From a virus, in IMG/VR virus record IMGVR_UViG_2693429897_000002: a stretch of DNA of 64,000 bases. One strand, 5' to 3'. Under the pieces are notes generated by a model. The model saw nothing but the letters and a program-made list of their open reading frames with translations, searched no databases and was not told the DNA's origin. This document shows, in pieces, positions 1 through 64,000 of the stretch; positions within the stretch are counted from its first letter, which is position 1; every line of letters starts with the position of its first letter. The position numbers were made by a program, and so were the translations under genes.

Positions 1-9
1 GTATATGCT

Positions 10-772
10 GTCCGGGCTTGGCCACGCCGCTTCTTCTGCTAGGATGATGTTTGAGGCGCGTCGCTGCAAGTGACGGTCCGGGCTTGGCCACGCCGCTTCT
101 TCTGCTAGGATCCTGAAAAACTGGACACCGCCGGCCATTCCCGTCCGGGCTTGGCCACGCCGCTTCTTCTGCTAGGATGATCGCCAAGCGCATCGGCAAG
201 GAAAGCTAGTCCGGGCTTGGCCACGCCGCTTCTTCTGCTAGGATTCGGGGCGCGGCCACCGCGTCGGGATTTATGTCCGGGCTTGGCCACGCCGCTTCTT
301 CTGCTAGGATCGATATTGACGAAGCCCTCGCGCCCTATGGGTCCGGGCTTGGCCACGCCGCTTCTTCTGCTAGGATCCCCGTGACCCGGCTGATGACGAC
401 GAAACAGTCCGGGCTTGGCCACGCCGCTTCTTCTGCTAGGATAGACCATTCACGACATCCACTCCTCAACCAGTCCGGGCTTGGCCACGCCGCTTCTTCT
501 GCTAGGATATCACTGAACATGTCCCTGATGCTGATCGAGTCCGGGCTTGGCCACGCCGCTTCTTCTGCTAGGATTGACCAGATAGTCGACCGACCGGATG
601 GTCAGTCCGGGCTTGGCCACGCCGCTTCTTCTGCTAGGATGATCATGATCGACATGATCCCGAAGGTCTAGTCCGGGCTTGGCCACGCCGCTTCTTCTGC
701 TAGGATACAGGCGTCCCGTTTGAGCGCTCCATCCTAGTCCGGGCTTGGCCACGCCGCTTCTTCTGCTAGGAT
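10..772 (+). CRISPR. Type II-C CRISPR array: 12 identical 36-bp repeats, 11 full spacers (ten of 30 nt, one of 31 nt); probably continues left of the window
   Basis: GTCCGGGCTTGGCCACGCCGCTTCTTCTGCTAGGAT at 10, 76, 143, 209, 275, 341, 407, 473, 539, 605, 671 and 737. The + strand is inferred as the crRNA strand because the repeat ends in an extended -10-like TGCTAGGAT, it is complementary to the tracrRNA, and a terminator follows the last repeat. Confidence 0.99.
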
Positions 773-775
773 CTA

Positions 776-811
776 CCCCGCGCAACCTCTTGTTGCGCGG
801 GGCTTTTTCTT
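776..811 (+). terminator. Intrinsic terminator for crRNA transcripts, between the array and the convergent cas2
   Basis: Perfect 11-bp stem CCCCGCGCAAC / GTTGCGCGGGG with loop CTCTT, followed by CTTTTTCTT. Confidence 0.85.
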
Positions 812-844
812 GGCTGAGCCGCAGAAAAAACGCTCCTTGCCTGC

Positions 845-1195
845 TCAAAACAGCACGAGTTGAGCCGGTTTTTCTGCAGGGGCCTTCGATCTACGCTTGC
901 CGTGGAAAACCTGACTGAGGGCATATTGCTTGTCCGTGAAGAACAGCACCTGCACATGGCCGGGGTCCGGGACGACGTCGCCAACATGTCTTGCATAGCT
1001 CTCGGCCTTTTCCTTGCTCCACGCGTGCCGAAGATAGACCGAAAACTGAACCATTTCAAAGCCAAGGTCCAACAGATCGTTGCGAAACCGCGTGGCCCGC
1101 TTGCGTTCGGCGCTGGTCAGCACCGGCAGATCGAAAAGCACCCATACCCACATGATTCTGTATCCTGAAAGCTGTTTGAAGCCATTTTCATTCAT
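845..1195 (-). CDS. cas2: CRISPR-associated endoribonuclease Cas2
   Basis: MNENGFKQLSGYRIMWVWVLFDLPV...FEMVQFSVY motif. The ATG at 1195 overlaps the cas1 stop (ATGAATGA). The longer ORF-track start lies inside cas1. Confidence 0.95.
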   Translation of the reverse strand: MNENGFKQLSGYRIMWVWVLFDLPVLTSAERKRATRFRNDLLDLGFEMVQFSVYLRHAWSKEKAESYARHVGDVVPDPGHVQVLFFTDKQYALSQVFHGKRRSKAPAEKPAQLVLF

Positions 1196-2102
1196 CGTCG
1201 TGGACTTCAGAGGCGATGGGGATTGGCCGGTCCGGGAAGATGAGGCGCAGTTTGCCGTTTTCACACGACTGGGCGAGACTTTGCGCAAGGCGCACAAGAA
1301 CCTGAGAAAGCGGGCTTGCGCCTTGTGACGTCGGGAAATCGGCCGCAAGGCTGGCCACCAGTGCACCGCGCGCCTCGGCGACCTCGGTGATGCCCTCCGC
1401 GCAAAGGCGACGGACGATCAGGTCGACGGTGGGGCGGAAAGGCTCCATCAGATCATCGGCCAGCGCCAGCGCATCGCCGCCTGAGCGATGATGGACGGAC
1501 AAGGACGGATGCAGCCCCGCGGCCACGATCGCGCGGCCAGTCGCTGCTCTCAGAACGGCATAGCCATAGTTCAGCAGGGCATTCGCGCCCGAGGTGTCGC
1601 GGTCACGCCGAAATGCCTTGTCCATCATCAAAGGCCAATAGGCCTGCGCAGCTTGGGCCTCGCGATTGTCAGGGTCGCCGGAGCGCACGGCTGTTGCCAG
1701 TCGTCGCAATCGCTCGGAGGGCTCGTTCACGCGCTCGAGCGCCTCCGCCTGTGCGGTGATCTTGTGGCGGACCAGAGTGGCCCAGGCCTGCTTGCGAAAC
1801 GGCAATGACGCATCAGCCTGTGCCCTGATCCGATGCGCCTGCTGGAAATGCCCGTTGAGCGGCAACATTACCGCCACCGGGGTGAAGTCCTGGCCCAGCA
1901 CCATGACTGGCACCTGCCGTGCCGCAAGTTCGGCAAGCGCTGTGTTCGACCAGACCATTCCGGGACTGGCCACCAGCACCGCCTCCACATCATCAAACGC
2001 GATGCGCCCGGCCTCGCCGTCGCTTGTATCTACCGCCAGGAACCCGCGGCGCTTGTGCACCGAAAGCCCGGGCTTCGTCAGTTCCAGTATCCGTCCAACC
2101 AT
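1188..2102 (-). CDS. cas1: Type II CRISPR-associated endonuclease Cas1
   Basis: 304 aa with NREAQAAQAYW, NALLNYGYAVLR and LADDLMEPFRP motifs; lies between cas9 and cas2. Confidence 0.97.
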   Translation of the reverse strand: MVGRILELTKPGLSVHKRRGFLAVDTSDGEAGRIAFDDVEAVLVASPGMVWSNTALAELAARQVPVMVLGQDFTPVAVMLPLNGHFQQAHRIRAQADASLPFRKQAWATLVRHKITAQAEALERVNEPSERLRRLATAVRSGDPDNREAQAAQAYWPLMMDKAFRRDRDTSGANALLNYGYAVLRAATGRAIVAAGLHPSLSVHHRSGGDALALADDLMEPFRPTVDLIVRRLCAEGITEVAEARGALVASLAADFPTSQGASPLSQVLVRLAQSLAQSCENGKLRLIFPDRPIPIASEVHDDE

Positions 2103-2158
2103 GAGAGCCTCCTTTAGGGAATGCGCCCGAGCGGTTGGCCTGCCTGTTAGCCCATTTT

Positions 2159-5100
2159 CTAAACTGTCCCATGCGGGATCGTGTGAACCCGCCCCAATTC
2201 GTCGATCCGCACGCGCCGGGCGCGGCGGAGCTTCAGTTTGCTGATCGTGGCAAGATCCCAGCGGAAGGGATCGTTTGGCTCGTTGTGCCGTTCGTCAAAC
2301 TTGCCTGCGTCGTTTATGCCGACGAGCCGCATTCTGTTGGCGCTCGGTTCCAAGCGTACGATCCTCTTGATCTGGTTGCTTCCTTCCACGACACACTTGT
2401 TTCTGTCGTCCCAATCGAACACTTGAATGGTGTCATTCTTGTGGACGCGCATGATGAAACGTGCGCTGGGGTGCGCGACGTTCCAGGGCTCGGCCCCACC
2501 CGAGTTTGCCGCCCAGATGTCTGTGGCGTGCTGAAACCATGTGCCGTCAGGCGCTTCTAGGATGTCGAGCCAGGAGATTTCACCGGGCACCAGCCATTTG
2601 TAGGGCTTGCCATCACGGTCATGAACGGGGCGAACGCCAGCTTCGGGCTTCAGGATACGCAGTTTGCGGTGGCCGGTTTCCTGAACCCATTTCGCCAGCG
2701 CCTCGGGCAGGCGCTTCTTGCGCTCTGCCTCCGGCAAGGATTTGTCGCGGGCTAAACTGGTGGCATCCTGCAGACTGAGGCGCATCTTGACGTCGCGCAC
2801 CTGTCCGATTTCCTTTTCGGTCAAGCCGGTTATGGGTTTGCGCACAACGACATTGCCGATGGTGCGCTCGGCCTGGTTCTCTGGCACATCCCGCACAAGA
2901 CCAAAGACTGTATCCTCATGCAGCCTGCCGCTGGTCTGCGATGGATCGGTTGGGTCGATGCTGCCGTGTTGCGCACGATGGCTGACGTTGACCTTTTCGA
3001 CGGCAGCCAGCACGGCGTCGCGGAAACCTTCGAAGGGTTCTGGCGGCGCGGGTAACACGCGGTCCAGCCGCTCCACCCCCAGGTTCCGCGCATGGGTCTG
3101 CAACACCTGCACCATCCGCCGGTCGATCACGCCCACCACGGCGGCGTCGATCGCATGGTGGCGGTGATCGTCGCGTGACTTACGGTTGTGATCGCCCAGG
3201 TTCAGACCCCAGCGGTGCCGCAACATCGCGGTCATGCGACCGGGCAGGACCCAGACATGGCTGCGTCGCTTGCCCTCGGCATCGGTTTTCGGGAACAGCG
3301 CCTCGGTATAGGCGCGGACAACTCGGGCCAGATAGCCGGTGGCGTTCAACTGGCGATCCTCGAAACCGCGCGTCTCTTCCCATTTTTCCATGGCACCGGG
3401 CAGAAACCGCCAGGCCTTGTTGGCGGGCAGGTGTTTCGTGCGCCCGATGATGGCAGCCAGATCGAAGAAGTCTGGCTGCCGGTCGGCCGCTGCAGCCGGC
3501 GACAGCTTGCCCTTGCGGCGGTTGGCATCGCGGAAACACAGGCTCTTGTTGGCTGGACTGTCGTCGAAGGTTTGCTCGAAGGGCAGGATATGATCGATCT
3601 CGATCTCGTCGGAATGCAGCTGATGCAGCGCGATGGGGCGACCGGTGTAGGGACAGAGCCGATCTGCCGGGCCTCTGCCAATCTCCTCCCATAGGCGCAT
3701 CCTCAAGAACCGGTCGCCGATCCGCGCGCCTTCCACCAGCAGCCCCGCTTTCTGAAGCTCGGCACGCCAGCGATCATTGCGTTTTTCGTTGTCGCGGATG
3801 GTTTTCTCGATCTTGTTCAGTTCCTCGGCTGACTTGGCCATGTCTCGCGTGGCCTCGATGACGACCTGCGCAGGCTTACCGTATTCTGCGATCAGCGCAT
3901 TCATCACGCGCCGGAACTGGCCCAAGGCGATGTGCACGGTCGGGTTGGTGATCCGGCCATAGCGCAGCAGGTCCGTGTCTTTCGGATCGCTGGTTCCGTT
4001 GCCGATCATGCGCTGTAGAACGGGCAGCCGGTTGTAGGGCGGCAGGGTATCGACGCCTTCTTCGGCCTGAAAATCGGAGTGGTCCAGCCCCGCCCCGCCA
4101 AGCAAAGGCGCGCGCCGGACGGCTTCGTCATAGGGAATGACGTCGCAGCGCAGTTTTTCGACAATCGCCTGCGTCGCTGTCTTGCAGAAACGCAGGTGAC
4201 CGTCCGGCAGTGGGATCTTCTCGACCCTTTCCGCCACCTCGCGAGAAAGCCCGAGCCTTTCCATAAGCCAGCAGATGAGCTCTTCCGGGTCTGCGACCTC
4301 CGATATCTGCCACAGGATTTCCTCTTGCGTGGCGCTGTCGAGGGTCGGCCAGAGCGTCGCCAGCGGTCCGGGTTTCTTCGTATCGCCCAGCAGTCGTGCC
4401 GCCACGTCATTCCGTGCAAGCTCCTTCAGGCCGCCCTTTTCGAGGTTGAACTCGGCCTGTGACGGCAGCTTCAGGGTCTTTTTCAGGCCCGACCATGACA
4501 GTTTTGTTCCAGCCATCAACGTACGCGCGACAAGATCCCGCGCGGTGATGTCCAGTGGCTGTTCGCCTTGATCGTCGACGATGCGCAAATGGTTGAGCTG
4601 TGACAGGATCAGAAACTCCTGTGCGGCCGGGTGCCAGCGCGGCAGCCGGTCCTGATCGGGGAAGAATGTGCATTTCCCCGGACGGACGGGGCGCAGGGGG
4701 CGCTGAAAGAAGATGGTGTCGCGCAGCCGCTCGTGCATCGCTTCGGTCAGGGACGGGTGGAAGCCCGCTTGGATGGCCCAGATGTGATCGAACTCGGCCT
4801 CCAGAAGAGCGCGTGTCGGGTAGAATTCGTAGGACAGCTTTGCGCCGTCGCCTGCCGGGCGTATGCGCGTTCCTTCACCTCGGACGAGGCGCGCGTGCAG
4901 AAAGGCGCCGTATGTCGGGTGCCCGTCTGCCCTCAGTCGCTCTAGAAGGGCGGCCGAGGCGATCGCGATCTTGCCCTTTTCATCCGCATCCTTGTCGGCG
5001 CGGCGGTTGCTCTTGAAACCGCGATGTTTCGACATGTGCCAGAGTGCCCGGCCAAGTTGTTCCAGAGCCACCTGTTCGCGCGCGGCCCGAGCCCGTGCTT

Positions 5101-5398
5101 CGATGGGATTTGCGGCAAAGACCGCGCTGCGGGCATCTGCATCTGATGGCAGCAGGCCAAACCCGATCAGGTCATCGAGCAGCCGCTTCCTTCGTCCCAG
5201 GCTTCGATCCTGCCTCCGCCTTGCGCCGCGCGGCATTCTGCGGCCAGCGGCATTCGACTCCTTCGACTGTGGATCCCGACCGTTTGGGAAGATCCTCACC
5301 CCTGTCCTTTCAATGGAAGCGGGCCGCGTGTCATTGGTCAAGCGATAGACGGCCCAGCCAAGGGAGTTGGTTCCGAGGTCGAAAGCGAAACGATACAT
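2159..5398 (-). CDS. cas9: Type II-C Cas9 (1079 aa), catalytic motifs intact
   Basis: RuvC-I FAFDLGTNSLGW, Arg-rich bridge helix, RuvC-II VIEATRD, HNH IDHILPF...DANRRK and RuvC-III RHHAIDA; RBS GGAGG upstream; no csn2 or cas4 in the operon. Confidence 0.98.
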   Translation of the reverse strand: MYRFAFDLGTNSLGWAVYRLTNDTRPASIERTGVRIFPNGRDPQSKESNAAGRRMPRGARRRQDRSLGRRKRLLDDLIGFGLLPSDADARSAVFAANPIEARARAAREQVALEQLGRALWHMSKHRGFKSNRRADKDADEKGKIAIASAALLERLRADGHPTYGAFLHARLVRGEGTRIRPAGDGAKLSYEFYPTRALLEAEFDHIWAIQAGFHPSLTEAMHERLRDTIFFQRPLRPVRPGKCTFFPDQDRLPRWHPAAQEFLILSQLNHLRIVDDQGEQPLDITARDLVARTLMAGTKLSWSGLKKTLKLPSQAEFNLEKGGLKELARNDVAARLLGDTKKPGPLATLWPTLDSATQEEILWQISEVADPEELICWLMERLGLSREVAERVEKIPLPDGHLRFCKTATQAIVEKLRCDVIPYDEAVRRAPLLGGAGLDHSDFQAEEGVDTLPPYNRLPVLQRMIGNGTSDPKDTDLLRYGRITNPTVHIALGQFRRVMNALIAEYGKPAQVVIEATRDMAKSAEELNKIEKTIRDNEKRNDRWRAELQKAGLLVEGARIGDRFLRMRLWEEIGRGPADRLCPYTGRPIALHQLHSDEIEIDHILPFEQTFDDSPANKSLCFRDANRRKGKLSPAAAADRQPDFFDLAAIIGRTKHLPANKAWRFLPGAMEKWEETRGFEDRQLNATGYLARVVRAYTEALFPKTDAEGKRRSHVWVLPGRMTAMLRHRWGLNLGDHNRKSRDDHRHHAIDAAVVGVIDRRMVQVLQTHARNLGVERLDRVLPAPPEPFEGFRDAVLAAVEKVNVSHRAQHGSIDPTDPSQTSGRLHEDTVFGLVRDVPENQAERTIGNVVVRKPITGLTEKEIGQVRDVKMRLSLQDATSLARDKSLPEAERKKRLPEALAKWVQETGHRKLRILKPEAGVRPVHDRDGKPYKWLVPGEISWLDILEAPDGTWFQHATDIWAANSGGAEPWNVAHPSARFIMRVHKNDTIQVFDWDDRNKCVVEGSNQIKRIVRLEPSANRMRLVGINDAGKFDERHNEPNDPFRWDLATISKLKLRRARRVRIDELGRVHTIPHGTV

Positions 5399-5448
5399 AG
5401 GCCCTCCGAAATGCTTGCCAAGCCAGCATATTCCGGGATACCCTAAAA

Positions 5449-5535
5449 TTCCTAGCAGAAGAAGCGGCGTGGTCTTTCCCGCGATAAGGTTAAAACCACA
5501 CCATTGGGGCAGGCTGCGGCCTGCCCCATCTGTTT
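5449..5535 (+). ncRNA. tracrRNA, divergent from cas9
   Basis: 23-nt perfect anti-repeat TCCTAGCAGAAGAAGCGGCGTGG (5450-5472), then CCCGCGAT able to pair with the repeat 5' end, an AAGG nexus with a GGTTAAAACC hairpin, and a 10-bp hairpin TGGGGCAGGC-TGCG-GCCTGCCCCA followed by TCTGTTT. Exact ends are inferred. Confidence 0.92.
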
Positions 5536-5921
5536 CAGACCGATTGCCTGGATGTCTGCGCTTTCCAATCCAGCGGAAACGGCTCCATCAAATTCGCCAG
5601 CGTCACGTCCGGCCCCTGTGTTCCGTCCACGATTGCCTCGACTATGTCCGGTGCCAGCAGCGTCAGACGTAGGACGCGCGTCATGTAGGACGGCGCGATC
5701 CCCTCGCGTTCAGTCAGTTCGGCGATGGTGGCAAACTCCCCGGAATCCACCATGCGCTTCCACCGGTATGCGCGTGCAAGCGCCTTGACCAGCGTATTGT
5801 CGTTCCGGCGCGACTGCGCGACTCCCTCCGGCAGTTGCATTTCCTTGCGGCCGCCGCGCTTCACGACACCGAATGGGACGTGGAGCGTCACCGTCTCGGG
5901 GATCGGCGCCCCGCGGGTCAT
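5535..5921 (-). CDS. Conserved HTH-type protein downstream of the large serine recombinase
   Basis: 128 aa; paralog of 34975-35373 (LVKALARAYRWKRM...IAEL...EGIA..YM.RVLRLTLLAPDIV); ATGA overlap with the recombinase stop. Confidence 0.8.
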   Translation of the reverse strand: MTRGAPIPETVTLHVPFGVVKRGGRKEMQLPEGVAQSRRNDNTLVKALARAYRWKRMVDSGEFATIAELTEREGIAPSYMTRVLRLTLLAPDIVEAIVDGTQGPDVTLANLMEPFPLDWKAQTSRQSV

Positions 5922-7243
5922 GCGGCCGCACCCATATCGCCGGCCAGCATCTCGCGCGCGAGGCCGGCGAGACCGTCAACGCGCAGCCGGACATTCAGGC
6001 CGTCCGCGCCGATGTCTACGCGTTCGACCAGCAGCGCCACGATGCGCGCCTGCTCGGCGGGGAAAAGTTTGTCCCACAGCGGTTCGAGCTGCTGCAACGC
6101 CGCGCGGGCGTCGGCCTCGGTGATGTCGTCGGCATGGGCGCGGGCGGCCTTCCACGTCCCTGCGACGATCTCTGGCTGGCGGAATACGGCGCGAAGCTGG
6201 TCGATCACTGCGGCCTCGATCTCGCCCGCTGGCACGCGGCCGATGGGGCAGGATCCAGCACCATGCTTCAGCACGGTCTGACTGACATAGTAGCGGTAGA
6301 GACGATCCCCCTTCCGGGTATGCGTCGGTGAGAACGCGGCGCCATCTGGGCCGAACAGTAGCCCCTTCAGCAGCGCGGGCGTGTCGGCGCGTGTGCGGGC
6401 GGCGCGCTTCCGGGGGCTCTCCTGCAGGATGGCGTGAACCTTGTCCCACATCTCGCGCTCGATGATCGCGTCATGCTCACCGGGATAGCTGTCGCCCTTG
6501 TGGACCGCCTCGCCAATGTAGGCGCGGTTGTTCAGCATCCGATAGATGAACTTCTTGTCGATGCGGTGGCCGCGGCGGGTCGTGACGCCGCGCGCGGCCA
6601 GTTCCCGCGCCAGCACGGTGCCCGAGCCGATCTCGATGAAGCGGGCGAAGACCCAGCGGACATGTGCGGCATCGCCGGGGTTTTCCACCAACTTGCGGTC
6701 CTTGACCACATAGCCCAACGGCGGGACGCCGCCCATCCACATGCCCTTGCGGCGGGAGGCGGCGATCTTGTCGCGAATGCGTTCGCCGGTCACTTCGCGC
6801 TCGAACTGGGCGAAGCTGAGCAGAATGTTCAGCGTCAGCCGTCCCATGGACGTGGTGGTGTTGAAGGACTGGGTTACCGAGACGAAGGTCACCCCGTTCC
6901 GGTCAAACACCTCGACAAGTTTGGAAAAATCCATCAGCGAGCGCGACAGGCGGTCGATCTTGTAGACCACCACCACGTCGACGAGCCCGTCTTCGATGTC
7001 GGCCAGCAGCCGTTTCAGGCCGGGGCGTTCCAGCGTGCCGCCAGAAACCCCACCGTCGTCATACTGGTCGCGCACCAGCACCCAGCCCTCGGAGCGTTGG
7101 CTGGCGATGTAGGCCTCGCAGGCCTCCCGCTGGGCGTGGAGGCTGTTGAACTCCTGCTCCAGCCCTTCTTCCGAGGATTTTCGGGTATAGACGGCGCAGC
7201 GCAGCTTGCGGAGCACCTTCGATTTTTCCGGTGGCTTCGTCAT
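5918..7243 (-). CDS. Large serine recombinase (integrase), 441 aa
   Basis: CAVYTRKSSEEG catalytic motif, VVVYKIDRLSRS and FAQFERE plus recombinase DNA-binding domain; real start MTKPPEK at 7243 overlapping the DUF2924 stop. Confidence 0.93.
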   Translation of the reverse strand: MTKPPEKSKVLRKLRCAVYTRKSSEEGLEQEFNSLHAQREACEAYIASQRSEGWVLVRDQYDDGGVSGGTLERPGLKRLLADIEDGLVDVVVVYKIDRLSRSLMDFSKLVEVFDRNGVTFVSVTQSFNTTTSMGRLTLNILLSFAQFEREVTGERIRDKIAASRRKGMWMGGVPPLGYVVKDRKLVENPGDAAHVRWVFARFIEIGSGTVLARELAARGVTTRRGHRIDKKFIYRMLNNRAYIGEAVHKGDSYPGEHDAIIEREMWDKVHAILQESPRKRAARTRADTPALLKGLLFGPDGAAFSPTHTRKGDRLYRYYVSQTVLKHGAGSCPIGRVPAGEIEAAVIDQLRAVFRQPEIVAGTWKAARAHADDITEADARAALQQLEPLWDKLFPAEQARIVALLVERVDIGADGLNVRLRVDGLAGLAREMLAGDMGAAA

Positions 7244-7686
7244 GTCCGCCCCCTGTGGTTTTTCAGCCCGAAGAACACCCAGCCGTTCCAGCGCGTGCCG
7301 GTGATGGCCCGGGCGATCGCGGACAGCGACTTGTACGGCCGCCCCTGCCATTCGAACCCGTTCTGCAAGACGGTCACGACCTGCTCGACGCCTTGATACT
7401 CGCGGAGCAGCCTTGTCCCGGCGATCGGCATCATGTCGGCGCGGATGCGGCTCTTCTTCCGGTCGCCGCCGTCCAGGTCTTCGCCCAGCCGTTCGAGCCG
7501 CCGGATCGTCTCGGGCTTCAGCCCGCCATAGGCCAGTTCCTGGATACGATAGGCTAGGCGGCTTTCCAGATATCGCCGGTTGAACGGCGGTGGCGCGCTG
7601 TCGAAGAGCTCGCGCCACTGCTGCTTCAGGTCGGGCGTCGGGGTCGTCTTCAACGCGGCCAGGCGCGCGGGGATCGGGTCGGTCAT
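7240..7686 (-). CDS. DUF2924-family protein
   Basis: MTDPIPARLAALKT...LAYRIQELAYGGL...GTRLLREYQG...YKSLSAIARAITGTRWNGWVFFGL; paralog of 36674-37123. Confidence 0.88.
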   Translation of the reverse strand: MTDPIPARLAALKTTPTPDLKQQWRELFDSAPPPFNRRYLESRLAYRIQELAYGGLKPETIRRLERLGEDLDGGDRKKSRIRADMMPIAGTRLLREYQGVEQVVTVLQNGFEWQGRPYKSLSAIARAITGTRWNGWVFFGLKNHRGRT

Positions 7687-7877
7687 GCAACTCTCCGTTT
7701 TGGGGTGGTTGCATGACCGCTCTGGTCGGGCGGAAAGTGAAGCGAAGTTTCTCCATCCACAGCAGATACTTCTGCCGCGTCTCTCATCTTCAATCGGCAC
7801 AGGCCACGGGCGAGAATGGCGCAAAGCTCGGCGCGGCGTTCGAGCGGCTTCATAAGGGCTGCAGGATAGGGGTTCAC
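7683..7877 (-). CDS. Small conserved protein upstream of DUF2924 (64 aa, GTG start)
   Basis: ERRAELCAILARGLCRLKMR is homologous to ERRAELCRLLAAGLVRLRMR at 37120-37323; overlaps both neighbours by 4 nt. Confidence 0.6.
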   Translation of the reverse strand: MNPYPAALMKPLERRAELCAILARGLCRLKMRDAAEVSAVDGETSLHFPPDQSGHATTPKRRVA

Positions 7878-10198
7878 GCCTCGGGCTCCCCGGTCATCCG
7901 GACAGAAATGCCCTGCCAACGTCGTGCACCGGGGCTGCGGGCCGGACGAAACCCTCGCTGCCGCATCGCTTCGCCTAGCGACTTCTGTGAACCTCTGGGA
8001 ATGCCGTTCCGGTCGGCGAAGCTGGACCAACTGCCGAAGAGATCAGCCGCGGTGGCTCGTTGGGAGGGGCCAGTGATGCACTGCTCTGCAATCCACTGCC
8101 CGAAGAGATCCTCGTCCGCAAAATACTCTTCTACTGCTTCCAGAATCGTGGCCGGCGGCGCGAGTCCGATCCGCTGCCATTCGGTACAGCCCTTGAGCAT
8201 CCAGCCGAGAATGCCGTCGCGTTCTGCGGTGAGAGCGTCTTCGATGGATGCGTCACGTCCTTGATCCGTGAACGTCACGGTGAAGGGCACGAGGTGCAGC
8301 CGCCGCCGCATCGCTTCGCCGACACCGTTCAATCGTGGGCGATGGTTTCCTGAGATGATCAGCTTGAACGAGGGGGCGAATTCGAAGAAGTCGCGGTGCA
8401 TGAACCGCGCCTTGATCGGATCGCCACCGGTGATCGTCTTGATGCGGGTCTCGGCCCAGGCGCGTCCTTCTTCGGTCTCCGTGACAGTCACCAGGCGTGC
8501 GCCGCGCAGTCCTGCGAGGTCAGTTGGATGCCGTTCTCCTGAGGCCGCCATGAAGGTGTCGAGTGGCGCTGTGGTGGCATAGCTGCCCATGACGGCCAAC
8601 AGCGTCTTCAGGAGTACGGATTTGCCGTTGCCGCCAGCGCCATGCAGGAAGAAGAACACCTGTTCCCGCATTGCCCCTGTCAGGCAATAACCGCTCAGCC
8701 GCGCCAGATAGGCGGCAAGTTCGTGGTCGCCACCGGTGATCTCGTCGATGAACCTCTCCCAGCGCGGGCAGCTGGAACCCGGGGATGCGATTGTGATCTG
8801 GGTGAGCATCCGCGCCGGATCGTGGGGAAGCACTTCCCCCGTCGCGAGGTCCACGATTCCATCGGGCGTATTGAGAAGCATCGGTGCCTGGTCCCAGGCG
8901 TCGCTGCTGGTGGCCGTCTGGGGATCCGTTGCGGCGATGCGGAGCACTGCGGCGATGGTCTTATCGGAGGCGATGCGGCGCGCCTCAGAGGGTTTGTCGT
9001 GGCCCACTACAGCGGCCCGGCAAACCTGCCGAACCGCTTCGCGAACCGCGCCAAGCTCGTCTTTCGCCCAGTACGTACCGTCCCAATACATCCAGGTGCC
9101 CCAAATCGCGACGTGGCGCCAGACTTGCCCGACGGTCGCAACGAAGCTGGCGGCAAGAGCATCCTCGCTCAGCTCAGGTATCGGCAGAACAAGGGCGTTC
9201 TTGGCCAGAGCGGCGGGGATTGGCCCGGTGCTCCTTGTGTCGCGCTGGAGGAGAGCGTCGAATTCCTGGCGGAGACGGTCGTCGGGCCAAGGCGGCGCAA
9301 TCACGGCGGCATTGTGGTTCTGGACGGCGTCCCAGGCCTCGTCGAGAGTTATCTGCCCCGATCGCGCCTGCCGGATCCAGTGCCCGATGACCCTCGAGAG
9401 CGCGTCAAAACGCGTGGTCCCGTCGGAACCCCCTTCCCGGATCACGCGAGTCATCAATTGGCGTGCCGTTGGGCCCGGCTTTGCCGTGGGTGTCGATGCG
9501 GGGATTATCGCCTGCCCGGGGAGAACCGGCATTCTTGCCACCGCCTCCGCAAACTCGTCGAGGTCGTACTTTTGTGCAGAGCGGCCGACGATGCGCACGA
9601 TCGCGCGGCGGCCCTGTTTGCCATGGATCGAGCCGGGCACGCGGATTGGCTGATGGGCGCTGCCGAAGGAGGGATCACCTCCGGCCTTCAGAGCAAGGAC
9701 TTTGCGCAACCGACAGATGCGGCCAATGTCGTCACCCCGACCAGCTTCGGTCAGGCACCAGTAGATGTGAAGCTTGTCGGCGCCGTCGCTGGTCTTGCCG
9801 CCGGACGCAACCTCGAGCGTTGCCACGCCAAGATGCTCCACCAGATGGGCGCGCTTGGCCTCAATGTCGCCTTCGTCCAGATCGACGAGAATGACCGCCA
9901 TCTCGCAAACTTCGCGCGCCTTTGCACTGCCTGGCTGAGCCACCGTCCCAGGCACGATGAAGATGCCGCGTCCCTCGCGCGCCGCGCGTTCGGCCTCAAG
10001 CACGATTGTGCCCGCCAGGTACTGGCCGACCGGAGGATACTTGCTCCAAGGCTTGCCAGCCTGCGTACCTTTCTCGGTCAGCAGGCGGACCGGAACGAAG
10101 CCATGAGTGTCGCCAAAGACGAGGTCGAGGAAGTCGGCGATCGCAGTTGCATCGGGAGAAAATTGGTCGGGATGTGGGGGCGTGCGAGAAGCGTTCAT
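7874..10198 (-). CDS. Phage/plasmid primase-helicase (RepB-like primase N-terminus plus P4/D5 SF3 helicase), 774 aa
   Basis: ILVDLDEG, KLHIYW, HQPIRVPGSIH, Walker A GAGGNGKS and ISGNHRP; homologous to 45170-47539; start MNASRT at 10198. Confidence 0.9.
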   Translation of the reverse strand: MNASRTPPHPDQFSPDATAIADFLDLVFGDTHGFVPVRLLTEKGTQAGKPWSKYPPVGQYLAGTIVLEAERAAREGRGIFIVPGTVAQPGSAKAREVCEMAVILVDLDEGDIEAKRAHLVEHLGVATLEVASGGKTSDGADKLHIYWCLTEAGRGDDIGRICRLRKVLALKAGGDPSFGSAHQPIRVPGSIHGKQGRRAIVRIVGRSAQKYDLDEFAEAVARMPVLPGQAIIPASTPTAKPGPTARQLMTRVIREGGSDGTTRFDALSRVIGHWIRQARSGQITLDEAWDAVQNHNAAVIAPPWPDDRLRQEFDALLQRDTRSTGPIPAALAKNALVLPIPELSEDALAASFVATVGQVWRHVAIWGTWMYWDGTYWAKDELGAVREAVRQVCRAAVVGHDKPSEARRIASDKTIAAVLRIAATDPQTATSSDAWDQAPMLLNTPDGIVDLATGEVLPHDPARMLTQITIASPGSSCPRWERFIDEITGGDHELAAYLARLSGYCLTGAMREQVFFFLHGAGGNGKSVLLKTLLAVMGSYATTAPLDTFMAASGERHPTDLAGLRGARLVTVTETEEGRAWAETRIKTITGGDPIKARFMHRDFFEFAPSFKLIISGNHRPRLNGVGEAMRRRLHLVPFTVTFTDQGRDASIEDALTAERDGILGWMLKGCTEWQRIGLAPPATILEAVEEYFADEDLFGQWIAEQCITGPSQRATAADLFGSWSSFADRNGIPRGSQKSLGEAMRQRGFRPARSPGARRWQGISVRMTGEPEA

Positions 10199-10422
10199 GC
10201 TGGTTCTCCCCCAATCCGGCGGGACGCATCCTCGAAGGCGATGATGTCGTTGGAGCGGTAGAAGACACTGCCGCCGATCTGCAGGTAGGCAGGGCCGGTG
10301 CCCGCCCGACGCCACCTTTGCAAGGTACGGACGGATTTGTTCCAGCGTTTTGCGACGATGTGTTCGGGTAAAATCGGGCCGTCCCGATGTCCCGCACCCT
10401 CCTGGTCACATTGATGTTGCAT
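10195..10422 (-). CDS. Xis/AlpA-like helix-turn-helix protein
   Basis: VAKRWNKSVRTLQRWRRAGTGPAYLQIGGSVFYR is a typical HTH_17/excisionase pattern; 4-nt overlap with the primase start. Confidence 0.85.
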   Translation of the reverse strand: MQHQCDQEGAGHRDGPILPEHIVAKRWNKSVRTLQRWRRAGTGPAYLQIGGSVFYRSNDIIAFEDASRRIGGEPA

Positions 10423-10502
10423 GCCTGATCTCCTGCGGCACCAAAATCGGCACCTAACTCATACATAATGACGTGAAATCAGTGTGTTACGCGAGGATCG
10501 TG

Positions 10503-10610
10503 GCGTGACGCCTCCCGTCGCGCTCCGTGACATTTTGGCGGGAAAAATGCAGGAAATACCGTGCGTCAAGCGTTGCTGCGTGACACGAACGCGCTGCTCC
10601 GTGACATTCT
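10503..10610. repeat. Two tandem copies of a bipartite GCGTGAC-N-GCTCCGTGACATT direct repeat (operator or iteron candidate)
   Basis: CGTGAC at 10504, 10526, 10579 and 10600 (spacings 22 and 21 bp, about two helical turns); the second site of each pair reads GCTCCGTGACATT. Confidence 0.7.
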
Positions 10611-10644
10611 TGGAGAATCGGTCATCGTCGGGCGATTGCGTTTG

Positions 10645-12537
10645 CTACTTCGATTGGTCCCGATCCACGATCTTGCAGGTCGGATCGAGTCGGTAGCCGC
10701 GCTGCGGCTTGTTCTCGATTAGCAGATCCCGTGGCGGGTCATGCCCCTCAATTGCACGGTAGAATTCCGCCAGCGCGTCCCGGCAACGCTGCACGCATTT
10801 GCGCACAGCAGCTTTGCTGACATGAACGGGAAGGAACAGGGACATTGCCGGAACGAAGGTGTGGTTGTCGGAGTTCAGCCCTTTCTTCTGGTCCTCTTCG
10901 TAAGCCGGGCGCAGCAGGTGGGCGGCGCTGGCGGACCGCCCGCGTACCTCGCCGAGGCCTCTGACTGTGATGAGGTCATCCTTACCGTCATTGTGAAACG
11001 CAACCTGCAGGGGAAAGATGCCCGTATCGCGCGTGCCCGCGTCGAGGGTAGGCGCGGCGACAGAGGGCTCTGCAGAAACATACCTGCCACGCGCGAGGCG
11101 GGGCAGGCTTGGCGTTCCTGGCGGATCATTGAGATAAAGGCGCAGAAGGGAAGTCACAGGCAAACTTCGAGAGACAAGGTCGGGCGCATATTTGGCGACG
11201 GCGTCTTCGAGGGCCTTTTTGACAGTGTTCGAATGGCGCTGGTGCAGGGCAATGATCCGCTGCAAGGCGTCGGTTCCGGAAAGGTTTGGGAGGCCTTCGA
11301 CGATCCGTAGCAACTCGCTGCCGAAGCGATCCATCCAGTCTCGCTGGCTGAGGTCTGCCAGCCGACAGGCATGTGCTATCCAATCGAGCGCAATGGTGCG
11401 CGATCGCCCTGCATCGCGCGCGCCGCTGATGACGTCGGTGAGGTACATATCGTCCGGTTCGTGAACGTGCAGACCGGTGGCCAGCATGGCAAAGCGCCGG
11501 TCGAGACATTGCGAGCAGGCTCCGCAGTGGGTGTGCAGTACCGATTGATCGCGGACCTGAGTGCAACTTATCGATGTCTTGATCAGATCGGCCCCGCCAT
11601 TCTCGGTAAGACGCGTGATCACCTCCGCCTTGGTCAACCAGGCAAAGCGGTTCTCTATCGGGATGGGCGAGCCACCCAAGGTGTCGAGAAAGGCCCCGAG
11701 TTTGACGAGCGACAGAGGATGCGTGGTGCGGGTGGCCATGGTGCCGATCACCTGAGTACTGATCGGGAGGTTATGACTGACGATCCCGTTTTCGTAGAAG
11801 GCGATCCGTTTTGCGCCCAGCATGCGGGCCACCACATAGGCGAGCGATGCGAAGAGAAAGGATCGGGATCTTTGTGTGGTTTCTGCGGCCTCAGAACCCT
11901 TGCGTGTGGCGCGGATGGGGATGTGCAGGATGCGACCAGGAAAGCGCTTCTTCAACGCTTCTATGAGGAGTTTCTGATGCTTTATGATCTTGTTCGCCGA
12001 GAGGTGCGTGACGAGGGCGATGCGCCCTGGCCCTTGGGTCAATCGCTCTACCGCGCCGGAGAGCGAGTCGAGCCCCCCAGAAAACAGGAGGACATCCTCG
12101 ATCTGACCACTATGCGCGGAATCCCCCGCAAAGTCGAAATACTGCTGCGGGCCAATGCTTTGGCGCCCTTTGTGAAACTCGAACGCCACCTCGTCGTCGG
12201 TCAGAAACTCGACGGCGTCGACAAGAGCCGCCGTGACTTCGGGACGATTCCAGATATCGGGGCTGCGCACAGGGATGCTGAAGGTCATTCGCCGCCGCCA
12301 CCCCGCGCCGAACTCGGGCCGGGTCGCGCCACCGCGCGGAACGGAACTGTCGGCGGCGAAGACCGACGCAGCAACATCAAGAAGGTCGAGGAGAAGCTCG
12401 TTGGCGGGCACCAGCAATTGATGCTCGATTGGGTCTGTCTGCAGGTCGAACGTGGGGTTTGCGCCATTGATCCGGATGACCATGTCCCGCACGCGGTCTT
12501 GTGACCCAGTCTCGACCCGAACCAATGTCTCAGTCAT
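10645..12537 (-). CDS. QueC-like (QatC/Cap9-like) PP-loop enzyme with C-terminal winged-helix DNA-binding domain, 630 aa
   Basis: LLFSGGLDS PP-loop; QRSRSFLF, ENGIVS, TRTTHP and Zn site SC...HCGACSQCLDRR; C-terminal AVRKCVQRCRDAL...IENKPQRGYRL resembles an OmpR-type wHTH; start MTETLV overlaps the partner stop (ATGACTGA). Confidence 0.85.
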   Translation of the reverse strand: MTETLVRVETGSQDRVRDMVIRINGANPTFDLQTDPIEHQLLVPANELLLDLLDVAASVFAADSSVPRGGATRPEFGAGWRRRMTFSIPVRSPDIWNRPEVTAALVDAVEFLTDDEVAFEFHKGRQSIGPQQYFDFAGDSAHSGQIEDVLLFSGGLDSLSGAVERLTQGPGRIALVTHLSANKIIKHQKLLIEALKKRFPGRILHIPIRATRKGSEAAETTQRSRSFLFASLAYVVARMLGAKRIAFYENGIVSHNLPISTQVIGTMATRTTHPLSLVKLGAFLDTLGGSPIPIENRFAWLTKAEVITRLTENGGADLIKTSISCTQVRDQSVLHTHCGACSQCLDRRFAMLATGLHVHEPDDMYLTDVISGARDAGRSRTIALDWIAHACRLADLSQRDWMDRFGSELLRIVEGLPNLSGTDALQRIIALHQRHSNTVKKALEDAVAKYAPDLVSRSLPVTSLLRLYLNDPPGTPSLPRLARGRYVSAEPSVAAPTLDAGTRDTGIFPLQVAFHNDGKDDLITVRGLGEVRGRSASAAHLLRPAYEEDQKKGLNSDNHTFVPAMSLFLPVHVSKAAVRKCVQRCRDALAEFYRAIEGHDPPRDLLIENKPQRGYRLDPTCKIVDRDQSK

Positions 12538-13312
12538 CGGCACCCCGTTTGTGGCGGAGTTCTTCGGAAATCTTCTTGAAGGCCACGGCGCCAAACACCG
12601 TCGCCTGCTGCGTTGAGATGGCGCCGTCCCGATAGACGGTCTTGCCGTACCATCCGCCGGCAAACTCCCGAATGATGCGGGTGGCCTCAAAACAATACTG
12701 GGTCAGGGCGGCGTCGAAGCCCGAGCGAGCTTCCATGCTCCGAAAGCGCAGGCCGTCTCCGACATGTGCAGAGAGGGTCCGGTCGAGCCAAGAGTGCAAT
12801 GTGTCAGACAGTAGCCGCGTGTAAAAGCTACGCGCAAGAGAAGAAAACCGTGCGGATTGCGCAAAGCCGCGCGCAGCATCCCGAACATCGCTAGGTGTTG
12901 CTTCGAACAGGCTCGGCATGGCGTCCGTCATTGCGCTCGAGAGGGTCGAGAGCAGCGCCTTGCGTGCGAGTTCCCCGAAATCGCTGCGGTGCCCGAGGCT
13001 GCGCGCGACAAGATCAAGGTGCCGCCCCGTGGCAGAGAGGATTTGCAGGAGGTCCGGCGACGAGGCGACAGCAATATCAAGATCGCGCAAACCTTGGCCG
13101 AAGTCTGGCGATCGGGCCGCTTGCGGGATCATGGCGAGCAGGCGAACGCATTCGACGAAGAGCGGATCGTGTGCGGCTCGATCCAGGTCACGCTCGGCGG
13201 CAAGCGCGCTGGCTTGCAGAACCTCTTCATCCGGAAGGCCGTCTTCCAGAAGTGCCACGACCTCGCGCCACTTCTTCGAACTGGGCAGAACGCCAAGATG
13301 AATATGGCCCAT
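12530..13312 (-). CDS. Hypothetical alpha-helical partner of the QueC-like enzyme (possibly QatB-analogous), 260 aa
   Basis: Clean ORF starting MGHIHLG, translationally coupled to the QueC-like gene; function inferred from context only. Confidence 0.75.
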   Translation of the reverse strand: MGHIHLGVLPSSKKWREVVALLEDGLPDEEVLQASALAAERDLDRAAHDPLFVECVRLLAMIPQAARSPDFGQGLRDLDIAVASSPDLLQILSATGRHLDLVARSLGHRSDFGELARKALLSTLSSAMTDAMPSLFEATPSDVRDAARGFAQSARFSSLARSFYTRLLSDTLHSWLDRTLSAHVGDGLRFRSMEARSGFDAALTQYCFEATRIIREFAGGWYGKTVYRDGAISTQQATVFGAVAFKKISEELRHKRGADD

Positions 13313-13585
13313 TGGTTCTGGTTCCCTAGCGCGTAAGGGATTTCAACCCTGCGGTGAGCGTATTGTCAATTCAAAGATGGCATGGGTGGTTCGGCCGCGG
13401 CGGAGGTCTTCGGTACCTCATGATCACATGACGGATGTGACAGTAGGATTGGTAATTGTTTCCACGTGCGCGCGTGAGACAGAAACCCTTTTCTTCTGTC
13501 ATATCCGTCATACGCAATTACACCTCGGACTCTTGCGCGTTGGGAAGAGCGATGGCGCGAATGCTTTTGGCGTGGCATGACGCAC

Positions 13586-13643
13586 AATGTCGAGAAATGT
13601 CAAATAATGTCATTTTTACAATAGTTTACGCCTTTGATATACT
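13586..13643 (+). promoter_or_regulatory. Sigma70-like promoter of the rightward operon, preceded by three 10-bp-phased AATGTC boxes
   Basis: TTTACA (13615-13620) N17 TATACT (13638-13643); AATGTC at 13586, 13596 and 13606. Confidence 0.7.
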
Positions 13644-13702
13644 GCCCCTAAGGCATCCGTCCCCGCGATTTTGTCTAGCCGGGGGTCAGCAGGGGATCAG
13701 GC

Positions 13703-15004
13703 ATGACGAAGGCAGTGCGAGGCGACGAGATCGGGGCTGTTCCGCAAGACCGGGCGGCACTGGCGAGCGGGGCGGGCCTCGCGATCACACACCGCCCGCT
13801 CGGGGATCTGGTGCCCTATGCGCGCAATGCTCGCACCCACAGTGAGGCGCAGGTGGCGTTGCTGGCCGGGGCGATCCGGGAATACGGGTTCACCAATCCT
13901 GTGCTGGTCGATGGCGAGAATGGCATTATCGCGGGACATGGCCGGGTGATGGCGGCGCGCAAGCTTGGCCTCGCGACGGTGCCGGTGATCGAGTTGGGCC
14001 ATCTCACGGAGGCGCAGAAGCGGGCCTACATCCTCGCCGACAACCGGTTAGCGGAACAGGCGGGTTGGGACAGCACGATGCTGGCGCTGGAGGTGGGCGA
14101 GCTCGATGCGCTCGGCCTCGATCTTGGCACGCTGGGATTCGAGCCCCGTGAGATCGATGCGCTGCTGCGCGGCGATGCGGCCGACCCGCGCGAGGACGAG
14201 GTGCCCGAGGCGCCGGCCGTTTCGACCTCCCGGCTGGGCGATCTGTGGCAGTTGGGCGCGCACCGGCTGCTGTGCGGCGATGCCACGGACGCGGGCGGCG
14301 TGACGCGGCTTTTGGCGGGTGTTGCGCCGCACCTAATGGTCACCGATCCGCCCTACGGCGTGATGTATGATCCCGACTGGCGCAACCGGGCCGGGGCCTC
14401 TGAGACCAAACGGACGGGCAAAGTCCTTAACGACGACCGAGCCGACTGGCGCGCCGCCTGGGCGCTCTTTCCCGGCGACGTGGCCTATGTCTGGCATGGG
14501 GCGCTGCATGCCACCACGGTTGCGGACAGCCTCGAGGCCGCGGGGTTCAATGTCCGCTCGCAGATCATCTGGGCGAAGGAGCGGCTGGTGCTGAGCCGCG
14601 GCGACTATCATTGGCAGCACGAACCCTGCTGGTACGCGGTGCGCAAGGCCGCGACGGGGCACTGGAGCGGCGATCGCAAGCAAACCACGCTCTGGCAGAT
14701 TGCCAGCCGCGATCAGGATGCCGAGACCATCCACGGCACGCAAAAGCCGGTCGAATGCATGCGCCGGCCGATCCTGAACAACTCCAGCCCGGGGCAGGCG
14801 GTTTATGAACCCTTCTCCGGATCGGGGACGACGATCATTGCCGCGGAAAGCACGGGACGCGCGTGCTACGCCATCGAGCTTGATCCGGCCTATGTCGATG
14901 TGGCGATCCTGCGCTGGCAGGCGTTCACGGGGCAGAAGGCACGGCTTGAGGGGGGCGAAAGTTTCGCCGAAATCGCAGTCGCGCGTTCGGAGGGCGCGCC
15001 ATGA
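13703..15004 (+). CDS. ParB-like N-terminal domain fused to an N6/N4 DNA methyltransferase
   Basis: PYARNARTHS, IIAGHGRV and YILADNRLAE (ParB); TDPPY, HGTQKPVE and VYEPFSGSGTT (MTase). Confidence 0.92.
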   Translation: MTKAVRGDEIGAVPQDRAALASGAGLAITHRPLGDLVPYARNARTHSEAQVALLAGAIREYGFTNPVLVDGENGIIAGHGRVMAARKLGLATVPVIELGHLTEAQKRAYILADNRLAEQAGWDSTMLALEVGELDALGLDLGTLGFEPREIDALLRGDAADPREDEVPEAPAVSTSRLGDLWQLGAHRLLCGDATDAGGVTRLLAGVAPHLMVTDPPYGVMYDPDWRNRAGASETKRTGKVLNDDRADWRAAWALFPGDVAYVWHGALHATTVADSLEAAGFNVRSQIIWAKERLVLSRGDYHWQHEPCWYAVRKAATGHWSGDRKQTTLWQIASRDQDAETIHGTQKPVECMRRPILNNSSPGQAVYEPFSGSGTTIIAAESTGRACYAIELDPAYVDVAILRWQAFTGQKARLEGGESFAEIAVARSEGAP

Positions 15005-15261
15005 GACAGTCACACCGCCTTTTCACGCTCAAGGCCGCGGCCAATGTCGCGGTCGGCTATGGTGTCACCGCGCTGCTGCAACTCGCGCTGTTCCCGGTGG
15101 CGGGCCTTAGCCTGCCGCTGGTCCAGTCACTGAAGCTCGACCTCGCCTTCACGCTGGCCTGGCTCGCACGCATCTATGTACTCCGGCGTGCCTTCGCGCG
15201 GTGGGGGCGCGAGAGCAGGCGCGCAACTACCTCCCAGCCTGATCTCGCCGGGGGTGCTTGA
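15001..15261 (+). CDS. Small hydrophobic phage protein (DUF7220-like)
   Basis: MRQSHR...ANVAVGYG homologous to 51739-51963; ATGA overlap with the upstream gene. Confidence 0.6.
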   Translation: MRQSHRLFTLKAAANVAVGYGVTALLQLALFPVAGLSLPLVQSLKLDLAFTLAWLARIYVLRRAFARWGRESRRATTSQPDLAGGA

Positions 15262-15692
15262 TGGCACGCCAGCCGATGCAGTTCTCGGATGTGCAGAAGG
15301 CCGAGGTCGAAACCCTGGCCGCAGTGCTGTCGTCCGAGCAGATCGCCGATTACTTCGGGATCGGGCGGCGCACCTTCTATGACATGATGGCGCGCGACGA
15401 GGAAATCGCCGCACGCTATAAACGCGGCAAGGCCAAGGCGATCGGGGCGATAGCCCAGGGTCTGATCACCAAGGCGCGCAGCGGAGATACAGCATGCATG
15501 ATCTTCTATCTCAAGACGCAAGGCGGCTGGCGGGAGACCGCGGTCGTCGAACATGCCACCGTGCCTGATGACAGCACAGTAGCGCAGCGCCCGGTGAGGC
15601 AAATCCTGCTCGAGAGGTTGAATGCGCTGGCCCTCCGGCAGCAAGGAGTGCCGGACCTGATCGAGGGCGTGGTCGGGACGAGCGGGTCATGA
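15258..15692 (+). CDS. HTH protein resembling a phage terminase small subunit / DNA-packaging protein
   Basis: EQIADYFGIGRRTFY HTH followed by YKRGKAKAIGAIAQGLITKARSGDTACMIFYLKTQGGWRE. Confidence 0.6.
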   Translation: MMARQPMQFSDVQKAEVETLAAVLSSEQIADYFGIGRRTFYDMMARDEEIAARYKRGKAKAIGAIAQGLITKARSGDTACMIFYLKTQGGWRETAVVEHATVPDDSTVAQRPVRQILLERLNALALRQQGVPDLIEGVVGTSGS

Positions 15693-16207
15693 TGCGCGGT
15701 CGCAAACCAAAGCCCACGGCGATCCGGTTGATCGATGGTAACCCCGGCAAGCGCGGCTACAACGCTGACGAGCCGGTGGCGCCAGAGGGGGAGATCGACT
15801 GCCCGCCCCATCTGTCGGACGTGGCCACCGAGGAGTGGCGGCGTATCGCGGGGGCGCTTCAGGACATGGGCGTGGTGACGTTGGTCGACCGCGCGGCGCT
15901 GGCGGCCTATTGCCAGTCGTACGGCCGCTGGGTCGAGGCCGAGGAAAAGCTGAAGGAGACGCCGACGCTGGTGAAGACGGCCTCGGGCTACATCCAGCAG
16001 AACCCCTGGCTTACCGTCGCCAACAAGCAGCTTGAACTGATGGGGCGCTACATGGGCGAGCTTGGCATCACACCTGCATCGCGGAGCCGGGTCGCCGCGT
16101 TCCAGAAGGATGCCGGTCCGCAGGTCACGACGATCCGAATTATCGGCGGCCTGCCGCAGGACGGCGATGCCGGAACGATTGATGCGAGCGACATCGATCT
16201 TCTGTAG
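15689..16207 (+). CDS. Phage terminase small subunit, P27 family
   Basis: MRGRKPKPTAIRLIDGNPGKR...LAAYCQSYGRW...NPWL...ELGITPASRSR. Confidence 0.88.
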   Translation: MMRGRKPKPTAIRLIDGNPGKRGYNADEPVAPEGEIDCPPHLSDVATEEWRRIAGALQDMGVVTLVDRAALAAYCQSYGRWVEAEEKLKETPTLVKTASGYIQQNPWLTVANKQLELMGRYMGELGITPASRSRVAAFQKDAGPQVTTIRIIGGLPQDGDAGTIDASDIDLL

Positions 16208-16282
16208 CCGCTTGGGGCCGCCGCCAGCCAAAAATCCGAATTCGGATCAATACCTTGCCGTACACTCTGCTCGCTTTTGATG

Positions 16283-16320
16283 GTACACAACTGCGCAACG
16301 AACGTTAGGCAGGTGTGTAC
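16283..16320. promoter_or_regulatory. Probable res/crossover site of the resolvase
   Basis: 12-bp inverted repeat GTACACAACTGC / GCAGGTGTGTAC (1 mismatch) around a central AACGAACGTT, overlapping the resolvase start. Confidence 0.55.
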
Positions 16321-17025
16321 ATGGTCAGAGAGACTGCCCCATCCTTCCGGCTGATCGCCTACGAGCGGGTCTCGACCGCCCGGCAGGGGGCGAGCGGGCT
16401 TGGTCTGGAGGCACAGCGGCAGACGATTGACGGCTTTGCCCAATCGCGCGGGGCTGACCTGATCGGACGGTTCACCGAGGTGGAAAGCGGCAAGAACCCC
16501 GACCGGCCGGAACTCGGCAAGGCGATTCAACTGGCGCGCTTGACCGGCGCGACGCTGGTCATCGCCAAGCTCGACCGGCTCTCGCGCAACGCGGCCTTCC
16601 TGCTGACGTTGCGCGACAGTGGCGTGAAGTTCGTGGCCGTCGATATGCCGGAGGCGAATGACCTGACCGTCGGCATCATGGCGCTGGTAGCGCAGCAGGA
16701 GCGCGAGGCGATCTCGCGGCGCACCAAGGAGGCGTTGGCCGTGGCCAAGGCACGTGGGGTGAAACTGGGAAACCCGAATGGGGCTGCGGCGCTCCGGCGG
16801 GCGGGGAAGGGTGCGGCACCACTCCGGGCAGCGATAGCGTTGAATGCGGATCGGCATGCGGAAAGCCTCGCACCGGTTCTGGCGGACATCCGGGCGCAGG
16901 GCCACACGACATTGCGGTCGATTGCAGAGGCACTGAACGACCGAGGAATGCTCACCCGGCGCGGGGGACAGTGGCATGTGTCGAATGTGCGCAATCTGAT
17001 CGGGCGTCTGACAGGTGCGCGCTAA
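16315..17025 (+). CDS. Serine recombinase (resolvase/invertase family)
   Basis: LIAYERVST, SGLGLEAQ, LVIAKLDRLSRN and EREAISRRTK; C-terminal IAEALNDRG..TRRGGQW DNA-binding domain. Confidence 0.92.
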   Translation: MYMVRETAPSFRLIAYERVSTARQGASGLGLEAQRQTIDGFAQSRGADLIGRFTEVESGKNPDRPELGKAIQLARLTGATLVIAKLDRLSRNAAFLLTLRDSGVKFVAVDMPEANDLTVGIMALVAQQEREAISRRTKEALAVAKARGVKLGNPNGAAALRRAGKGAAPLRAAIALNADRHAESLAPVLADIRAQGHTTLRSIAEALNDRGMLTRRGGQWHVSNVRNLIGRLTGAR

Positions 17026-17217
17026 ATGAGCTCGTTCCCGCAGCCAGGCTTCACGATGTCAAAGAGCAGTAGAGACGAAAGTACCTGCTCCGATGCTACC
17101 GACCGAACGGTCTCGATGTCCAAGCCGGAAATGGGCACAATTGTGCACCCTCGGCCGGGGTTGGAGTAACAACACATTGTCGTCGCAACGAAACGGTGAT
17201 GGCTTGCCATTATCGAC

Positions 17218-17682
17218 CCCAACTCGACCCGCAGCCAGAACTTCCCGAGGTCGGGCGAGAGCCTGGATGCCGCTGCGCTGGTCTGGTCCAAGGCACCAGT
17301 CATCGTGGGAGCCCACGACACCGGCCCGCTTATCCGCTCAAAGGACGGGTTCTGGCTGGCGATTCCGCTGCCCGCCGCGGGCAAATCCCTGCGCGGCGGT
17401 CGGATCAAGCCCGGCGAATGGGAACGGCGACGCGGTCTGCGCCTGCGCTTCGTCTATCGCCGGACGGGTCCAAGCCTGCTTGTGGCGGAGGGACGGCTGA
17501 ATACCAAGGGTCAGGCCGTGGTGTCCCGCTCGAAGACCGGACGCGGAAAGGTCACCGCGCCGATCTTCCTGCTGGTGGCGCAGGTGAAACTGCCGAAGCG
17601 GCTGGACCTGGCGCGGGACGCCGAGCGGGCGCATGAGGCCGTGCCGGGGCTGATCGTGGCGAACTGGGTGGAGGGGCGGTGA
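17218..17682 (+). pseudogene. 5'-truncated DUF6441-family tail gene
   Basis: NSTRSQNFP...VWSKAPVIVGAHDTGPLIRSKDGFWLAIPLP...VPGLIVANW matches the C-terminal part of 60319-60948; homology starts abruptly near 17220. Confidence 0.85.
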
Positions 17683-17685
17683 TCC

Positions 17686-18060
17686 TCAATGCCGCGCCGC
17701 AGCCGTGTCCCTTCCACGGCGCCGACGACTGGGTGTTTCGGTGTCGCCCAAGCCTTCCAGTGCAACCGGTGCCTTGCCGGGGAACTCCACCATGAGCTTC
17801 AGCGAGCCACCCATCGCGCGGACATAGCTGGTCAGCGTCGAGAGCAGCAGGTCGCTCTGGCGTTCGTATTTGGCGACCGTGGCCTGCTGTATGCCGAGCG
17901 TCTCGGCCAGTTGCACCTGCGTCAGCGCCTTGGCTTTGCGCAGTTCCTGAAGCGTCAGATATTCGGTGTGCAGCCGCGCAGCCTCGGCCTCGATCCCGGC
18001 ACGACGGGCGGGATCGAGGGTCGCCAGCTTGTCCTGAAGAGTACGTGCCATCGCCGTCAT
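17686..18060 (-). CDS. HigA-like XRE-family HTH antitoxin
   Basis: LQELRKAKALTQVQLAETLGIQQATVAKYERQSDLLLSTLTSYVRAMGG; coupled to the upstream toxin. Confidence 0.88.
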   Translation of the reverse strand: MTAMARTLQDKLATLDPARRAGIEAEAARLHTEYLTLQELRKAKALTQVQLAETLGIQQATVAKYERQSDLLLSTLTSYVRAMGGSLKLMVEFPGKAPVALEGLGDTETPSRRRRGRDTAAARH

Positions 18061-18410
18061 CCTTTCCGTGTCCCGAGGTGGCGGTCGAACCTTTCGTCGG
18101 CCCGTGCGATCAGCAGCTTGTAGAAGCGCTTCTCGCTGCCACCCGATTTGTCCCCGCCGACGAGCAGGATTGCCTGCCGGTCGGGATCGAATGCGAAGGC
18201 GATGCGCCAGACGCCTCCGGCGGCGGTACAGCGCAATTCCTTCATGTTCGCATGCTTCGACCCGGTCAGGGTGTCCGCATGCGGTCGCCCGAGCGAAGGC
18301 CCCTCGCGTTCGAGGAGCAGCACCCGAGCGAGGATTGCGTCCTGAACCTCGGCATCGAGTTCGTCGAACTCCGGCTCGAACTCGTCGGCGAAGGAAACGG
18401 CCCAGGGCAT
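18057..18410 (-). CDS. RelE/ParE-superfamily (HigB-like, Gp49-type) toxin
   Basis: EGPSLGRPHADTLTGSKHANMKELR...WRIAFAFDPDRQAILLVGGDKSG; toxin-first gene order. Confidence 0.88.
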   Translation of the reverse strand: MPWAVSFADEFEPEFDELDAEVQDAILARVLLLEREGPSLGRPHADTLTGSKHANMKELRCTAAGGVWRIAFAFDPDRQAILLVGGDKSGGSEKRFYKLLIARADERFDRHLGTRKG

Positions 18411-18430
18411 TCGGTCCTCATGTCTTGGAA

Positions 18431-18461
18431 GCTATATAGCCTTGAAGCACTAATTTTGCAA
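18431..18461 (-). promoter_or_regulatory. TA promoter with palindromic operator
   Basis: -35 TTGCAA (18461-18456) N17 -10-like TATATA (18438-18433), embedded in the perfect palindrome GCTATATAGC (18431-18440). Confidence 0.55.
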
Positions 18462-18623
18462 TAACGACTCTCAGAGTGCTCGTAAATGCCAACCATCCGA
18501 GAAACCATCCTCACCGCGCTGCACACGCTGCTGCAGACGCTGCTTGCCACCGCCCTGCGCGGCGAGGTGCTGCCCGAGCGTGTGCCTGCTGCGGGCCTGC
18601 TGATCCTGCGCGACGGGGAACCC

Positions 18624-20055
18624 GGGAATGTCCCGCTTGATGTTGAAAAGCGCGGCGGGCGACGCTGCGTGGTTCATGGTTAGGCGGCCTCTGCGATCGG
18701 GTCAACGGCGGTCATGGGATCTTTTTGGCGGTGCTTCTCAAGCGCAGCCTTGAGGATGGGCAGCTGCTTATGGGCCTTGAGGCGGCGAAACCCCTTGGCG
18801 GCTTCGAGCATGCCGGCGGCGGTCCAACGCAGGCCCATCTTTGCGTTCCGCCACCGCTTCACGTTGCGGCAGACCTGGCGGATCACGCTGTTCATCGACT
18901 CGATGATATTGGTGCTGGCGAGCGATCGGCGCAGCTCAGGCGGCAGCCCGAGGCGGGTGACGGTCAGGATCTCGTCCAGCCCCTCGAGGAGGCTCTTGGA
19001 CACCCCTGGTGCCTCGACTTCGAGCCGGCGGGCCAGATTGCGCACAAGTCGCTCGGCCTTCTCGGCATCGGCCATCTCCCAGGCCTGCCGCAGGGCCCGC
19101 CGGACGGCGGCGTGATGCTTGCGATCGAGGCGCTCCGTCACGTTTCTCGCCTTGTGAACCTGGCATCTCTGGATCGGGATGTCGGCTCCGAAGGTCCGCC
19201 GGATGGCCTTGGTCAGCGCCTTGGCGCCGTCGACGATGAAGAGGCGGCAGACCGCGGGATCGAGGCCGCGCTCGATCAGGTTGTCCAGGAGCGCCTGCAC
19301 CGTCGTGGCGTTCTCGGTGGCCCCCTCCACGACGCCGAGCGGATGCTTGTTACCCTCGGCATCGACCCCAACCGCGCCGATCATCAGCAGGCTGTCGTCG
19401 AGGTGCAGCCCGTCGATCTGGATCACCAGAAGATCATGCTGTGACAGGTCGGTCGCCATCCACTCGGCCAGCCGCGCCTCCGTCAGTGCCTTGAACCGCC
19501 GCGAGACCGCCGACTTCGACAGCCCGGATCCCGCCGCTGCCGACACCCCGGCCTCCGGCAGGCGCACCGCACGACCGAACTTCCGCGTCGAGACATTGAT
19601 CAGCATCAGGTTCATCGCCCATTGCCCCAGCAAGCCGGCTGAGGCGGCCTCTTGCCAGCTCCTTGCCGGTCGTCTTCGAGCGCACCCGGGGGCGCTCGAC
19701 CGCGACCTTGCCGCCATGGAACCCGACCCGTCCCGTCGTGCGACCCCAGCGATAGCCCGGCTTCCCGGCATCGCGGGCGTGCGCTTCGCCCGCCAACTCC
19801 CGGGCGTCCTCTTCCAGCATCTGCGTCAGGCTCGATAGTCCCGCAACCAGGCAGAACTGCTCGAAGCTCGCGCCGACCGCCTCCCAGGCCTCTTCAACCG
19901 CGGCAGTCATCTCGGTCCTGCTGGCCAGCGCCAGCGCCGATGTGGTAGCTCTCTTCATGGTGTTGCTTCCTCTTGGATTTGACACCCCGAGCCTACGGCT
20001 CGAGGGAAGCAACGCCACCCCTCACTCCAAGTTCAACATCAGACGGGACATCCCC
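18624..20055 (-). mobile_element. IS256-family element (1432 bp)
   Basis: 24-bp TIRs GGGAATGTCCCGCTTGATGTTGAA / GGGGATGTCCCGTCTGATGTTGAA; 9-bp target duplication GGGGAACCC at 18615-18623 and 20056-20064. Confidence 0.93.
18680..19958 (-). pseudogene. IS256-family transposase, frameshifted near 19660
   Basis: N-terminal frame MKRAT...GFHGGKVAVERPRVRSKTTGKEL continues in another frame SWQEAA...IQIDG...IVDGAKAL...QRCQVHK...STNIIESMNS. Confidence 0.85.
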
Positions 20056-20359
20056 GGGGAACCCGGCGATCCGGAGGTAACGCTCTCGCCCCTGCGCTAC
20101 CACTACCAACACCGGGCCGAGATCGAGGCGGTCGCGCGGGGCGTGGATCGTGACGCCGCCTTCGACACGCTCAGCGCCAGCATCGGCGCGGCCATCGCAG
20201 CGGATCGAACGCTGGGCGGGTTCTGCGACTGGGTCGAGGCCGAAGCGCCGCGCCCGGTCGATCTGCCGGTCGAGGGCGCGGCCAGCCTGAAGGCGGCCGT
20301 CATTTCGGTAGTGCTGCACTACTCCACGGCCGATCCGCTCGGCTGACTGGCCCGGAGTC

Positions 20360-20731
20360 TCATGCTTCGCTCGTTTTCTTGCAGGAACAGGCCGCGTTGA
20401 CCTCGGCGCCGCTCTCGATCGTGAGGGTCTGGTAAAGGATTTCGCCGGAGGCCTTGGCGCCGGCGTGCAGCTTGACATCGCCGCCGAATATCTTGCCCTC
20501 GAAGCACCCTTTGACAGCAACGCTGGCGGCGTGGATTTCGCCGCTGGCGGATCCGCTGTCTTCGATCACAACCGCGTCCGCGGACATCTTTCCGTCGAAC
20601 TGACCGCGCAGTTCCATCAGGCCCGGTGCGGACAGATCGCCGGAGAGTTTTGCGCCGGCGGCGAAATGCGATTGCCCCCCGCTGGCGCTGGCTGAGGATT
20701 GCTGACCCGGCGTGTCAGGGGGCTGTGACAT
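20360..20731 (-). CDS. Bactofilin (polymer-forming cytoskeletal protein)
   Basis: SHFAAGAKLSGDLSAPGLMELRGQFDGKMSADAVVIEDSGSASGEIHAASVAVKGCFEGKI...GEILYQTLTIESGA beta-helix pattern; start may be slightly upstream. Confidence 0.85.
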   Translation of the reverse strand: MSQPPDTPGQQSSASASGGQSHFAAGAKLSGDLSAPGLMELRGQFDGKMSADAVVIEDSGSASGEIHAASVAVKGCFEGKIFGGDVKLHAGAKASGEILYQTLTIESGAEVNAACSCKKTSEA

Positions 20732-20854
20732 GGTAGCGGATCCATTCGGCTGAAGTTCGGAATTTGCCGACAAAGACGGCATCGGCATCGCGCATGAGAT
20801 TAGACGGCCGTCAGCCGCGGAAGATAGCCCAAAAACAAGTTCAAGGAGACCCCC

Positions 20855-21340
20855 ATGGCACGTGCGCAAGGCGCGCGGGCGCAGATGGCGCTTGCGTTCG
20901 AGACGACTTATGGAACGCCGCCCGCGGGCGGCTTCACCAAGATGCCCTTCGCCAGCACCTCGCTGGGCGCCGAGCAGCCGCTGCTGAACTCGGAACTGCT
21001 GGGCTATGGCCGCGATCCGCTGGCCCCGATCAAGGACGCGGTGACGGCCGACGGCGATGTGGTGGTGCCGCTGGATGTCGAGGGTTTCGGGTTCTGGCTG
21101 AAGGCGGCCTTCGGCAATCCAGCAACCACCGGCATCGGCCCCTGGACCCACGAGTTTCAATCGGGGGCGTGGACGCTGCCGAGCCTGTCCATCGAGACCG
21201 GCATGCCGGAGGTGCCGCGCTTTGCGATGTATTCCGGCTGCGTGCTGGATCAGCTCAGCTGGCAGGTGCAGCGCTCGGGGTTGCTGACCGCGACGGCACG
21301 CCTGGTGGCGCAGGGCGAGACGGTGGGAACGACGACGAAC
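20855..21340 (+). pseudogene. Phage tail tube protein, 3'-truncated
   Basis: MARAQGARAQMALAFETTYGTPP...AQGETVGTTT matches the first ~160 aa of 62082-63020, then switches to IS66 sequence. Confidence 0.88.
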
Positions 21341-21475
21341 GGAGCCGTTCGCCTATCTCAAGGCGACACTCGAAGCCATCGCGACCGGGCATCCGCAAAG
21401 CCGGATCGATGAGTTGCTGCCCTGGAACTTCAAGCTGTCAAGCTGAACCCGACGTGCCGTCCAGCTTACGCTTAC
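21341..21475 (+). mobile_element. IS66-family right-end remnant
   Basis: EPFAYLKATLEAIATGHPQSRIDELLPWNF* (TnpC C-terminus) followed by a terminal ...CGCTTAC. Confidence 0.8.
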
Positions 21476-21559
21476 GCTTCAACTCACTAATTCTCATTAG
21501 GTATGGCTCCGGGGAAGACAGAGGTCCGGAAAAGAGCGTCACATAATCAGGGGAGAAAA

Positions 21560-21790
21560 AACATGGCACGCATCACACCGTAAAGGATCGATCAGATCCG
21601 GGTCAGAGAAAGCAGCATTTGTGCAGGAGCCACCGAGCTCGGTCTGTTGATATGCCTCTGGTCCGCGCATCGCCATACCGGCCCGCGGTCACATCAGCGC
21701 CGCACACCGAGGCCTGATACATGACCGCACCTGATCACACGCTCGCGCCGTTCAAAAATCACTTGCACCAATGGGGGCATCCATACATGC
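21560..21790 (+). mobile_element. Orphan 3' non-coding end of an IS1111-group (IS110 family) element
   Basis: CCCGCGGTC...GAGGCCTGATACATGACCGCACC...AAAAATCACTTGC...GGGGGCATCCATACATG matches the recalled IS1111 right-end architecture; no transposase present. Confidence 0.5.
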
Positions 21791-21815
21791 ACAAATCCCA
21801 TGAGGGATTCATCTC

Positions 21816-21885
21816 GTGGCCGAATGCGTCGGAACAGGTGGCCGGATGTGATCGGAATGGGTGGCCGGATGTTCCGGAATACGCA
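21816..21885 (-). mobile_element. IS21-family terminal remnant
   Basis: Minus strand TGCGTATTCCGGAACATCCGGCCAC with three near-copies of TTCCG..CA..CGGCCAC at 22-23 bp spacing. Confidence 0.6.
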
Positions 21886-21913
21886 CATACGCTACAGGGA
21901 AAGGATCGAAAGA

Positions 21914-22765
21914 ATGTTTGATACATACTTCATAAACTTGGATCGCGTGCCAAGACGCGCAGAGTTTATGACCCTCCAATGCCGGTCGGCCGGCATCACG
22001 CATCCTATCCGCTTCTCCGCTGTAGATGCCAAGGAGGCCGCACACGATACCTTCACTCGCTACGGGCCGCACGACCCGAACGCGCCCTATTGGGAGATGA
22101 CCCCGACCGAGATTGCCTGCACAGAGAGCCACCGCGCCATTTGGGAAGCCGTCGCGCAGACAGGCAGACCCAGCGTCGTCCTGGAAGACGATGTACTCCT
22201 GTCCACGACTGCGGCAGATGTGATCGCTGGCTTGGCGAACCACGCGGCCAGCTTCCATCTGGTCAAGCTCGACGCGCTCTCGTTCGTGGTGCGGCTGGGA
22301 CCCGCCGTGTCGCTCGGCCAGCAGAGGCTGCATCCTCTGACGCACCCGGTTCCGAGTGCGGCGGCCTATCTGCTCTCGCCGGCGGGGGCTGCAATTCTGC
22401 TCTCACGCAGCCAGAGCTATTGCGATCACCTCGACGACTTCATCACCCGCCCGGCGCCCGGCTATCGCGCCTTCCAGCTCTGGCCTGCGATTGCGGTTCA
22501 GGGGATGTTCGCCGCACTCTCCGGTGAGGCGGACATTCCGTCCGATGTGGCCGGCAGCGAACGGACGACTTCCGAGCAAGGCACGGTCCCCCGACCGGCA
22601 CGCGGTCCCGCGCTCTACCGCCTGCGCAAGGACGCGATCCGAACGGGCCGGAAGCTGGCGCGGCGGCTGTGGCGCGACCGGTCCCTCCGCGCCGCGGGCG
22701 GGACAGTGGGCGTCGTTCCGCTGGCGGAGGACCTGCCCCCCTACCGCTCCGGCCCCGGCGGCTGA
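21914..22765 (+). CDS. Glycosyltransferase family 25
   Basis: TYFINLDRVPRR, RFSAVDA, EIACTESH and VLEDD motifs; start MFDTY at 21914. Confidence 0.88.
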   Translation: MFDTYFINLDRVPRRAEFMTLQCRSAGITHPIRFSAVDAKEAAHDTFTRYGPHDPNAPYWEMTPTEIACTESHRAIWEAVAQTGRPSVVLEDDVLLSTTAADVIAGLANHAASFHLVKLDALSFVVRLGPAVSLGQQRLHPLTHPVPSAAAYLLSPAGAAILLSRSQSYCDHLDDFITRPAPGYRAFQLWPAIAVQGMFAALSGEADIPSDVAGSERTTSEQGTVPRPARGPALYRLRKDAIRTGRKLARRLWRDRSLRAAGGTVGVVPLAEDLPPYRSGPGG

Positions 22766-22784
22766 CCCTCCGGCGGCCGCAGAA

Positions 22785-23555
22785 TCATGCCTTGCGGCGC
22801 AGGAAGCCGTCGTGGGCGACGGTGATCAGAAGCTTCTGGGCAATGCTCTTATCGATCTCGAATTCCGGATGGTCGCGCAGGTAGGCGTGCAGCGCAGTCT
22901 TGGGGTTGTCGCCCAACCCCCAAGGGCGGTCGGTATAGGCATCCGCCGGCATGTCCTCGATCAGCGTGTCGAAGACGACGCAATAGCTTCCGGGCGTGAC
23001 CACCGGCGCATAGGCCTCCAGTTCGGCAAGCACGTGGGCGTGGGTGTGCATCGAATCGAGGCAGACCAGCACCCGCTGTTTCCCCTCGGCGGCGGTCTGG
23101 ACCTGCGCGATCACCTCGGGGGCGATGCTCGACCCCTCGATCATGTCGATGCGAGAGGCCATCGGATGGGCCTCGATGGCGGCGCGGTTGTGGGCGCGGA
23201 TGTCGATGTCGATGCCCAGCACGCGGCGGTCCGACTTGGCGGGGTCCATCGTGGTGCCCGCCTCGATCGCCTCGGCCATGTCGAGAAGCGCCAGCATCGA
23301 GGCCGAGAAGATGAGCGAACCACCATGGGCGATGCCGGTCTCGACGATCAGGTCGGGGCGGATCTGCCAGATCAGTTCCTGCATGGCCACGATGTCCTGC
23401 GGGTACTGGATGATCGGCCGGCCGAGCCAGTGGAAATTGTAGGAATACTGCGGCCCGGTCGAGGCACGCAGGAAGGCAAGTGCCGCGTCGTTCAGCGGCC
23501 GGTCGGCGGCGATTGCGGCGATACGGCCGGGGATCTCGTCCTTGAAGTCAGTCAT
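22785..23555 (-). CDS. CmcI / rhamnosyl O-methyltransferase family protein
   Basis: YSYNFHWLGRPIIQYPQD, PDLIVETGIAHGGS, LDSMHTHAHV and YCVVFDT. Confidence 0.9.
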   Translation of the reverse strand: MTDFKDEIPGRIAAIAADRPLNDAALAFLRASTGPQYSYNFHWLGRPIIQYPQDIVAMQELIWQIRPDLIVETGIAHGGSLIFSASMLALLDMAEAIEAGTTMDPAKSDRRVLGIDIDIRAHNRAAIEAHPMASRIDMIEGSSIAPEVIAQVQTAAEGKQRVLVCLDSMHTHAHVLAELEAYAPVVTPGSYCVVFDTLIEDMPADAYTDRPWGLGDNPKTALHAYLRDHPEFEIDKSIAQKLLITVAHDGFLRRKA

Positions 23556-24603
23556 GTTCGATTCCGATGCAGGTGAATTTGTCGCCTGCCCGGTCGCGGA
23601 TCTCGGGCAGGTAGTTGCTGTTCATGACCACGATGCGCGCGCCCTCGGGCAGGCGCTGCAGCACCGCCTCGGGCGCCTCGACCATCAGGCCGGTGGCGGC
23701 GAGGAAACGGCCCTGCTTGGCCGGGTTGATGTCGATGACGGCGCTGACGGGATGGCCGGCCTGGGCGCGCAGGAGCGAATAGATCACCCCCTTCGACGCG
23801 CCGCCCCAGATCACCGAAGGGCCTTCGGCGGCGGTGTCGGCGGCGAGCGTCGCGGTGAAATCGTCCGGCAGGCGCGCGGGATCGGTTGCGTCGCGCACCG
23901 GACGGCGCAGGCTGGCGAGATCGGCCACGACATAGAGGTATTGCCCGCCGAAGACGCGGCCCTTGTCGATGATCCGCCCGAACATCCGGTCGCAATCACC
24001 GAGGCGGAAGTAGTTGACGTGTTCGTAGAAGATGTCGAACCAGGCGCGGTGGGCGGCGATCCAGTCGAAGCAGGGCACCTCGATGTAGATCAGCCCGCCG
24101 CCGCCGTTCGCCCGCGCCAGCCCCTGCAGGAAGGCGACCGGGTCGGGGATGTGTTCCAGCACGTGGCGCAGGATCAGGCCGCGCGCGGCGAGGCCCGCGG
24201 CCTCGTCGAAATAGACCTTGCGGATGGCCGGGTTGTCGCCCTCGTAGGTCGGCTCGAAGCCGGTGATGCGGGCGCCCCGCGCGGCGAGCATCTCGAGGAA
24301 ATAGCCCTTGCCGCAGCCGACCTCGACGAGGTCGTCGAAGCCCATGCCCGCCTCGACGATCCCGGCGACGCGCGAGAGGTGGTCGCGGAACGCCGCGTTG
24401 TGGCCCTGCTCGTTCTGGTACTGCGCGTCGTAGACTACCTTCCAGGGCTCGAAGGCGGCATTGTGGACCAGGCCGGTTTCCCCGTCCTCGACCAGGCGCA
24501 TATCACCGCGCGGCGCGGCACGGGCGGCCTCGGCGCTGTCATACATGCGGTTCTGGAACACCGGCAGGCCGGTCTGGGTGTAAAGCACAGTCTCGCCGCT
24601 CAT
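23548..24603 (-). CDS. Class I SAM-dependent methyltransferase (sugar C-methyltransferase-like)
   Basis: LVEVGCGKG, RHVLEHIPDP, FYEHVNYF and WGGASKG; start MSGETVL at 24603. Confidence 0.85.
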   Translation of the reverse strand: MSGETVLYTQTGLPVFQNRMYDSAEAARAAPRGDMRLVEDGETGLVHNAAFEPWKVVYDAQYQNEQGHNAAFRDHLSRVAGIVEAGMGFDDLVEVGCGKGYFLEMLAARGARITGFEPTYEGDNPAIRKVYFDEAAGLAARGLILRHVLEHIPDPVAFLQGLARANGGGGLIYIEVPCFDWIAAHRAWFDIFYEHVNYFRLGDCDRMFGRIIDKGRVFGGQYLYVVADLASLRRPVRDATDPARLPDDFTATLAADTAAEGPSVIWGGASKGVIYSLLRAQAGHPVSAVIDINPAKQGRFLAATGLMVEAPEAVLQRLPEGARIVVMNSNYLPEIRDRAGDKFTCIGIEHD

Positions 24604-25436
24604 GGCAGGGCCTCCGCTTGCAGGGGAACGCCCACCACGTGGGGCGGATCGAAGAGGTTCTCGAGGCGCGCGCCGAAGCGCAAGAGGTCGCGCCGGCCGT
24701 AGCCGTCGGCAATGCGTTCGGCCAGCGCCCGCACCGTCACCGGGCGGCCCGTGCAAATGTTGACGGCGCCGGTCATCCCGCCTAGCGCGACGTCCGCGAT
24801 CATCCGGCCGGCCTCGGCCACGTCCATGAAGTCGCGCACCTGGCTGCCTGCCGTCATCTCGACCGGCTCTCCAGCCGAAAGGCGCGCGTGCAGGAATGGG
24901 ACGAGGCGGCGGGGATCCTCCCCCGCGCCGTGCAAATGGAACAGGCGGCACCACGCGAAACTCGCGTCTGTCCCCGCGAACCAGCCCGAGAGCGCGTGGA
25001 ACGCCGCCGCCTTGGCGCCCGCATAGGGGGTTTTCGGGTCAAGCGGCACGGTGACGGCCAGCGGCCGCCCGATCATCGCGTATTCGAAGCAGGTGCCGAT
25101 GCCGATTACCCGGCGTACGCCGGCCCGCGCCGCGCCGCGCGCCATTGCTAGTGTGCCGCATAGGCAGTGGTGGTTGAGTGGCGAGGCGAGGTATTCCCCT
25201 GGCGTTGCGATCCATGCGAGGTGGATCAATGTGTCGGTGCCGCTCAGCGCGCGCGCCCACCATTCCTCGGTTTCGGCGAACAGCGCGGGGGTGGCGATGG
25301 GGGTAACGCCCTCCCGCAGGCCGCCTTCCTGCCCCGGGCGAACGACGGCGCGCAATGGTCGGGTGTCGGCCAGCGCGGCCATGACGTGGCGGCCGACGAA
25401 GCCCGTGGCTCCGGTGAGGCAGACTGCTCTGCTCAT
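24600..25436 (-). CDS. NAD-dependent epimerase/dehydratase (probable 4-ketoreductase)
   Basis: TGATGFVG, YAGAK (YxxxK) and RDFMDV. Confidence 0.88.
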   Translation of the reverse strand: MSRAVCLTGATGFVGRHVMAALADTRPLRAVVRPGQEGGLREGVTPIATPALFAETEEWWARALSGTDTLIHLAWIATPGEYLASPLNHHCLCGTLAMARGAARAGVRRVIGIGTCFEYAMIGRPLAVTVPLDPKTPYAGAKAAAFHALSGWFAGTDASFAWCRLFHLHGAGEDPRRLVPFLHARLSAGEPVEMTAGSQVRDFMDVAEAGRMIADVALGGMTGAVNICTGRPVTVRALAERIADGYGRRDLLRFGARLENLFDPPHVVGVPLQAEALP

Positions 25437-26656
25437 GTCTCACACATCTCGGGCACGGCGGTGGCGAAGCTCGTGCCCTGCGCCGTCAGCGGGGCAAGCT
25501 GCTGGCGTACCTCGTCGGCGATGTTCCACGGCAGGATCAGCACCACGTCCGGGCGGTTCCGCTCCAAGGCCTCCGGCGCCAGAACGGGAATGCGGCTGCC
25601 CGGCAGGTACCGGCCGATCTTGGCCGGGGCGGCATCCGCGACGAAGGGCAGCAGGTCGGGTCGCACCCCGGCATAGTTCAGCAGCGTATTGCCCTTGGCG
25701 GCGGCGCCGTAACCCGCGACGCTGCGCCCGGCGGCCTTGCAGTCGAGCAAGAAGCGCAGCAGGCCATTCTTCACCGCTTCCGCTTCCGCCTGAAATCCCT
25801 CGTAATAGGGCGCGGCATGCATTCCGCGGCGGCGTTCCTCGGTCAGCAGCGCGGCGACGGCGGGGGTTTCTACATGCGCGGCGCTCCGGTGGCAGCCGTA
25901 GACGCGCAGGCTACCGCCATGCGTGGGCAATTCCTCGACATCGAAGACGCGCAAGCCCTGGGCGGCAAAGATCCGCGCCACGACAAGCAGCGAAAGATAC
26001 GAGAAATGCTCATGGTAGACAGTGTCGAACTGCCGGAACTCGACCAGCCGCATCAGATGGGGGAACTCCAGCGTGATCATTCCCTCGGGCTTCAGGCAAG
26101 CAGCAAGGCCCGCGGTGAAGTCGTTGATATCGGGCACATGGGCATAGACGTTGTTGCCCGCGATCAGGTCCGCCTTGCGCCCCTCCGCGGCCAGACGGAC
26201 ACCGAGATCGCGCCCGAAGAAGGCGCGCAGGGTCGGCACGCCGACCGCCTCGGCCGCATCGGCTGTGCTGTCGGTGGGCTCGATGCCAAGGCAGGGGATG
26301 CCCGCCTGCACGAAATTGCGCAGCAGATAGCCATCGTTCGAGGCGACTTCGATGACGAAACTATCGGGGGTCAGCTGCGCGCGATCGGTCATTTTCGTGC
26401 AATAGGCTGCGGCGTGCGCCAGCCAGCCCTTCGAGGTGGAGGAGAAGTAGGCATATTCGGCGCTGAAGAAGGTGTCAGCGCTGGCGAAATCCTCGGTCTG
26501 GACCAGATGGCAAGTGTCGCAGACGAACAGGCGTAGCGGGAAATGCAGCTCGGGCGCGTGCAGCGACTCTGCAGAGAGATAGGCATTTGATGGCGGCGCA
26601 GCTCCGAGATCGAGGAAGCGGCGGCTCAGCGGCGTCTGGCAGTGGCGGCAATTCAT
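25433..26656 (-). CDS. NDP-hexose C-methyltransferase family
   Basis: N-terminal Zn motif CRHC...CDTCHLVQ; EVASNDGYLL, NNVYAHVPD, YHEHFSY and GYGAAAKGNTLLN. Confidence 0.9.
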   Translation of the reverse strand: MNCRHCQTPLSRRFLDLGAAPPSNAYLSAESLHAPELHFPLRLFVCDTCHLVQTEDFASADTFFSAEYAYFSSTSKGWLAHAAAYCTKMTDRAQLTPDSFVIEVASNDGYLLRNFVQAGIPCLGIEPTDSTADAAEAVGVPTLRAFFGRDLGVRLAAEGRKADLIAGNNVYAHVPDINDFTAGLAACLKPEGMITLEFPHLMRLVEFRQFDTVYHEHFSYLSLLVVARIFAAQGLRVFDVEELPTHGGSLRVYGCHRSAAHVETPAVAALLTEERRRGMHAAPYYEGFQAEAEAVKNGLLRFLLDCKAAGRSVAGYGAAAKGNTLLNYAGVRPDLLPFVADAAPAKIGRYLPGSRIPVLAPEALERNRPDVVLILPWNIADEVRQQLAPLTAQGTSFATAVPEMCET

Positions 26657-27201
26657 GCGGTGATCGGCTCCAACTCGGCCAGCAGGGGGTTGTTCTGGTC
26701 GCGCGGCGAGAGGTTCGCCACGGGCAGTGGCCAGTCAATCCCGACCGCCGGGTCGTCGTAGCGTAGCCCGCCCTCATGTGCGGGAGAGTAAGCCGCAGAA
26801 TGGCAATAGGTCACCTCGCTGTCCGGCGCCAGCGTCTGAAAGCCATGGGCGACACCTTGGGGCACGTAGACCGCGCTGCGATTGTCCGGCGTCAGTTCGA
26901 CCGCGCACCACGCCCCGAAGCTTGCCGAACCCGCGCGCAGGTCGACGAGAACGTCGAGGATCGCACCCGCGGTACAGCGCACCAGTTTCGCGTCCGCCGC
27001 TGGAGGGCGCTGGAAATGCATACCGCGCAACGTTCCGGCCTCGCGGTTCAGCGAGACGTTCATCTGCACCCACCGCGCCACAAGACCATGGGCGCCAAAT
27101 TCCTCGGCGCAGAAGATGCGGGCGAAGAGGCCGCGCGCGTCGCCGCGCGGTTCGGGATCAACCCGCCAGGCGCCTTGAAGGGACAGCGGGGCGAAGATCA
27201 T
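26653..27201 (-). CDS. rfbC: RmlC-family NDP-4-keto-6-deoxyhexose epimerase
   Basis: RGDARGLFAR, GTLRGMHFQ, DLRAGS and AHGFQTL. Confidence 0.88.
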   Translation of the reverse strand: MIFAPLSLQGAWRVDPEPRGDARGLFARIFCAEEFGAHGLVARWVQMNVSLNREAGTLRGMHFQRPPAADAKLVRCTAGAILDVLVDLRAGSASFGAWCAVELTPDNRSAVYVPQGVAHGFQTLAPDSEVTYCHSAAYSPAHEGGLRYDDPAVGIDWPLPVANLSPRDQNNPLLAELEPITA

Positions 27202-28250
27202 GGCGCGCCGTACTCCGCAATCTGATCCTGGGTCAGGGCAACCGGATCAGAGCCGCCCAGCATCGCGCGATACCATGCGACGGTCTTCTCGACAGCCTCG
27301 GCGAAGGACCAGCGCGGCGCCCAGTCCAGCCGTTGGCGGGCGAGGTCGCTGGCCACGGCAAGGCGTCCGGCCTCGTGCGGGACCGCCCCCCCCGAGACAT
27401 CCTCCCAACTGCCTGGCCATTTCGACAGCATGGCATCTGCCAACTCTTGCACACTGCGGAAGTCGCCGGGGGCCGGCCCGAAATTCCAGGCTCGGGCAAG
27501 TGCGGCGTCACCGTGCAGCCGCTCCGCCAGACGCAGGTAGCCGGCCAGCGGCTCCAGCACATGTTGCCAGGGGCGGACGGCCTCGGGATTGCGCAGGCTG
27601 ACTGGATTACCAGCGTTCAGCGAACGGATGACATCGGGAACAATGCGGTTCTCTGCCCAGTCTCCGCCGCCGATCACGTTGCCTGCCCGCGCCGTCGCGA
27701 TCCTTAGGTCGCCGCCGAAGGAGTCGCGCCAACTCGCGGCCAGAAGCTCCGTCGCCGCCTTCGAGGCGCTGTAGGGGTCGCGCCCGCCCAGACGGTCTGC
27801 CTCGCGGTAGGGGTGATCCCATTCGCGATTTTCATAGACCTTGTCGGTGGTGACGATCACCAGCGTCACGGGTCGCGCCGCCTTGCCGAGCGCGTCCAGA
27901 AGGTGCAGCGTGCCACCGACATTGGTGTCCCAGGTCTCGACCGGCGCCGCATAGCCCCGCAGCACCAGCGGCTGGGCGGCAAGGTGGAAGACGATGTCAG
28001 GCTGCACGGTCTCCACCTGGGCGCGCACCGCGTTTGGATCCCGCACGTCGACAAGTCCGTGGTCCATCTTGGACGCGAGGCCGAGTTGGTCGAACAGGGC
28101 CGGCGCAGTATCGGGCGCGAGGGCGAGACCCGAGACACCCGCCCCCATCTGGTCCAGCCAGAATGACAGCCACGCCCCCTTGAACCCGGTATGTCCGGTC
28201 ACCAGAACCCGGCGCCCGGCCCAGAAACCGTTCATTTCCAGATCTTCCAT
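27198..28250 (-). CDS. rfbG: CDP-glucose 4,6-dehydratase
   Basis: VLVTGHTGFKGAWL, FHLAAQPLV, TTDKVYEN, DPYSASK and RPWQHVLEPL. Confidence 0.95.
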   Translation of the reverse strand: MEDLEMNGFWAGRRVLVTGHTGFKGAWLSFWLDQMGAGVSGLALAPDTAPALFDQLGLASKMDHGLVDVRDPNAVRAQVETVQPDIVFHLAAQPLVLRGYAAPVETWDTNVGGTLHLLDALGKAARPVTLVIVTTDKVYENREWDHPYREADRLGGRDPYSASKAATELLAASWRDSFGGDLRIATARAGNVIGGGDWAENRIVPDVIRSLNAGNPVSLRNPEAVRPWQHVLEPLAGYLRLAERLHGDAALARAWNFGPAPGDFRSVQELADAMLSKWPGSWEDVSGGAVPHEAGRLAVASDLARQRLDWAPRWSFAEAVEKTVAWYRAMLGGSDPVALTQDQIAEYGAP

Positions 28251-28999
28251 GGCGCCGCACCGTCCTTCCAGAGCTGCTCCAGCGCCTGCTTGTCGCGCAT
28301 CGTATCCATCGCCGCCCAGAAGCCCGAGTGTTTCCAGTGCGTCAGTTGTCCCTCGACCGCCAGAGATTCCAGCGGCGTGGCCTCAAGCGGGACCTCATCG
28401 CCGGCAATGCGGTCGATGATCGAAGGCTCAAGCACGAGGAATCCGCCCGAGACCCAGCGCCCGTCGCCTTGCGGTTTTTCCAGAAAGCGATGCACCCGTG
28501 TGCCCTGAATGTCCAACGCGCCATAGCGGCCCGAGGGCTGCACCGCCGTGATCGTCGCCTCGACACCCTCTGCCCGGTGATGCGCGATCAGACCGGCCAG
28601 ATCGATATCGGCGACCCCGTCCCCGTAGGTCAGGCAGAAGGTGTCGTCGAGATGATCGCGTACTCGTCGCAGCCGCCCGCCAGTCTGGGTATGCTCACCG
28701 GTATCGACCAGTGTGACTTTCCACGGCTCCGCATAGCGCTGGTGGACCTGCATCGAATTCTCGGACAGATCGAAGGTCACATCGGACATGTGCAGGAAGT
28801 AGTTGGCGAAATACTCCTTGATCATGTAGCCCTTGTAGCCACAGCAGATCACGAAGTCGGTGATGCCTTGGGCGCCGTAGATCTTCATGATATGCCACAG
28901 GATCGGCCGCCCGCCGATTTCGATCATCGGCTTCGGGCGCAGGTGCGATTCCTCGCTGATCCGCGTCCCCAACCCACCTGCCAGAATAACGGCTTTCAC
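28232..28999 (-). CDS. rfbF: Glucose-1-phosphate cytidylyltransferase
   Basis: VILAGGLGTRISEES, WHIMKIY, TGGRLRR, LTYGDG and GFWAAMDT; GTG start with a GGGAG RBS. Confidence 0.95.
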   Translation of the reverse strand: MKAVILAGGLGTRISEESHLRPKPMIEIGGRPILWHIMKIYGAQGITDFVICCGYKGYMIKEYFANYFLHMSDVTFDLSENSMQVHQRYAEPWKVTLVDTGEHTQTGGRLRRVRDHLDDTFCLTYGDGVADIDLAGLIAHHRAEGVEATITAVQPSGRYGALDIQGTRVHRFLEKPQGDGRWVSGGFLVLEPSIIDRIAGDEVPLEATPLESLAVEGQLTHWKHSGFWAAMDTMRDKQALEQLWKDGAAPWKIWK

Positions 29000-29360
29000 G
29001 TCACGGTCTCCCTTGTTGGGCAAACAGGTATCGCTTTTGGAGTCTGGATTCTACCTCTATTGAGGCGCATCCGGGGTTCTCCGCCTCCATGCGATGGCGC
29101 GTGCGAGGCCGTGGTGTGCCGGCGCGGGCAAGGGGAAGCAGAGAGCTTGATCCCGCACCCGTTTTGGGCAAGTTTCCGGGTGGCTCTCGTTCGGCTTTGC
29201 CGGGGCATGGGCGGGTTCGGCCGATCGCGCCCCTCTCGCGTGCGAGAACGGCTCTGCGGCGTCTCCACAGAGCCCCGTGCGCAGAACAAAGAGAGCTTCG
29301 CGCACCCCGCGGCGGAGGTCGAAGGTTGCGCGCCGCGCAGGATAGTGAGAAGCAACCGCT

Positions 29361-30269
29361 ATGAACGATGCAACGTCCGGAGAAGTAGAAGTGGGCGATG
29401 GCCCCGACATCGGGTATGCCGTGCCTGTTCATAACGGCGCGAAGTATCTTGAGGAGGCGCTGTCGTCGCTGGCAGCGCAAACCGTTCAGCCGCGCAAGGT
29501 CTATATCTTCGAGAATCACTCGACGGACGCCACTGTCGAGATCGCCCGGAAATTCGTCGAAAAGTACCCCCACTTCGAACTCCGCCCGGCGCCGACATTT
29601 CTTTCCGCCGCCGAGAATTTCAACAGAGCGTACGACTGCTTGGTCGATCGGCATGAGTTCTTCGGTCTGCTTGCCCATGACGACGTATTGTCCCCAAACT
29701 ACATTGAGGCGCTCACACACCGCCTGACCGCGAACCCGAAATCGCTCATGGCGGTCGGTGACGTCGTGAACCTGGCAAACCCCGAGGCCGGCCCGATATG
29801 GTTCGACCTCCGCATCCTAGATGCCGGCAGCTATGTCGACCCGAAGCGCGGCTACAAGAGGATCGAGTTTCCGGCGTCCTGGTACTACGGGATCTACCAT
29901 GGCAAGGCCGCGCGGAATCTGATGGTGCAGTCAGAGGCCCAGTTTCCTTCCCTCTGGGGCGGTGATCGCCTGCAGGTGCTGCACTTCCTACTGCGCGGCC
30001 AGTTGGAGTATGCACCGGGAACTCAGTTCATGTGGCGTCCGGGTTCCGACTCCTTTCGGGTATTTGCTGAAAAACGGGCGATCGACATGTTGCGCAGACG
30101 ATGGGAATACCACTCGATCATGTGGTCGCAAAGGCACTACCTGCACCCGAAAGGTATCTGGCAGAAGCTTGCCTTGTGGCAACTCTGCTTTCACACGTCT
30201 GCCCGCGACACCTATCGACTGGAGCCGCTCCTACTGGGCAAATACCGGAAATATCACGAAATAACATAG
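29361..30269 (+). CDS. Glycosyltransferase family 2
   Basis: VPVHNGAKYLEEALSSLAAQT, ENHSTD and LAHDD. Confidence 0.85.
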   Translation: MNDATSGEVEVGDGPDIGYAVPVHNGAKYLEEALSSLAAQTVQPRKVYIFENHSTDATVEIARKFVEKYPHFELRPAPTFLSAAENFNRAYDCLVDRHEFFGLLAHDDVLSPNYIEALTHRLTANPKSLMAVGDVVNLANPEAGPIWFDLRILDAGSYVDPKRGYKRIEFPASWYYGIYHGKAARNLMVQSEAQFPSLWGGDRLQVLHFLLRGQLEYAPGTQFMWRPGSDSFRVFAEKRAIDMLRRRWEYHSIMWSQRHYLHPKGIWQKLALWQLCFHTSARDTYRLEPLLLGKYRKYHEIT

Positions 30270-30276
30270 CTCCGTC

Positions 30277-30450
30277 GCACAGATTCAAGGTTTCGAACGC
30301 CCCGATGTTCGGGGCGAAGATAACCGAGATCGTCTGACTTTACCTCGACCCGCTGAACCGCTCGGTCGTGCTGTGCGTGGCTGCGCTCGATCGGCCCGTC
30401 TTCGGCGTGCATGCCGAGCCATGGTCATGTTGGTCGCCGGGCGCCCGCAC
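30277..30450 (+). pseudogene. Degenerate IS630-family transposase fragment
   Basis: HRFKVSNAP...EIV*LYLDPLNRSVVLCV resembles IS630 FKLSNDP...VGLYLDPPE.AVVLCV and has an internal stop. Confidence 0.6.
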
Positions 30451-30548
30451 AGATGCGACGCCACAGCAGACGGTGGCCCCGTCGACATACCCTGCAACAA
30501 AAGGGGTGAACTTCTTCTGTATCCGTCCGGCGTGACCGCCGTTGACGT

Positions 30549-32078
30549 TCAACTTGGCTGCCAGTTCCAAGGTGCGAGTTCGTCGATGCGGTTGATCTTG
30601 TGATCGGCGATGTGGGTCAGCACCCAGGTCAGCCAGGCTTCCGGCTCGACGCCGTTCATGCGTGCGGTTTCGATAAGGGAATAGGCGATTGCGGCAGCCT
30701 TTCCGCCGCCTTCGGAGCCCATGAAGAGATAATTCTTCCTTCCGAGAGTCAGCGGTCTGATTGATCGCTCACAGATGTTGTTGTCCAGCTCGAGCTGGCC
30801 GTCTTCGAGATAGGCCCGCGCCTTGGGCATGCGGCCGAGGGCGTAGCGAATGGCCTCGGCCAGGCTGGTTTTCCCCGATATTTTCGGCAGCTGCTGCTTC
30901 AGCCAGGCCTCCAGCTCGTCGAAGATGGGCTTGGCCCTGGTCTGTCGCAGGGCGACGCGTTCGTCGGGCGGCCCGTAACGCGCGTCCTTTTCGACGGCAT
31001 AGAGCCTGGCGATCCGTTCGATGGTTTCCTTGGCGATCGTGGAGCCGTCGCGTTCGAAGACATCCACAAACTTGCGCCGCACATGCACCATGCAGGCTTG
31101 TTCCGTGGCCAGCCCTTCACCGAACAGCCCGTTGAAGCCGGTGAACCCGTCGGCATGCACGATGCCCGTGTAGCCCTTGAGATGGGCGGCGGGATGTTCG
31201 CCCTTGCGATCCACGCTGAACCGATACCAGGCGCAGGGCGGGGCCTGGCCGCACCATGGCCGCTCATCTCGGACATAGCTCCACATCCGCGCGGTCCGGG
31301 TTCTGCCGGTCTTGCCTCCGATCTGCATCTTGACCGGGGTGTCGTCGGCAAAGAGCGTTGGACCGGCACGCGCCAGCTTGCCGATATGGTCGGCCAGAGG
31401 TTCCAGGAGTGCCGTCGATCGCCCGACCCAATCGGTCAGCGTCGAGCGGTGCAGATCGACCTTCTCGCGGGCGTAGATCCCGGACTGGCGGTACAAGGGA
31501 AGATGGTCGCAATATTTTCCGACCAGCACATGGGCCAGCAGGCCGGGGCCGGCACGCCCGCGGGTGATGGGGCGGCTCGGCAGCGGCGCTTGCGCGAAGG
31601 CCTCGCAGCAGGAGCAGGCCATGCGCGGGCGGATGATTTCGCGGACCACGAACCGCCCCGGGATGTAGTCCAGTTCCTGCGTCACATCCTCGCCAAGGGT
31701 CCGCAAGGTCCCGCCACAGTCGGAGCAGGTCTCGCCCGGAGACAGAACCTCGGAGTGCCGCTCCAGGTGGTCGGGCAAAGGGGCACGGCTATGTTTCCGT
31801 TTGCCGGGTTTGTCTTCATCGACCTGATCGTTACCGGCACCAGTCTCGCCCTGCTGGTCGGCAGCGGCTGCGGCGATCTCGGTCTCCTCCTGAAGATCCA
31901 AATGCAGCTGGTCCGCACTTTCGGATTTCGAGCCGAACCGCGCCTTGCGATGACCCGCCAGCTGATGTTCCAGCTTCTCGATCTTCAGCGCCTGGGACCT
32001 GGCCAGATCGCGCAATTGTTCCGCCACCGCACGCAGTTCGTCGGGGTCGGATGGCAGGGTTCCGGGCGTCTCCAGCAT
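30549..32078 (-). CDS. tnpC: IS66 transposase TnpC
   Basis: [41 protein letters not shown] and GRKNYLF. Confidence 0.95.
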
Positions 32079-32116
32079 GGCTGGATTTATACCGCCGGGC
32101 CGCGCACAAGGGAAGC

Positions 32117-32488
32117 TTATGATGCTGGAGTCTCTGACAAATCTCCGGTCGTGAGAGGGCGCCAGGGCTTCTGCGGCATGCGCCAGTCAATGCCTTCCAG
32201 AAGCATTGCCAGCATCGATGGACTGAGGCTGACTTTGCCGTCCTTCGCAGCCGGCCAGACAAACCGGCCCCTCTCCAATCGCTTGCTGAATAGGCAGGCT
32301 CCCTGCGCATCCCACCAGATGATTTTCAAAAGATCACCCCGGCGCCCGCGGAACACGAACAGGTGGCCTGAATACGGGTCTTCCTCGAGCGTCTTCTCGG
32401 TCTGTGCGGCCAGCGTGTTGAACCCGCGCCGCATGTCCGTCACCCCGGCCGCCAGCCAGATCCGCGTGTTGCTCGGCACCGGGATCAC
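32117..32488 (-). CDS. tnpB: IS66 accessory protein TnpB
   Basis: [11 protein letters not shown]...[18 protein letters not shown]...[10 protein letters not shown]. Confidence 0.95.
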
Positions 32489-32910
32489 GTCATCAAACCC
32501 TGGACCAGCCCCAGCACCGACGAGAGCTGCGTCGGCCGCTCCACCACCACCCGCCGCCCATCCGACAGCGTGATGTCGACCCGCTGCGCGAGAACGGGAT
32601 CCCCCGTCGGCCCGTGCGCCTCAAAGTCAGATCCTGAACCAGGTTCGGCGGCCACGCCGGTGATCTCGACCGGCAGAAAGAGAGTCTCATCCTCAAGGTC
32701 ACCAGACGCGTCGACCTCGGCCGGCGCGAAACGCGGATCCCGCAGCCACGTGAAAATCAGGTTAGAGTTCATCGCATACCGCCGCGCAACCTGCGCCACC
32801 GATACGCCGGGCGCCCGTGCCTGCCGGCAGATCGAGCGCTTCTCCTCGTCAGACCAGAACCGCTTCCTCTGCCCTTTCTTGCCCGCCATCGTGTGCCTCA
32901 AGATGTCCAT
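32485..32910 (-). CDS. tnpA: IS66 TnpA (HTH)
   Basis: [12 protein letters not shown]...[19 protein letters not shown]; true start may be MAGKK. Confidence 0.9.
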
Positions 32911-33123
32911 TATCGATCATGGACATTATCGGCGGCCAGCTCCCAACGTCAGTGCGGCGACAACGGACGGATACCTTCTTCTGTGGAAAGTTCCTTCTTC
33001 CCCGCGTCGCTCCTTCAAGCACGTCCAAGACAGCAAAGTTGAGATTTTCACAAGAAAGGCTTTTCGATTTTCACCAGTGGTGGATAATTTTCCTGTCGGA
33101 CATCTTTTACAGGAGAGACCGAC

Positions 33124-33417
33124 ATGACGAAACATGCCGACCTGATCAACAAGGACACGCTCGCAAAGATGCGGGCAACGTTCGCCGACTTGCCCCCGAA
33201 ACTCAAGATCCAGTTCACGCGTCGCGAGGCTATTGCCGAGATGGCCGACGATATCCGGCGCGCACGCGATGAACTGGGCTATTCGCTGGAAGACATAGCC
33301 CGGATGCTGGCCGAGCATGGACATCCAATCAAGCCCGCGACGCTGCGCGGCCACGGGAGGCATTGGCTCGCCGTCGCGAAGCAGACGGGCGACGATAGTG
33401 TGATTAGGCAGCCTTAG
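33124..33417 (+). CDS. Small plasmid-type DNA-binding protein (possibly TraK/MobC-like)
   Basis: RBS AGGAG; IRRARDELGYSLEDIARMLAEHGHPIKPATLR pattern; family assignment is tentative. Confidence 0.5.
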   Translation: MTKHADLINKDTLAKMRATFADLPPKLKIQFTRREAIAEMADDIRRARDELGYSLEDIARMLAEHGHPIKPATLRGHGRHWLAVAKQTGDDSVIRQP

Positions 33418-33419
33418 GA

Positions 33420-33786
33420 GGGTTGCTGCTGAGACCTCGGGGCCGAGCCATTCGGCCAGCAGGGCAGCGTCCTTCGGGCCGACGCGGAAGACTGCGAGGT
33501 TGCCAGTATTCCCGAGGATCGCATGCGCGACGTCTCCAGCGCGACCGTCGATCTACGCGACGGACTGGTTGGCGAGCACGATCGAAAGGCCATATTTCCG
33601 AACTTCCGCGAGGGCCTCGGCCAGGACGCTGACGGCCCCGTAAGTCTGGAACTCGTCCAGGATCACCCGCGTTATTCGACGCTCGTTAAGGGGCAAACGG
33701 GCTCTTTCCATACCTGCGCCAGCCTTCGATGCCGTCGAGCAAACCGGCGCGCACGCGCGGCCTCTGCGCCCACAAATGACCAACAC
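33420..33786 (-). pseudogene. Fragment of a VirD4/TraD/HerA-like coupling ATPase
   Basis: VILDEFQTY...EVRKYGLSIVLANQSVA*IDG...AILGNTGNLAVFRVG: Walker B region with an internal stop. Confidence 0.75.
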
Positions 33787-34081
33787 GGTTGCCCTAGACC
33801 CCCTCTACTTGCCCTACCGCGGGGCCCCCAACTTCGCTCTGAACCGCGCCCTTGTCGGGTTGTGCGAGGCGCGGATCGAGGTCGACCTGACGATAGACAT
33901 CGCCTCCTTCGAATTGGACGCCTCTCACATCCGGGCACTCACCGGTGCCCAACAGCAGCTCGTCGCTGGGGCCTACGCTGGGGAGCCAGGAAACCGGGTG
34001 CGGGCGAAGGTTTCCCGCACGGGCGCAGAAGCCCGGCCGTGTGGACATCGCGGCCGGGCTCCATTTGTGGTACCTATGTCG

Positions 34082-34819
34082 TCAAGAAGCGCTGGCGCCG
34101 CCCGAGAAGTCGTGCAGGATCATGTTCATGCGGGCGAGACCAGCGGTGGTCACGTCTTTTTCCTGGCCTTCGAGGGTGATCCGTTTCCCGGCTTCGGCCG
34201 CGACCTTGAGCAGCAGCGAACCCGATCCGCATGTCGGGTCGTATGCGGTGGTTCCGGCAACGGTGTTTTTGGGTGAGATCCCGATCACCTTGGCAATGAT
34301 CCGGCTGACCTCCGACGGGGTGTAGAACTGCCCCTTGCTCTTGCCGCTTTCGGTCGCGAAATGGCGCATCAGGTATTCGTAGGCATCGCCTAGAATATCG
34401 TCATGGTCCGCGCGGTTCTTCGCGAAATTCAGATCTGGGCTTGAGAAGATGGCAATCAGACGACCAAGCCGGTCAACACGGTCATTACCTTCGCCAAGCT
34501 TGTTCGGATCGTTGAAGTCAGGGAAATCCGTTCGCGCCAGCATCTCATTGGCATCAACAAGCGGCTGAATGACCTGCGTATTGATCAGATCGCCAATATT
34601 CGGGTTTCCCGTAAGGGCGGCCATATCGTTGAAGCTCGCGCCTTTCGGAATGACAATTGGCGGCTCGAGATCATCACTGTCCCCATATTTGTCGGACACG
34701 TATTTAATGAACAGCATGAAAAGGACGTAGTCTTTGTATTGACTGGCATCCATTCCTCCACGCAGCTCGTCACACGATGCCCAGAGCGAGGAATAGAGAT
34801 CTGATTTCTTCACTGCCAT
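34082..34819 (-). pseudogene. hsdM: Type I restriction-modification methyltransferase subunit M, 3'-truncated
   Basis: LWASCDELRGGMDASQYKDYVL, GDAYEYLM, GQFYTPSEVS and YDPTCGSGSLL; ends at MNMILHDF before the catalytic NPPF motif; no hsdS or hsdR. Confidence 0.88.
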
Positions 34820-34974
34820 TGTGTCTTTTTAGCCCGATGTCGTCGAAGAAGACCATTAAGGGCTCTTCGGAATGATTGTGATTTTCCGCGCCAGAATAGC
34901 GATCGAGAGCGCTGCCTTCCAGAGCCAACTGCCATGAAGTGCCAGTGGCTTACGTTGCGAGAACGCTGTGGCAG

Positions 34975-35373
34975 CTACGAGTGTTCGCGGTCGAGCTCGA
35001 AGGCTACACCTTGGTTTAACCACTCCACAGGGAACGGCTCCAGCACCCGCGCCAGTGTCAACTCGGGCCCCTGCCTTCCGTCCAGGATCGCATCAACGAT
35101 GTCTGGAGCCAGCAGTGTCAGGCGCAGGACGCGTGCCATGTAGGTGAAGGCAATGCCCTCGCGCTCGGCCAGTTCGGAAATAGACGCGAACTCGCCCGAT
35201 TCCAGCATGCGCTTCCAGCGGAAGGCGCGGGCGAGCGCCTTGATGAGGGTGTTGTCGGTTCGGCGCTGAACCGGCGCGCCGTCGGGAAGCTGCACCTCCT
35301 TGCGACCGCCGCGCTTCACAACGCAGAACGGGACGTGGATCGTGACGAAGTCGGGGGTGGCGGTCGGTTTCAT
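34975..35373 (-). CDS. Conserved HTH-type protein downstream of the large serine recombinase
   Basis: Paralog of 5535-5921. Confidence 0.8.
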   Translation of the reverse strand: MKPTATPDFVTIHVPFCVVKRGGRKEVQLPDGAPVQRRTDNTLIKALARAFRWKRMLESGEFASISELAEREGIAFTYMARVLRLTLLAPDIVDAILDGRQGPELTLARVLEPFPVEWLNQGVAFELDREHS

Positions 35374-36677
35374 GCGACTTGTTCCCTATTGCCCGCCATC
35401 ATCTCACGCGCGAGCCCGTGGAGCCCGTCCACCCGCAACCGGATGTCGAGCCCCTCGGTGCCGATATCGATATGTTCCACCAGTAGGGCCACGATGCGGG
35501 CCTGCTCGGCGGGGAAGAGTTCGTCCCACAGCGGGTCAAGCTGCTGCAGCGCGGTGCGGGCGTCGACTTCGGTGATGTCGTCGGCGTGAGCGCGTGCCGC
35601 CTTCCATGTCCCTACAACGACCTCGGGCTGGCGGAACACGGCGCGGAGTTGGTCAATGACGGCGGCTTCGATCTCACCCGCCGGAATGCGGCCGATGGGG
35701 CAAGACCCGGCGCCATGCTTCAATACCGTCTGGCTGACGTAGTAGCGGTAGAGCTTGCCGCCCTTGCGGGTGTGGCTCGGCGAGAACGCCGCGCCATCCG
35801 GCCCGAAGATTAGCCCCTTCAGCAGCGCCGGCGTCTCGGCGCGGGTGCGCGCGGCGCGCTTGCGGGCGCTTTCCTGCAAAATGGCGTGGACGCGGTCCCA
35901 CGTTTCGCGGTCGATGATGGCGTCGTGCTCGCCGGGATAGCTCTGCCCCTTGTGCACCGCCTCGCCTATGTAGGCGCGGTTGTTCAGCATCCGGTACAGG
36001 TATTTCTTGTCGATCCGGTTGCCGCGCGGGGTTCGGATGCCGCGCTTCGCGACCTCGCGCGCCAGTTCCGTGCCCGAGCCGATCTCGAGGAAGCGCGCGA
36101 AGATCCAGCGGACATGCTCGCCACGCTCATCGTCGACGACCAGCTTCCGATTCTCGACGCGGTATCCGTAGGGCGGCACGCCGCCCATCCACATCCCCTT
36201 CTTCCGACTGGCGGCGACCTTGTCGCGGATGCGCTCGGCGGTGACCTCGCGCTCGAACTGGGCGAAGCTGAGCAGGATGTTCAGCGTCAGCCGGCCCATT
36301 GAGGTGGTGGTGTTGAAGGACTGCGTCACAGAGACGAAGGTCACGCCGTTGCGGTCGAACACCTCGACCAGCTTGGCGAAGTCCGCGAGCGACCGGCTGA
36401 GCCGGTCGATCTTATAGACCACGACGACGTCGACCAGCCCGTCCTCGATATCGGCGATGAGCCGATGCAGGCCGGGCCGGTCCAGCGTCCCGCCGGAGAT
36501 GCCGCCGTCATCGTAGCGGTCGCGCACGAGCACCCAGCCTTCGGAGCGCTGGCTGGCGATATAGGCCTCGCAGGCCTCCCTCTGCGCATCAAGCGAGTTG
36601 AACTCCTGCTCCAGCCCTTCTTCCGAGGATTTCCGGGTGTAGACGGCGCAGCGGCGCTTGATCTTCACCTCCGTCAT
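35370..36677 (-). CDS. Large serine recombinase (prophage integrase), 435 aa
   Basis: CAVYTRKSSEEG, KIDRLSRS and FAQFERE; start MTEVKIK at 36677; close paralog of 5918-7243. Confidence 0.93.
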   Translation of the reverse strand: MTEVKIKRRCAVYTRKSSEEGLEQEFNSLDAQREACEAYIASQRSEGWVLVRDRYDDGGISGGTLDRPGLHRLIADIEDGLVDVVVVYKIDRLSRSLADFAKLVEVFDRNGVTFVSVTQSFNTTTSMGRLTLNILLSFAQFEREVTAERIRDKVAASRKKGMWMGGVPPYGYRVENRKLVVDDERGEHVRWIFARFLEIGSGTELAREVAKRGIRTPRGNRIDKKYLYRMLNNRAYIGEAVHKGQSYPGEHDAIIDRETWDRVHAILQESARKRAARTRAETPALLKGLIFGPDGAAFSPSHTRKGGKLYRYYVSQTVLKHGAGSCPIGRIPAGEIEAAVIDQLRAVFRQPEVVVGTWKAARAHADDITEVDARTALQQLDPLWDELFPAEQARIVALLVEHIDIGTEGLDIRLRVDGLHGLAREMMAGNREQVA

Positions 36678-37123
36678 GACCGCCTCCGCGATTTCAACCC
36701 GAAGAACACCCAGCCATTCCAGCGCGTGCCGGTGATGGCGCGCGCGATCGCCGAGAGCGACTTGTAGGGCCGCCCCTGCCATTCGAAGCCGTCCGTGGTG
36801 ACGGTGACGACATGCTCGAAGCCCTGCCATTCGCGGATCAGCCGCGTACCGGCGATGGGCATGGCGTCCGCCCGGACGCGGCTCTTCTTGCGGTCGCCGC
36901 CGTCAAGTTCTTCACCCAGTCGTTCCAGGCGGTTCACCGTCTCCGGTTTCAACCCGCCATAGGCGAGTTCCTGGATGCGATAAGCCAGACGGCTTTCCAG
37001 GTAACGCCGGTTGAAGGGCGGCGGCTCGCTATCGAACAGATCGCGCCACTGGGCCTTCAGTTCCGGGGTCTTCATGGTCTTCAGCGCGGCCAGGCGCGCA
37101 GGGATGGGATCGTGGGTCGTCAT
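36674..37123 (-). CDS. DUF2924-family protein
   Basis: Paralog of 7240-7686. Confidence 0.88.
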   Translation of the reverse strand: MTTHDPIPARLAALKTMKTPELKAQWRDLFDSEPPPFNRRYLESRLAYRIQELAYGGLKPETVNRLERLGEELDGGDRKKSRVRADAMPIAGTRLIREWQGFEHVVTVTTDGFEWQGRPYKSLSAIARAITGTRWNGWVFFGLKSRRRS

Positions 37124-37323
37124 GCGGTCCTCCGTTCGGTTGGACCTGCACTACCGCTCTGGTCGAGTGAGTTGTGTAGCGGAAATTCTCCCTTCTTCGC
37201 AGAGAGTTGCCCGTTCTCCCGCATCCGCAGCCGGACCAGCCCTGCCGCCAGCAAGCGGCAAAGTTCCGCGCGGCGCTCGGCCGGGCTCAGCATGTCGGGC
37301 GGCAGGGGATTGGGGCGTTTCAT
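37120..37323 (-). CDS. Small conserved protein upstream of DUF2924 (67 aa)
   Basis: MKRPNPLPPDMLSPAERRAELCRLLAAGLVRLRMR; 4-nt overlaps on both sides. Confidence 0.7.
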   Translation of the reverse strand: MKRPNPLPPDMLSPAERRAELCRLLAAGLVRLRMRENGQLSAKKGEFPLHNSLDQSGSAGPTERRTA

Positions 37324-39002
37324 GCGGCGGCGCGGTCCAAGTCGCGGAGCACCGCTGCGCGGATCGCGGCGCGGTTCCAGCGGAAGTTCAGATGGCAATT
37401 GGCGGCGTATTTCGACAGCCCGAAATCCAATCCGCTGGTTTCGAAGCCCGCCCGTTGCAGCAGTTCGATCTGCCGCATGGTGGCGGGATCGTTGAGCCAG
37501 CGCTTGCTCTTGGCGGCCGCGCTGGAGGTCTCGGTCATGCGCAGAAAATCGTCGGCCGCGGCCAGTGCCTGCACCCGTGTGCCGACCGCAAGGGGGCGGA
37601 TCGCCTGGCCCCTGGGTCGGCCGAGCGCATGCCACAGCGTGCCATCATGGAACACGCCGGCCCAGCCCTGGAAACCGCTGGCCATCAGAGCCTGGCCGTC
37701 GCCATGAAGGTCACACCAGAAGAACGGAGAGCGATCCAGAAGATCGATCTCGGTCATCTCGAAGGCGGTCAGCAGACGTTTCTCGCCGATCTCTCGGGTG
37801 AAGACGTGACCGCAGAGATCGCAGATGGAGGCGCCGAGGGGCAGCTCGGCCCCGCAGGACGGGCAGGTCTTCCACGGGCGCTCGCCGGGCAGGGTCTCGT
37901 CCTCGTCGAGGTCGATCTCCTGCTCGAGCGTGCCGTGGCGGAGCGCCGCGCCCGCAAAATCCAGCACGATGCAGTCGGTCTTGACGATGCCGGGGAAGCG
38001 CTCGGGGTCGACCCGGCGCAGACCGCGTCCGACCGCCTGAATGAAGGTGCCCTTGTGCAGCATGGGGCGCAGGATGCCGATGCAGCCCACGGGCTGGCTG
38101 TCGAAGCCTTCCGTCAGCACCATGCAGTTGGTGAGCACCTGAACCTCGCCCCGGTCGAAGCGGGCGATGAGGTCCGCGCGCGCCCGCGCCGGCATGTCTC
38201 CCGTGATCGCCTCGGCCGAAACGCCGGCGGCCCGAAACGCTTCGGCCACCGCTTCGGCATGGTCCACGGTCGCGCAGAAGAAGATCGTGCGCCGGTCGGC
38301 GGCCTTGTCCGTCCAGTGCTCGACCACGGCCTCGTTGAGCACCGAGCGATTGAGCACCTTGCCGGCCTGGCACATGTCGAAATCGCCGGCGGTGCTGTCG
38401 ATGCCGGACAACTCGTCCTCGATCCCGAGGTCGATGGTGAAGGTCCGGGGCGGGACCAGCAGGCCACGCGCGATGAGCGTGCCGATGCGCAGGTGATAGC
38501 CGACATTGCTGAAGGTCTTGCGCAAGCTGCGGCCATCGCCGCGGCCGGGGGTGGCGGAGAGGCCGAGCAGCTTCAGGCCCGGGTTGGCCTCGCGCGCATG
38601 GGCGAGGATGGCCTGATAGCTCGCGGCGGCCGCGCGGTGGCATTCGTCGATCACCAGATGGCTCAGCTTGGGCATGGAGGCGCGGCGGTGTTCCCGGGCG
38701 AGGGTTTGCACGCTGCCGAAAATCACCGGGCCGTCCCAGCAATCCCGCTCCGCCTTTACCACCGAGGTGCCGAGGCCCGAGATCTGCCCGATTGCCGACC
38801 GGTTCTGCTCGATGAGTTCATCGGTGTGCTGCAGCACGAGCACCCTGGCATCGCGGTCCCGCTCGGCCTGTTCGCCGACATAGAAACCCGCGATGGCCGT
38901 CTTGCCGGCTCCGGTCGGCAGCACGAGCATGGTATTGCCATGTTCGGCCGTGCGGTCATGGGCGGCGTCGACCGCCGCCCGCTGATAGTCGCGAGGGATC
39001 AT
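37320..39002 (-). CDS. SF2 DEAD/DEAH-box helicase
   Basis: LPTGAGKT, IDECH, LSATP, TEGFD and FIQAVGRGLR; start MIPRDYQ at 39002. Confidence 0.93.
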   Translation of the reverse strand: MIPRDYQRAAVDAAHDRTAEHGNTMLVLPTGAGKTAIAGFYVGEQAERDRDARVLVLQHTDELIEQNRSAIGQISGLGTSVVKAERDCWDGPVIFGSVQTLAREHRRASMPKLSHLVIDECHRAAAASYQAILAHAREANPGLKLLGLSATPGRGDGRSLRKTFSNVGYHLRIGTLIARGLLVPPRTFTIDLGIEDELSGIDSTAGDFDMCQAGKVLNRSVLNEAVVEHWTDKAADRRTIFFCATVDHAEAVAEAFRAAGVSAEAITGDMPARARADLIARFDRGEVQVLTNCMVLTEGFDSQPVGCIGILRPMLHKGTFIQAVGRGLRRVDPERFPGIVKTDCIVLDFAGAALRHGTLEQEIDLDEDETLPGERPWKTCPSCGAELPLGASICDLCGHVFTREIGEKRLLTAFEMTEIDLLDRSPFFWCDLHGDGQALMASGFQGWAGVFHDGTLWHALGRPRGQAIRPLAVGTRVQALAAADDFLRMTETSSAAAKSKRWLNDPATMRQIELLQRAGFETSGLDFGLSKYAANCHLNFRWNRAAIRAAVLRDLDRAAA

Positions 39003-39013
39003 GGCGGCCTCCC

Positions 39014-39610
39014 TCAGCGCGCCCAGAAGGGTGCGCCGCTCGCGGAGGGCGCTGCGGGAGCGGACTGCGCCGGGGGCGTCTGCGGCGCGGGCGGCACCGC
39101 CCCCATCACGCTGGCATATTGCGCGTGCTCGGGACCGATCGCCGCCTTGATCACGTTGCGCCCGGCATCGTCGGGGTTGTTGCGGTCCTTTTCGACGCCG
39201 ACCTTGGCCACGAAGTCGAGCCCGTTGAGATCGCCAAGGCTGCGGATCGTCCGGGCCGCGCGTGCCGACTCGGACTGATCGCTGGCCTTGATGCCGCGCG
39301 CCGATTCCAGAATGCCGCGGATCAGGGCCCGGCCGCGGTTGGCATAGGTGTCCTCGCCGCGTTCGTTGACGCTCTTTCCCTTGAAACCGATGCGCGTGTA
39401 GATGCGCCGCCGCGCATGGGGGCCTTCCAGGACCACGGCTTCGGTGTTGAGATAGAGCGCGGAACTGGTGCGGCTCTGGGTGAGCCAGCCCTCGGGGCCG
39501 GCGCCGCCGGGGCGGATGGTCAGCGTCACCTTGACGAGGGTGTTCGCGGGGATGAGGTCGAATGCGGCGTCCTGGGCCTCGGCGCCGTTGAAATCCATGT
39601 TGTCCGCCAT
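39014..39610 (-). CDS. Phage ssDNA-binding-like protein
   Basis: 198-aa ORF between the AAA ATPase and the helicase, with an acidic N-terminus, Pro/Ala-rich tail and terminal PFW; function inferred from position. Confidence 0.6.
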   Translation of the reverse strand: MADNMDFNGAEAQDAAFDLIPANTLVKVTLTIRPGGAGPEGWLTQSRTSSALYLNTEAVVLEGPHARRRIYTRIGFKGKSVNERGEDTYANRGRALIRGILESARGIKASDQSESARAARTIRSLGDLNGLDFVAKVGVEKDRNNPDDAGRNVIKAAIGPEHAQYASVMGAVPPAPQTPPAQSAPAAPSASGAPFWAR

Positions 39611-39613
39611 GGG

Positions 39614-40510
39614 TCAGGCTCCTTTCGTCGTGGGTTTGGTCTGGGCCGGCTGCTGCGGCAGATCGAAGTCGAGATCGGCGCTCGGCTGCGCGCCGGAGCC
39701 CGCGCGGATCTTCGCCATCAGGCGGCCGAGATGGGCCTGCTCGATCATCGAGAGCCGACCGCTGCGGTCCTTCGCCGGAAAGCCGAAATCGTTGATCGTG
39801 GTGCAGACGAAGGCGCGGAACGGCTCGCCTTCCTGGGGGCGGATTTCGGCAAGGGTGATCACCTCGTCGACGATGCCAGGGAGTTCGAGCCCGGTCTTCG
39901 AGCCTTCGATCTGCATCGCGAAATACGGCTTGCCGAAGTCGTCGATCTTCCGGTCGAGCAGGCCCACGAGCCAGATGTTCTTGCGCGGCGTGTGCTGCAG
40001 ATGGGTGAGCCAGCCGATCATTTCCTGGCCCAAGAGCCCGTAGGCGCCCCGCAGGTCGAGCTTGCCGCTGCGGTCCGACTGCGCCTGTGGCTGCCCCTTG
40101 CACCACTGCATGCAGATGCGCGAAGCGACGGAGATCGAGTCGACGAAGACGGTGTCGTACTTGTCGAGCAGGGAGGGATCGCCGAAGGCGGCGCAAACAC
40201 GCTCGTAGTCGCGCTGGCTGTAGGGCTGATCCTCGCGCATGGCCGGGTTGGGGCCGCCGATCCAGCAGGCGAGATCGCGGGCGCGCTCCCAGTCGCGGAC
40301 CCGGATTTCGTCGCCGGGCCAGCCCTGCACGGCGAGTTCGCCGGCCTCGAGATTGACGAACAGGGTGCGCTCTGCATCGAGCGTCCAAAGCTGGCTGGTC
40401 TTGCCGATGCCGGAGATGCCGGTGAGCACCCCCTTGATGCCGCGCGTCTCGCGCAGGCGTTCGTCGGCGGTGATGATCTTCAGCGGGGCGGGTTGGAAGG
40501 GCGCGCTCAT
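39614..40510 (-). CDS. AAA_24 / Sak4-like ATPase
   Basis: GISGIGKT Walker A, NLEAGEL, FVDSIS, PGIVDEV and AKDRSG. Confidence 0.85.
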   Translation of the reverse strand: MSAPFQPAPLKIITADERLRETRGIKGVLTGISGIGKTSQLWTLDAERTLFVNLEAGELAVQGWPGDEIRVRDWERARDLACWIGGPNPAMREDQPYSQRDYERVCAAFGDPSLLDKYDTVFVDSISVASRICMQWCKGQPQAQSDRSGKLDLRGAYGLLGQEMIGWLTHLQHTPRKNIWLVGLLDRKIDDFGKPYFAMQIEGSKTGLELPGIVDEVITLAEIRPQEGEPFRAFVCTTINDFGFPAKDRSGRLSMIEQAHLGRLMAKIRAGSGAQPSADLDFDLPQQPAQTKPTTKGA

Positions 40511-40797
40511 TTGCGCGCCTCCAGATCGCGGACAGCCGCCGCGACGGCGTTGTCGCAGCCTTTCGCACCCTGACGTCGTGCCATGCGCAGCACGTCCTCC
40601 AGCGCCAGGATCGTCTGGCCGAGACTGCGGCGTTCTTCCTCGAGCGCGACGAGGGCAAAGGCGATGTCGTCGACGCTTGCACGGTCCAGAGGGCGCGTGC
40701 GCGCCGGGCGTTCGGCCAGCGACGGGACGGCGATGGTATCGGGAAATGACGCCGACCAGTGCGACTGGCGGAGTTTTTCGAGGGGGGATTTGAACAT
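40507..40797 (-). CDS. Hypothetical phage protein (96 aa)
   Basis: MFKSPLEKLRQSHW...ASVDDIAFAL; coupled to the AAA gene. Confidence 0.65.
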   Translation of the reverse strand: MFKSPLEKLRQSHWSASFPDTIAVPSLAERPARTRPLDRASVDDIAFALVALEEERRSLGQTILALEDVLRMARRQGAKGCDNAVAAAVRDLEARK

Positions 40798-40949
40798 CTG
40801 CTGCTCCTTTTCGTCCTGCCCAGGGGTCGTCGTGATGTGTCGGCTGCCGGGCCCGACGCCGCCCTGGAGCTCGCGGTCGGGGTGTTTCCCTGAGGGTCTT
40901 TCATTCCCCCGAAGGCCCGGCATGAATTGGCTTGAGTGCTTGCCCTCAC

Positions 40950-41555
40950 TTACCGGCGCGGGGCCGCAACTGTCGGGGCCGCCTCGAAATACCCGTCGAG
41001 GCCCATCTCCGTGGCGATCTCGCGGATCCTGCTCAGCCGCTCGTAGATGGTGCTCCGATGCACACCGAGCGCGCGTGCCGCCTCCGAGATGCTGAGCTGG
41101 CTGACGGCCATCGCGACCTGCCGCGTCGCCGGGCAGAGCGCGGCCAGAAGCCTGCCGACATCGCCGCGCAGACCGGGGCCATGGGCGAGCGAAAACGCGT
41201 CGACCGGATCGAGCGCCGCGGCTTCGGGCAGGACGTCGGAGAGGGTCAGCCCCTCGTTGTCGTCGCCGACCGGCGCGTCGATGCAGAGCATGGCCCGTTC
41301 GGCGCGCATCGCGGCGGTCGCGCTCGCAAGCGTGGCCACGCGGTTGGCGACGATGCGATCCGCGAATGTGTCGAAGGAGGATTTCGCCGGATCGAAGTTC
41401 CGTGCGCGCCTGATGAGATCGAGGCGCAGTTCCTGTTCGATGTCCTCGGCATCGAGCCCCGGCACGGCGCCCGAGCGCGCCAGGCGCGCCGCGCGGATGC
41501 GGATATTGCGGGAAATGCGGGTAGTGGGATCGGTAAGCTGTTGAAGCTGCTCCAT
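40950..41555 (-). CDS. Sigma70/ECF-like transcription factor
   Basis: AEDIEQELRLDL...FDPAKSSFDTFADRIV region-2-like segment and SISEAARALGVHRSTIYERL region-4 HTH. Confidence 0.78.
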   Translation of the reverse strand: MEQLQQLTDPTTRISRNIRIRAARLARSGAVPGLDAEDIEQELRLDLIRRARNFDPAKSSFDTFADRIVANRVATLASATAAMRAERAMLCIDAPVGDDNEGLTLSDVLPEAAALDPVDAFSLAHGPGLRGDVGRLLAALCPATRQVAMAVSQLSISEAARALGVHRSTIYERLSRIREIATEMGLDGYFEAAPTVAAPRR

Positions 41556-41605
41556 GGTTTTCGCCTTCGTCCAGGTGGACGGGCACGCGGCCCGAGTACC
41601 CGGCT

Positions 41606-41738
41606 CCGGCGAAATTTCGCTGGGACGGCGGTTGGAGCGGCTTTCTTGCAAGAAAAAACCGCCGGCGAGTCTTGCTCTCCGGCGGTTTCAGGGCGCGATT
41701 TTTTTGAGATTTTTTCAGCGACGCCCGGCGAAATTTCG
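41606..41738. promoter_or_regulatory. Two copies of CCGGCGAAATTTCG containing the palindrome CGAAATTTCG
   Basis: Copies at 41606 and 41725, upstream of the sigma-like gene. Confidence 0.55.
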
Positions 41739-42887
41739 TTGGCGCTGACCCTGGCGGCCTTGTTCGAGATCATCCGCGCTGACGACGAAGCGGGTAACGT
41801 AGTCGCCGCCGTCGGTCGGGATGGGCTCGTCGGAAATCCCGAAGCTGTCGCGCAGCACCTTGGACAGGGCCTGCTTCTGTTTCTGGTGCTTCGAGGTTTC
41901 CGTTGGATTGCCCCTGTGCACCGCAAGCCGGCCGCCACTCAGCGCGAACGCCTTGAGATAGGTCCAAACGGCCTTCGGCTTGCCGTTCTTTGCGTTCTTC
42001 ATGCCGAGTTGATCGGGTTCGAAACGCCGTGTCTCGCCCCGGAAGGTGACGTTCAGAACCTCGTCGGCAATGAAGCGAATGGTGATGTCTTCCCAGCGTG
42101 CATCGGGCGGAAGCGGCCAAGCCAGCCCCTGTGCCGAGCCCCCCGCATCGCGCAGGACGGCGTCACGCAACGCCGCGAAAATCTCGGCTGCGGGACGGGC
42201 GAGCGTGAGCGTTCCGTTTTCCACGATCATGATATCGGCAAGCGCCATGCGCACCACTCCCGCCCGGTCCAGGGCCGTGATCAAGGCATCGGGCAGCGAT
42301 GAGCCTGTTGGGGTGAGAAGCAGCCGTGGACCGGGGGTATCGAGCACTTCGGCGAAAGGGCGAGGTTCGGCGTTGGCCGAAGGGCCCGGCAATGCGAGGA
42401 ACACCGGAAACCCGTGGCCGGCGTAGACATCATGGGTTCCGATGCGGATGACCGGTCCAGGCGTGCCGTGACCCGGCTGATGCGGCAAAACTCCAAGCGC
42501 TCGGGCGATGCGCTTCGCCAGGTTGGTGCGATCCACGCGCAGGATGGCGATGTCGTCTGCATCGAGGTCGAGATCGGCACAGGCCTTGGGCCGGTCGCCG
42601 CAGACCGCTCGGATCGAGCCGTCGGCATGGCGGACGACGTGGCGTGGACAGCCCGCGCCGCCGGGCGAAGGACAGGGCAGCTCCCGCACCCGGCCTGCCT
42701 TGCTCAGCAGTTGTTCGGCACTTGCGAATTCCGCGCCGAGCATCGCCTGCCATTCCCATCGGCTGGCGGCGGCGCCCGAAAAATCGTCAAGCGCTTTCCA
42801 GAACCTCGAAATCCGCATCCTCGCCCGCCTCGCTTGGAATCCGCCAGAAGCCGCGGGCCCGCAGCCAGGCTTCGATGAGATGTTCAT
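41715..42887 (-). CDS. Hypothetical protein with a probable C-terminal winged-helix domain
   Basis: Long ORF with LPCPSPGGAGCPRHV; C-terminal KQKQALSKVLRDSFGISDEPI...DYVTRF; true start may be internal (MRISRFW). Confidence 0.65.
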   Translation of the reverse strand: MNISSKPGCGPAASGGFQARRARMRISRFWKALDDFSGAAASRWEWQAMLGAEFASAEQLLSKAGRVRELPCPSPGGAGCPRHVVRHADGSIRAVCGDRPKACADLDLDADDIAILRVDRTNLAKRIARALGVLPHQPGHGTPGPVIRIGTHDVYAGHGFPVFLALPGPSANAEPRPFAEVLDTPGPRLLLTPTGSSLPDALITALDRAGVVRMALADIMIVENGTLTLARPAAEIFAALRDAVLRDAGGSAQGLAWPLPPDARWEDITIRFIADEVLNVTFRGETRRFEPDQLGMKNAKNGKPKAVWTYLKAFALSGGRLAVHRGNPTETSKHQKQKQALSKVLRDSFGISDEPIPTDGGDYVTRFVVSADDLEQGRQGQRQRNFAGRR

Positions 42888-43986
42888 CCTCCTGCCGTTC
42901 GTAGCGGGCGATGTTGGCGGGGCGGATGGTCACAGAGCGCTCGCGCTTGGAGCCTTCGAAGGCGAAGCGGAAGGTCGCGTGCGTATACTGCCCGCCATTG
43001 AGGCGCTTTTGCCAGTTGTCGCCGAACGCCTTGAACAGATCCTCGGATTTCCGGATCTCCAGTTCCGAAACCTTGCCCGGCCACCGGCGGCCGAATTCCA
43101 CCAGACGCACGCCGGCGATGCCATCGATGTCGTCGTGGACGAGCGCTTCGGGGCCGTGTTCCAGAAGCGGCGCGAGCGTATAGCGCTCCGCCAGGTCGAA
43201 ATAGGCGTCGCTGCCGAACAGCACCTCGCCGAAGGTCTTGAGGTAAAGTTCGCGCTCGCCCTTCGTGGTGGCATTGACGCCCATCTCGTCGGTGGCGCTG
43301 TCATAGATCAGCACGTCGTGCTGCTGCGGGCGATAGAAAGCATGGCTGCCTTCGCCCTCGTCCTCGTGCTTGCCCTCGCGCCGCATCGGGCTGCCGTGCC
43401 GGACGAGGATCCAGACCTTTTCGTCGCGGGGAAAGACGAAGATGCGGCTGTTGCGACCCCGACGCTTCTTTTCGAACCAGTCGTCCATCCGGTCCTGGAT
43501 CGCCTTTGCAACCTCGGGCGAGATGTCCGGCCGGGTCTTTGGGGCACCCTTCTTTCGAGAGCCCGCGAAATACATGAAGTTCGAGCGCTTGAAGGCCACG
43601 GTTTCGGCGTGCTGGCGCTGCAGGAGCATCGGGTTCGCGAGCCAGATCTGGACGGAAACATCGGCCGCGGTCGGCTCGTGCTCGGCATCGATCGCGATCC
43701 CTGCCGCCTCGGCCTGTTCGAGCAATTCCTCCATGCTCTCGTGGCTCGCGGTCTCGTGCACGTAATAGAGCGCATCGACCATCTCGCCGGGGACGTTTTC
43801 GTCGGGGTTCATGAGGATGGCCGCAATGTCCTCGAGCGGCAGCTCGTCGACCGGCGCGGCGGCAAGATCGAGCCCCCGGCCTTCGAAATAGACGTTCCAT
43901 CTGGAGAGGAAGGTCTTCAGGCGTTCCGGGGAAATCTGCTTCAGGCGATCGGGGTTGGTGAAAATTCTTGGATTGAATGAAGGCAT
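42787..43986 (-). CDS. Hypothetical protein (399 aa)
   Basis: Long clean ORF MPSFNPRIFTNPDRL..., overlapping the downstream gene; no motif recognised. Confidence 0.75.
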   Translation of the reverse strand: MPSFNPRIFTNPDRLKQISPERLKTFLSRWNVYFEGRGLDLAAAPVDELPLEDIAAILMNPDENVPGEMVDALYYVHETASHESMEELLEQAEAAGIAIDAEHEPTAADVSVQIWLANPMLLQRQHAETVAFKRSNFMYFAGSRKKGAPKTRPDISPEVAKAIQDRMDDWFEKKRRGRNSRIFVFPRDEKVWILVRHGSPMRREGKHEDEGEGSHAFYRPQQHDVLIYDSATDEMGVNATTKGERELYLKTFGEVLFGSDAYFDLAERYTLAPLLEHGPEALVHDDIDGIAGVRLVEFGRRWPGKVSELEIRKSEDLFKAFGDNWQKRLNGGQYTHATFRFAFEGSKRERSVTIRPANIARYERQEDEHLIEAWLRARGFWRIPSEAGEDADFEVLESA

Positions 43987-44220
43987 CAGAATCGCTCCGT
44001 CCAGACTGCGCGTGAGGCGAAACTAGGCACGCGCGGCGCTCGCCACAAGATTGTGTTCGCGAAAAGTTCCATCTTCCCCATCCGACAGGCTGAAGGCCGC
44101 GCCGGTATGTGAGGAAAGGCAGCTGGAGCTTTTCCCAATGATCGCAGTTCTCGATCGCGCCCGGCGCGGTCCCATCCCGTCATTTCTCACCCGTCTCGCG
44201 CGCATCGCGGGAGGCGTTTC

Positions 44221-44427
44221 ATGATCGATCCGGACGAACGCGAGCGGCAGGCGCTTCAAACCGCCATGAAATTCATGGGCGAGCTGATGGCCGAGATCGG
44301 CTGGGCGACCCGTTTCAATGAACTCTCGGCCGAGCAGGCCCAGGCGCTCGCCGAGGCCGCCATCGACGGCTTCCAGGAGGCCATGGCCGCCTCGGCGCCG
44401 AAGACCGACATGGAGATTCCCTTCTGA
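44221..44427 (+). CDS. Small phage protein (DUF6511-like)
   Basis: MIDPDERERQAL...EIGWATRFNELS...EIPF. Confidence 0.7.
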   Translation: MIDPDERERQALQTAMKFMGELMAEIGWATRFNELSAEQAQALAEAAIDGFQEAMAASAPKTDMEIPF

Positions 44428-45173
44428 TGGCGGCGCTTCTGGACTTCAACCATCGGGAGAAGAAACCCGATTTCGCGGATGCGGTGAACGCGCTCATCGA
44501 CGCCGCCCTGACAACCGAGAACGCGGGCCGACCTGCGCGTGACTATCTCGGGGGCAGCCGTCTGGGCGATGCCTGCCAGCGGCGGCTTCAATACGAATAT
44601 CTCAAGGCGCCGAAGGACGACGGTGCGGACTTTACCGGACGCTCCTTGCGTATCTTCGCGCTTGGTCATGTTCTCGAGGATCTGGCCATCGACTGGCTGC
44701 GCAAGGCCGGCTTCGATCTCAGCACGCGCAACCGCCATGGCGAACAGTTCGGCTTCTCCGCCGCTGGCGGCCGCCTGCAGGGGCATGCCGATGGCGTCAT
44801 CGTGGCGGCGCCGAACGGAATGGCGGTTCCGGCGCTTTGGGAGTGCAAGTCGGCCAATGCGAAGAACTGGCGCGAGATCGCCAGGCGCGGCGTGGTCAAG
44901 GCCAAGCCGATCTATGCGGCGCAGATCGCGCTCTATCAGGCCTATCTCGGCCTCACCGAGGCGCCGGCGCTCTTCACCGCGATCAACAAGGACAGCTGCG
45001 AGATCTGGCACGAGCTGGTCCCGTTCGATGCCGAGCGGGCGCAGGCCGCGAGCGACAAGGCGGTGCGGATCCTGCGCGCCTGCGACGCGGGCGAACTGTT
45101 GCCCCGGCACACGGAGGATCCCGAGCATTTCGAATGCCGCTTCTGCGCCTGGAAAGAGAGGTGCTGGGCATGA
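44427..45173 (+). CDS. PD-(D/E)xK exonuclease (Cas4-like phage nuclease)
   Basis: YLGGSRLGDACQRRLQY, GHADG, LWECKS, YAAQIALY and CRFCAWKERC. Confidence 0.85.
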   Translation: MAALLDFNHREKKPDFADAVNALIDAALTTENAGRPARDYLGGSRLGDACQRRLQYEYLKAPKDDGADFTGRSLRIFALGHVLEDLAIDWLRKAGFDLSTRNRHGEQFGFSAAGGRLQGHADGVIVAAPNGMAVPALWECKSANAKNWREIARRGVVKAKPIYAAQIALYQAYLGLTEAPALFTAINKDSCEIWHELVPFDAERAQAASDKAVRILRACDAGELLPRHTEDPEHFECRFCAWKERCWA

Positions 45174-47539
45174 CGGAAGTGCCACTGAACACCCCCGACA
45201 CGACACCCGTTCCCGATCGCGACATGATCGCGACCTACGTCCAGGCGGTGTTCGGCTATTGCGAGCATCTGGTGCCGGTGCGGGCGCTGGCCGAGAAGGG
45301 CGCGGCGGACGCGCCCCCGCACACGCCGTTCCTGCCCGCCGACGACACGCTCGCCGAGATGCTCGCGCGCCAGGCGGATTGGGCGGCGCGCGCCGGCATG
45401 GCGCTTTTCGTGGTGCCGGGCACGGTCGAGAAACCCGGCGATGCCCGCGCGGAGCACATTCTGCAGACGCAGGTCGTGCTGGTCGATCTCGACCATGGCG
45501 ACATCGCGGCGAAACGCGCCCATCTGGAATGCCATGTGGGACGGCCCACGCTGGTCGTCGCCTCGGGCGGTGTGACAACCGAGGGTCAGCGCAAGCTGCA
45601 TCTCTACTGGCGCCTGACCGAGCCGGCGGAAGGCGAGGACATCGCGCGCGTGTGCCGGCTGCGGCAGACGATTGCCGCGAAGGTCGGCGGCGATCCGGCT
45701 TTCAAATCCGCCCATCAGCCGATCCGGGTCGCGGGCAGCATCCATGCCAAGGGCGGCAGTCGGCGGCTCGTCGAGATCATCGATCACGCCGAGATCGATC
45801 ACGACCTTGGCGAACTCACCGAGTCCATCCTGGCGATGCCGCCGATGGAGGGGCTCTCGGATGACACGCTCGATTTCAACGGTGCAGGCCGCGGGGGCGA
45901 CTCGGTTCCGGAACTGTTCGGGCGCCCCGTTCGCGAAGGCGGCGTCGACGGCACGACCCGCTTCGATGCGCTCTCTCGCGTCATCGGCTACTGGATCCGT
46001 CGCTGCCGCGAAGGGCATGTCACACCGGGCGAGGCCTGGGACGAGATCAAGGCCTACAATCTCGCCCGCATCGATCCGCCCTGGCCGGAGGACAGGCTGA
46101 AACGGGAAGCCGAGCGTTTGTGGCAGCGAGATCTCGAACGCAACGGGGCCTTCGACGACGATCTTCCCGAAGGCGCCGATGGCGGCGGCGGAGACAATGA
46201 CGGCCCGACACCCGTGCGTTTCAGCGAGGACGCGCTGGCGGCGCGCTTTGCCGAGCGGCACGCCTATCGCTGGCGCTACGTGGCCGGATGGGGACAGTGG
46301 CTCACCTGGACCGGGGCGGTCTGGCGGCGCGAGGACACGCTGCAGGCCTTCGATCTTGCGCGCCAGGTCTGCCGCGAGGCGGCGGTGCGCGCGCCGTCTG
46401 CGCGTGTTCGCACCAAGCTGTCCACGGCCGCAACTGTGGCCGCCGTCGAGCGGCTCGCCCGCAGCGATCGCAGGCATGCCAGCACGACCGAGATCTGGGA
46501 CCGCGACCCCTGGCTTCTGAACACCGGCGATGGCGTGATCGACCTTCGCACCGGCGCGCTATCCGCCCACGATCCGCAGCTCTTCATGACCAAGGTCGCG
46601 GGGGCCTCCTGCAAGGGCGCCTGTCCGACATGGGAGGCGTTCCTTCATACAGTCACGGGCGGTGACGCAGAGCTTCAGGCCTATCTGCGCCGGATGGCCG
46701 GTTACTGCCTGACCGGCGTGACCACCGAGCATGCGCTCTTCTTCCTCTACGGCACCGGCGCCAACGGCAAGTCGGTCTTTGCCAACACGCTGACCGCGAT
46801 CATGGGCGACTACGCCACCGTCGCGGCCATGGACATGTTCATGGCCACCCATGGCGACAGGCATCCGACCGACATGGCGGGGCTCCGCGGCGCGCGGATC
46901 GTGACCTCCATCGAAACCGAACAGGGAAGCCGCTGGGCCGAGAGCAAGCTCAAGGCCCTCACCGGCGGCGACAAGATCACCGCCCGCTTCATGCGGCAGG
47001 ACTTCTTCGAGTTCATCCCGCAGTTCAAGCTGCTGATCGTCGGCAACCACAAGCCGTCCATCCGCAACGTGGACGAGGCAATGCGGCGACGGCTGCACAT
47101 GGTGCCCTTCACGGTCACCATCCCGCCCGCCAGACGCGACCGACGCCTGTCCGACCGGCTTCTGGCCGAGCGTGACGGCATCCTCGCTTGGGCGCTCCGG
47201 GGCTGCCTCGAGTGGCAGGAGACCGGACTGCGCCCGCCCGAGGCCGTGATGGCGGCGACCGAGGACTACTTCGAGGCCGAGGACGCGCTCGGGCGGTGGA
47301 TCGAAGAACGTTGCGTGACGGGCCCGTCCTACTGGAGCGGGTCAAGCGCGCTCTTTGCAAGCTGGAAAAGCTGGGCCGAGGCGAACGGAGAATACGCCGG
47401 TTCGATGAAGCGTTTCTCCGAAACCCTGACCAACCGCGGCTTCGAGAAACAGAACACCCGCAGCGCTCGGGGCTTTCGTGGACTGGCTCTGCGGGACAGC
47501 GATGATGACCTATTCGGGGGAGAAGAAAAATGTCAGTAA
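45170..47539 (+). CDS. Phage primase-helicase (RepB-like primase plus P4/D5 SF3 helicase), 789 aa
   Basis: VDLDHG, KLHLYW, HQPIRVAGSIH, GTGANGKS and VGNHKP; start MTEVPL at 45170. Confidence 0.92.
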   Translation: MTEVPLNTPDTTPVPDRDMIATYVQAVFGYCEHLVPVRALAEKGAADAPPHTPFLPADDTLAEMLARQADWAARAGMALFVVPGTVEKPGDARAEHILQTQVVLVDLDHGDIAAKRAHLECHVGRPTLVVASGGVTTEGQRKLHLYWRLTEPAEGEDIARVCRLRQTIAAKVGGDPAFKSAHQPIRVAGSIHAKGGSRRLVEIIDHAEIDHDLGELTESILAMPPMEGLSDDTLDFNGAGRGGDSVPELFGRPVREGGVDGTTRFDALSRVIGYWIRRCREGHVTPGEAWDEIKAYNLARIDPPWPEDRLKREAERLWQRDLERNGAFDDDLPEGADGGGGDNDGPTPVRFSEDALAARFAERHAYRWRYVAGWGQWLTWTGAVWRREDTLQAFDLARQVCREAAVRAPSARVRTKLSTAATVAAVERLARSDRRHASTTEIWDRDPWLLNTGDGVIDLRTGALSAHDPQLFMTKVAGASCKGACPTWEAFLHTVTGGDAELQAYLRRMAGYCLTGVTTEHALFFLYGTGANGKSVFANTLTAIMGDYATVAAMDMFMATHGDRHPTDMAGLRGARIVTSIETEQGSRWAESKLKALTGGDKITARFMRQDFFEFIPQFKLLIVGNHKPSIRNVDEAMRRRLHMVPFTVTIPPARRDRRLSDRLLAERDGILAWALRGCLEWQETGLRPPEAVMAATEDYFEAEDALGRWIEERCVTGPSYWSGSSALFASWKSWAEANGEYAGSMKRFSETLTNRGFEKQNTRSARGFRGLALRDSDDDLFGGEEKCQ

Positions 47540-48153
47540 AATCAATGGGTGCGACGGGTGTGACGGGTCATGACCATATAACCGTCACGCGTGCGCACAC
47601 GCGCGCCCGTGAGAGGTTTACCGAACAACCCGTCACATCCGTCACACCCGCCACCGAAGCGAAGGCCACGGACGGCGACGTTCTCCCCGATACGGTGCTC
47701 GCGCTCGATCTCGGAACCACGACCGGCTGGGCGTTGCGCGGGCATGACGATCTTATCGCCACCGGCACGGTCTGCTTCAGACCGAGGCGGTTCGATGGTG
47801 GTGGCATGCGGTATCTGCGCTTCACCAACTGGCTGAGCGAGATCGACCGGATGTCGGGGCCCATCTCCGCCATCTGGTTCGAGGAGGTGCGCAGACACGC
47901 GGGCACCGACGCGGCACATGTATACGGCGGCCTCATGGCCACGCTGACCGCATGGGCCGAGCTGCGTGGCGTGCCTTACGAGGGCGTGCCTGTTGGAACG
48001 ATCAAGCGTCACGCGACCGGCAAGGGCAATGCGGCGAAGCAGGCGATGATCGCGGCGGTTCGGGCCCGGGGCTTCAGCCCCGCCGACGACAACGAGGCCG
48101 ATGCCATCGCGCTGCTTCTCTGGGCCATCGAGACGAAGGGAGGCATGGCATGA
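47530..48153 (+). CDS. RuvC-like Holliday junction resolvase
   Basis: VLALDLGTTTGWA, IWFEEVRRH, VGTIKRHATGKGNA and DDNEADA. Confidence 0.82.
   Translation: MSVKSMGATGVTGHDHITVTRAHTRARERFTEQPVTSVTPATEAKATDGDVLPDTVLALDLGTTTGWALRGHDDLIATGTVCFRPRRFDGGGMRYLRFTNWLSEIDRMSGPISAIWFEEVRRHAGTDAAHVYGGLMATLTAWAELRGVPYEGVPVGTIKRHATGKGNAAKQAMIAAVRARGFSPADDNEADAIALLLWAIETKGGMA
47547..47649. repeat. 22-bp inverted repeat built from GTGACGG units (candidate replication origin)
   Basis: GGGTGCGACGGGTGTGACGGGT (47547-47568) versus ACCCGTCACATCCGTCACACCC (47628-47649), 2 mismatches, immediately after the primase gene. Confidence 0.7.
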
Positions 48154-48407
48154 TCCGTCCCGCGATCCTCGAGGAAGCCGCCCATGTGCTCGAAGCCCGT
48201 GCCGAGACCTATGGGCCGGCGACGGATGCCCTGCGCGCCATCGCGGCGCGCTGGTCCCTCACGCTGGGCGTGCCCATCAGCCCCGCGCAGGTGGCGCTCT
48301 GCATGATCGACCTGAAACTGGCGCGGCTTGCGCACGACCCCGCGCATCGCGACAGCCTCGTGGACGTGATCGGCTACGCGGCGCTGATGTCGGAGGCGGG
48401 AGGATGA
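48150..48407 (+). CDS. DUF6378-like phage protein
   Basis: RAETYG...IAARWS...VALCMIDLKLARL...DSLVDVIGYAAL. Confidence 0.75.
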   Translation: MIRPAILEEAAHVLEARAETYGPATDALRAIAARWSLTLGVPISPAQVALCMIDLKLARLAHDPAHRDSLVDVIGYAALMSEAGG

Positions 48408-48613
48408 AGGCGATGCGCTTCACCCCGCCGGGCTATGGCGGTCGGCGACGCGATCCCGATGAGGTCAAGCGCGACGGCTGGCGGGAACAGGGAATTTTAG
48501 CGGTGTCCGTCGACGACGACAGGCTGACCTGGCCCGAGCGGGAACTGGTGCGCCAGCTGGGCGAACGCCTCTACGGGCCGCGCCCCGCCGATGACGGAGA
48601 GCGTCATGGATAG
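48404..48613 (+). CDS. Hypothetical phage protein (69 aa)
   Basis: MKAMRFTPPGYGGRRRDPDEVKRDGW; ATGA-coupled. Confidence 0.65.
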   Translation: MKAMRFTPPGYGGRRRDPDEVKRDGWREQGILAVSVDDDRLTWPERELVRQLGERLYGPRPADDGERHG

Positions 48614-49046
48614 GTGGACCCCGTCCCTCGTCGAGGCCCGGCTTTCCGAGGCGGCATTCGTGCTCAAACGGCTCCCCGAGCCACGACTTCGGGGGTATTT
48701 CAGCACATGGCCCGAGATCATCCACTCCTTCGCCGACCAGGTGGGCCAGGAGCCGAAACGGATGCGCGTACTGCCCTCGCCGCAGGCGATCAGCCGGATG
48801 GAGGAGACGCTGACCTGGACTGCCGGTCTCGACCCGGTCGACGGAAAGATCGTCTGGCTTCGCGCTTACGGCTATCGCTGGCGCGAGGTCTGCCGCGCGG
48901 TCGGTCTTCAGCGTGCCTCTGCCCATCATCATTGGGTCTATTCCTTGTGTCTGATCGCGCACCGGCTGAACAACCGCCGCCTCAACCCGCGGCTTTCCAT
49001 GCAGCAGGTGATCGACCTCGCGCGCGCCGACGACCCGGCGCTGTGA
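48591..49046 (+). CDS. DUF6362-like putative late-gene regulator
   Basis: WTPSLVEARLSEAA...AISRMEETLTW...VWLRAYGYRWREVCRAVG HTH; last gene before the packaging region. Confidence 0.7.
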   Translation: MTESVMDRWTPSLVEARLSEAAFVLKRLPEPRLRGYFSTWPEIIHSFADQVGQEPKRMRVLPSPQAISRMEETLTWTAGLDPVDGKIVWLRAYGYRWREVCRAVGLQRASAHHHWVYSLCLIAHRLNNRRLNPRLSMQQVIDLARADDPAL

Positions 49047-49388
49047 GCGTTCCGAAGCCGGATGAATTTTTTTCCAGACACTTTCGCGATCATGCCGGTA
49101 TGTGAGGGGTAAGTTCAATCGGTGCGTCGGAAGGTCACCCAGCCAAGGCCACGGTTCCTTCCTGGCTGAATACGTATGCTGGCGGGCTTGGCGCGCAATA
49201 TCGCCAGCGACAGGGCCGGATTTTTGGGAAGCCACCCGGAATCCGGATCCATGAAAACCCCACGCAAACCCAATAAACACTGGCCTTCTGGCCGGATACC
49301 CCGGACGCCGCTGGACCCCGCGAGGAGTCCAGCGCGGCATCCGGAATCCACTCCGCCGGAATCCACCACCACTCACGGAACACCGCCC

Positions 49389-50738
49389 ATGACGCTGAGC
49401 TTCGCCCCCGAGCGGATCGAAACCTGGCCGCTGGCCAAGCTCCAGCCCTACGCGAAGAACGCGAAGGTGCATGGGGCCGACCAGGTGGCGAAGATCGCCG
49501 CCAGCATGGCCGAGTTCGGCTGGACCGTGCCCTGCCTCGTCGGCGATGACGGCGAGCTGATCGCCGGACACGGCCGCGTTCTGGCCGCAACGCAGCTCGG
49601 GCTGACCGAGGCACCGGTGATCGTGCTCGGGCACCTGACCGAGGCGCAGCGGCGGGCCTATCGTCTGGCCGACAACAAGCTGACGGAGCTTGCCGACTGG
49701 AACGAAGCCGTTCTTTCGGCAGAACTGAATGACCTGCTGGCCGAGGACTTTGACCTGTCGCCGGTCGGCTTCTCCGACGGCGAACTCGACAAGCTGCTGG
49801 CCTTCGTGCCGGAGGGGGACGGTGAAACAGAAGATGGCGCCGGCGGCTCCGTGCCGCCGGTGACCATCCCGGAGCCGCCGCGCAACCCGGTGTCGCGGAC
49901 GGGCGATCTGTGGATCCTTGGCGATCACCGGCTGCTCTGCGGCGACAGCACGAACCACGACGACGTGCGCCGTCTGATGAACGGCGAGCGCGCGGTGCTG
50001 TTCGCGACCGATCCGCCGTATCTCGTCGACTACGACGGGTCCAACCATCCGACCCGGAACAAGGACTGGTCCGCCTCCTATGGCACGACCTGGGATGACA
50101 GCTCGCAGGGCGCGGAGCTCTACGACGGCTTCATTGCCGCCGCCGTTGCGGAAGCGATCACCGAGGATGCCGCGTGGTATTGCTGGCACGCCTCCCGCCG
50201 CCAGGCGATGCTGGAAGCCTGCTGGGAGAAGGCGGGCGCCTTCGTGCATCAGCAGATCATCTGGGTGAAGGATCGCGGCGTCCTGACCCGGTCGCATTAT
50301 CTTTGGAAGCACGAGCCCTGCTTCATGGGCTGGCGCCGCCCGAACCGCCCGCCGAAGGTGGCAGAGGAAACGCTGCCCTCGACCTGGGAGATGCCGTCCT
50401 TCGCCAAGGACGAGCGGCCCGACCATCCGACGCCGAAACCGCTCGACGCCTTCGGGATCCCGATGCGCCAGCACGTCGCCCGTGGCGGGCTTTGCTACGA
50501 GCCGTTCTCCGGCTCGGGCTCGCAGATCATGGCGGGCGAAGCCAACGGTCGCCGCGTCTACGCCATGGAGATCAGCCCAGCCTACGTCGATGTCGCCGTG
50601 GAGCGCTGGCAGGCGGAGACTGGCAAGGACGCGATCCTCGATGACGACGGTCGAACTTTTTCGCAGGTGAGGGCCGAGCGGCTGAAAAACACACAAGGTG
50701 CAGATACCGCCCAATCCGAACAGAAGGCCGCAGCCTGA
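49389..50738 (+). CDS. ParB-like domain fused to an N6/N4 DNA methyltransferase
   Basis: LIAGHGRV, YRLADNKL, TDPPY, HPTPKP and YEPFSGSGS; start MTLSFAP at 49389. Confidence 0.92.
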   Translation: MTLSFAPERIETWPLAKLQPYAKNAKVHGADQVAKIAASMAEFGWTVPCLVGDDGELIAGHGRVLAATQLGLTEAPVIVLGHLTEAQRRAYRLADNKLTELADWNEAVLSAELNDLLAEDFDLSPVGFSDGELDKLLAFVPEGDGETEDGAGGSVPPVTIPEPPRNPVSRTGDLWILGDHRLLCGDSTNHDDVRRLMNGERAVLFATDPPYLVDYDGSNHPTRNKDWSASYGTTWDDSSQGAELYDGFIAAAVAEAITEDAAWYCWHASRRQAMLEACWEKAGAFVHQQIIWVKDRGVLTRSHYLWKHEPCFMGWRRPNRPPKVAEETLPSTWEMPSFAKDERPDHPTPKPLDAFGIPMRQHVARGGLCYEPFSGSGSQIMAGEANGRRVYAMEISPAYVDVAVERWQAETGKDAILDDDGRTFSQVRAERLKNTQGADTAQSEQKAAA

Positions 50739-50742
50739 GGCG

Positions 50743-51729
50743 ATGCATGACCTGGCTCTACCTTCCCCCGGCCTGTCTGCCGGAGCTGGAGACCTGTTCG
50801 GCCTCTCGCTCTGCTCCGGCGCAGGCGGGCTCGACCTCGGGCTCGCCATCGCCTTGCCCGAATATCGAACTGTGGGCCATGTCGAACGGGAAACCTACGC
50901 CGCGGCCATTCTCGTGGCCCGGATGGAAGAGGCGGCCTTGGATCCGGCGCCTGTCTGGGACGACGTTGCCAGCTTCGACGGCCGCCCTTGGCGCGGTGCG
51001 GTGGACATCGTCACTGCGGGCTATCCGTGTCAGCCATTCAGCGTGGCGGGCAAACGCCGGGGTGTCGACGACCCCCGCCACCTCTGGCCGCATGTCGCCC
51101 GCATCGTCGGCGAGGTCCAGCCGCCCTTCGTCTTCCTCGAGAACGTCGCCCATCATCTCCGCCTCGGCTTTCCCGAAGTCGCCGGAGGATTGGTCGACAT
51201 GGGCTACAGACTTGCGGCGGGCCTCTTCACGGCGGCGGAAGTCAGGGCGCCGCACAAGCGCGAGCGGCTCTTCATCCTCGCCATCCGCGAGGGAGACCAC
51301 CTGGCCGACCCCGCGCGCTTGCTCCGGGACCCGCTCGAGCGGTGGGAACCGGACGGAGATGCTCGCCCGTTGGCCGACGCCGATGGCGAGCGACGGCCAC
51401 AAGCCGAGCGCGGGCAAGCGGAAGCCGGCCGATCTGACGAATGCCAGCCGCATGTGGATGACGCCGACAGCGCGGGATCACAAGGACGGGGCGACGACAT
51501 TGGCGAACACGCCGGTGAACGGCCTGCTTGGCCGCCAGGTCCTGGTGACGCCGACGGCTGGCGGGAGTACCTGCGACACGCCCCGGACGCTGAACCCAGC
51601 GTTCGTCGAGGCGCTGATGGGCTGGCCCACCGGGTGGACCGGCTTCGCCTCTGCGGCAACGGAGTGGTCCCGCTGGTTGCCGCGCATGCGGTCAGAACTC
51701 TCGCGGCTCAACTGCTGGCCGATGGATGA
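50743..51729 (+). CDS. C5 cytosine DNA methyltransferase, alpha-type polypeptide (motifs I-VIII and X)
   Basis: SLCSGAGG (I), TAGYPCQPFS (IV), FLENV (VI), HKRERLFI (VIII) and RLCGNGVV (X); no motif IX in this frame. Confidence 0.9.
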   Translation: MHDLALPSPGLSAGAGDLFGLSLCSGAGGLDLGLAIALPEYRTVGHVERETYAAAILVARMEEAALDPAPVWDDVASFDGRPWRGAVDIVTAGYPCQPFSVAGKRRGVDDPRHLWPHVARIVGEVQPPFVFLENVAHHLRLGFPEVAGGLVDMGYRLAAGLFTAAEVRAPHKRERLFILAIREGDHLADPARLLRDPLERWEPDGDARPLADADGERRPQAERGQAEAGRSDECQPHVDDADSAGSQGRGDDIGEHAGERPAWPPGPGDADGWREYLRHAPDAEPSVRRGADGLAHRVDRLRLCGNGVVPLVAAHAVRTLAAQLLADG

Positions 51730-51742
51730 GAGTGAGGCATGA
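50747..51742 (+). CDS. Overlapping alternative-frame polypeptide carrying a TRD-like region and motif IX of the C5 methyltransferase
   Basis: Frame open for 331 codons; W[PM]TP repeats and RTLNPAFVEALMGWPTGW (motif IX-like); shares the GAGG RBS; its stop overlaps the next ATG (ATGA). Confidence 0.72.
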   Translation: MTWLYLPPACLPELETCSASRSAPAQAGSTSGSPSPCPNIELWAMSNGKPTPRPFSWPGWKRRPWIRRLSGTTLPASTAALGAVRWTSSLRAIRVSHSAWRANAGVSTTPATSGRMSPASSARSSRPSSSSRTSPIISASAFPKSPEDWSTWATDLRRASSRRRKSGRRTSASGSSSSPSARETTWPTPRACSGTRSSGGNRTEMLARWPTPMASDGHKPSAGKRKPADLTNASRMWMTPTARDHKDGATTLANTPVNGLLGRQVLVTPTAGGSTCDTPRTLNPAFVEALMGWPTGWTGFASAATEWSRWLPRMRSELSRLNCWPMDESEA

Positions 51743-51963
51743 AGCAGTCGCGGCTCATGTCGATGGTCGAGGCGGCCACGAACGTTGTTGTCGGCTACGT
51801 TCTGGCCATCGCCACGCAGATCGTCGTGTTCCCGTGGTTCGGGATCGAGACCGGTCTCGCGGAGCATCTGACCATCGGCCTCGCTTTCGTCGGCGTCTCG
51901 CTGGTGCGGTCCTTCGCCCTGCGCCGGCTGTTCGAGGCGCTGCGGATGCGCGGGACGAAATAG
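51739..51963 (+). CDS. Small hydrophobic phage protein (DUF7220-like)
   Basis: MKQSRLMSMVEAATNVVVGY...RSFALRRLFE. Confidence 0.75.
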   Translation: MKQSRLMSMVEAATNVVVGYVLAIATQIVVFPWFGIETGLAEHLTIGLAFVGVSLVRSFALRRLFEALRMRGTK

Positions 51964-51966
51964 GCA

Positions 51967-51989
51967 CCGCCGCCCGTTTGGGGCGGCGG
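51967..51989. terminator. GC hairpin between convergent genes
   Basis: CCGCCGCCC-GTTTG-GGGCGGCGG; no clear U tract. Confidence 0.5.
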
Positions 51990-52014
51990 CTACAGAATTC
52001 TGGCGGACCGGGTG

Positions 52015-52539
52015 TCAATCGCTGGCGATGCGATAGACCCGCCCGCGCCCCTCGACCTTCTCAGAGGTGATCGTCATGCCCAGCTTCTTCTTTAGGGCGC
52101 CGGACATGGCGCCTCTCACTGTGTGAGCCTGCCATCCGGTGGCTTCGACGATCTCGTCGATGGTTGCACCGACGTCGTCGCGAAGCATTTCAATCATCCG
52201 CGCCTGCTTCGTGCCGGTGCGCGGTTTGCGAGTCTTGGGCGCGGGCTTGGTGTCCGGTTGCTCCGGCTCGATGCCGATGGCCGCGAGGCCCGCATCGGTG
52301 ACGTGCAGGAGGATGGCACAACCATCCTCATCGTTGCGCCAGATGCGGTTCAGGGCGGGATCGGCCTTCGCGAGTTGATCCGTCACGGTTTCGGCGATCA
52401 GCCCGCGCTTCATGAGCGCGCCGATCACTTTCTGCGCGGCGCCTCCGCGCAAGCTGCCGGGGAGAGGCAGGACATTGCGATCGTCACGCTGCGCGGCGGC
52501 GCCGAGGATGATTGCTTGCGTGTCGGATAGCTTGGTCAT
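52015..52539 (-). CDS. DUF3489-family protein
   Basis: MTKLSDTQAIIL...GTKQARMIEML...GATIDEIVEATGWQAHTVRGAMSG. Confidence 0.82.
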   Translation of the reverse strand: MTKLSDTQAIILGAAAQRDDRNVLPLPGSLRGGAAQKVIGALMKRGLIAETVTDQLAKADPALNRIWRNDEDGCAILLHVTDAGLAAIGIEPEQPDTKPAPKTRKPRTGTKQARMIEMLRDDVGATIDEIVEATGWQAHTVRGAMSGALKKKLGMTITSEKVEGRGRVYRIASD

Positions 52540-52676
52540 CTGGGGTCTCCGTGTTCGGGGCCGCGACCGTCGCGACCCTCCTACGACCCGTTCGCCCGAC
52601 TTACGCGGCCCCACTGGGGCCACGGTTCGGGCTCACCGCGCAGGGCGCGCGGCGGGAGTTCCGGCTGCGCCGGAGA

Positions 52677-52946
52677 TCACTCGGCGTATTCGCCTTCGCC
52701 GAACAGGAAGTCGGTGATTTCCCTGAGGTCGCTGGCGACATGGTCGAGCGACCCGATGGCTCCCCAGTTGACCGCATCGGGGTCGAACCCGAAGTGGTCG
52801 TCGCTGAGTGCCTGCATCCGGGCGAGCATTTCGTCGATCTCGGCCTTCTTTCCGATGAAGGCGGCGAGGGCAGCCTCTTGGTTCTTCCGCGCCTTCTCGG
52901 CCCGGAGTTCATGGCGGGGCGTGGGTTGCGGGTTGAGGCGGGTCAT
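52677..52946 (-). CDS. Hypothetical phage protein (89 aa)
   Basis: MTRLNPQ...AAFIGKKAEIDEMLARM...HFGFDPDAVNWG. Confidence 0.7.
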   Translation of the reverse strand: MTRLNPQPTPRHELRAEKARKNQEAALAAFIGKKAEIDEMLARMQALSDDHFGFDPDAVNWGAIGSLDHVASDLREITDFLFGEGEYAE

Positions 52947-52957
52947 TCGTGTTCTCC

Positions 52958-53140
52958 TCACTTTGTCCGCTCGATCATGGCGAGGATGGCGCAGGCCATG
53001 CCGCCGAGAAACTCGCCGCGGCGGAAGACGATCTCGTCGATCTCGCTGGCGCGGTCGATGGTGGGGTCAACCGCGAGGTCGTCGGCCATGTGCGGCAGCA
53101 GGTGGCGGGCTTCGGTGTTGTAGCGTTCGGCGAGGGTCAT
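52958..53140 (-). CDS. Hypothetical phage protein (60 aa)
   Basis: MTLAERYNTEARHLLPHM...; upstream GGAG RBS. Confidence 0.6.
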   Translation of the reverse strand: MTLAERYNTEARHLLPHMADDLAVDPTIDRASEIDEIVFRRGEFLGGMACAILAMIERTK

Positions 53141-53250
53141 GGCGGGCTCCGTAGCTGAGTTGCATCGTCCTTGTGATGACACGTTCGCTCTGGTCGGGAG
53201 GCTTATCAACACCATAAGCACATGATTTTGAAAGATAATCGGAGCGCGCC

Positions 53251-53811
53251 ATGGAGGGCTTGAGCGAGCGCCAATACGCCGCCCGTGTCGGCCTGTCACG
53301 CGGCGCGATCCAGAAGGCGAAAGCGACGGGGCGGCTGGTGCTGCACGAAGATGGCAGCATCGACGCGGAGGCCAGTGATGCCCTGCGCGCGCAGGCGACC
53401 GATCCTTCGAAAACCCGCAAAGCACCACAACCCAAGCTGAAGCCCGTTCCGGAAGCAGCGGTGTCCGCCGTCGGCGATACCCTGCGGGAACAGGGAATGG
53501 CCGCGCCACCGGTCGGCAGCGGCACCACCTTTCTGCAGGCCAAGACGGCGAACGAAGTGCTGAAGGCGCAGGAACGGCGCCTCCGGCTGCAGAAGCTGAA
53601 AGGCGAGTTGATCGACCGGGCCCGCGCATTGTCGCTGGTTTTCCGGCTGGCGCGGCAGGAGCGTGACGTCTGGGTCAACTGGCCCGCGCGGGCGGCGGCG
53701 TTGATGGCAGCCGATCTGGGCGTCGAGCCCGCCGTGATGCAAAAGGTCCTGGAGAAACATGTCCGAGCCCAGCTCGACGAGCTTGCCGAGATCAAACCCG
53801 ATCTCCGGTGA
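53251..53811 (+). CDS. Terminase small subunit (Nu1-like)
   Basis: N-terminal wHTH SERQYAARVGLSRGAIQKA plus coiled coil, immediately upstream of the GpA terminase. Confidence 0.75.
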   Translation: MEGLSERQYAARVGLSRGAIQKAKATGRLVLHEDGSIDAEASDALRAQATDPSKTRKAPQPKLKPVPEAAVSAVGDTLREQGMAAPPVGSGTTFLQAKTANEVLKAQERRLRLQKLKGELIDRARALSLVFRLARQERDVWVNWPARAAALMAADLGVEPAVMQKVLEKHVRAQLDELAEIKPDLR

Positions 53812-55789
53812 TGCGCACGCCTCAAGTAGCGAAGCGGTAGGCGAACAAATCGAAGACTTCGAGGGCGCGGCGGAAATCCTGCGCGCCTGGGGTGAAGGCC
53901 TGAAGCCGGATCCGGACCTGACCGTGTCGCAATGGGCGGATCGGCACCGGATGCTCTCGGGCCGGGCCTCGGCAGAACCCGGGCGGTATCGCACGGCCCG
54001 CACGCCCTACATGGGCGAGATCATGGACCGGCTAAGCCCGGGCGATCCAACGCAGCGGATCGTGTTCATGAAGGCGGCACAGGTCGGCGCGACCGAGGCC
54101 GGCAACAACTGGATCGGCTTCGTGATCCACCAGGCACCGGGCCCGATGCTGGCGGTCCAGCCGACGGTGGAACTGGCGAAACGCAACTCGCGCCAGCGGA
54201 TCGACCCGCTGATCGATGAAAGCCCGGAGCTGCGCGAACGGGTCAAACCGGCGCGCTCGCGGGATGCGGGCAACACGATGCTCTCCAAGGAATTCGCAGG
54301 CGGCATCCTGATCATGACCGGGGCCAACTCGGCGGTCGGGCTGCGTTCGACCCCGGCGCGCTACATCTTCCTCGACGAGGTCGATGCCTATCCAGCCTCG
54401 GCCGACGAGGAAGGCGACCCGGTCACGCTGGCCGAGGCGCGGTCGCTGACCTTTGCCCATCGGCGCAAGGTGTTCCTGGTCTCGACCCCGACGATCCGGG
54501 GGCTGAGCCGGATCGAGCGGGAATACGAGGCCAGCGACCAGCGCCGCTTCTTCGTGCCGTGCCCCCATTGCGGGCAGATGCAATGGCTGAAGTTCGAGCG
54601 GCTGCGCTGGCAGAAGGGTCGGCCGGAAACGGCGGAATACCATTGCGAGGGCTGCGAGGCGCCCATCGCGGAACACCACAAGACGGCGATGTTGCAAGCG
54701 GGCGAATGGCGCCCGACGTCCGAGGCGGCTGATCCGAACACCGTCGGCTATCACCTCTCGGCGCTCTATTCCCCCATCGGCTGGCTGAGCTGGGAGCGGA
54801 TCGTGCGGGCATGGGAAGCGGCGCAGGGGGCGGACGAGGCCATCAAGGCGTTCCGCAACACCATTCTTGGCGAGACATGGGTCGAGACCGGCGAGGCGCC
54901 CGATTGGCAGCGGCTTTACGACCGGCGTGAGCGATGGAGGCCGGGCATCGTTCCCGCGGGCGGGTTGTTCCTCACCGCCGGGGCCGACGTGCAGAAAGAC
55001 CGGATCGAGGTCGATGTCTGGGCCTGGGGCCGTGGTCTGGAAAGCTGGCTCGTCGATCACATTGTCATTGAGGGTGGACCCGACCGGCATGAGGCCTGGG
55101 GCGATCTGACAGACCTGCTCGGTCGAACATGGCGGCATGAGCGTGGCGCACATCTGAAGATCGCGCGGCTCGCCATCGATACCGGCTATGAGGCCCCGGC
55201 AGTCTATGGTTGGGCGCGGGCGCAAGGCTTTGCACAGGTGTCGCCCGTGAAGGGCGTCGAGGGGTTCAATCGGGCCAGTCCGGTCTCGGGCCCCACTTAC
55301 GTGGATGCGACCGAGGGCGGCAAGCGCCTGCGACGCGGCGCGCGGCTCTGGACCGTGGCGGTCTCAACCTTCAAGGCCGAGACCTACCGCTTCCTGCGGC
55401 TGGCGCGGCCGACGGAGGAGGATCTGGCCAAGGGGGCCGCGTTCCCGGCCGGCACGGTGCATCTGCCGGGTTGGGTCGAGAACGAATGGTTGAAGCAGTT
55501 CGTCGCCGAACAACTGGTGACGGTCGCTACCCGCCGCGGCTTTGCCCGGCTGGAATGGCAGAAGCTGCGCGAGCGGAACGAGGCGCTGGACTGCCGGGTG
55601 TATGCCCGGGCCGCCGCCTGGATCGCGGGTGCGGATCGCTGGACCGACGAGAAATGGCGCGACCTCGAGGATCAGCTCGGGGTGGCCGACGCTTCTGCGG
55701 ATCCCGCGGGGCAGATCAACAGGCAGGCGCAGGCATCGCAGGGGAAACGCCGATCCGACTGGCTCGGACGGCGTGGAGGATGGTTCTAA
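53759..55789 (+). CDS. Terminase large subunit, GpA family (true start may be slightly downstream)
   Basis: MKAAQVGATE, IFLDEVD, STPT, VPCPHCG, GADVQKDR and RNEALDC. Confidence 0.95.
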   Translation: MSEPSSTSLPRSNPISGDAHASSSEAVGEQIEDFEGAAEILRAWGEGLKPDPDLTVSQWADRHRMLSGRASAEPGRYRTARTPYMGEIMDRLSPGDPTQRIVFMKAAQVGATEAGNNWIGFVIHQAPGPMLAVQPTVELAKRNSRQRIDPLIDESPELRERVKPARSRDAGNTMLSKEFAGGILIMTGANSAVGLRSTPARYIFLDEVDAYPASADEEGDPVTLAEARSLTFAHRRKVFLVSTPTIRGLSRIEREYEASDQRRFFVPCPHCGQMQWLKFERLRWQKGRPETAEYHCEGCEAPIAEHHKTAMLQAGEWRPTSEAADPNTVGYHLSALYSPIGWLSWERIVRAWEAAQGADEAIKAFRNTILGETWVETGEAPDWQRLYDRRERWRPGIVPAGGLFLTAGADVQKDRIEVDVWAWGRGLESWLVDHIVIEGGPDRHEAWGDLTDLLGRTWRHERGAHLKIARLAIDTGYEAPAVYGWARAQGFAQVSPVKGVEGFNRASPVSGPTYVDATEGGKRLRRGARLWTVAVSTFKAETYRFLRLARPTEEDLAKGAAFPAGTVHLPGWVENEWLKQFVAEQLVTVATRRGFARLEWQKLRERNEALDCRVYARAAAWIAGADRWTDEKWRDLEDQLGVADASADPAGQINRQAQASQGKRRSDWLGRRGGWF

Positions 55790-55998
55790 TGGCGGACTGG
55801 ACGGAAACCGAATTGTCGGCGCTGCGCCGGGCCTATGCCAGTGGCACGACGCGGGTCAGCTATGACGGCAAATCCGTCGACTACGGCTCGGCCGAGGATC
55901 TGCTGGCGCGCATCCGGACCATTGAGCGGGCGATTGCGGGGACGACCCGACCGCTGCCGGTGGCGGGCCTCGCGGGCTTCAGCCGCGGGGATCGATAA
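55789..55998 (+). CDS. Head-tail joining protein gpW-like
   Basis: ALRRAYASGTTRVSYDGKSVDY; located between terminase and portal. Confidence 0.85.
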   Translation: MADWTETELSALRRAYASGTTRVSYDGKSVDYGSAEDLLARIRTIERAIAGTTRPLPVAGLAGFSRGDR

Positions 55999-57524
55999 TG
56001 GCAACCAATTGGTTCGATAGGGCCATCGCCACGGTGGCGCCACGCACGGCGGCCCGCCGTGTGCTTGCCCGACAGGCGTTCGAGACTCTGGCACGGGGCT
56101 ATGACGGCGCGGCGCGTGGGCGGCGCACCGAGGGCTGGCGCGCGCCGGGCAGTTCCGCCGACACCGAGATCGGCATCGCCGGGGCGCTTCTGCGCGACCG
56201 GATGCGGGATCTCGTGCGCAACAACCCGCATGCCGCCAAGGCCGTGGCGGTGCTGGTCAACAACATCGTCGGCGCCGGCATCATGCCGCGCGCCGCCAGC
56301 GGCGATGACAAGCTGGACCGCACGGTGGACACGCTCTTTGCCCGCTGGTCGGAGGCGGCCGATGCCGATGGCCAGCTCGACTTCTACGGGCTGCAGACGC
56401 TGATCTGCCGCGAGATGGTCGAGGCGGGAGAGGTCCTGGTGCGCCGCCGCTTGCGCCGATCCTCGGACGGGCTCCCGGTGCCGCTGCAATTGCAAGTGCT
56501 GGAAGCCGACTTCCTCGACGCCACGAAATCCGGGGCTGTCGGCGCGGGACGGCTGGTCCAGGGCATCGAGTTCGACCCGCTCGGCAAGCGCCGGGCCTAC
56601 TGGCTGCACGCCGAACATCCCGGCGATGCCCATGGCGCCTTGCGCGGTGGCACCAACAGCCGCCCGGTCCCGGCAACCGACATCGCCCATGTCTATGAAA
56701 AGCAGCGCACGCAGGCGCGCGGCGTTCCATGGGGCGCGCCGGTGATCCGGTCCTTGCGCGATCTCGACGATTACGAGGTGGCCGAGATCGTGCGCAAGAA
56801 GACCGAGGCCTGTGTCACCGCAATCGTGTTTGGCGATGACGAGGCCCAGCAGGGCATCGCGCCCGCGGTGGTCGATGCCGATGGAAACCGGGTCGAGCAG
56901 TTCGAACCGGGCCTCATCGCCTATGCGCGGGGCGGCAAGGACATCCGGTTCAACCAGCCCGCCGCCACCGGCGGCTATGGTGAGTACAAGCGGGCCAGCC
57001 TGCACACGATCTCGGCCGGGTTCCGGGTGCCCTACGAGTTGCTGACCGGGGACCTGTCCCAGGTGAATTATTCCTCGATCCGGGCGGGGCTCGTGGAGTT
57101 CCGCCGGATGATCGACGCCGTCCAGTGGCAGCTCTTCATCCCGATGTTCTGCGCGCCGGTCTGGCGCTGGTTCACCGAGGCCGCATGGGCGGCGGGCCGG
57201 ATCCCGACGCCCGACGTGCCGGTCGAATGGTCGCCGCCGAAGTTCGAGGCGGTCGATCCGCAGAAGGACGCGATGGCGAACCTCTTGTCGATCCGCTCCG
57301 GCACGATAACGCTGGCGGAGGTGATCGCGCAACAGGGCCGCAACCCCGATGCGGTGCTGGCGGAGATTGCCGCCACCAACGCGAAACTCGACGCGCTCGG
57401 GCTGGTGCTCGACAGCGATCCGCGCCGCGTCACCAAGACCGGGAGCGCGCAGACGAGTGACCCGGTGAACGATCCTTCCGCCGACACAACGGCTGATTCG
57501 GCGCCGACAGACCAACAGGACTGA
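55998..57524 (+). CDS. Portal protein, lambda family
   Basis: RMRDLVRNNP, LQLQVLEAD, QARGVPW, VNYSSIRAG and VDPQKD. Confidence 0.95.
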   Translation: MATNWFDRAIATVAPRTAARRVLARQAFETLARGYDGAARGRRTEGWRAPGSSADTEIGIAGALLRDRMRDLVRNNPHAAKAVAVLVNNIVGAGIMPRAASGDDKLDRTVDTLFARWSEAADADGQLDFYGLQTLICREMVEAGEVLVRRRLRRSSDGLPVPLQLQVLEADFLDATKSGAVGAGRLVQGIEFDPLGKRRAYWLHAEHPGDAHGALRGGTNSRPVPATDIAHVYEKQRTQARGVPWGAPVIRSLRDLDDYEVAEIVRKKTEACVTAIVFGDDEAQQGIAPAVVDADGNRVEQFEPGLIAYARGGKDIRFNQPAATGGYGEYKRASLHTISAGFRVPYELLTGDLSQVNYSSIRAGLVEFRRMIDAVQWQLFIPMFCAPVWRWFTEAAWAAGRIPTPDVPVEWSPPKFEAVDPQKDAMANLLSIRSGTITLAEVIAQQGRNPDAVLAEIAATNAKLDALGLVLDSDPRRVTKTGSAQTSDPVNDPSADTTADSAPTDQQD

Positions 57525-57529
57525 CGAAC

Positions 57530-59596
57530 ATGGACACGATGATCGAAATCCCGGCCCTGCGCCGGATGGCGGAGCTTGCGCCGAACTCGGCCGACACCGA
57601 GGCCCGCACCGTCGAGGTGATCTGGTCGGCGGGCGCCCGGGTCCGCCGGTCGACCCTCTTCGGCGAGCCCTATGACGAGGAACTGAGCCTCGATCCGGCC
57701 CATGTGCGGCTCGAGCGGCTGAACGCGGGAGCGCCGTTTCTGAAGGTGCACGAGATAGACACGCTGGATGCGGTGATCGGATCGGTGGTGCCGGGCTCGG
57801 CCCGCATCGAGAATGGGCGCGGCGTCGCGCAGGTGCGCATCAGCGAACGTGCCGATGTCGAACCGATCTGGCGCGATATCCAGGCCGGGCACATCCGGGC
57901 GGTTTCCATCGGCTACCAGGTGCACCGCTTTGAGGTCTCGAAGCCCGAGGCGGGCCGCGAGCTCTGGCGCGCGGTGGACTGGACGCCCTTCGAGGTCTCC
58001 GCCGTGCCCGTGGGCGCCGATCCCGCCGCGGGGTTCCGCGCCCGATCCCAACTTCACGATTGCGTCCTCCATCGCCGGGACGTGCAACCCACCACCACAG
58101 GAGCCATCCCGATGAGCGACAAGACCGAGACCCCGGCCAACGACGCCGCAACCCGCACCACCCCCCAGCCGATCGAACCGGTCGCGACCGAGGACACCGC
58201 CATGCCCGAACCGAAGACCCCCGCGACGGAGCTGCAAGCGGCTGCGGTCGAAACCCGTTCCCAGCCGAAACCGCAGAAGCCTGAGGTCACCCCGGCGCCT
58301 GACGCGGAAGCCGCCGCCACCCGGGCGCGCGAAGCGGAACGCAACCGCGTCTCCACGATCTACGATCTGGCCGGCCGCCTGAACCTCGAGCGCAGCTTCG
58401 CCGAGGATCTTGTGAAGCGCGGCACGGATATCGACGAGGCCCGGCGCCTGATCCTCGATCAGGTGGCCGCGAAGTCCGAGGAAACCCGCACTTTCAGCCA
58501 GGTGTCGATCCCGCTCGGTGGCCGCGATGAGGAGATCACCCGGCGCGAGGCCGTGGCCAATGCGCTTCTGCACCGCTACAGCCCGACGCTCTTCGAACTG
58601 GAAGATGCGGCGCGGCAATATCGCGGCATGACGCTCCTGGAACTGGCCCGCGAGAGCCTCGGCAATGCCGGCGTGAACACGCGCGGTCTCTCGCGTGACG
58701 AGGTGGCAACGCGGGCGCTGCATTCGACGTCCGACTTCCCCGAGATCCTGTCGGCCGTCACCAACAAGACGCTCCGGCAGGCCTACGAGGCTTATCCCCG
58801 CACCTTCATGCTGTTCTGCCGCCAGGTTCTGGCCACCGACTTCAAGGCCATGCACCGGGTCCAGCTTGGCGAGGCCCCGCAGTTGCTGGAGGTGGGCGAA
58901 AGCGGCGAGTTCAAGCGCGGCACGCTTGGCGAGAGCAAGGAAAGCTACAAGGTCAAGACCTATGGGCGCGTGGTCGCCATCACCCGCCAGACGCTGATCA
59001 ACGACGATCTCGACGCCTTCACCCGTATCCCGGCGATGTACGGCAACTCCATCGCCCAGCTGGAATCGGACGTGGTCTGGGGCATCATCACCGCGAACCC
59101 GGCCATGGCCGACGGCAATGCGCTGTTCCACGCCACCCACAAGAACCTCGCGGGCACCGGCGCGGCGCTCGACGTGACCACCGTCGGCGCGGCCCGCGCG
59201 GCCATGGCCAAGCAGACCGGCCTCGACAAGAAAACGGTCCTGAACGTGCGGCCTGCCTTCCTGATCGTGCCGGCCGCGCTGGAGTTGAAGGCCGAGCAGC
59301 TGGTCGCCCAGAACCTCGTGCCCGCCGCGACCGCCAGCGTCGTGCCGCAATCGATCCGCACGCTCACCCCGATCAGCGAACCGCGCCTCGATGCGGCCAG
59401 TGCCACCGCCTGGTACCTGGCGGCCAGCCCGAACCAGATCGACACCATCGAATACGCCTATCTGGAAGGCCAGCAGGGCGCCTATATCGAGACGCGCAAT
59501 GGCTTCGACGTAGACGGCGTCGAGATCAAGTGCCGCCTCGACTTCGGCGCCAAGGCGATCGACTGGCGCGGTCTTTACAAGAACCCGGGCGCGTAA
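57530..59596 (+). CDS. Prohead protease / major capsid protein fusion
   Basis: Protease FLKVH, SIGY and EVSAVPVGADP, followed by capsid HSTSDFP, TYGR..AITRQ.LINDDL and DFGAKAIDWRG. Confidence 0.92.
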   Translation: MDTMIEIPALRRMAELAPNSADTEARTVEVIWSAGARVRRSTLFGEPYDEELSLDPAHVRLERLNAGAPFLKVHEIDTLDAVIGSVVPGSARIENGRGVAQVRISERADVEPIWRDIQAGHIRAVSIGYQVHRFEVSKPEAGRELWRAVDWTPFEVSAVPVGADPAAGFRARSQLHDCVLHRRDVQPTTTGAIPMSDKTETPANDAATRTTPQPIEPVATEDTAMPEPKTPATELQAAAVETRSQPKPQKPEVTPAPDAEAAATRAREAERNRVSTIYDLAGRLNLERSFAEDLVKRGTDIDEARRLILDQVAAKSEETRTFSQVSIPLGGRDEEITRREAVANALLHRYSPTLFELEDAARQYRGMTLLELARESLGNAGVNTRGLSRDEVATRALHSTSDFPEILSAVTNKTLRQAYEAYPRTFMLFCRQVLATDFKAMHRVQLGEAPQLLEVGESGEFKRGTLGESKESYKVKTYGRVVAITRQTLINDDLDAFTRIPAMYGNSIAQLESDVVWGIITANPAMADGNALFHATHKNLAGTGAALDVTTVGAARAAMAKQTGLDKKTVLNVRPAFLIVPAALELKAEQLVAQNLVPAATASVVPQSIRTLTPISEPRLDAASATAWYLAASPNQIDTIEYAYLEGQQGAYIETRNGFDVDGVEIKCRLDFGAKAIDWRGLYKNPGA

Positions 59597-59625
59597 CCCC
59601 GGCCATTCCTGACATCTGAACCCTG

Positions 59626-59660
59626 ACGGGCGGTCCAACCGGGCCGCCCGTTTCCCTTTG
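59626..59660 (+). terminator. Intrinsic terminator after the capsid gene
   Basis: ACGGGCGGTCC-AACC-GGGCCGCCCGT followed by TTCCCTTTG. Confidence 0.7.
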
Positions 59661-59675
59661 CAAAGGATCCCGCAC

Positions 59676-60011
59676 ATGAAGAACTACGTCCAGCCCGGCA
59701 ACACCATCACGCTCACCGCGCCCTATGCGGTCACCTCCGGCGACGGCCTGCTCGTCGGCTCCATCTTCGGCGTGGCCGCCGGGGACGCCGCCAACGCCGA
59801 GATCGTCGAGGTCGCGCTCACAGGTGTCTTTGATCTCAAGAAAGTCGCCTCTCAGGCCTGGTCCGCCGGTGACAAGGTCTATTGGGACAACACCAACAAG
59901 GAAGCGACCAAGACCGCCACGGCAAATACCCTGATCGGCGTCGCCATCGAAGCCGTCGCTGGCGGCGCGGGCGACGTGATCGGCCGGGTGCGCCTGAACG
60001 CGAGCTTCTGA
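59676..60011 (+). CDS. DUF2190-family capsid cement/decoration protein
   Basis: MKNYVQPGNTITL...GVFDLKK...VYWD...VRLN. Confidence 0.88.
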   Translation: MKNYVQPGNTITLTAPYAVTSGDGLLVGSIFGVAAGDAANAEIVEVALTGVFDLKKVASQAWSAGDKVYWDNTNKEATKTATANTLIGVAIEAVAGGAGDVIGRVRLNASF

Positions 60012-60322
60012 TGACGGCGTTCTCCGCCGTCGTGGATGCGCTGTTCAATGACCCCAACATCGGCCGCGAAGCGATCTACACATCCGCTGGCGGCACGCCT
60101 GTTCTGGTGCGCGTCGTCGCCCGACAGGCCGATGCCATCACCGACTTTGGCGATGCGCGGCTCTGGTCGGAAACCACCCGTATCGACCTGCGCGTGGCGG
60201 AAGTGCCGACCCCGCGCCCCGGCGACCGGATCGAGATCGACGGCGAGGCCTTCCTCATCCAGGGCGAGCCCGTCCGCGACCGCGAGCGGCTGGTCTGGAC
60301 TGTCGATCTGCGGCCAGCATGA
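60011..60322 (+). CDS. Head-tail joining protein
   Basis: MTAFSAVVDALFNDPNIG...PRPGDRIEIDGE.F.IQGEP; TGATG overlap. Confidence 0.8.
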   Translation: MTAFSAVVDALFNDPNIGREAIYTSAGGTPVLVRVVARQADAITDFGDARLWSETTRIDLRVAEVPTPRPGDRIEIDGEAFLIQGEPVRDRERLVWTVDLRPA

Positions 60323-60948
60323 AGCTGAAACTCGACATCACGCCCGACCTCGTCGCCGCCATGGCGGCCGAGGTGAAAGCGGGTGAGAAGGCCGTCACCG
60401 CCGCCATGCGCGAGGCCGGGACCGGGCTCAAGACCGCCTGGCGCGGCCAGATCACCGGCGCCGGGCTCGGGCGGCGGCTTGCCAACTCGATCCGGAGCCA
60501 GACCTACCCGAAGGCGGGCGAAAGCCTGAACGCGGCTGCGCTGGTCTGGTCCAAAGCCCCGGTCATCGTCGGCGCCCACGACACCGGCCCGCTGATCCGA
60601 TCCCGCGACGGCTTCTGGCTCGCGATCCCGCTTCCCGCCGCCGGCAAGGGGCGGCGCGGGGCGAAGCTGACACCGGGCGAATGGGAGCGCCGCCGTGGCC
60701 TGCGCCTGCGCTTCGTCTATCGCCGGCGTGGCCCCAGCCTGCTGGTGGCCGACGGACGGCTGAACACCAAGGGGCTCGGCGTCGCTTCCCGCTCGAAGAC
60801 CGGCCGAGGCCGCGCCACCGTGCCGATCTTCCTGCTGGTCCCGCAGGTCAAGCTGCCGAAGCGGCTGAACCTTGATCGGGACGCCGAGCGGGCGCTCGAC
60901 AGCGTGCCGGGGCTGATCGTGGCGAACTGGCTCGAAACCCGCCTCTGA
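60319..60948 (+). CDS. DUF6441-family tail completion protein
   Basis: MKLKLDI...WRGQITGAGLG.RLANSIR...GFWLAIP...TVPIFLLVPQV. Confidence 0.8.
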   Translation: MKLKLDITPDLVAAMAAEVKAGEKAVTAAMREAGTGLKTAWRGQITGAGLGRRLANSIRSQTYPKAGESLNAAALVWSKAPVIVGAHDTGPLIRSRDGFWLAIPLPAAGKGRRGAKLTPGEWERRRGLRLRFVYRRRGPSLLVADGRLNTKGLGVASRSKTGRGRATVPIFLLVPQVKLPKRLNLDRDAERALDSVPGLIVANWLETRL

Positions 60949-60973
60949 AGCCCATGGTCGACAGCTTCCCCTT

Positions 60974-60992
60974 ATTGGCATATATTGCCAAT
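60974..60992. promoter_or_regulatory. Operator-like inverted repeat upstream of the parD-like antitoxin
   Basis: ATTGGCA-TATAT-TGCCAAT. Confidence 0.6.
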
Positions 60993-61007
60993 GAAGGAGA
61001 AAGCACC

Positions 61008-61265
61008 ATGGCCACGAGAAACGTCGTCCTCACCGAAAGCCAGTCCGCGCTGGTCGATCGCCTGGTCGCCTCGGGGCGATATCAGAACGCCAGCGAAGCC
61101 CTGCGCGCGGGGCTGCGGCTCCTGGAAAGCGAGGAGGCGCAACTCGACGCCTTGCTCGCGCGGCTCGAGAGCGGCCTCGACGAGGCCCGGCGCGGCGATC
61201 TGGCCGAGGGCTCGGGTGAGGACGCCATCCGGCGGGCCTTCCGCGCCGCTCGGACCGCGCTGTGA
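61008..61265 (+). CDS. parD: ParD-like ribbon-helix-helix antitoxin
   Basis: MATRNVVLT...VDRLVASGRYQNASEALRAGLRLLE; RBS AAGGAG. Confidence 0.88.
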   Translation: MATRNVVLTESQSALVDRLVASGRYQNASEALRAGLRLLESEEAQLDALLARLESGLDEARRGDLAEGSGEDAIRRAFRAARTAL

Positions 61266-61597
61266 GCGGCAAGCCGTGGCGTCTGACGCGGGCGGCCGAA
61301 GCATCGCTCCTCGACATCGCGCTCTGGACCATCGAGACATTCGGCCCGCGACAGGCCGAGGCCTATGAGGCCGACCTGATCGACCGCTGCGCGGCGATCG
61401 CGCAGGGCGAGGCGCCATGGCAGAGCTGCGCCAAGATCATTGATCCGCGCCTGCCCGAGGAACTGCGTTTCACCCGCTGCGGCGAGCATCTGATCGTGTT
61501 CCTGGATGAGCCCGACCGGGTGATCATCGTCGATTTCCTGCATGGCCGGCGCGATCTGCCCGCGCGGTTGACAGAGCTGGCGCGCCGGGACGACTGA
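61262..61597 (+). CDS. parE: ParE/RelE-family toxin
   Basis: WRLTRAAEASLLDIALWTIETFGPRQAEAY...HLIVF...IVDFLHGRRD. Confidence 0.85.
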   Translation: MSGKPWRLTRAAEASLLDIALWTIETFGPRQAEAYEADLIDRCAAIAQGEAPWQSCAKIIDPRLPEELRFTRCGEHLIVFLDEPDRVIIVDFLHGRRDLPARLTELARRDD

Positions 61598-61637
61598 CCG
61601 GACCCATCTAGACCCATCTCGACGCTCCGAGGCCTTG

Positions 61638-62057
61638 ATGCCCACCCCCCGCGAAACCATCCTCGCCGCCTTGCACGCGCGGCTCTCGGCGCTGCCCGCA
61701 ACCGTCTTGCGCGGCGATGTCCTGCCCGAGCGCGTCCCGGCCGAGGGCCTGCTGATCCTGCGCGATGGCGAGCCGGGGGAGCCGGAGGTGACGCTGTCGC
61801 CGCTCGCCTACCACTACCAGCACCGCGCCGAGATCGAGGCGGTCGTGCAGGGCAGCGACCGTGATGGCGATTTCGATGCGCTTTGCGCCAGCATCGGTAC
61901 GGCGCTCGCCGGTGACCGCACCTTGGGTGGGCTTTGCGACTGGGCCGAGGCGGAAGCGCCGCGGCCGGCCGATCTGCCGGTCGAGGGGGCGGCGAGCCTG
62001 AAGGCGGCTGTGATACCTGTCATCCTGCACTACACCACGGCCGACCCCTTGGCCTGA
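61638..62057 (+). CDS. Tail terminator-like protein
   Basis: MPTPRETILAAL...LILRDGEPGEPEVTLSP..YHYQHRAEIE; precedes the tail tube gene. Confidence 0.78.
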   Translation: MPTPRETILAALHARLSALPATVLRGDVLPERVPAEGLLILRDGEPGEPEVTLSPLAYHYQHRAEIEAVVQGSDRDGDFDALCASIGTALAGDRTLGGLCDWAEAEAPRPADLPVEGAASLKAAVIPVILHYTTADPLA

Positions 62058-62081
62058 CCGCAACAACCTCAGGAGAACACC

Positions 62082-63020
62082 ATGGCACGCGCCCAGGGGG
62101 CGCGGTCGCAGCTCGCGGCCGCGTTCGAGACGACCTATGGCACCGCGCCGGCCTCGGGCTTCATGCAGATGCCCTTCGCCAGCGCCTCGCTCGGGGCCGA
62201 GCAGCCGCTGCTGGCCTCGGAACTTCTCGGTTACGGCCGCGATCCGCTGGCCCCATTGAAGGACGCGGTGACGGCCGACGGCGCCATCACCGTGCCGCTC
62301 GACGCCGAGGCCTTCGGTTTCTGGCTCAAGGCGGCTTTCGGGGCGCCGACCACCACGGGCACCACGAACAAGACCCACACCTACAAGTCGGGATCGTGGT
62401 CGCTCCCGAGCATGGCGATCGAGGTGGCGATGCCGGAGATTCCGCGCTTCGCCATGTACACGGGCTGCGTGCTGGACCAGCTCAGCATCGCCATGCAGCG
62501 TTCGGGGTTGCTGACGACGGATGTGAAGCTGGTGGCGCAGGGCGAGAACGTTGCCACGGCGACAGCGGCCGGCACGCCAACCGCCTACGCGCTCCAACGC
62601 TTTGGCCATTTCAACGGGGCGATCAAGAGGAACGGCACGGCGCTTGGCAACATCGTCTCGGCGGACCTCACCTATGCCAACAATGTCGAGCGGATCGAGA
62701 CCATCCGCAACGATGGCCGCATCGACGGGGCAGACCCGTCCATCGCCGCGCTCACCGGCAAGATCGACGTGCGCTTCGCCGACACCACGCTGATGGACCA
62801 GGCGCTGAACGGGACGGCGGCCAGCCTCGAGTTCTCCTGGACTATCTCGGCCAATGTCAGCCTGACCATCACCGCCCATGCCGTCTACCTGCCGCGCCCC
62901 CGAGTGGAAATCCAGGGGCCACAGGGCATCCAGGCGAGCTTCGACTGGCAGGCGGCCCATGACCCCGTGGCCGGGCAGATGTGCACAATCGTCCTCAAGA
63001 ATGCTGTTGCGAGTTACTGA
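62082..63020 (+). CDS. Phage tail tube protein
   Basis: MARAQGARSQLAAAFETTYG...ELLGYGRDP...GIQASFDWQAA. Confidence 0.88.
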   Translation: MARAQGARSQLAAAFETTYGTAPASGFMQMPFASASLGAEQPLLASELLGYGRDPLAPLKDAVTADGAITVPLDAEAFGFWLKAAFGAPTTTGTTNKTHTYKSGSWSLPSMAIEVAMPEIPRFAMYTGCVLDQLSIAMQRSGLLTTDVKLVAQGENVATATAAGTPTAYALQRFGHFNGAIKRNGTALGNIVSADLTYANNVERIETIRNDGRIDGADPSIAALTGKIDVRFADTTLMDQALNGTAASLEFSWTISANVSLTITAHAVYLPRPRVEIQGPQGIQASFDWQAAHDPVAGQMCTIVLKNAVASY

Positions 63021-63022
63021 TC

Positions 63023-63460
63023 ATGCTGACCCTCGATCTTTCCAATGAGCCGCGCTGGCTCGAGCTGGCGCCTGGTGTCCGCGTGCAGCTGCGCCCGCTG
63101 ACCACCGCGCTGATGGTGGCGACGCGCAGCGATCCGGCCGTGGAGGCGGTGCCCGAAGAGGCGTCCGACGAAGAGCGCGCGCTGGCGTTCGCGAAGGCGC
63201 TGGCGCGCAAGGCGGTGCTTGCCTGGGAAGGCGTGGGCGATGCCGACGGCAACGCGATCAACCCGAGCCCCGAGGCGATAGACGCCCTCTTGGACATCTG
63301 GCCGATCTTCGAGGCCTTCCAGCTCGCCTACGTCTCCAGGGGCCTGCTGCTGGAACAGGAAAAAAACGCCTCCGCGCCCTTGCCGAATGGTCCTTCGGCG
63401 GGGGCGAGCGATACTGCGAAGCCTGCCCGGGGCCGTGCCCGGACTGCCCGGCGCGGCTGA
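63023..63460 (+). CDS. Tail assembly chaperone (gpG-like)
   Basis: MLTLDLSNEPRWLEL...WEGVGDADG; contains the slippery site A AAA AAC at 63361-63367. Confidence 0.8.
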   Translation: MLTLDLSNEPRWLELAPGVRVQLRPLTTALMVATRSDPAVEAVPEEASDEERALAFAKALARKAVLAWEGVGDADGNAINPSPEAIDALLDIWPIFEAFQLAYVSRGLLLEQEKNASAPLPNGPSAGASDTAKPARGRARTARRG

Positions 63461-63699
63461 ACCGGCCGTTGACCCTCGAGGGCTGGCAGGTCTGGGACCT
63501 GGTCGGGCGTCTCGGCGGCCAGCTGCGCGTGCTGCCGGGCGCGGTGATCGGCTGGGACATGAGCGCGGCACTGGCGCTCGGTGACGCTCTCGGATTGCCA
63601 CCCGCCGCCACGGCGGAATTGTTGCCGATCATCGAAGCGGTGATGGTGACCAAGCTCAACGAACATATGGAACATTCCGATGGCGGAAAAACGGGTTAG
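63368..63699 (+). CDS. -1 frame extension of the tail chaperone (gpT-like part of gpGT)
   Basis: After the slip the frame reads KRLRALAEWSFGGGERYCEACPGPCPDCP...LEGWQVWDL to the TAG at 63699. Confidence 0.75.
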
Positions 63700-64000
63700 C
63701 GTCCGCCTCGCGGCGGCCGGCGGCCGGCAGGTCCGCGCCGAGCTGGAGGGTGTCGGCGAGGCCGGCAAGCGCGGCTTCGGACGGCTTGCCCAAGAGATGG
63801 AGGCGGCCAACGCCCGGCTTGCGGGCTTCGCACGGCGGGTGCGGGTGGCCGCTGCCGCCGCCGTCGCGGCCGCCACGGCCGCAGGCGTCGCCATGGTCCG
63901 TTCGGGGCTGCAAACCGTGGATGCGCAGGCCAAGCTGGCGCAATCGCTCGGCACCACCGTTGCCTCGGTCCAGACGCTCGAGCGGGCGGGCAAGTTGGCG
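63680..64000 (+). CDS. Tail tape measure protein (N-terminal part, runs off the window)
   Basis: MAEKRVSVRLAAAGGRQVRAELEGVGEAGKRGF...AAAAAVAAATAAGVAMVRSGL. Confidence 0.85.
   Translation, partial: MAEKRVSVRLAAAGGRQVRAELEGVGEAGKRGFGRLAQEMEAANARLAGFARRVRVAAAAAVAAATAAGVAMVRSGLQTVDAQAKLAQSLGTTVASVQTLERAGKLA

Follow-up and report, generated by a model that had tools for sequence, protein, structure and literature searches.

A type II-C CRISPR-Cas9 locus as probable cargo of temperate phages that insert at tRNA-Ser genes

The CRISPR-Cas9 locus and the neighboring integrase cassettes

The window, by which we mean the whole 64,000-nt stretch of viral DNA analyzed, opens with a complete type II-C CRISPR-Cas9 locus (positions 1-5921) made up of an array, cas2, cas1, cas9 and a tracrRNA. 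The array occupies 10-772 on the plus strand with 12 identical 36-nt repeats inside the window, and is followed by an intrinsic terminator at 776-802 (plus strand) that ends the pre-crRNA transcript. A reading made from the sequence alone had taken positions 1-5921 for the whole locus. The set of parts is indeed complete there, but the start of the array and the true end of the element lie beyond the left edge of the window. On the full contig (C33) the array has 27 identical repeats and 26 unique spacers of 30 nt, and begins at C33:124591, 981 nt to the left of the window. No protospacers for these spacers were found in the genome itself, in about 160 related loci or in the INPHARED phages.

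The three cas genes are on the minus strand: cas2 (845-1153, 102 aa; Pfam CRISPR_Cas2, E = 8.8e-15), cas1 (1188-2102, 304 aa; Pfam Cas_Cas1, E = 7e-27) and cas9 (2159-5398, 1079 aa; HNH_4, RuvC_III and Cas9_a domains). The matches of Cas9 in the PDB are other Cas9s, down to E = 1.7e-54, and its cluster at 90% identity has 75 members. By ORF map and Pfam, neither csn2 nor cas4 is present, and there is no other gene within 845-5398 or between cas2 and the array. Since both csn2 and cas4 are missing, the locus was classified as type II-C; cas1 and cas2 alone stand beside a cas9 with RuvC and HNH domains, together with a tracrRNA and an array. The tracrRNA (about 5450-5535, plus strand) consists of an anti-repeat (5450-5473), a nexus and a terminator hairpin (5505-5528). 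The anti-repeat pairs with the repeat over 25 perfect bp and a bulged extension, and repeat and tracrRNA cofold at -88.9 kcal/mol, compared to -51.7 +/- 2.5 kcal/mol with shuffled repeats. The terminator hairpin ends 6 nt from the stop codon (5535-5537) of a 128-aa gene, and the tracrRNA reaches into that stop codon with its final T. The earlier observation that the locus sits directly behind an integrase cassette was therefore correct.

Judging by repeat, tracrRNA, spacer length and protein length, the nuclease is most likely the already characterized DfCas9 or a near-identical protein. Set against the crRNA and tracrRNA of DfCas9 as given in the PMC7708072 supplement, the repeat and tracrRNA found here agree once OCR noise is allowed for, and the 30-nt spacers and 1079-aa Cas9 are also the same. 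DfCas9 of Defluviimonas sp. 20V17 was reported to cleave DNA under RNA guidance, with interference in E. coli, cleavage in vitro and the PAM NNRNAY (Fedorova et al. 2020, PMC7708072). In that study the locus was located at the end of a contig, lacked the leader side and had at least 30 repeats, compared to 27 here, and its genomic context was not discussed. What is new is thus the mobile context, namely the tRNA-Ser/att junction, the integrase cassette and the prophage setting, while the nuclease itself is already known.

The 128-aa gene (5535-5921, minus strand; phrog_14161, E = 3.7e-37; no Pfam match) is the last of a three-gene cassette. Its counterpart in phage AcaML1, Gp2, was named 'recombinase small subunit'. 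Next to it are a large serine recombinase gene (LSR1; 5918-7243, minus strand; phrog_95 integrase) with Resolvase, Recombinase and Zn_ribbon_recom domains and a DUF2924 gene (7240-7692, minus strand, start approximate; phrog_11806), so that the recombinase lies between the DUF2924 and small-subunit genes. The likely LSR1 start is a Met conserved in the alignment, giving an ATGA overlap with the DUF2924 stop codon. Beyond the cassette is an element (element 1) with early and packaging genes at 7874-17025, encoding a D5 primase, a QatC-like protein, a ParB-MTase, two TerS-like proteins and a resolvase-like protein. These are followed by a decayed structural module at 17221-21337 (plus strand), colinear with a second prophage in the window. 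In this module a phrog_6367 gene (17305-17682) is truncated to aa 84-208, 81% identical to the prophage 2 copy; the tail-terminator gene is split into 18558-18626 and 20056-20346 by IS256 (transposase at 18680-19771); and the tail-tube gene is cut down to half (20897-21337). Element 1 lacks TerL, portal and capsid genes and carries IS insertions. Its gene content suggests that element 1 cannot make virions alone, and the carrier in this genome appears to be a decayed prophage with truncated structural genes.

A paralogous cassette at the left end of prophage 2 (34975-37123, minus strand) encodes a 132-aa small protein, LSR2 and DUF2924 (36674-37123), which are respectively 71%, 82% and 86% identical to those of cassette 1. 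The sequence-only reading placed a type I hsdM in the equivalent position of this cassette. The gene is present (34082-34819, minus strand), but as a remnant holding the first 245 aa of a methylase of about 810 aa. Prophage 2 belongs to the same family as element 1 and is apparently complete. Its body (37320-64000) encodes a helicase, D5 primase, ParB-MTase, TerL gpA, portal, capsid and tail tube, and runs past the window to an attR at C33:216676-216716.

Att junctions and the cargo slot

To the left of the array, a tRNA-Ser(GCU) gene ends 320 nt from the first repeat and 1.3 kb from the window start, and the junction between chromosome and element is at its 3' end. Right after the tRNA is a conserved arm of about 190 nt, here called c190. 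This arm follows ...CCGCCA in this genome, in a relative (G013), in Ruegeria alba and in 25 of 80 related LSR loci, where the preceding tRNA-Ser anticodons are GCU, UGA, GGA and CGA. In eight LSR loci and on contig C26 of this genome, c190 is instead preceded by a conserved pseudo-tRNA P arm, an attP-like arrangement, so that attP-like junctions are present in the assemblies. Given that c190 follows four tRNA-Ser isoacceptors or the P arm, it is element-borne. The sequence after tRNA-Ser differs from c190 in one genome of the same genus and one of the same family (G002 and G022), both with readable junctions. ARAGORN and Rfam found no tRNA or tmRNA at the P-arm sites, and within c190 the terminator hairpin was the one RNA structure supported.

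This genome has one P' arm at attL, one P arm at attR (C33:216676) that gives way to unrelated flanking sequence, and, on C26, one junction of the P::P' type. In L056 a P arm is 2.3 kb past DUF2924, with host metabolic genes on its far side. The attL and attR have a 14-nt identity block in common, TCTCCGCCACTTGC, placing a short shared core at a tRNA-like 3' end. They are 92.4 kb apart, and both element 1 and prophage 2 lie inside. The stretch from one LSR cassette to the other has neither a P nor a P' arm, and so the boundary of the two elements has been lost. Among direct repeats of the tRNA 3' end elsewhere in the contig, chance-level 13-15-mers were discarded, the exception being a 14-mer at C33:216703, within attR. 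None of 40 relatives has a homologue of the 1.16 kb that lies to the right of attR and terminates in a multicopy IS. For this genome an empty tRNA-Ser site could not be demonstrated, the relatives' ychF/tRNA-Ser contigs ending within 0.3-2 kb or holding other islands.

Between c190 and the integrase cassette is a slot that in this genome is filled exactly by the leader, array, cas2, cas1, cas9 and tracrRNA. The slot could be delimited in 39 related loci, where it is 0.26-9.4 kb long. It holds type I R-M in ten of these, type III R-M in four firm and three weak cases, PDC-S36 in three, type II MTases in two, and a Ppl/AriA-like ATPase and Cas9 in one each. Defence genes called by PADLOC are firm in 21 of the 39 slots and weak in three more. 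In G013 the slot has a pair of type II MTases (type II R-M), with the cargo gene beginning 10 nt past the stop of the small gene. The content thus varies at a fixed position between conserved flanks and is enriched in defence. The proposed defence-cargo hotspot behind the cassette holds up across these loci.

Recurrence of the module and the nature of its carrier

The same arrangement is found in R. alba: tRNA-Ser(GCU), c190, an array with 17 identical repeats, cas genes, tracrRNA, small gene, LSR and DUF2924. The two modules are 80.5% identical in nucleotide sequence over 8.26 kb and share no spacers. The R. alba element continues with a CI-like repressor, TerS, TerL (83%), portal and major head protein. 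The Cas9 contig stops short of the tail genes and of attR, and the P-arm matches in R. alba are on other contigs (C1, C23 and C11). From the genes present, this carrier is apparently a complete prophage. Ten metagenome contigs extend upstream of cas9, and in nine of them the gene that directly adjoins it on that side is the small gene (plus LSR); Cas9 identities there are 58-94%. Loci L152 and L153 have the order P arm (no tRNA), c190, array, cas genes, small gene, LSR. Their identity of 97-99% lasts until about 35 nt inside the P arm, beyond which the sequences are completely different. The expectation that close Cas9 homologues would neighbor such cassettes was borne out in R. alba and the metagenome contigs. 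Some homologues of 56-61% Cas9 identity (G124 and G415) have no LSR or c190 within 10-15 kb. A decayed case, G361, with a split cas9, no array and a c190 remnant, was set aside. Three congeneric species yielded no Cas9, our query of IMG/VR viral contigs and INPHARED phages found no relevant Cas9, and literature searches for prophage-borne type II-C systems gave nothing specific.

Given the above, it is very probable that the DfCas9 locus is cargo of temperate phages that are related to AcaML1 in their integration module and insert at tRNA-Ser 3' ends. The alternative that the Cas9 locus is chromosomal, with the LSR element merely integrated beside it, calls for an att site between 5535 and the tracrRNA. 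The integrase operon does end at 5535, LSR genes are often near the att site, and the homologues in G124 and G415 lie outside such elements. However, no att-like arm is present at 5400-5535, where the tracrRNA overlaps the stop codon of the cassette, and the junction is instead at the tRNA-Ser 3' end. In addition, the element-specific c190 is to the left of the array, a P arm and not a tRNA precedes c190 and the Cas9 module in L152 and L153, and the cargo of G013 is similarly tight against the small gene. We therefore regard a chromosomal origin as extremely unlikely.

The earlier suggestion that Cas9 travels on a satellite or prophage-like element is upheld for the prophage, by the junction left of the array, R. 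alba and the nine metagenome contigs, and not for the satellite. That element 1 is a purpose-built capsid-less satellite (PICI-like), packaged by a helper such as prophage 2, is suggested by the content of 5535-17025, with an integrase cassette, D5 primase, ParB-MTase and two TerS-like genes and no TerL, portal or capsid; the TerS/resolvase-like adjacency is also seen in L048 and, with wider spacing, in L043. PICI and P4-like satellites lack structural genes by design and are compact, with a conserved size and ends of their own. Element 1 does not fit this description, as structural fragments colinear with prophage 2 lie just right of the resolvase-like gene along with an IS256 insertion, and no right-end P arm is near 17 kb. 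With the apparently complete prophage of R. alba as a further carrier, a satellite is quite improbable. Alternatively, what moves may be an autonomous mini-island, consisting of c190 and the cargo plus the small, LSR and DUF2924 genes, that becomes attached to phage bodies only on occasion. Nucleotide homology between this genome and R. alba ends right after DUF2924 (window 7853), and in L056 the element is just 13.6 kb, with the cassette, a type I R-M and an IS. However, L056 may be a deletion product given its IS, and mosaic breaks in temperate phages commonly fall at module borders. The cassette families are PHROG families that AcaML1, an isolated phage, has at its left end, and phage early genes are upstream of the cassette in most loci. 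An autonomous island is accordingly unlikely, and temperate phages remain our preferred carriers of the locus.

Under the phage-cargo model, DUF2924, the large serine recombinase and the small subunit would together insert the phage into the 3' end of tRNA-Ser. The integrated element opens right after the tRNA's ...CTCCGCCA with c190 as its P' arm, the opening bases of which would give the tRNA a new terminator hairpin. Going from the tRNA, c190 is followed by the variable slot and this by the integrase operon, which is reached at its 3' end. Terminators bracket the slot (at the c190 hairpin, 776-802 and 5505-5528), and therefore its genes could be expressed in the lysogen independently of the lytic genes. 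They may shield the host, and hence the prophage, against rival phages and mobile DNA of other kinds. In the case of Cas9, the immunity would be adaptive because cas1 and cas2 are present. The Cas9 locus is presumably still mobile and expressed in lysogens, and cassettes may be exchanged when the conserved flanks, which are c190 and the integrase module, recombine.

Relation to known phage-borne defences

AcaML1 of Acidithiobacillus caldus (JX507079) has the same order at its extreme left prophage end, with Gp4, the Gp3 LSR (52.7% identical) and Gp2; Gp4 is likened to DUF2924 by position only. AcaML1 targets the 3' end of the tRNA-like ssrA (tmRNA) with 10-bp repeats, whereas the target here is the 3' end of tRNA-Ser. 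The AcaML1 slot has a single 157-aa gene, and the phage has no CRISPR-Cas. Hotspots of P2-like phages and P4-like satellites are similar in having interchangeable anti-phage systems at a fixed site flanked by conserved phage genes, but CRISPR-Cas, type I R-M and other large systems were reported to be absent from them (Rousset et al. 2022, PMC9122126). The slot described here, in contrast, takes systems of 7-9 kb (among them R-M of types I and III and an entire Cas9 locus) and is flanked by an att arm on one side and, on the other, by a serine-integrase operon at its 3' end.

Cas9 systems are usually regarded as chromosomal host immunity. Vibrio phage ICP1 (type I-F) and huge phages encode CRISPR-Cas, presumably against competing elements. 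Unlike in those phages, what is carried here is a Cas9 system of type II-C, with cas1, cas2 and long arrays, and the carriers are normal-sized temperate phages in Alphaproteobacteria. With somewhat less than even confidence, we propose that one clade of type II-C Cas9s (about 58-100% identity) resides mainly on temperate phages of marine Alphaproteobacteria, where a swappable att-proximal cassette would serve as an adaptive weapon against phage competitors and mobile elements, and entire defence systems of 7-9 kb would pass from phage to phage through flank recombination.

A complete, experimentally active Cas9 with its adaptation genes would thus occupy the cargo slot of widespread serine-integrase phages that integrate at tRNA-Ser, the same slot in which relatives carry R-M systems of 8-9 kb. 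The analysis also supplies a serine integrase along with the attP and attB arms on which it would act. Strains of Defluviimonas and Ruegeria can be cultured and would make a tractable model of phage-borne adaptive immunity, and temperate phages would provide a natural route for the horizontal spread of Cas9 between bacteria.

The Cas9 locus and its nuclease

The window corresponds to C33:125573-189572 of the genome under study (G000). The CRISPR array occupies 10-772 of the window with 12 identical 36-nt repeats and 30-31-nt spacers, and in the whole contig (C33:124591-126344) comprises 27 repeats and 26 unique spacers, beginning 981 nt left of the window. The last repeat is followed by a terminator (776-802, + strand) and, on the - strand, by cas2 (845-1153), cas1 (1188-2102) and cas9 (2159-5398), which encodes a 1079-aa protein with HNH, RuvC_III and Cas9_a domains. 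As neither csn2 nor cas4 is present, the locus is type II-C. The tracrRNA (~5450-5535, + strand; terminal hairpin 5505-5528) forms a duplex of 25 contiguous bp and a bulged extension with the repeat, at -88.9 kcal/mol versus -51.7 +/- 2.5 for shuffled repeats. Past it lie a 128-aa small gene (5535-5921, - strand), a large serine recombinase (LSR) and a DUF2924 gene, together the integrase cassette. The stop codon of the small gene (5535-5537) overlaps the last T of the tracrRNA and is 6 nt from its hairpin, so the sequence-only reading was correct that the Cas9 locus abuts the cassette at a spacing of about 6 bp.

Apart from OCR noise, the repeat and 5450-5535 are the crRNA and tracrRNA printed for DfCas9 in the supplement of PMC7708072 (Fedorova et al. 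2020), where a 1079-aa nuclease with 36-nt repeats and 30-nt spacers was shown to be active. Matched by repeat, tracrRNA and protein length, the nuclease is thus the already known DfCas9 or a near-identical protein, an identity the sequence-only reading had suggested. Strain 20V17 was reported to have at least 30 repeats, against the 27 found here; either the array is collapsed in the assembly or the strain is a different one. No protospacers were reported for the DfCas9 spacers (PMC7708072), and none were found in the genome under study, ~160 further loci or INPHARED phages.

Attachment sites and the extent of the element

A tRNA-Ser(GCU) gene (C33:124182-124271) lies 320 nt left of the first repeat, and right behind its 3' end (...CTCCGCCA) comes a ~190-nt element arm, c190. 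An LSR-alignment scan of 185,579 species genomes gave 80 loci from many alphaproteobacterial genera (LSR identity 61-88%), 29 of which have a tRNA-Ser gene downstream of the cassette on the opposite strand and 25 a c190 detectable by BLAST. Since four anticodons are represented among the tRNAs (gct 7, tga 7, gga 11, cga 3), c190 cannot be native sequence bordering one particular tRNA gene. At the two readable tRNA-Ser junctions, in G002 from the same genus and G022 from the same family, unrelated sequence follows the tRNA. At eight loci and on contig C26 of the genome under study, a pseudo-tRNA P arm (consensus GGAGAAGGTTsGAc...CAGgCCCaTCCCCTCCGCCA) replaces the tRNA before c190. Neither ARAGORN nor Rfam detects an RNA gene at these sites, and judged by sequence the joints are attP-like P::P' junctions. 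Besides C26, the genome has only one P arm, at C33:216676-216711; as it runs into unrelated sequence, it is attR, and a 14-nt block (TCTCCGCCACTTGC) is common to attL and attR. In a related locus (L056), the P arm lies 2.3 kb past DUF2924 and host DNA follows (HTH-cupin regulator, aminotransferase, alcohol dehydrogenase).

If the CRISPR locus were a chromosomal neighbor of the element, an att junction would be expected between 5535 and the tracrRNA, as was set out beforehand. No such junction exists; the real one is at the 3' side of the tRNA-Ser gene, left of the array, placing the CRISPR locus within the element as originally claimed. Neither the tRNA-Ser loci of relatives nor the attR flank yielded a demonstrable empty integration site for this genome.

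In a 28-sequence alignment, a terminator hairpin is the only RNA structure supported in c190. Past the hairpin, ~120 nt are conserved without supported RNA structure (L001:18750-18880; alignment A2 columns 50-175), and columns ~80-90 and ~141-152 co-vary in two sequence classes, a CTGTTAACCGG-type and a CTGAGCACTGG/CTCATGACTGC-type; proteins of the integration machinery may bind at these sites. The attP-like junction on C26 (P arm 1623-1658, c190 1659-1840) is on an 8.3-kb contig (G000:C26:1-8293) without an LSR, and is flanked on the P side by an ORF with a CDI-toxin EC869-like nuclease domain (23-1012) and on the c190 side by a 720-aa tyrosine recombinase with DUF6538 and a 723-aa unknown protein. 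The island behind tRNA-Ser in a sister species (G001:C31:28596-30558) is 99.3% identical over 1.96 kb to DNA beside another tRNA in the genome under study (G000:C37:327147-329109), against only 87% for the neighboring ychF, a contrast that points to recent transfer of a different island. A 95-nt sequence (C33:217872-217966) is 100% identical at ten contig ends, both C33 ends among them, and resembles the end of a multicopy IS at which the assembly broke.

The phage carrier and its relatives

The small gene has no Pfam match and matches phrog_14161 'recombinase'; the LSR (Resolvase, Recombinase and Zn_ribbon_recom domains) matches phrog_95 and the DUF2924 gene phrog_11806. A paralogous cassette (34975-37123; identities 71% small gene, 82% LSR, 86% DUF2924) forms the left end of a second prophage, prophage 2, with helicase, D5 primase, ParB-MTase, TerL gpA, lambda-type portal, capsid and tail tube genes. 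The same order (Gp4, Gp3 LSR with 52.7% identity, Gp2 'small subunit') occupies the extreme left end of the isolated temperate phage AcaML1, whose integration site is ssrA, with 10-bp repeats. A third, distant DUF2924/LSR cassette (43-46% identical) is found at G000:C59:16860-18687, and a separate LSR C-terminal piece with a small gene at G000:C59:55135-56003, 37 kb away.

The Cas9-bearing element encodes a D5 primase, a QatC-like gene, a ParB-MTase, two TerS-like genes and a resolvase-like gene; TerL, portal and capsid are absent. Just past this set, three fragments run colinear with prophage 2: an N-terminally truncated phrog_6367 gene (17305-17682; aa 84-208, 81% identical to the prophage 2 gene at 60319-60948), a tail-terminator gene split by an IS256 transposase (18558-18626 and 20056-20346) and the first half of a tail-tube gene (20897-21337). 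Because of these structural remnants the element is a decayed prophage and not a satellite by design; of the earlier wording, "satellite or prophage-like element", only the second half stands. The stretch separating the two cassettes contains neither a P nor a P' arm. The junction of the two elements probably disappeared together with the insertions of IS256 and IS66 and the sugar-gene block (21.8-30.3 kb). The 236-aa resolvase-like gene (16315-17025, + strand; Resolvase and HTH_62) follows TerS, as it does in L048 (74% identical), and is ~1.6 kb from TerS in L043 (83%); its recurrence at these related loci marks it as conserved in the phages rather than debris. A candidate toxin-antitoxin pair (17686-18410, - strand), consisting of an HTH protein and a phrog_3445 'toxin', separates the truncated phrog_6367 gene from IS256.

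In Ruegeria alba 1NDH52C (L053) the order is tRNA-Ser(GCU), c190, leader, array, cas2, cas1, cas9, tracrRNA, small gene, LSR and DUF2924. Its cas1 and cas9 are 93% and 86% identical to those studied here, with 80.5% identity over 8.26 kb in an alignment ending at window position 7853. The 17 repeats are identical to ours and no spacers are shared, giving independent spacer sets behind identical repeats. Beyond the cassette are a CI-like S24 repressor, an AAA_24 ATPase and a helicase and, farther on, ParB-MTase (84% to prophage 2), TerS, TerL (83%), portal (phrog_21) and major head protein (phrog_29). From its gene content, this carrier looks like a complete prophage, with the contig stopping before tail genes and attR.

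Searching metagenomes with Cas9 yielded 11 loci, of which 10 include sequence upstream of cas9. In 9 of these 10 (Cas9 identities 58-94%) the gene directly upstream is the small gene, followed on contigs that extend far enough by the LSR. Three loci, L151-L153, have 11-12 spacers in common. Over the LSR, c190 and the adjoining ~35 nt of the P arm, L152 and L153 show 97-99% identity; past that point the two have nothing in common, as would be expected of one module joined to different partners by att-core recombination. Close Cas9 homologues do neighbor LSR cassettes, the proposed check. Cas9 also occurs in other settings: when each genus of the family is represented by a single genome, 26 of 401 encode a Cas9 homologue, and only the genome under study has a small gene or LSR within 1.5 kb of cas9, the others being at most 63% identical. 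Neither LSR nor c190 occurs within 10-15 kb of the Cas9 of G124 and G415 (56-61%), and three other species of the genus yielded no Cas9. The system is therefore an accessory one that has shifted between chromosomal and phage settings. A decayed relative (G361:C19:4298-12116) has cas9 split in two frames and cas1, without a repeat array; AT-rich DNA, not tRNA or P arm, precedes its c190 remnant.

A defense slot beside the attachment site

At the 39 loci with both borders, the slot between c190 and the cassette measures 0.26-9.4 kb. PADLOC assigns type I R-M to 10 loci, type III R-M to 4 firmly and 3 weakly, type II MTases to L030 and L044, PDC-S36 to 3, a Ppl/AriA-like ATPase to 1 and Cas9 to R. 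alba; about 13 of the 39 are without classification and one (L067; 264 bp) is essentially empty. G013 holds a type II MTase and a 245-aa partner, the latter starting 10 nt past the small gene stop. The earlier proposal of a defense-cargo hotspot is borne out by R-M types I, II and III, PDC-S36 and Cas9 at the same position. The hsdM it noted beside the second cassette is present, but truncated to its first 245 aa; the remainder of this type I gene is absent from the contig. While P2/P4 hotspots were reported without CRISPR-Cas and type I R-M (PMC9122126), this slot accommodates 7-9 kb systems.

Under the scenario we propose, the LSR would recombine the P::c190 site with the 3' end of a tRNA-Ser gene, and c190 would give the tRNA a terminator back. 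Slot genes, bracketed by terminators, may be active in the lysogen and keep rival phages out. Cassettes could be swapped by homologous recombination between c190 and the integrase module, and tandem integration at one tRNA, as seen in this genome, would favor such exchange.

Prophage defense hotspots and phage-borne CRISPR-Cas are kinds already known. Literature searches found no specific precedent for such phage-borne CRISPR-Cas. The DfCas9 locus in PMC7708072 is at a contig end with its leader side missing, and its genomic context was therefore not seen before, in keeping with the earlier suspicion that the mobile context had gone unnoticed. As far as could be found, there is no earlier description of a DfCas9 locus as att-proximal cargo in a widespread family of serine-integrase phages; what is new is not the nuclease but the residence of its locus in that slot.

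Follow-up and report, generated by a model that had tools for sequence, protein, structure and literature searches.

The stretch of DNA analyzed here (64,000 nucleotides of the virus record IMGVR_UViG_2693429897_000002, referred to as the window) carries, between the replication and packaging genes of a prophage and adjoining a second orphan methylase, a gene in which two open reading frames on the same strand overlap fully. Translation of the window places frame A at 50743..51729 (+ strand; 328 amino acids plus a stop codon at 51727-51729), where it comprises a catalytic core, a linker, and motif X, and frame B at 50747..51742 (+ strand; 331 amino acids plus a stop codon at 51740-51742), in the +1 frame relative to A from end to end. 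Both start codons are supplied by the sequence ATGCATGA, which contains the ATG of frame A at 50743 and that of frame B at 50747. A Shine-Dalgarno-like GAGG (50737..50740, + strand), recognized from its sequence only, is located 2 nt before the ATG of A and 6 nt before that of B, and it overlaps the TGA (50736-50738) of the upstream gene, which precedes the two ATGs by 4 and 8 nt, respectively. This upstream gene (49176..50738, + strand) encodes a ParB_N domain fused to an N6/N4 DNA methylase (PF01555, E 8.9e-10; weak match to PF02195) and is found beside this type of gene in further loci as well, L001 among them. On the other side, the stop codon of frame B overlaps the start of a DUF7220 gene (51739..51963, + strand; PF23858, E 1.7e-32) in an ATGA at 51739-51742, a junction present in most of the close family. 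The paired ATGs behind GAGG, the 331 open codons of frame B, and the sharing of its stop with the next gene had all been put forward in a preliminary description of the locus, and each was confirmed in the sequence. Long shadow reading frames are common in high-GC DNA, an example being an antisense frame of 794 codons at 48465-50849. X15, one of the RNA contigs of a metatranscriptome, maps to the gene with 90-95% similarity; it does not prove that this prophage is transcribed and is silent on the use of the frames.

Residues 21-187 of frame A matched the PF00145 profile (E 7.6e-31) over positions 4-167 of 324, which correspond to motifs I-VIII. Motif I (FGLSLCSGAGGLDLG, 50797-50841), motif IV (GYPCQPFS, 51019-51042), motif VI (FLENV, 51133-51147), and motif VIII (HKRERLFILA, 51253-51282), all on the + strand, form invariant columns in both alignments A1 and A4. 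The PCQ of motif IV contains the catalytic cysteine, and motif I is the F.G.G loop that binds AdoMet. Frame A therefore possesses what defines the core of a C5 DNA methyltransferase, namely LCSGAGGLDLG, GYPCQPFS, FLENV, KRERLFILA, and a Rossmann-like fold. Its motif region aligned to residues 73-176 of M.HhaI (E 2e-22), and hhalign matched its N-terminal part to columns 7-173 of an alignment of 29 canonical C5 methyltransferases (P 3.4e-36), again motifs I-VIII. In the AF2 model of frame A (pTM 0.71), the core is folded, residues 197-259 are disordered, and the C-terminal helix is confidently predicted; a Foldseek search with this model retrieved M.HhaI and M.HaeIII (both at E 1e-11) as well as DNMT1.

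The middle of frame A (residues 186-255; 51298..51507, + strand) is an acidic, Gly/Arg-rich linker (LADADGERR...) with a pLDDT of about 30 and without a match to the canonical enzymes in hhalign; its residues are not conserved, yet its reading frame is kept open. The target-recognition domain and motif IX, which belong between motifs VIII and X, are absent from frame A as judged by profile, conservation, and model, the 186-255 segment being unconserved and disordered. The C-terminus (residues 256-328; 51508..51726, + strand) reads WPPGPGD..W...ADGLAHRVDRLRLCGNGVVPLVAAHA, with P265, P267, W273, G293, G305-V308, and P310 invariant, and the stretch GNGVVPLVAAHA is invariant in 37 divergent sequences. 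It includes motif X (51655-51690, + strand; GNGVVP at residues 305-310), the GN..V.P helix that closes the AdoMet pocket. The assignment is supported by the alignment of GNGVVP to canonical columns 310-332 (hhalign, P 0.022), and the helix at residues 309-327 has a pLDDT of 91 in the AF2 model. The earlier proposal that frame A has motifs I, IV, VI, VIII, and X and no motif IX is thus borne out by the end of the PF00145 match at position 167 of 324 and by hhalign.

In frame B, the first half (residues 1-185; 50747..51301, + strand) is Ser/Trp/Arg-rich and overprinted on the catalytic domain of A. It has a pLDDT mostly below 50 (AF2) and no profile match, and it is probably a translated leader; together with the middle of frame A, it looks like passenger sequence rather than functional protein. 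There follows a repeat region (51302..51583, + strand) with WPTP at residues 186 (51302-51313) and 209 (51371-51382), then WMTPTARDHKDG (51455-51490), which brings WMTP at residue 237, and finally TPVNGLLGRQ. Little or no variation is seen at residues W209, T211, W237, T239, P240, and D244, and the region, sitting where such a domain belongs, is a putative target-recognition part. Beyond the repeats, the translation reads R.LNP.FVEALMGWPTGWT, which includes a motif IX-like element, RTLNPAFVEALMGWPTGWT (residues 280-298; 51584..51640, + strand), on the same DNA that encodes PSVRRGADGLAHRVDR in frame A. The best local hhalign match of the frame B C-terminus was to motif IX (columns 279-308); it was weak (P 0.002-0.007, probability 6-13%), with P values of 0.46 and 0.96 in the controls. 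Thus, of what had been proposed for frame B, the WPTP repeats are present as described, and so is the motif IX-like sequence, while its assignment to motif IX remains weakly supported. HMMER searches of Pfam, NCBIfam, and PDB with frame B gave no methyltransferase match. The PDB search brought up only MS2 coat protein (E 0.007) and, far weaker, an aminoglycoside nucleotidyltransferase (E 2.6), both of which were discarded as chance matches. In a protein-atlas look-up, the nearest entries to the C-terminal half of B were viral 'C-5 methylase domain' clusters, with values of 0.84-0.85 that are below the counting level and serve as a lead only. Modeled alone with AF2, frame B was mostly disordered (pTM 0.20), with order only around residues 280-325.

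Taken together, the hhalign matches tile the canonical enzyme in its proper order, from the N-terminal part of A (columns 7-173) through the C-terminal part of B (279-308) to the C-terminal part of A (310-332), so that the motif IX columns of B directly precede the GNGVVP columns of A. The middle of A and the first half of B match nothing.

The +1 position of B relative to A was found in 163 of 163 related loci, and both frames were full-length in all but four of them. The C-terminal half of B (residues 186-331) matches 4748 clusters at 50% identity, and full-length relatives of B include phage contigs with a GC content of 45%. Since hundreds of phage and prophage genomes, low-GC ones included, share the two-frame layout, we regard it as selected and not accidental. 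Relatives in cultured phages come from Synechococcus (PCC 7002), Klebsiella, and Komagataeibacter, and related two-frame genes reach 1.5 kb. In every locus inspected, the frame B family was overprinted on such a methylase gene. The paired starts are conserved in all lineages, from 70% down to 45% GC, as either NTGNATGR or NTGTGGAT, the latter being a form in which the start of B and the GTG of A have one base in common; near them lies a Shine-Dalgarno sequence (e.g., AAGGAGG in L002) or the stop codon of an upstream gene. The shared start site is nevertheless not universal, because frame B starts about 35 codons inside frame A in a subclass of Klebsiella phages. Insertions and deletions comprise whole WPTP units that leave both frames intact, the length of A varying with the number of repeats, and in one metagenome variant a -1/+1 indel pair is separated by only 5 nt.

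In a few lineages, the passenger parts are broken. The middle of frame A contains 5-15 stops in three loci (L169, L172, and L173), all of which retain the C-terminus of A (WPPGP..GNGVVP), and one stop in L238, while the first half of frame B has one stop in L180 and a stop at codon 5 in L150. A covalent A or a full-length B is therefore not strictly required everywhere, although these contigs may be decaying copies or assembly errors. No natural fused form with the repeats of B was found: only 4 of 57 long representative matches have PF00145, and those examined were A-to-B chimeras with a different junction in each case.

The window by itself is only suggestive, since at its GC content of 69% synonymous-codon permutation gave P = 0.17 for B being open given A and P = 0.002 for A being open given B. 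At lower GC content, the permutations left less room for chance: in loci of 45-60% GC, none of 2000 permutations in either direction kept the other frame open in most cases, the per-locus P otherwise being at most 0.0095. In divergent viral contigs of 45-65% GC, frame A has its terminal stop only, compared with 8-35 stops in the third frame, and in phage contigs of 45-50% GC, frame B runs through without a stop, against an expectation of 5-9. A region-wise test on 22 divergent loci found no stop in the first half of B (about 60 expected in total; 22/22 loci open) and none in the middle of A (about 95 expected), the latter being open also in low-GC relatives in which 2-11 stops are expected. 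The avoidance of stops in frame B among homologs, named beforehand as a check on the dual-frame proposal, thus holds, and at the family level the dual open frames are far beyond chance. A sequencing or assembly error was considered and rejected, as independent metagenome contigs are identical letter for letter and hundreds of homologous loci have the same layout.

Selection on the two frames was compared in 137 non-redundant loci. In the middle region, the same DNA gave an amino acid difference of 0.456 for A and 0.22 for B. In the 3' region, the four-fold sites of the two frames diverge by only 0.13 and 0.10, versus 0.38-0.40 in the flanking genes, and in the 5' region those of A diverge by 0.205, versus 0.40 in the neighboring genes. 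Judged from these substitution patterns, both frames are constrained in the 3' overlap, and in the middle it is B that is conserved. The same dual constraint is visible in single codons of the motif IX-like element, where B is restricted at its synonymous sites to the bases that give D, R, and V in A. Of 28 lineages, 27 have a Leu codon with a final G and 23 have GGG for Gly within the LMGWP.GWT of B, even where the GC content is 45%, a codon choice by which the D and V of A are kept.

Three other explanations have to be weighed. Frame A might be the only gene, with frame B arising merely from high GC content together with the conservation of A. The P value of 0.17 obtained for B in the window, the frequency of long shadow frames in high-GC DNA, and the annotation of A alone in most database records are compatible with this idea, which is nonetheless already contradicted by the comparative data and which we find scarcely credible: frame B stays open in phage contigs of 45-50% GC in spite of the 5-9 stops expected, it is twice as conserved as A in the middle region, the indels track its repeat units, its start is conserved beside that of A, and its stop is coupled to the next gene. 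Alternatively, both frames could be translated and B could act independently, for instance as a DNA-binding or anti-defense factor, with A working alone or with a host factor. The lack of a significant HMMER match of B to any methyltransferase, the weakness of its motif IX match, and its largely disordered prediction when modeled alone, as is often the case for overprinted proteins, leave room for such a function. Known C5 methyltransferases, however, need both a target-recognition domain and motif IX, and A has neither, while the conserved part of B fills exactly that gap, the best profile match of B is motif IX at the right position, and the B family was seen overprinted on such a methylase gene wherever a locus was inspected. 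We therefore consider an independent B unlikely.

It is also conceivable that the gene yields one mosaic chain by two frameshifts, in which ribosomes would leave A after motif VIII by a +1 shift, read the repeats and motif IX in B, and return by a -1 shift for motif X, with an enzyme of the canonical one-chain kind as the outcome. The canonical tiling of the functional pieces (N-terminal A, middle and C-terminal B, C-terminal A) would fit such a product, and so would the three loci that keep the C-terminus of A behind a stop-filled middle. On this assumption, however, the middle of A and the first half of B would be needlessly open, and yet they are open at 45-60% GC; the pairing of start codons in every lineage also speaks against it. 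Sites of +1 shifting usually depend on a stop or hungry codon in the zero frame. In the window, no slippery heptamer or homopolymer was present at the required junctions, and the bypassed segments are open in nearly all lineages, so that what would be expected of programmed frameshifting is not met; the A-to-B chimeras in the databases, too, differ in their junction each time. Finally, LMGWP.GWT of B and ADGLAHRVDR of A lie on the same nucleotides and are both selected, and no single chain can hold both. A mosaic chain thus appears quite improbable to us.

The reading that we prefer, and hold to be somewhat better than an even bet, is that the two overlapping frames encode two polypeptides of one C5 DNA methyltransferase, although translation of both, binding of A to B, and the requirement for B are inferred. 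It builds, at the level of sequence comparison, on the conservation of both frames and of their paired starts, on selection patterns specific to each region, and on the complementarity of the parts of A and B. Ribosomes would reach a single site, formed by the stop codon of the upstream methylase and GAGG, and start at either ATG 50743 (A) or ATG 50747 (B). Chain A would then consist of an AdoMet-binding catalytic domain (motifs I-VIII), a disordered linker, and a motif X helix predicted to pack back on the catalytic domain, and chain B of about 185 passenger residues, the W-P-T-P repeats as a putative target-recognition region, the motif IX-like LNP.FVE.LMGWP.GWT, and a helix. Lacking a target-recognition domain and motif IX, A is expected to depend on B for DNA binding and methylation. 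The likely role of such an enzyme would be self-protection of the phage DNA from host restriction. The split-enzyme reading of the preliminary description stands insofar as both frames and starts are conserved and the 3' overlap is under dual constraint, and has to be amended in that B holds the repeat (putative target-recognition) region as well and not motif IX alone.

Extended to the relatives, the data are, in our opinion, reasonably though not firmly in favor of a very large phage and prophage family of obligate two-chain C5 methyltransferases, encoded in fully overlapping frames of one gene of 1-1.5 kb, usually with paired starts. In such a family, each chain would be functional where the other is a passenger, and both would be functional in roughly the final 50 codons. 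The arrangement may plausibly go back to a one-chain ancestor whose frame changed twice, such changes being tolerated in GC-rich DNA, in which alternative frames are often open.

In database records one finds either frame A, under the name 'DNA cytosine methyltransferase' and with an unusual low-complexity middle, or frame B, listed as a 'hypothetical protein', but never the two together; most have A, in line with the expectation that standard annotation would miss frame B. Should both chains prove to be produced and required, half of the enzyme is missing from the annotation of a common class of orphan phage methyltransferases, and cloning or modeling from the annotated frame alone could mislead. 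For work on overlapping genes, the locus would also provide a deeply conserved natural example in which about 1 kb is read in two frames of the same strand, with a function open to testing and a clear division between functional and passenger segments, and in which a conserved pair of starts 2-4 nt apart apparently uses one ribosome landing site. Judged against the overlapping genes known to us and the papers retrieved, it would be among the overlapping gene pairs of prokaryotic viruses with the greatest length and the widest conservation. The relatives in Synechococcus PCC 7002 and Klebsiella phages make the two-chain idea directly testable.

A literature search yielded no paper on the two-frame arrangement, only the precedents of M.EcoHK31I and M.AquI and general papers on overlapping genes. 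Most long bacterial overlaps reported are antisense, young, and of unknown function (PMC8227390, PMC8850804). The present gene resembles long overprinted genes of this kind in that one DNA encodes two proteins, each pair having one segment of odd composition that is predicted to be disordered, and differs from them in being same-strand, in covering the gene completely (about 1 kb here and as much as 1.5 kb in relatives), in its paired starts, and in that both products apparently belong to one enzyme. With canonical PF00145 enzymes (M.HhaI, M.HaeIII, and the second enzyme of the same genome, on contig C62), frame A shares the fold of residues 16-190 and motifs I, IV, VI, and VIII, with GNGVVP as motif X. 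In these enzymes, however, motifs VIII and X enclose, in one and the same frame, the target-recognition domain and motif IX (e.g., L246:874-2262), whereas frame A is unconserved and disordered in the corresponding stretch, and it is the +1 frame that contains the matching sequence. M.AquI is a natural two-polypeptide C5 methyltransferase that is split in the variable region (PMC3404938), which indicates that the fold tolerates division there; in contrast to M.AquI, motif X stays here with the catalytic chain, and the frames overlap completely. The closest precedent is M.EcoHK31I (Lee, Kam and Shaw 1995), which is described as a C5 methyltransferase of two chains, both required, whose beta chain carries motif IX and is encoded in an alternative frame inside the alpha gene (PMC2836561, PMC3404938), while alpha keeps the target-recognition domain (PMC2836561). 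As in M.EcoHK31I, the second chain is encoded in another frame within the gene of the first (163/163 loci). The beta chain of M.EcoHK31I is small, nested, and limited to motif IX, whereas frame B has 331 codons against 328 in A, starts 4 nt from the start of A, and carries putative target-recognition repeats in addition to the motif IX-like element; A has no recognizable target-recognition domain, and each chain has a long passenger segment. Moreover, M.EcoHK31I is part of a restriction-modification system, whereas the gene in the window encodes an orphan prophage enzyme. By analogy, the gene is best read as a much larger version of the M.EcoHK31I arrangement.

The two-frame gene lies within a prophage, whose surrounding genes include those for a lambda-type portal, a capsid protein, and a tail tube protein. 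Frame A, which carries the catalytic domain of a C5 DNA methyltransferase, runs from an ATG at 50743 to a TGA at 51729 (328 amino acids; P0001), and frame B from an ATG at 50747 to a TGA at 51742 (331 amino acids; P0002). The sequence around the starts reads ...TGAGGCGATGCATGA..., in which the TGA of TGAGG is the stop codon of the methylase gene directly upstream (49176-50738), 4 nt before the start of frame A; at the other end, the TGA of frame B overlaps the ATG of a DUF7220 gene (51739-51963). The preliminary description had claimed two overlapping frames with a motif IX-like part in frame B, and all its statements on the sequence of the two frames proved correct, so that the two-frame observation is confirmed. 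A D5_N primase-helicase gene (44837-47539) is located near a DUF6362 gene, while a DUF3489 gene (52015-52623, minus strand) stands between the methylases and the gene for the large terminase GpA (53759-55789). The upstream product is a ParB_N-like domain fused to an N6/N4 (DPPY-type) DNA methylase, and these two orphan methylases stand side by side again in distant phage contigs (L001 and L180). The DUF7220 product is a small membrane-like protein translationally coupled to frame B. An antisense ORF of 794 codons (48465-50849, minus strand) covers the ParB-methylase gene, extends over the beginning of the two-frame gene, and is most likely a high-GC shadow ORF. A variant contig from metagenome run X2 lacks one base at 51562 and has a T inserted behind 51567, a compensated pair that disturbs both frames over two codons only.

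The match of frame A to PF00145 (E value 7.6e-31) was confined to positions 4-167 of the 324 in the profile, and frame B had no match in Pfam or NCBIfam. The AF2 model of A (pTM 0.71) contained a confident catalytic domain (residues 16-195), a disordered stretch (197-259), and helices at the C-terminus, motif X among them; a Foldseek search with it retrieved M.HhaI, M.HaeIII, and DNMT1 over about 174 columns. B modeled alone was mostly of low confidence (pTM 0.20), with order only around residues 280-325. Both frames were then compared with a profile of 29 canonical C5 methyltransferases, each a single chain, taken from genomes of the same class; the unpublished genome G040 was excluded, and none of the claims depends on it. 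The N-terminal part of A matched columns 7-173 (P 3.4e-36), the C-terminal part of B (R.LNP.FVEWLMGWP.GWT) columns 279-308, i.e., motif IX (P 0.002-0.007), and the C-terminal part of A (GNGVVP) columns 310-332, i.e., motif X (P 0.022). No columns were matched by the middle of A (residues 186-255; P 0.81) or by two controls, the first half of B (P 0.96) and its reversed C-terminal part (P 0.46). The conserved parts of the two frames tile a canonical enzyme in order, with the repeat region of B at the place of the target-recognition domain. The matches to motifs IX and X are short and individually weak, and their credibility derives from position and order in the alignment. The other C5 methyltransferase of the same genome (contig C62; L246:874-2262, minus strand) has motifs IV, VI, VIII, IX, and X within one frame (TPCQAFS, ENVPG, QRRERVF, RRLTPHECHRLQGFADDH, and GNSMAVPV, respectively); it adjoins a 390-amino-acid ORF that may be part of another mobile element.

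Each of the two frames has a large set of database relatives. Frame A has hundreds of full-length annotated homologs (328-393 amino acids) with near-invariant N- and C-terminal parts and a variable, low-complexity middle showing indels of 30, 37, or 63 residues. The C-terminal half of frame B also has many relatives: residues 186-331 matched 4748 clusters (50% identity), including 633 with E < 1e-10. These include full-length proteins of 330-450 amino acids without a Pfam domain, some clearly from low-GC organisms. PF00145 was present in only four of 57 long B-type representatives, and those inspected were A-to-B chimeras with a different junction each time. Cultured phages show the same layout with one frame annotated in each: frame A in Synechococcus phage Yong-M2-251 (OM868082.1) and Klebsiella phage YMC16/01/N133_KPN_BP (gp10; NC_052975.1, 8381-9451; L280), and only a fragment of B, with the methylase frame unannotated, in Komagataeibacter phage phiKX1 (L244). 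The latter two represent another subclass of C5 methylases in phages, with YYNEWD.. at the N-terminus, ..CRDGK..YGNAI at the C-terminus, and a +1 frame that likewise bears WPTP repeats and L(N/D)P.HSRWLMGFP.

In every lineage of the window's subfamily, the start codons of A and B are adjacent, in one of two forms: (i) NTGNATGR, in which B starts four nucleotides after A (ATGCATGA in the window), or (ii) NTGTGGAT, with B first and its last base shared by the GTG of A. Since a good Shine-Dalgarno sequence (AAGGAGG in L002) or the preceding gene's stop codon lies upstream, the paired starts appear to use a shared ribosome landing or re-initiation site. They are not universal, because in the Klebsiella-phage subclass B starts about 35 codons inside A. 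In the close family, the stop of B is usually part of an ATGA junction with the following gene, and that of A lies 13 nt before it.

GC-rich DNA often contains long ORFs in alternative frames, and the GC content of the two-frame region is 65-70%, so frame B might be no more than a GC artefact. Synonymous-codon permutation of the window's own gene gave P = 0.17 for B being open given A and P = 0.002 for A being open given B; the window by itself is therefore only suggestive, and the question is settled by comparative data. In two distant B-type loci, the phage contig L001 (45% GC) and L002 (59% GC), the frame at offset -1 stays open throughout and codes for motifs I, IV, VI, and VIII, then a junk-like middle and ..GNGVVP.., while the third frame is packed with stops. 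B was the +1 frame of A in 163 of 163 loci from genomes and viral contigs, and both frames were full-length in all but four (A is short in L019 and L035, B in L109 and L150). Across a divergent viral panel (44-70% GC), nearly all loci had no stop in A other than the one that ends it, against 8-35 stops in the third frame, and a locus of 34% identity (L243) showed the same pattern. Permutation of low-GC loci gave 0/2000 in most, in both directions. Stop avoidance in frame B of homologs, a check proposed in the preliminary description, was borne out: no stop occurred in the first half of B (residues 1-185) in 22 of 22 divergent loci, against about 60 expected in total, and none in the middle of A, against about 95. 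Both frames being open in low-GC relatives contradicts a GC artefact.

Selection was assessed in a codon-by-codon alignment of 137 non-redundant loci to the window, with the neutral level taken from four-fold degenerate sites of the flanking genes (difference 0.40 upstream, 0.375 downstream). In the 5' region, amino-acid difference was 0.10 for A and 0.24 for B, which marks A as the conserved frame; its four-fold sites (0.205) lie at half the neutral level, so B adds constraint, at least stop avoidance. In the middle, the values were 0.456 for A and 0.22 for B; here B is the selected frame and A is merely kept open. In the 3' region, four-fold sites differed by only 0.134 (A) and 0.098 (B), indicating constraint on both frames. 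Within LMGWP.GWT of B, 27 of 28 lineages have a Leu codon ending in G, 23 have GGG for Gly, and 24 have C or A as the last base of the Thr/Ile codon, even at 45% GC; these choices yield D, V, and R in ADGLAHRVDR of A, and the sole exception at the Leu codon is L172, a locus with a broken A middle. Selection therefore acts on both frames over shared nucleotides, a pattern for which no single mosaic protein can account.

A two-chain enzyme is the reading with the best support, although translation of both chains and their binding are inferred. A would supply the catalytic core, a linker, and motif X, and B a leader, the putative recognition repeats, and motif IX; both would be translated from the paired starts, which possibly set the chain ratio. 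The A linker and B leader would be passenger sequence, kept open so that translation reaches the functional part. A double programmed frameshift making one mosaic chain is disfavored, since the bypassed segments stay open, the start codons are paired, the window junctions lack slippery sites, and the dual selection just described would remain unaccounted for. That B is an unrelated protein overprinted on the methylase gene is not excluded, but this would leave unexplained both the missing recognition domain and motif IX of A and the fit of B's conserved part into that gap. The two-chain enzyme could plausibly have arisen from an ancestral one-chain gene through a change of frame downstream of motif VIII and another between motifs IX and X, the other frame often being open by chance in GC-rich DNA, as the permutation value for B suggests.

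The exceptions show that the passenger parts are those that break. Four viral contigs have stops in the A middle (5-15 in L172, L173, and L169; one in L238) and retain the N-terminal domain of A, its C-terminal WPPGP..GNGVVP segment, and an intact B; in L172, the near-invariant D of ADG(L/M)A is also replaced by Y. They are either decaying copies or make the C-terminal piece of A separately. A single stop in the B leader occurs at codon 124 in L180 (1501-2875) and at codon 5 in L150 (2501-2512), with the repeats and LNP..GW intact in both, which suggests that B can do without the leader or can be initiated internally. One further locus, L195, has a stop within the catalytic domain of A. Broken-frame loci may be decaying copies, metagenome assembly errors, or internal-start variants.

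This layout is very common and conserved among very divergent relatives; annotation misses it, and it is easy to test. Full-text literature searches, whose coverage is incomplete, found no description of this two-frame family. The closest precedent is M.EcoHK31I, whose alpha chain contains motifs I-VIII, the recognition domain, and motif X, and whose beta chain, encoded in another frame inside the alpha gene, contains motif IX, both chains being needed (PMC2836561, PMC3404938). The preliminary description had proposed a split enzyme of this type, and the comparative data support its main line, with the putative recognition region placed on B as well. M.AquI is a natural split of a different kind. 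On the two-chain reading, the window's gene follows the same principle as M.EcoHK31I but differs in its complete overlap, its paired starts, the putative recognition region on the second chain, and a long passenger segment on each chain, and it encodes an orphan phage enzyme rather than half of a restriction-modification pair.
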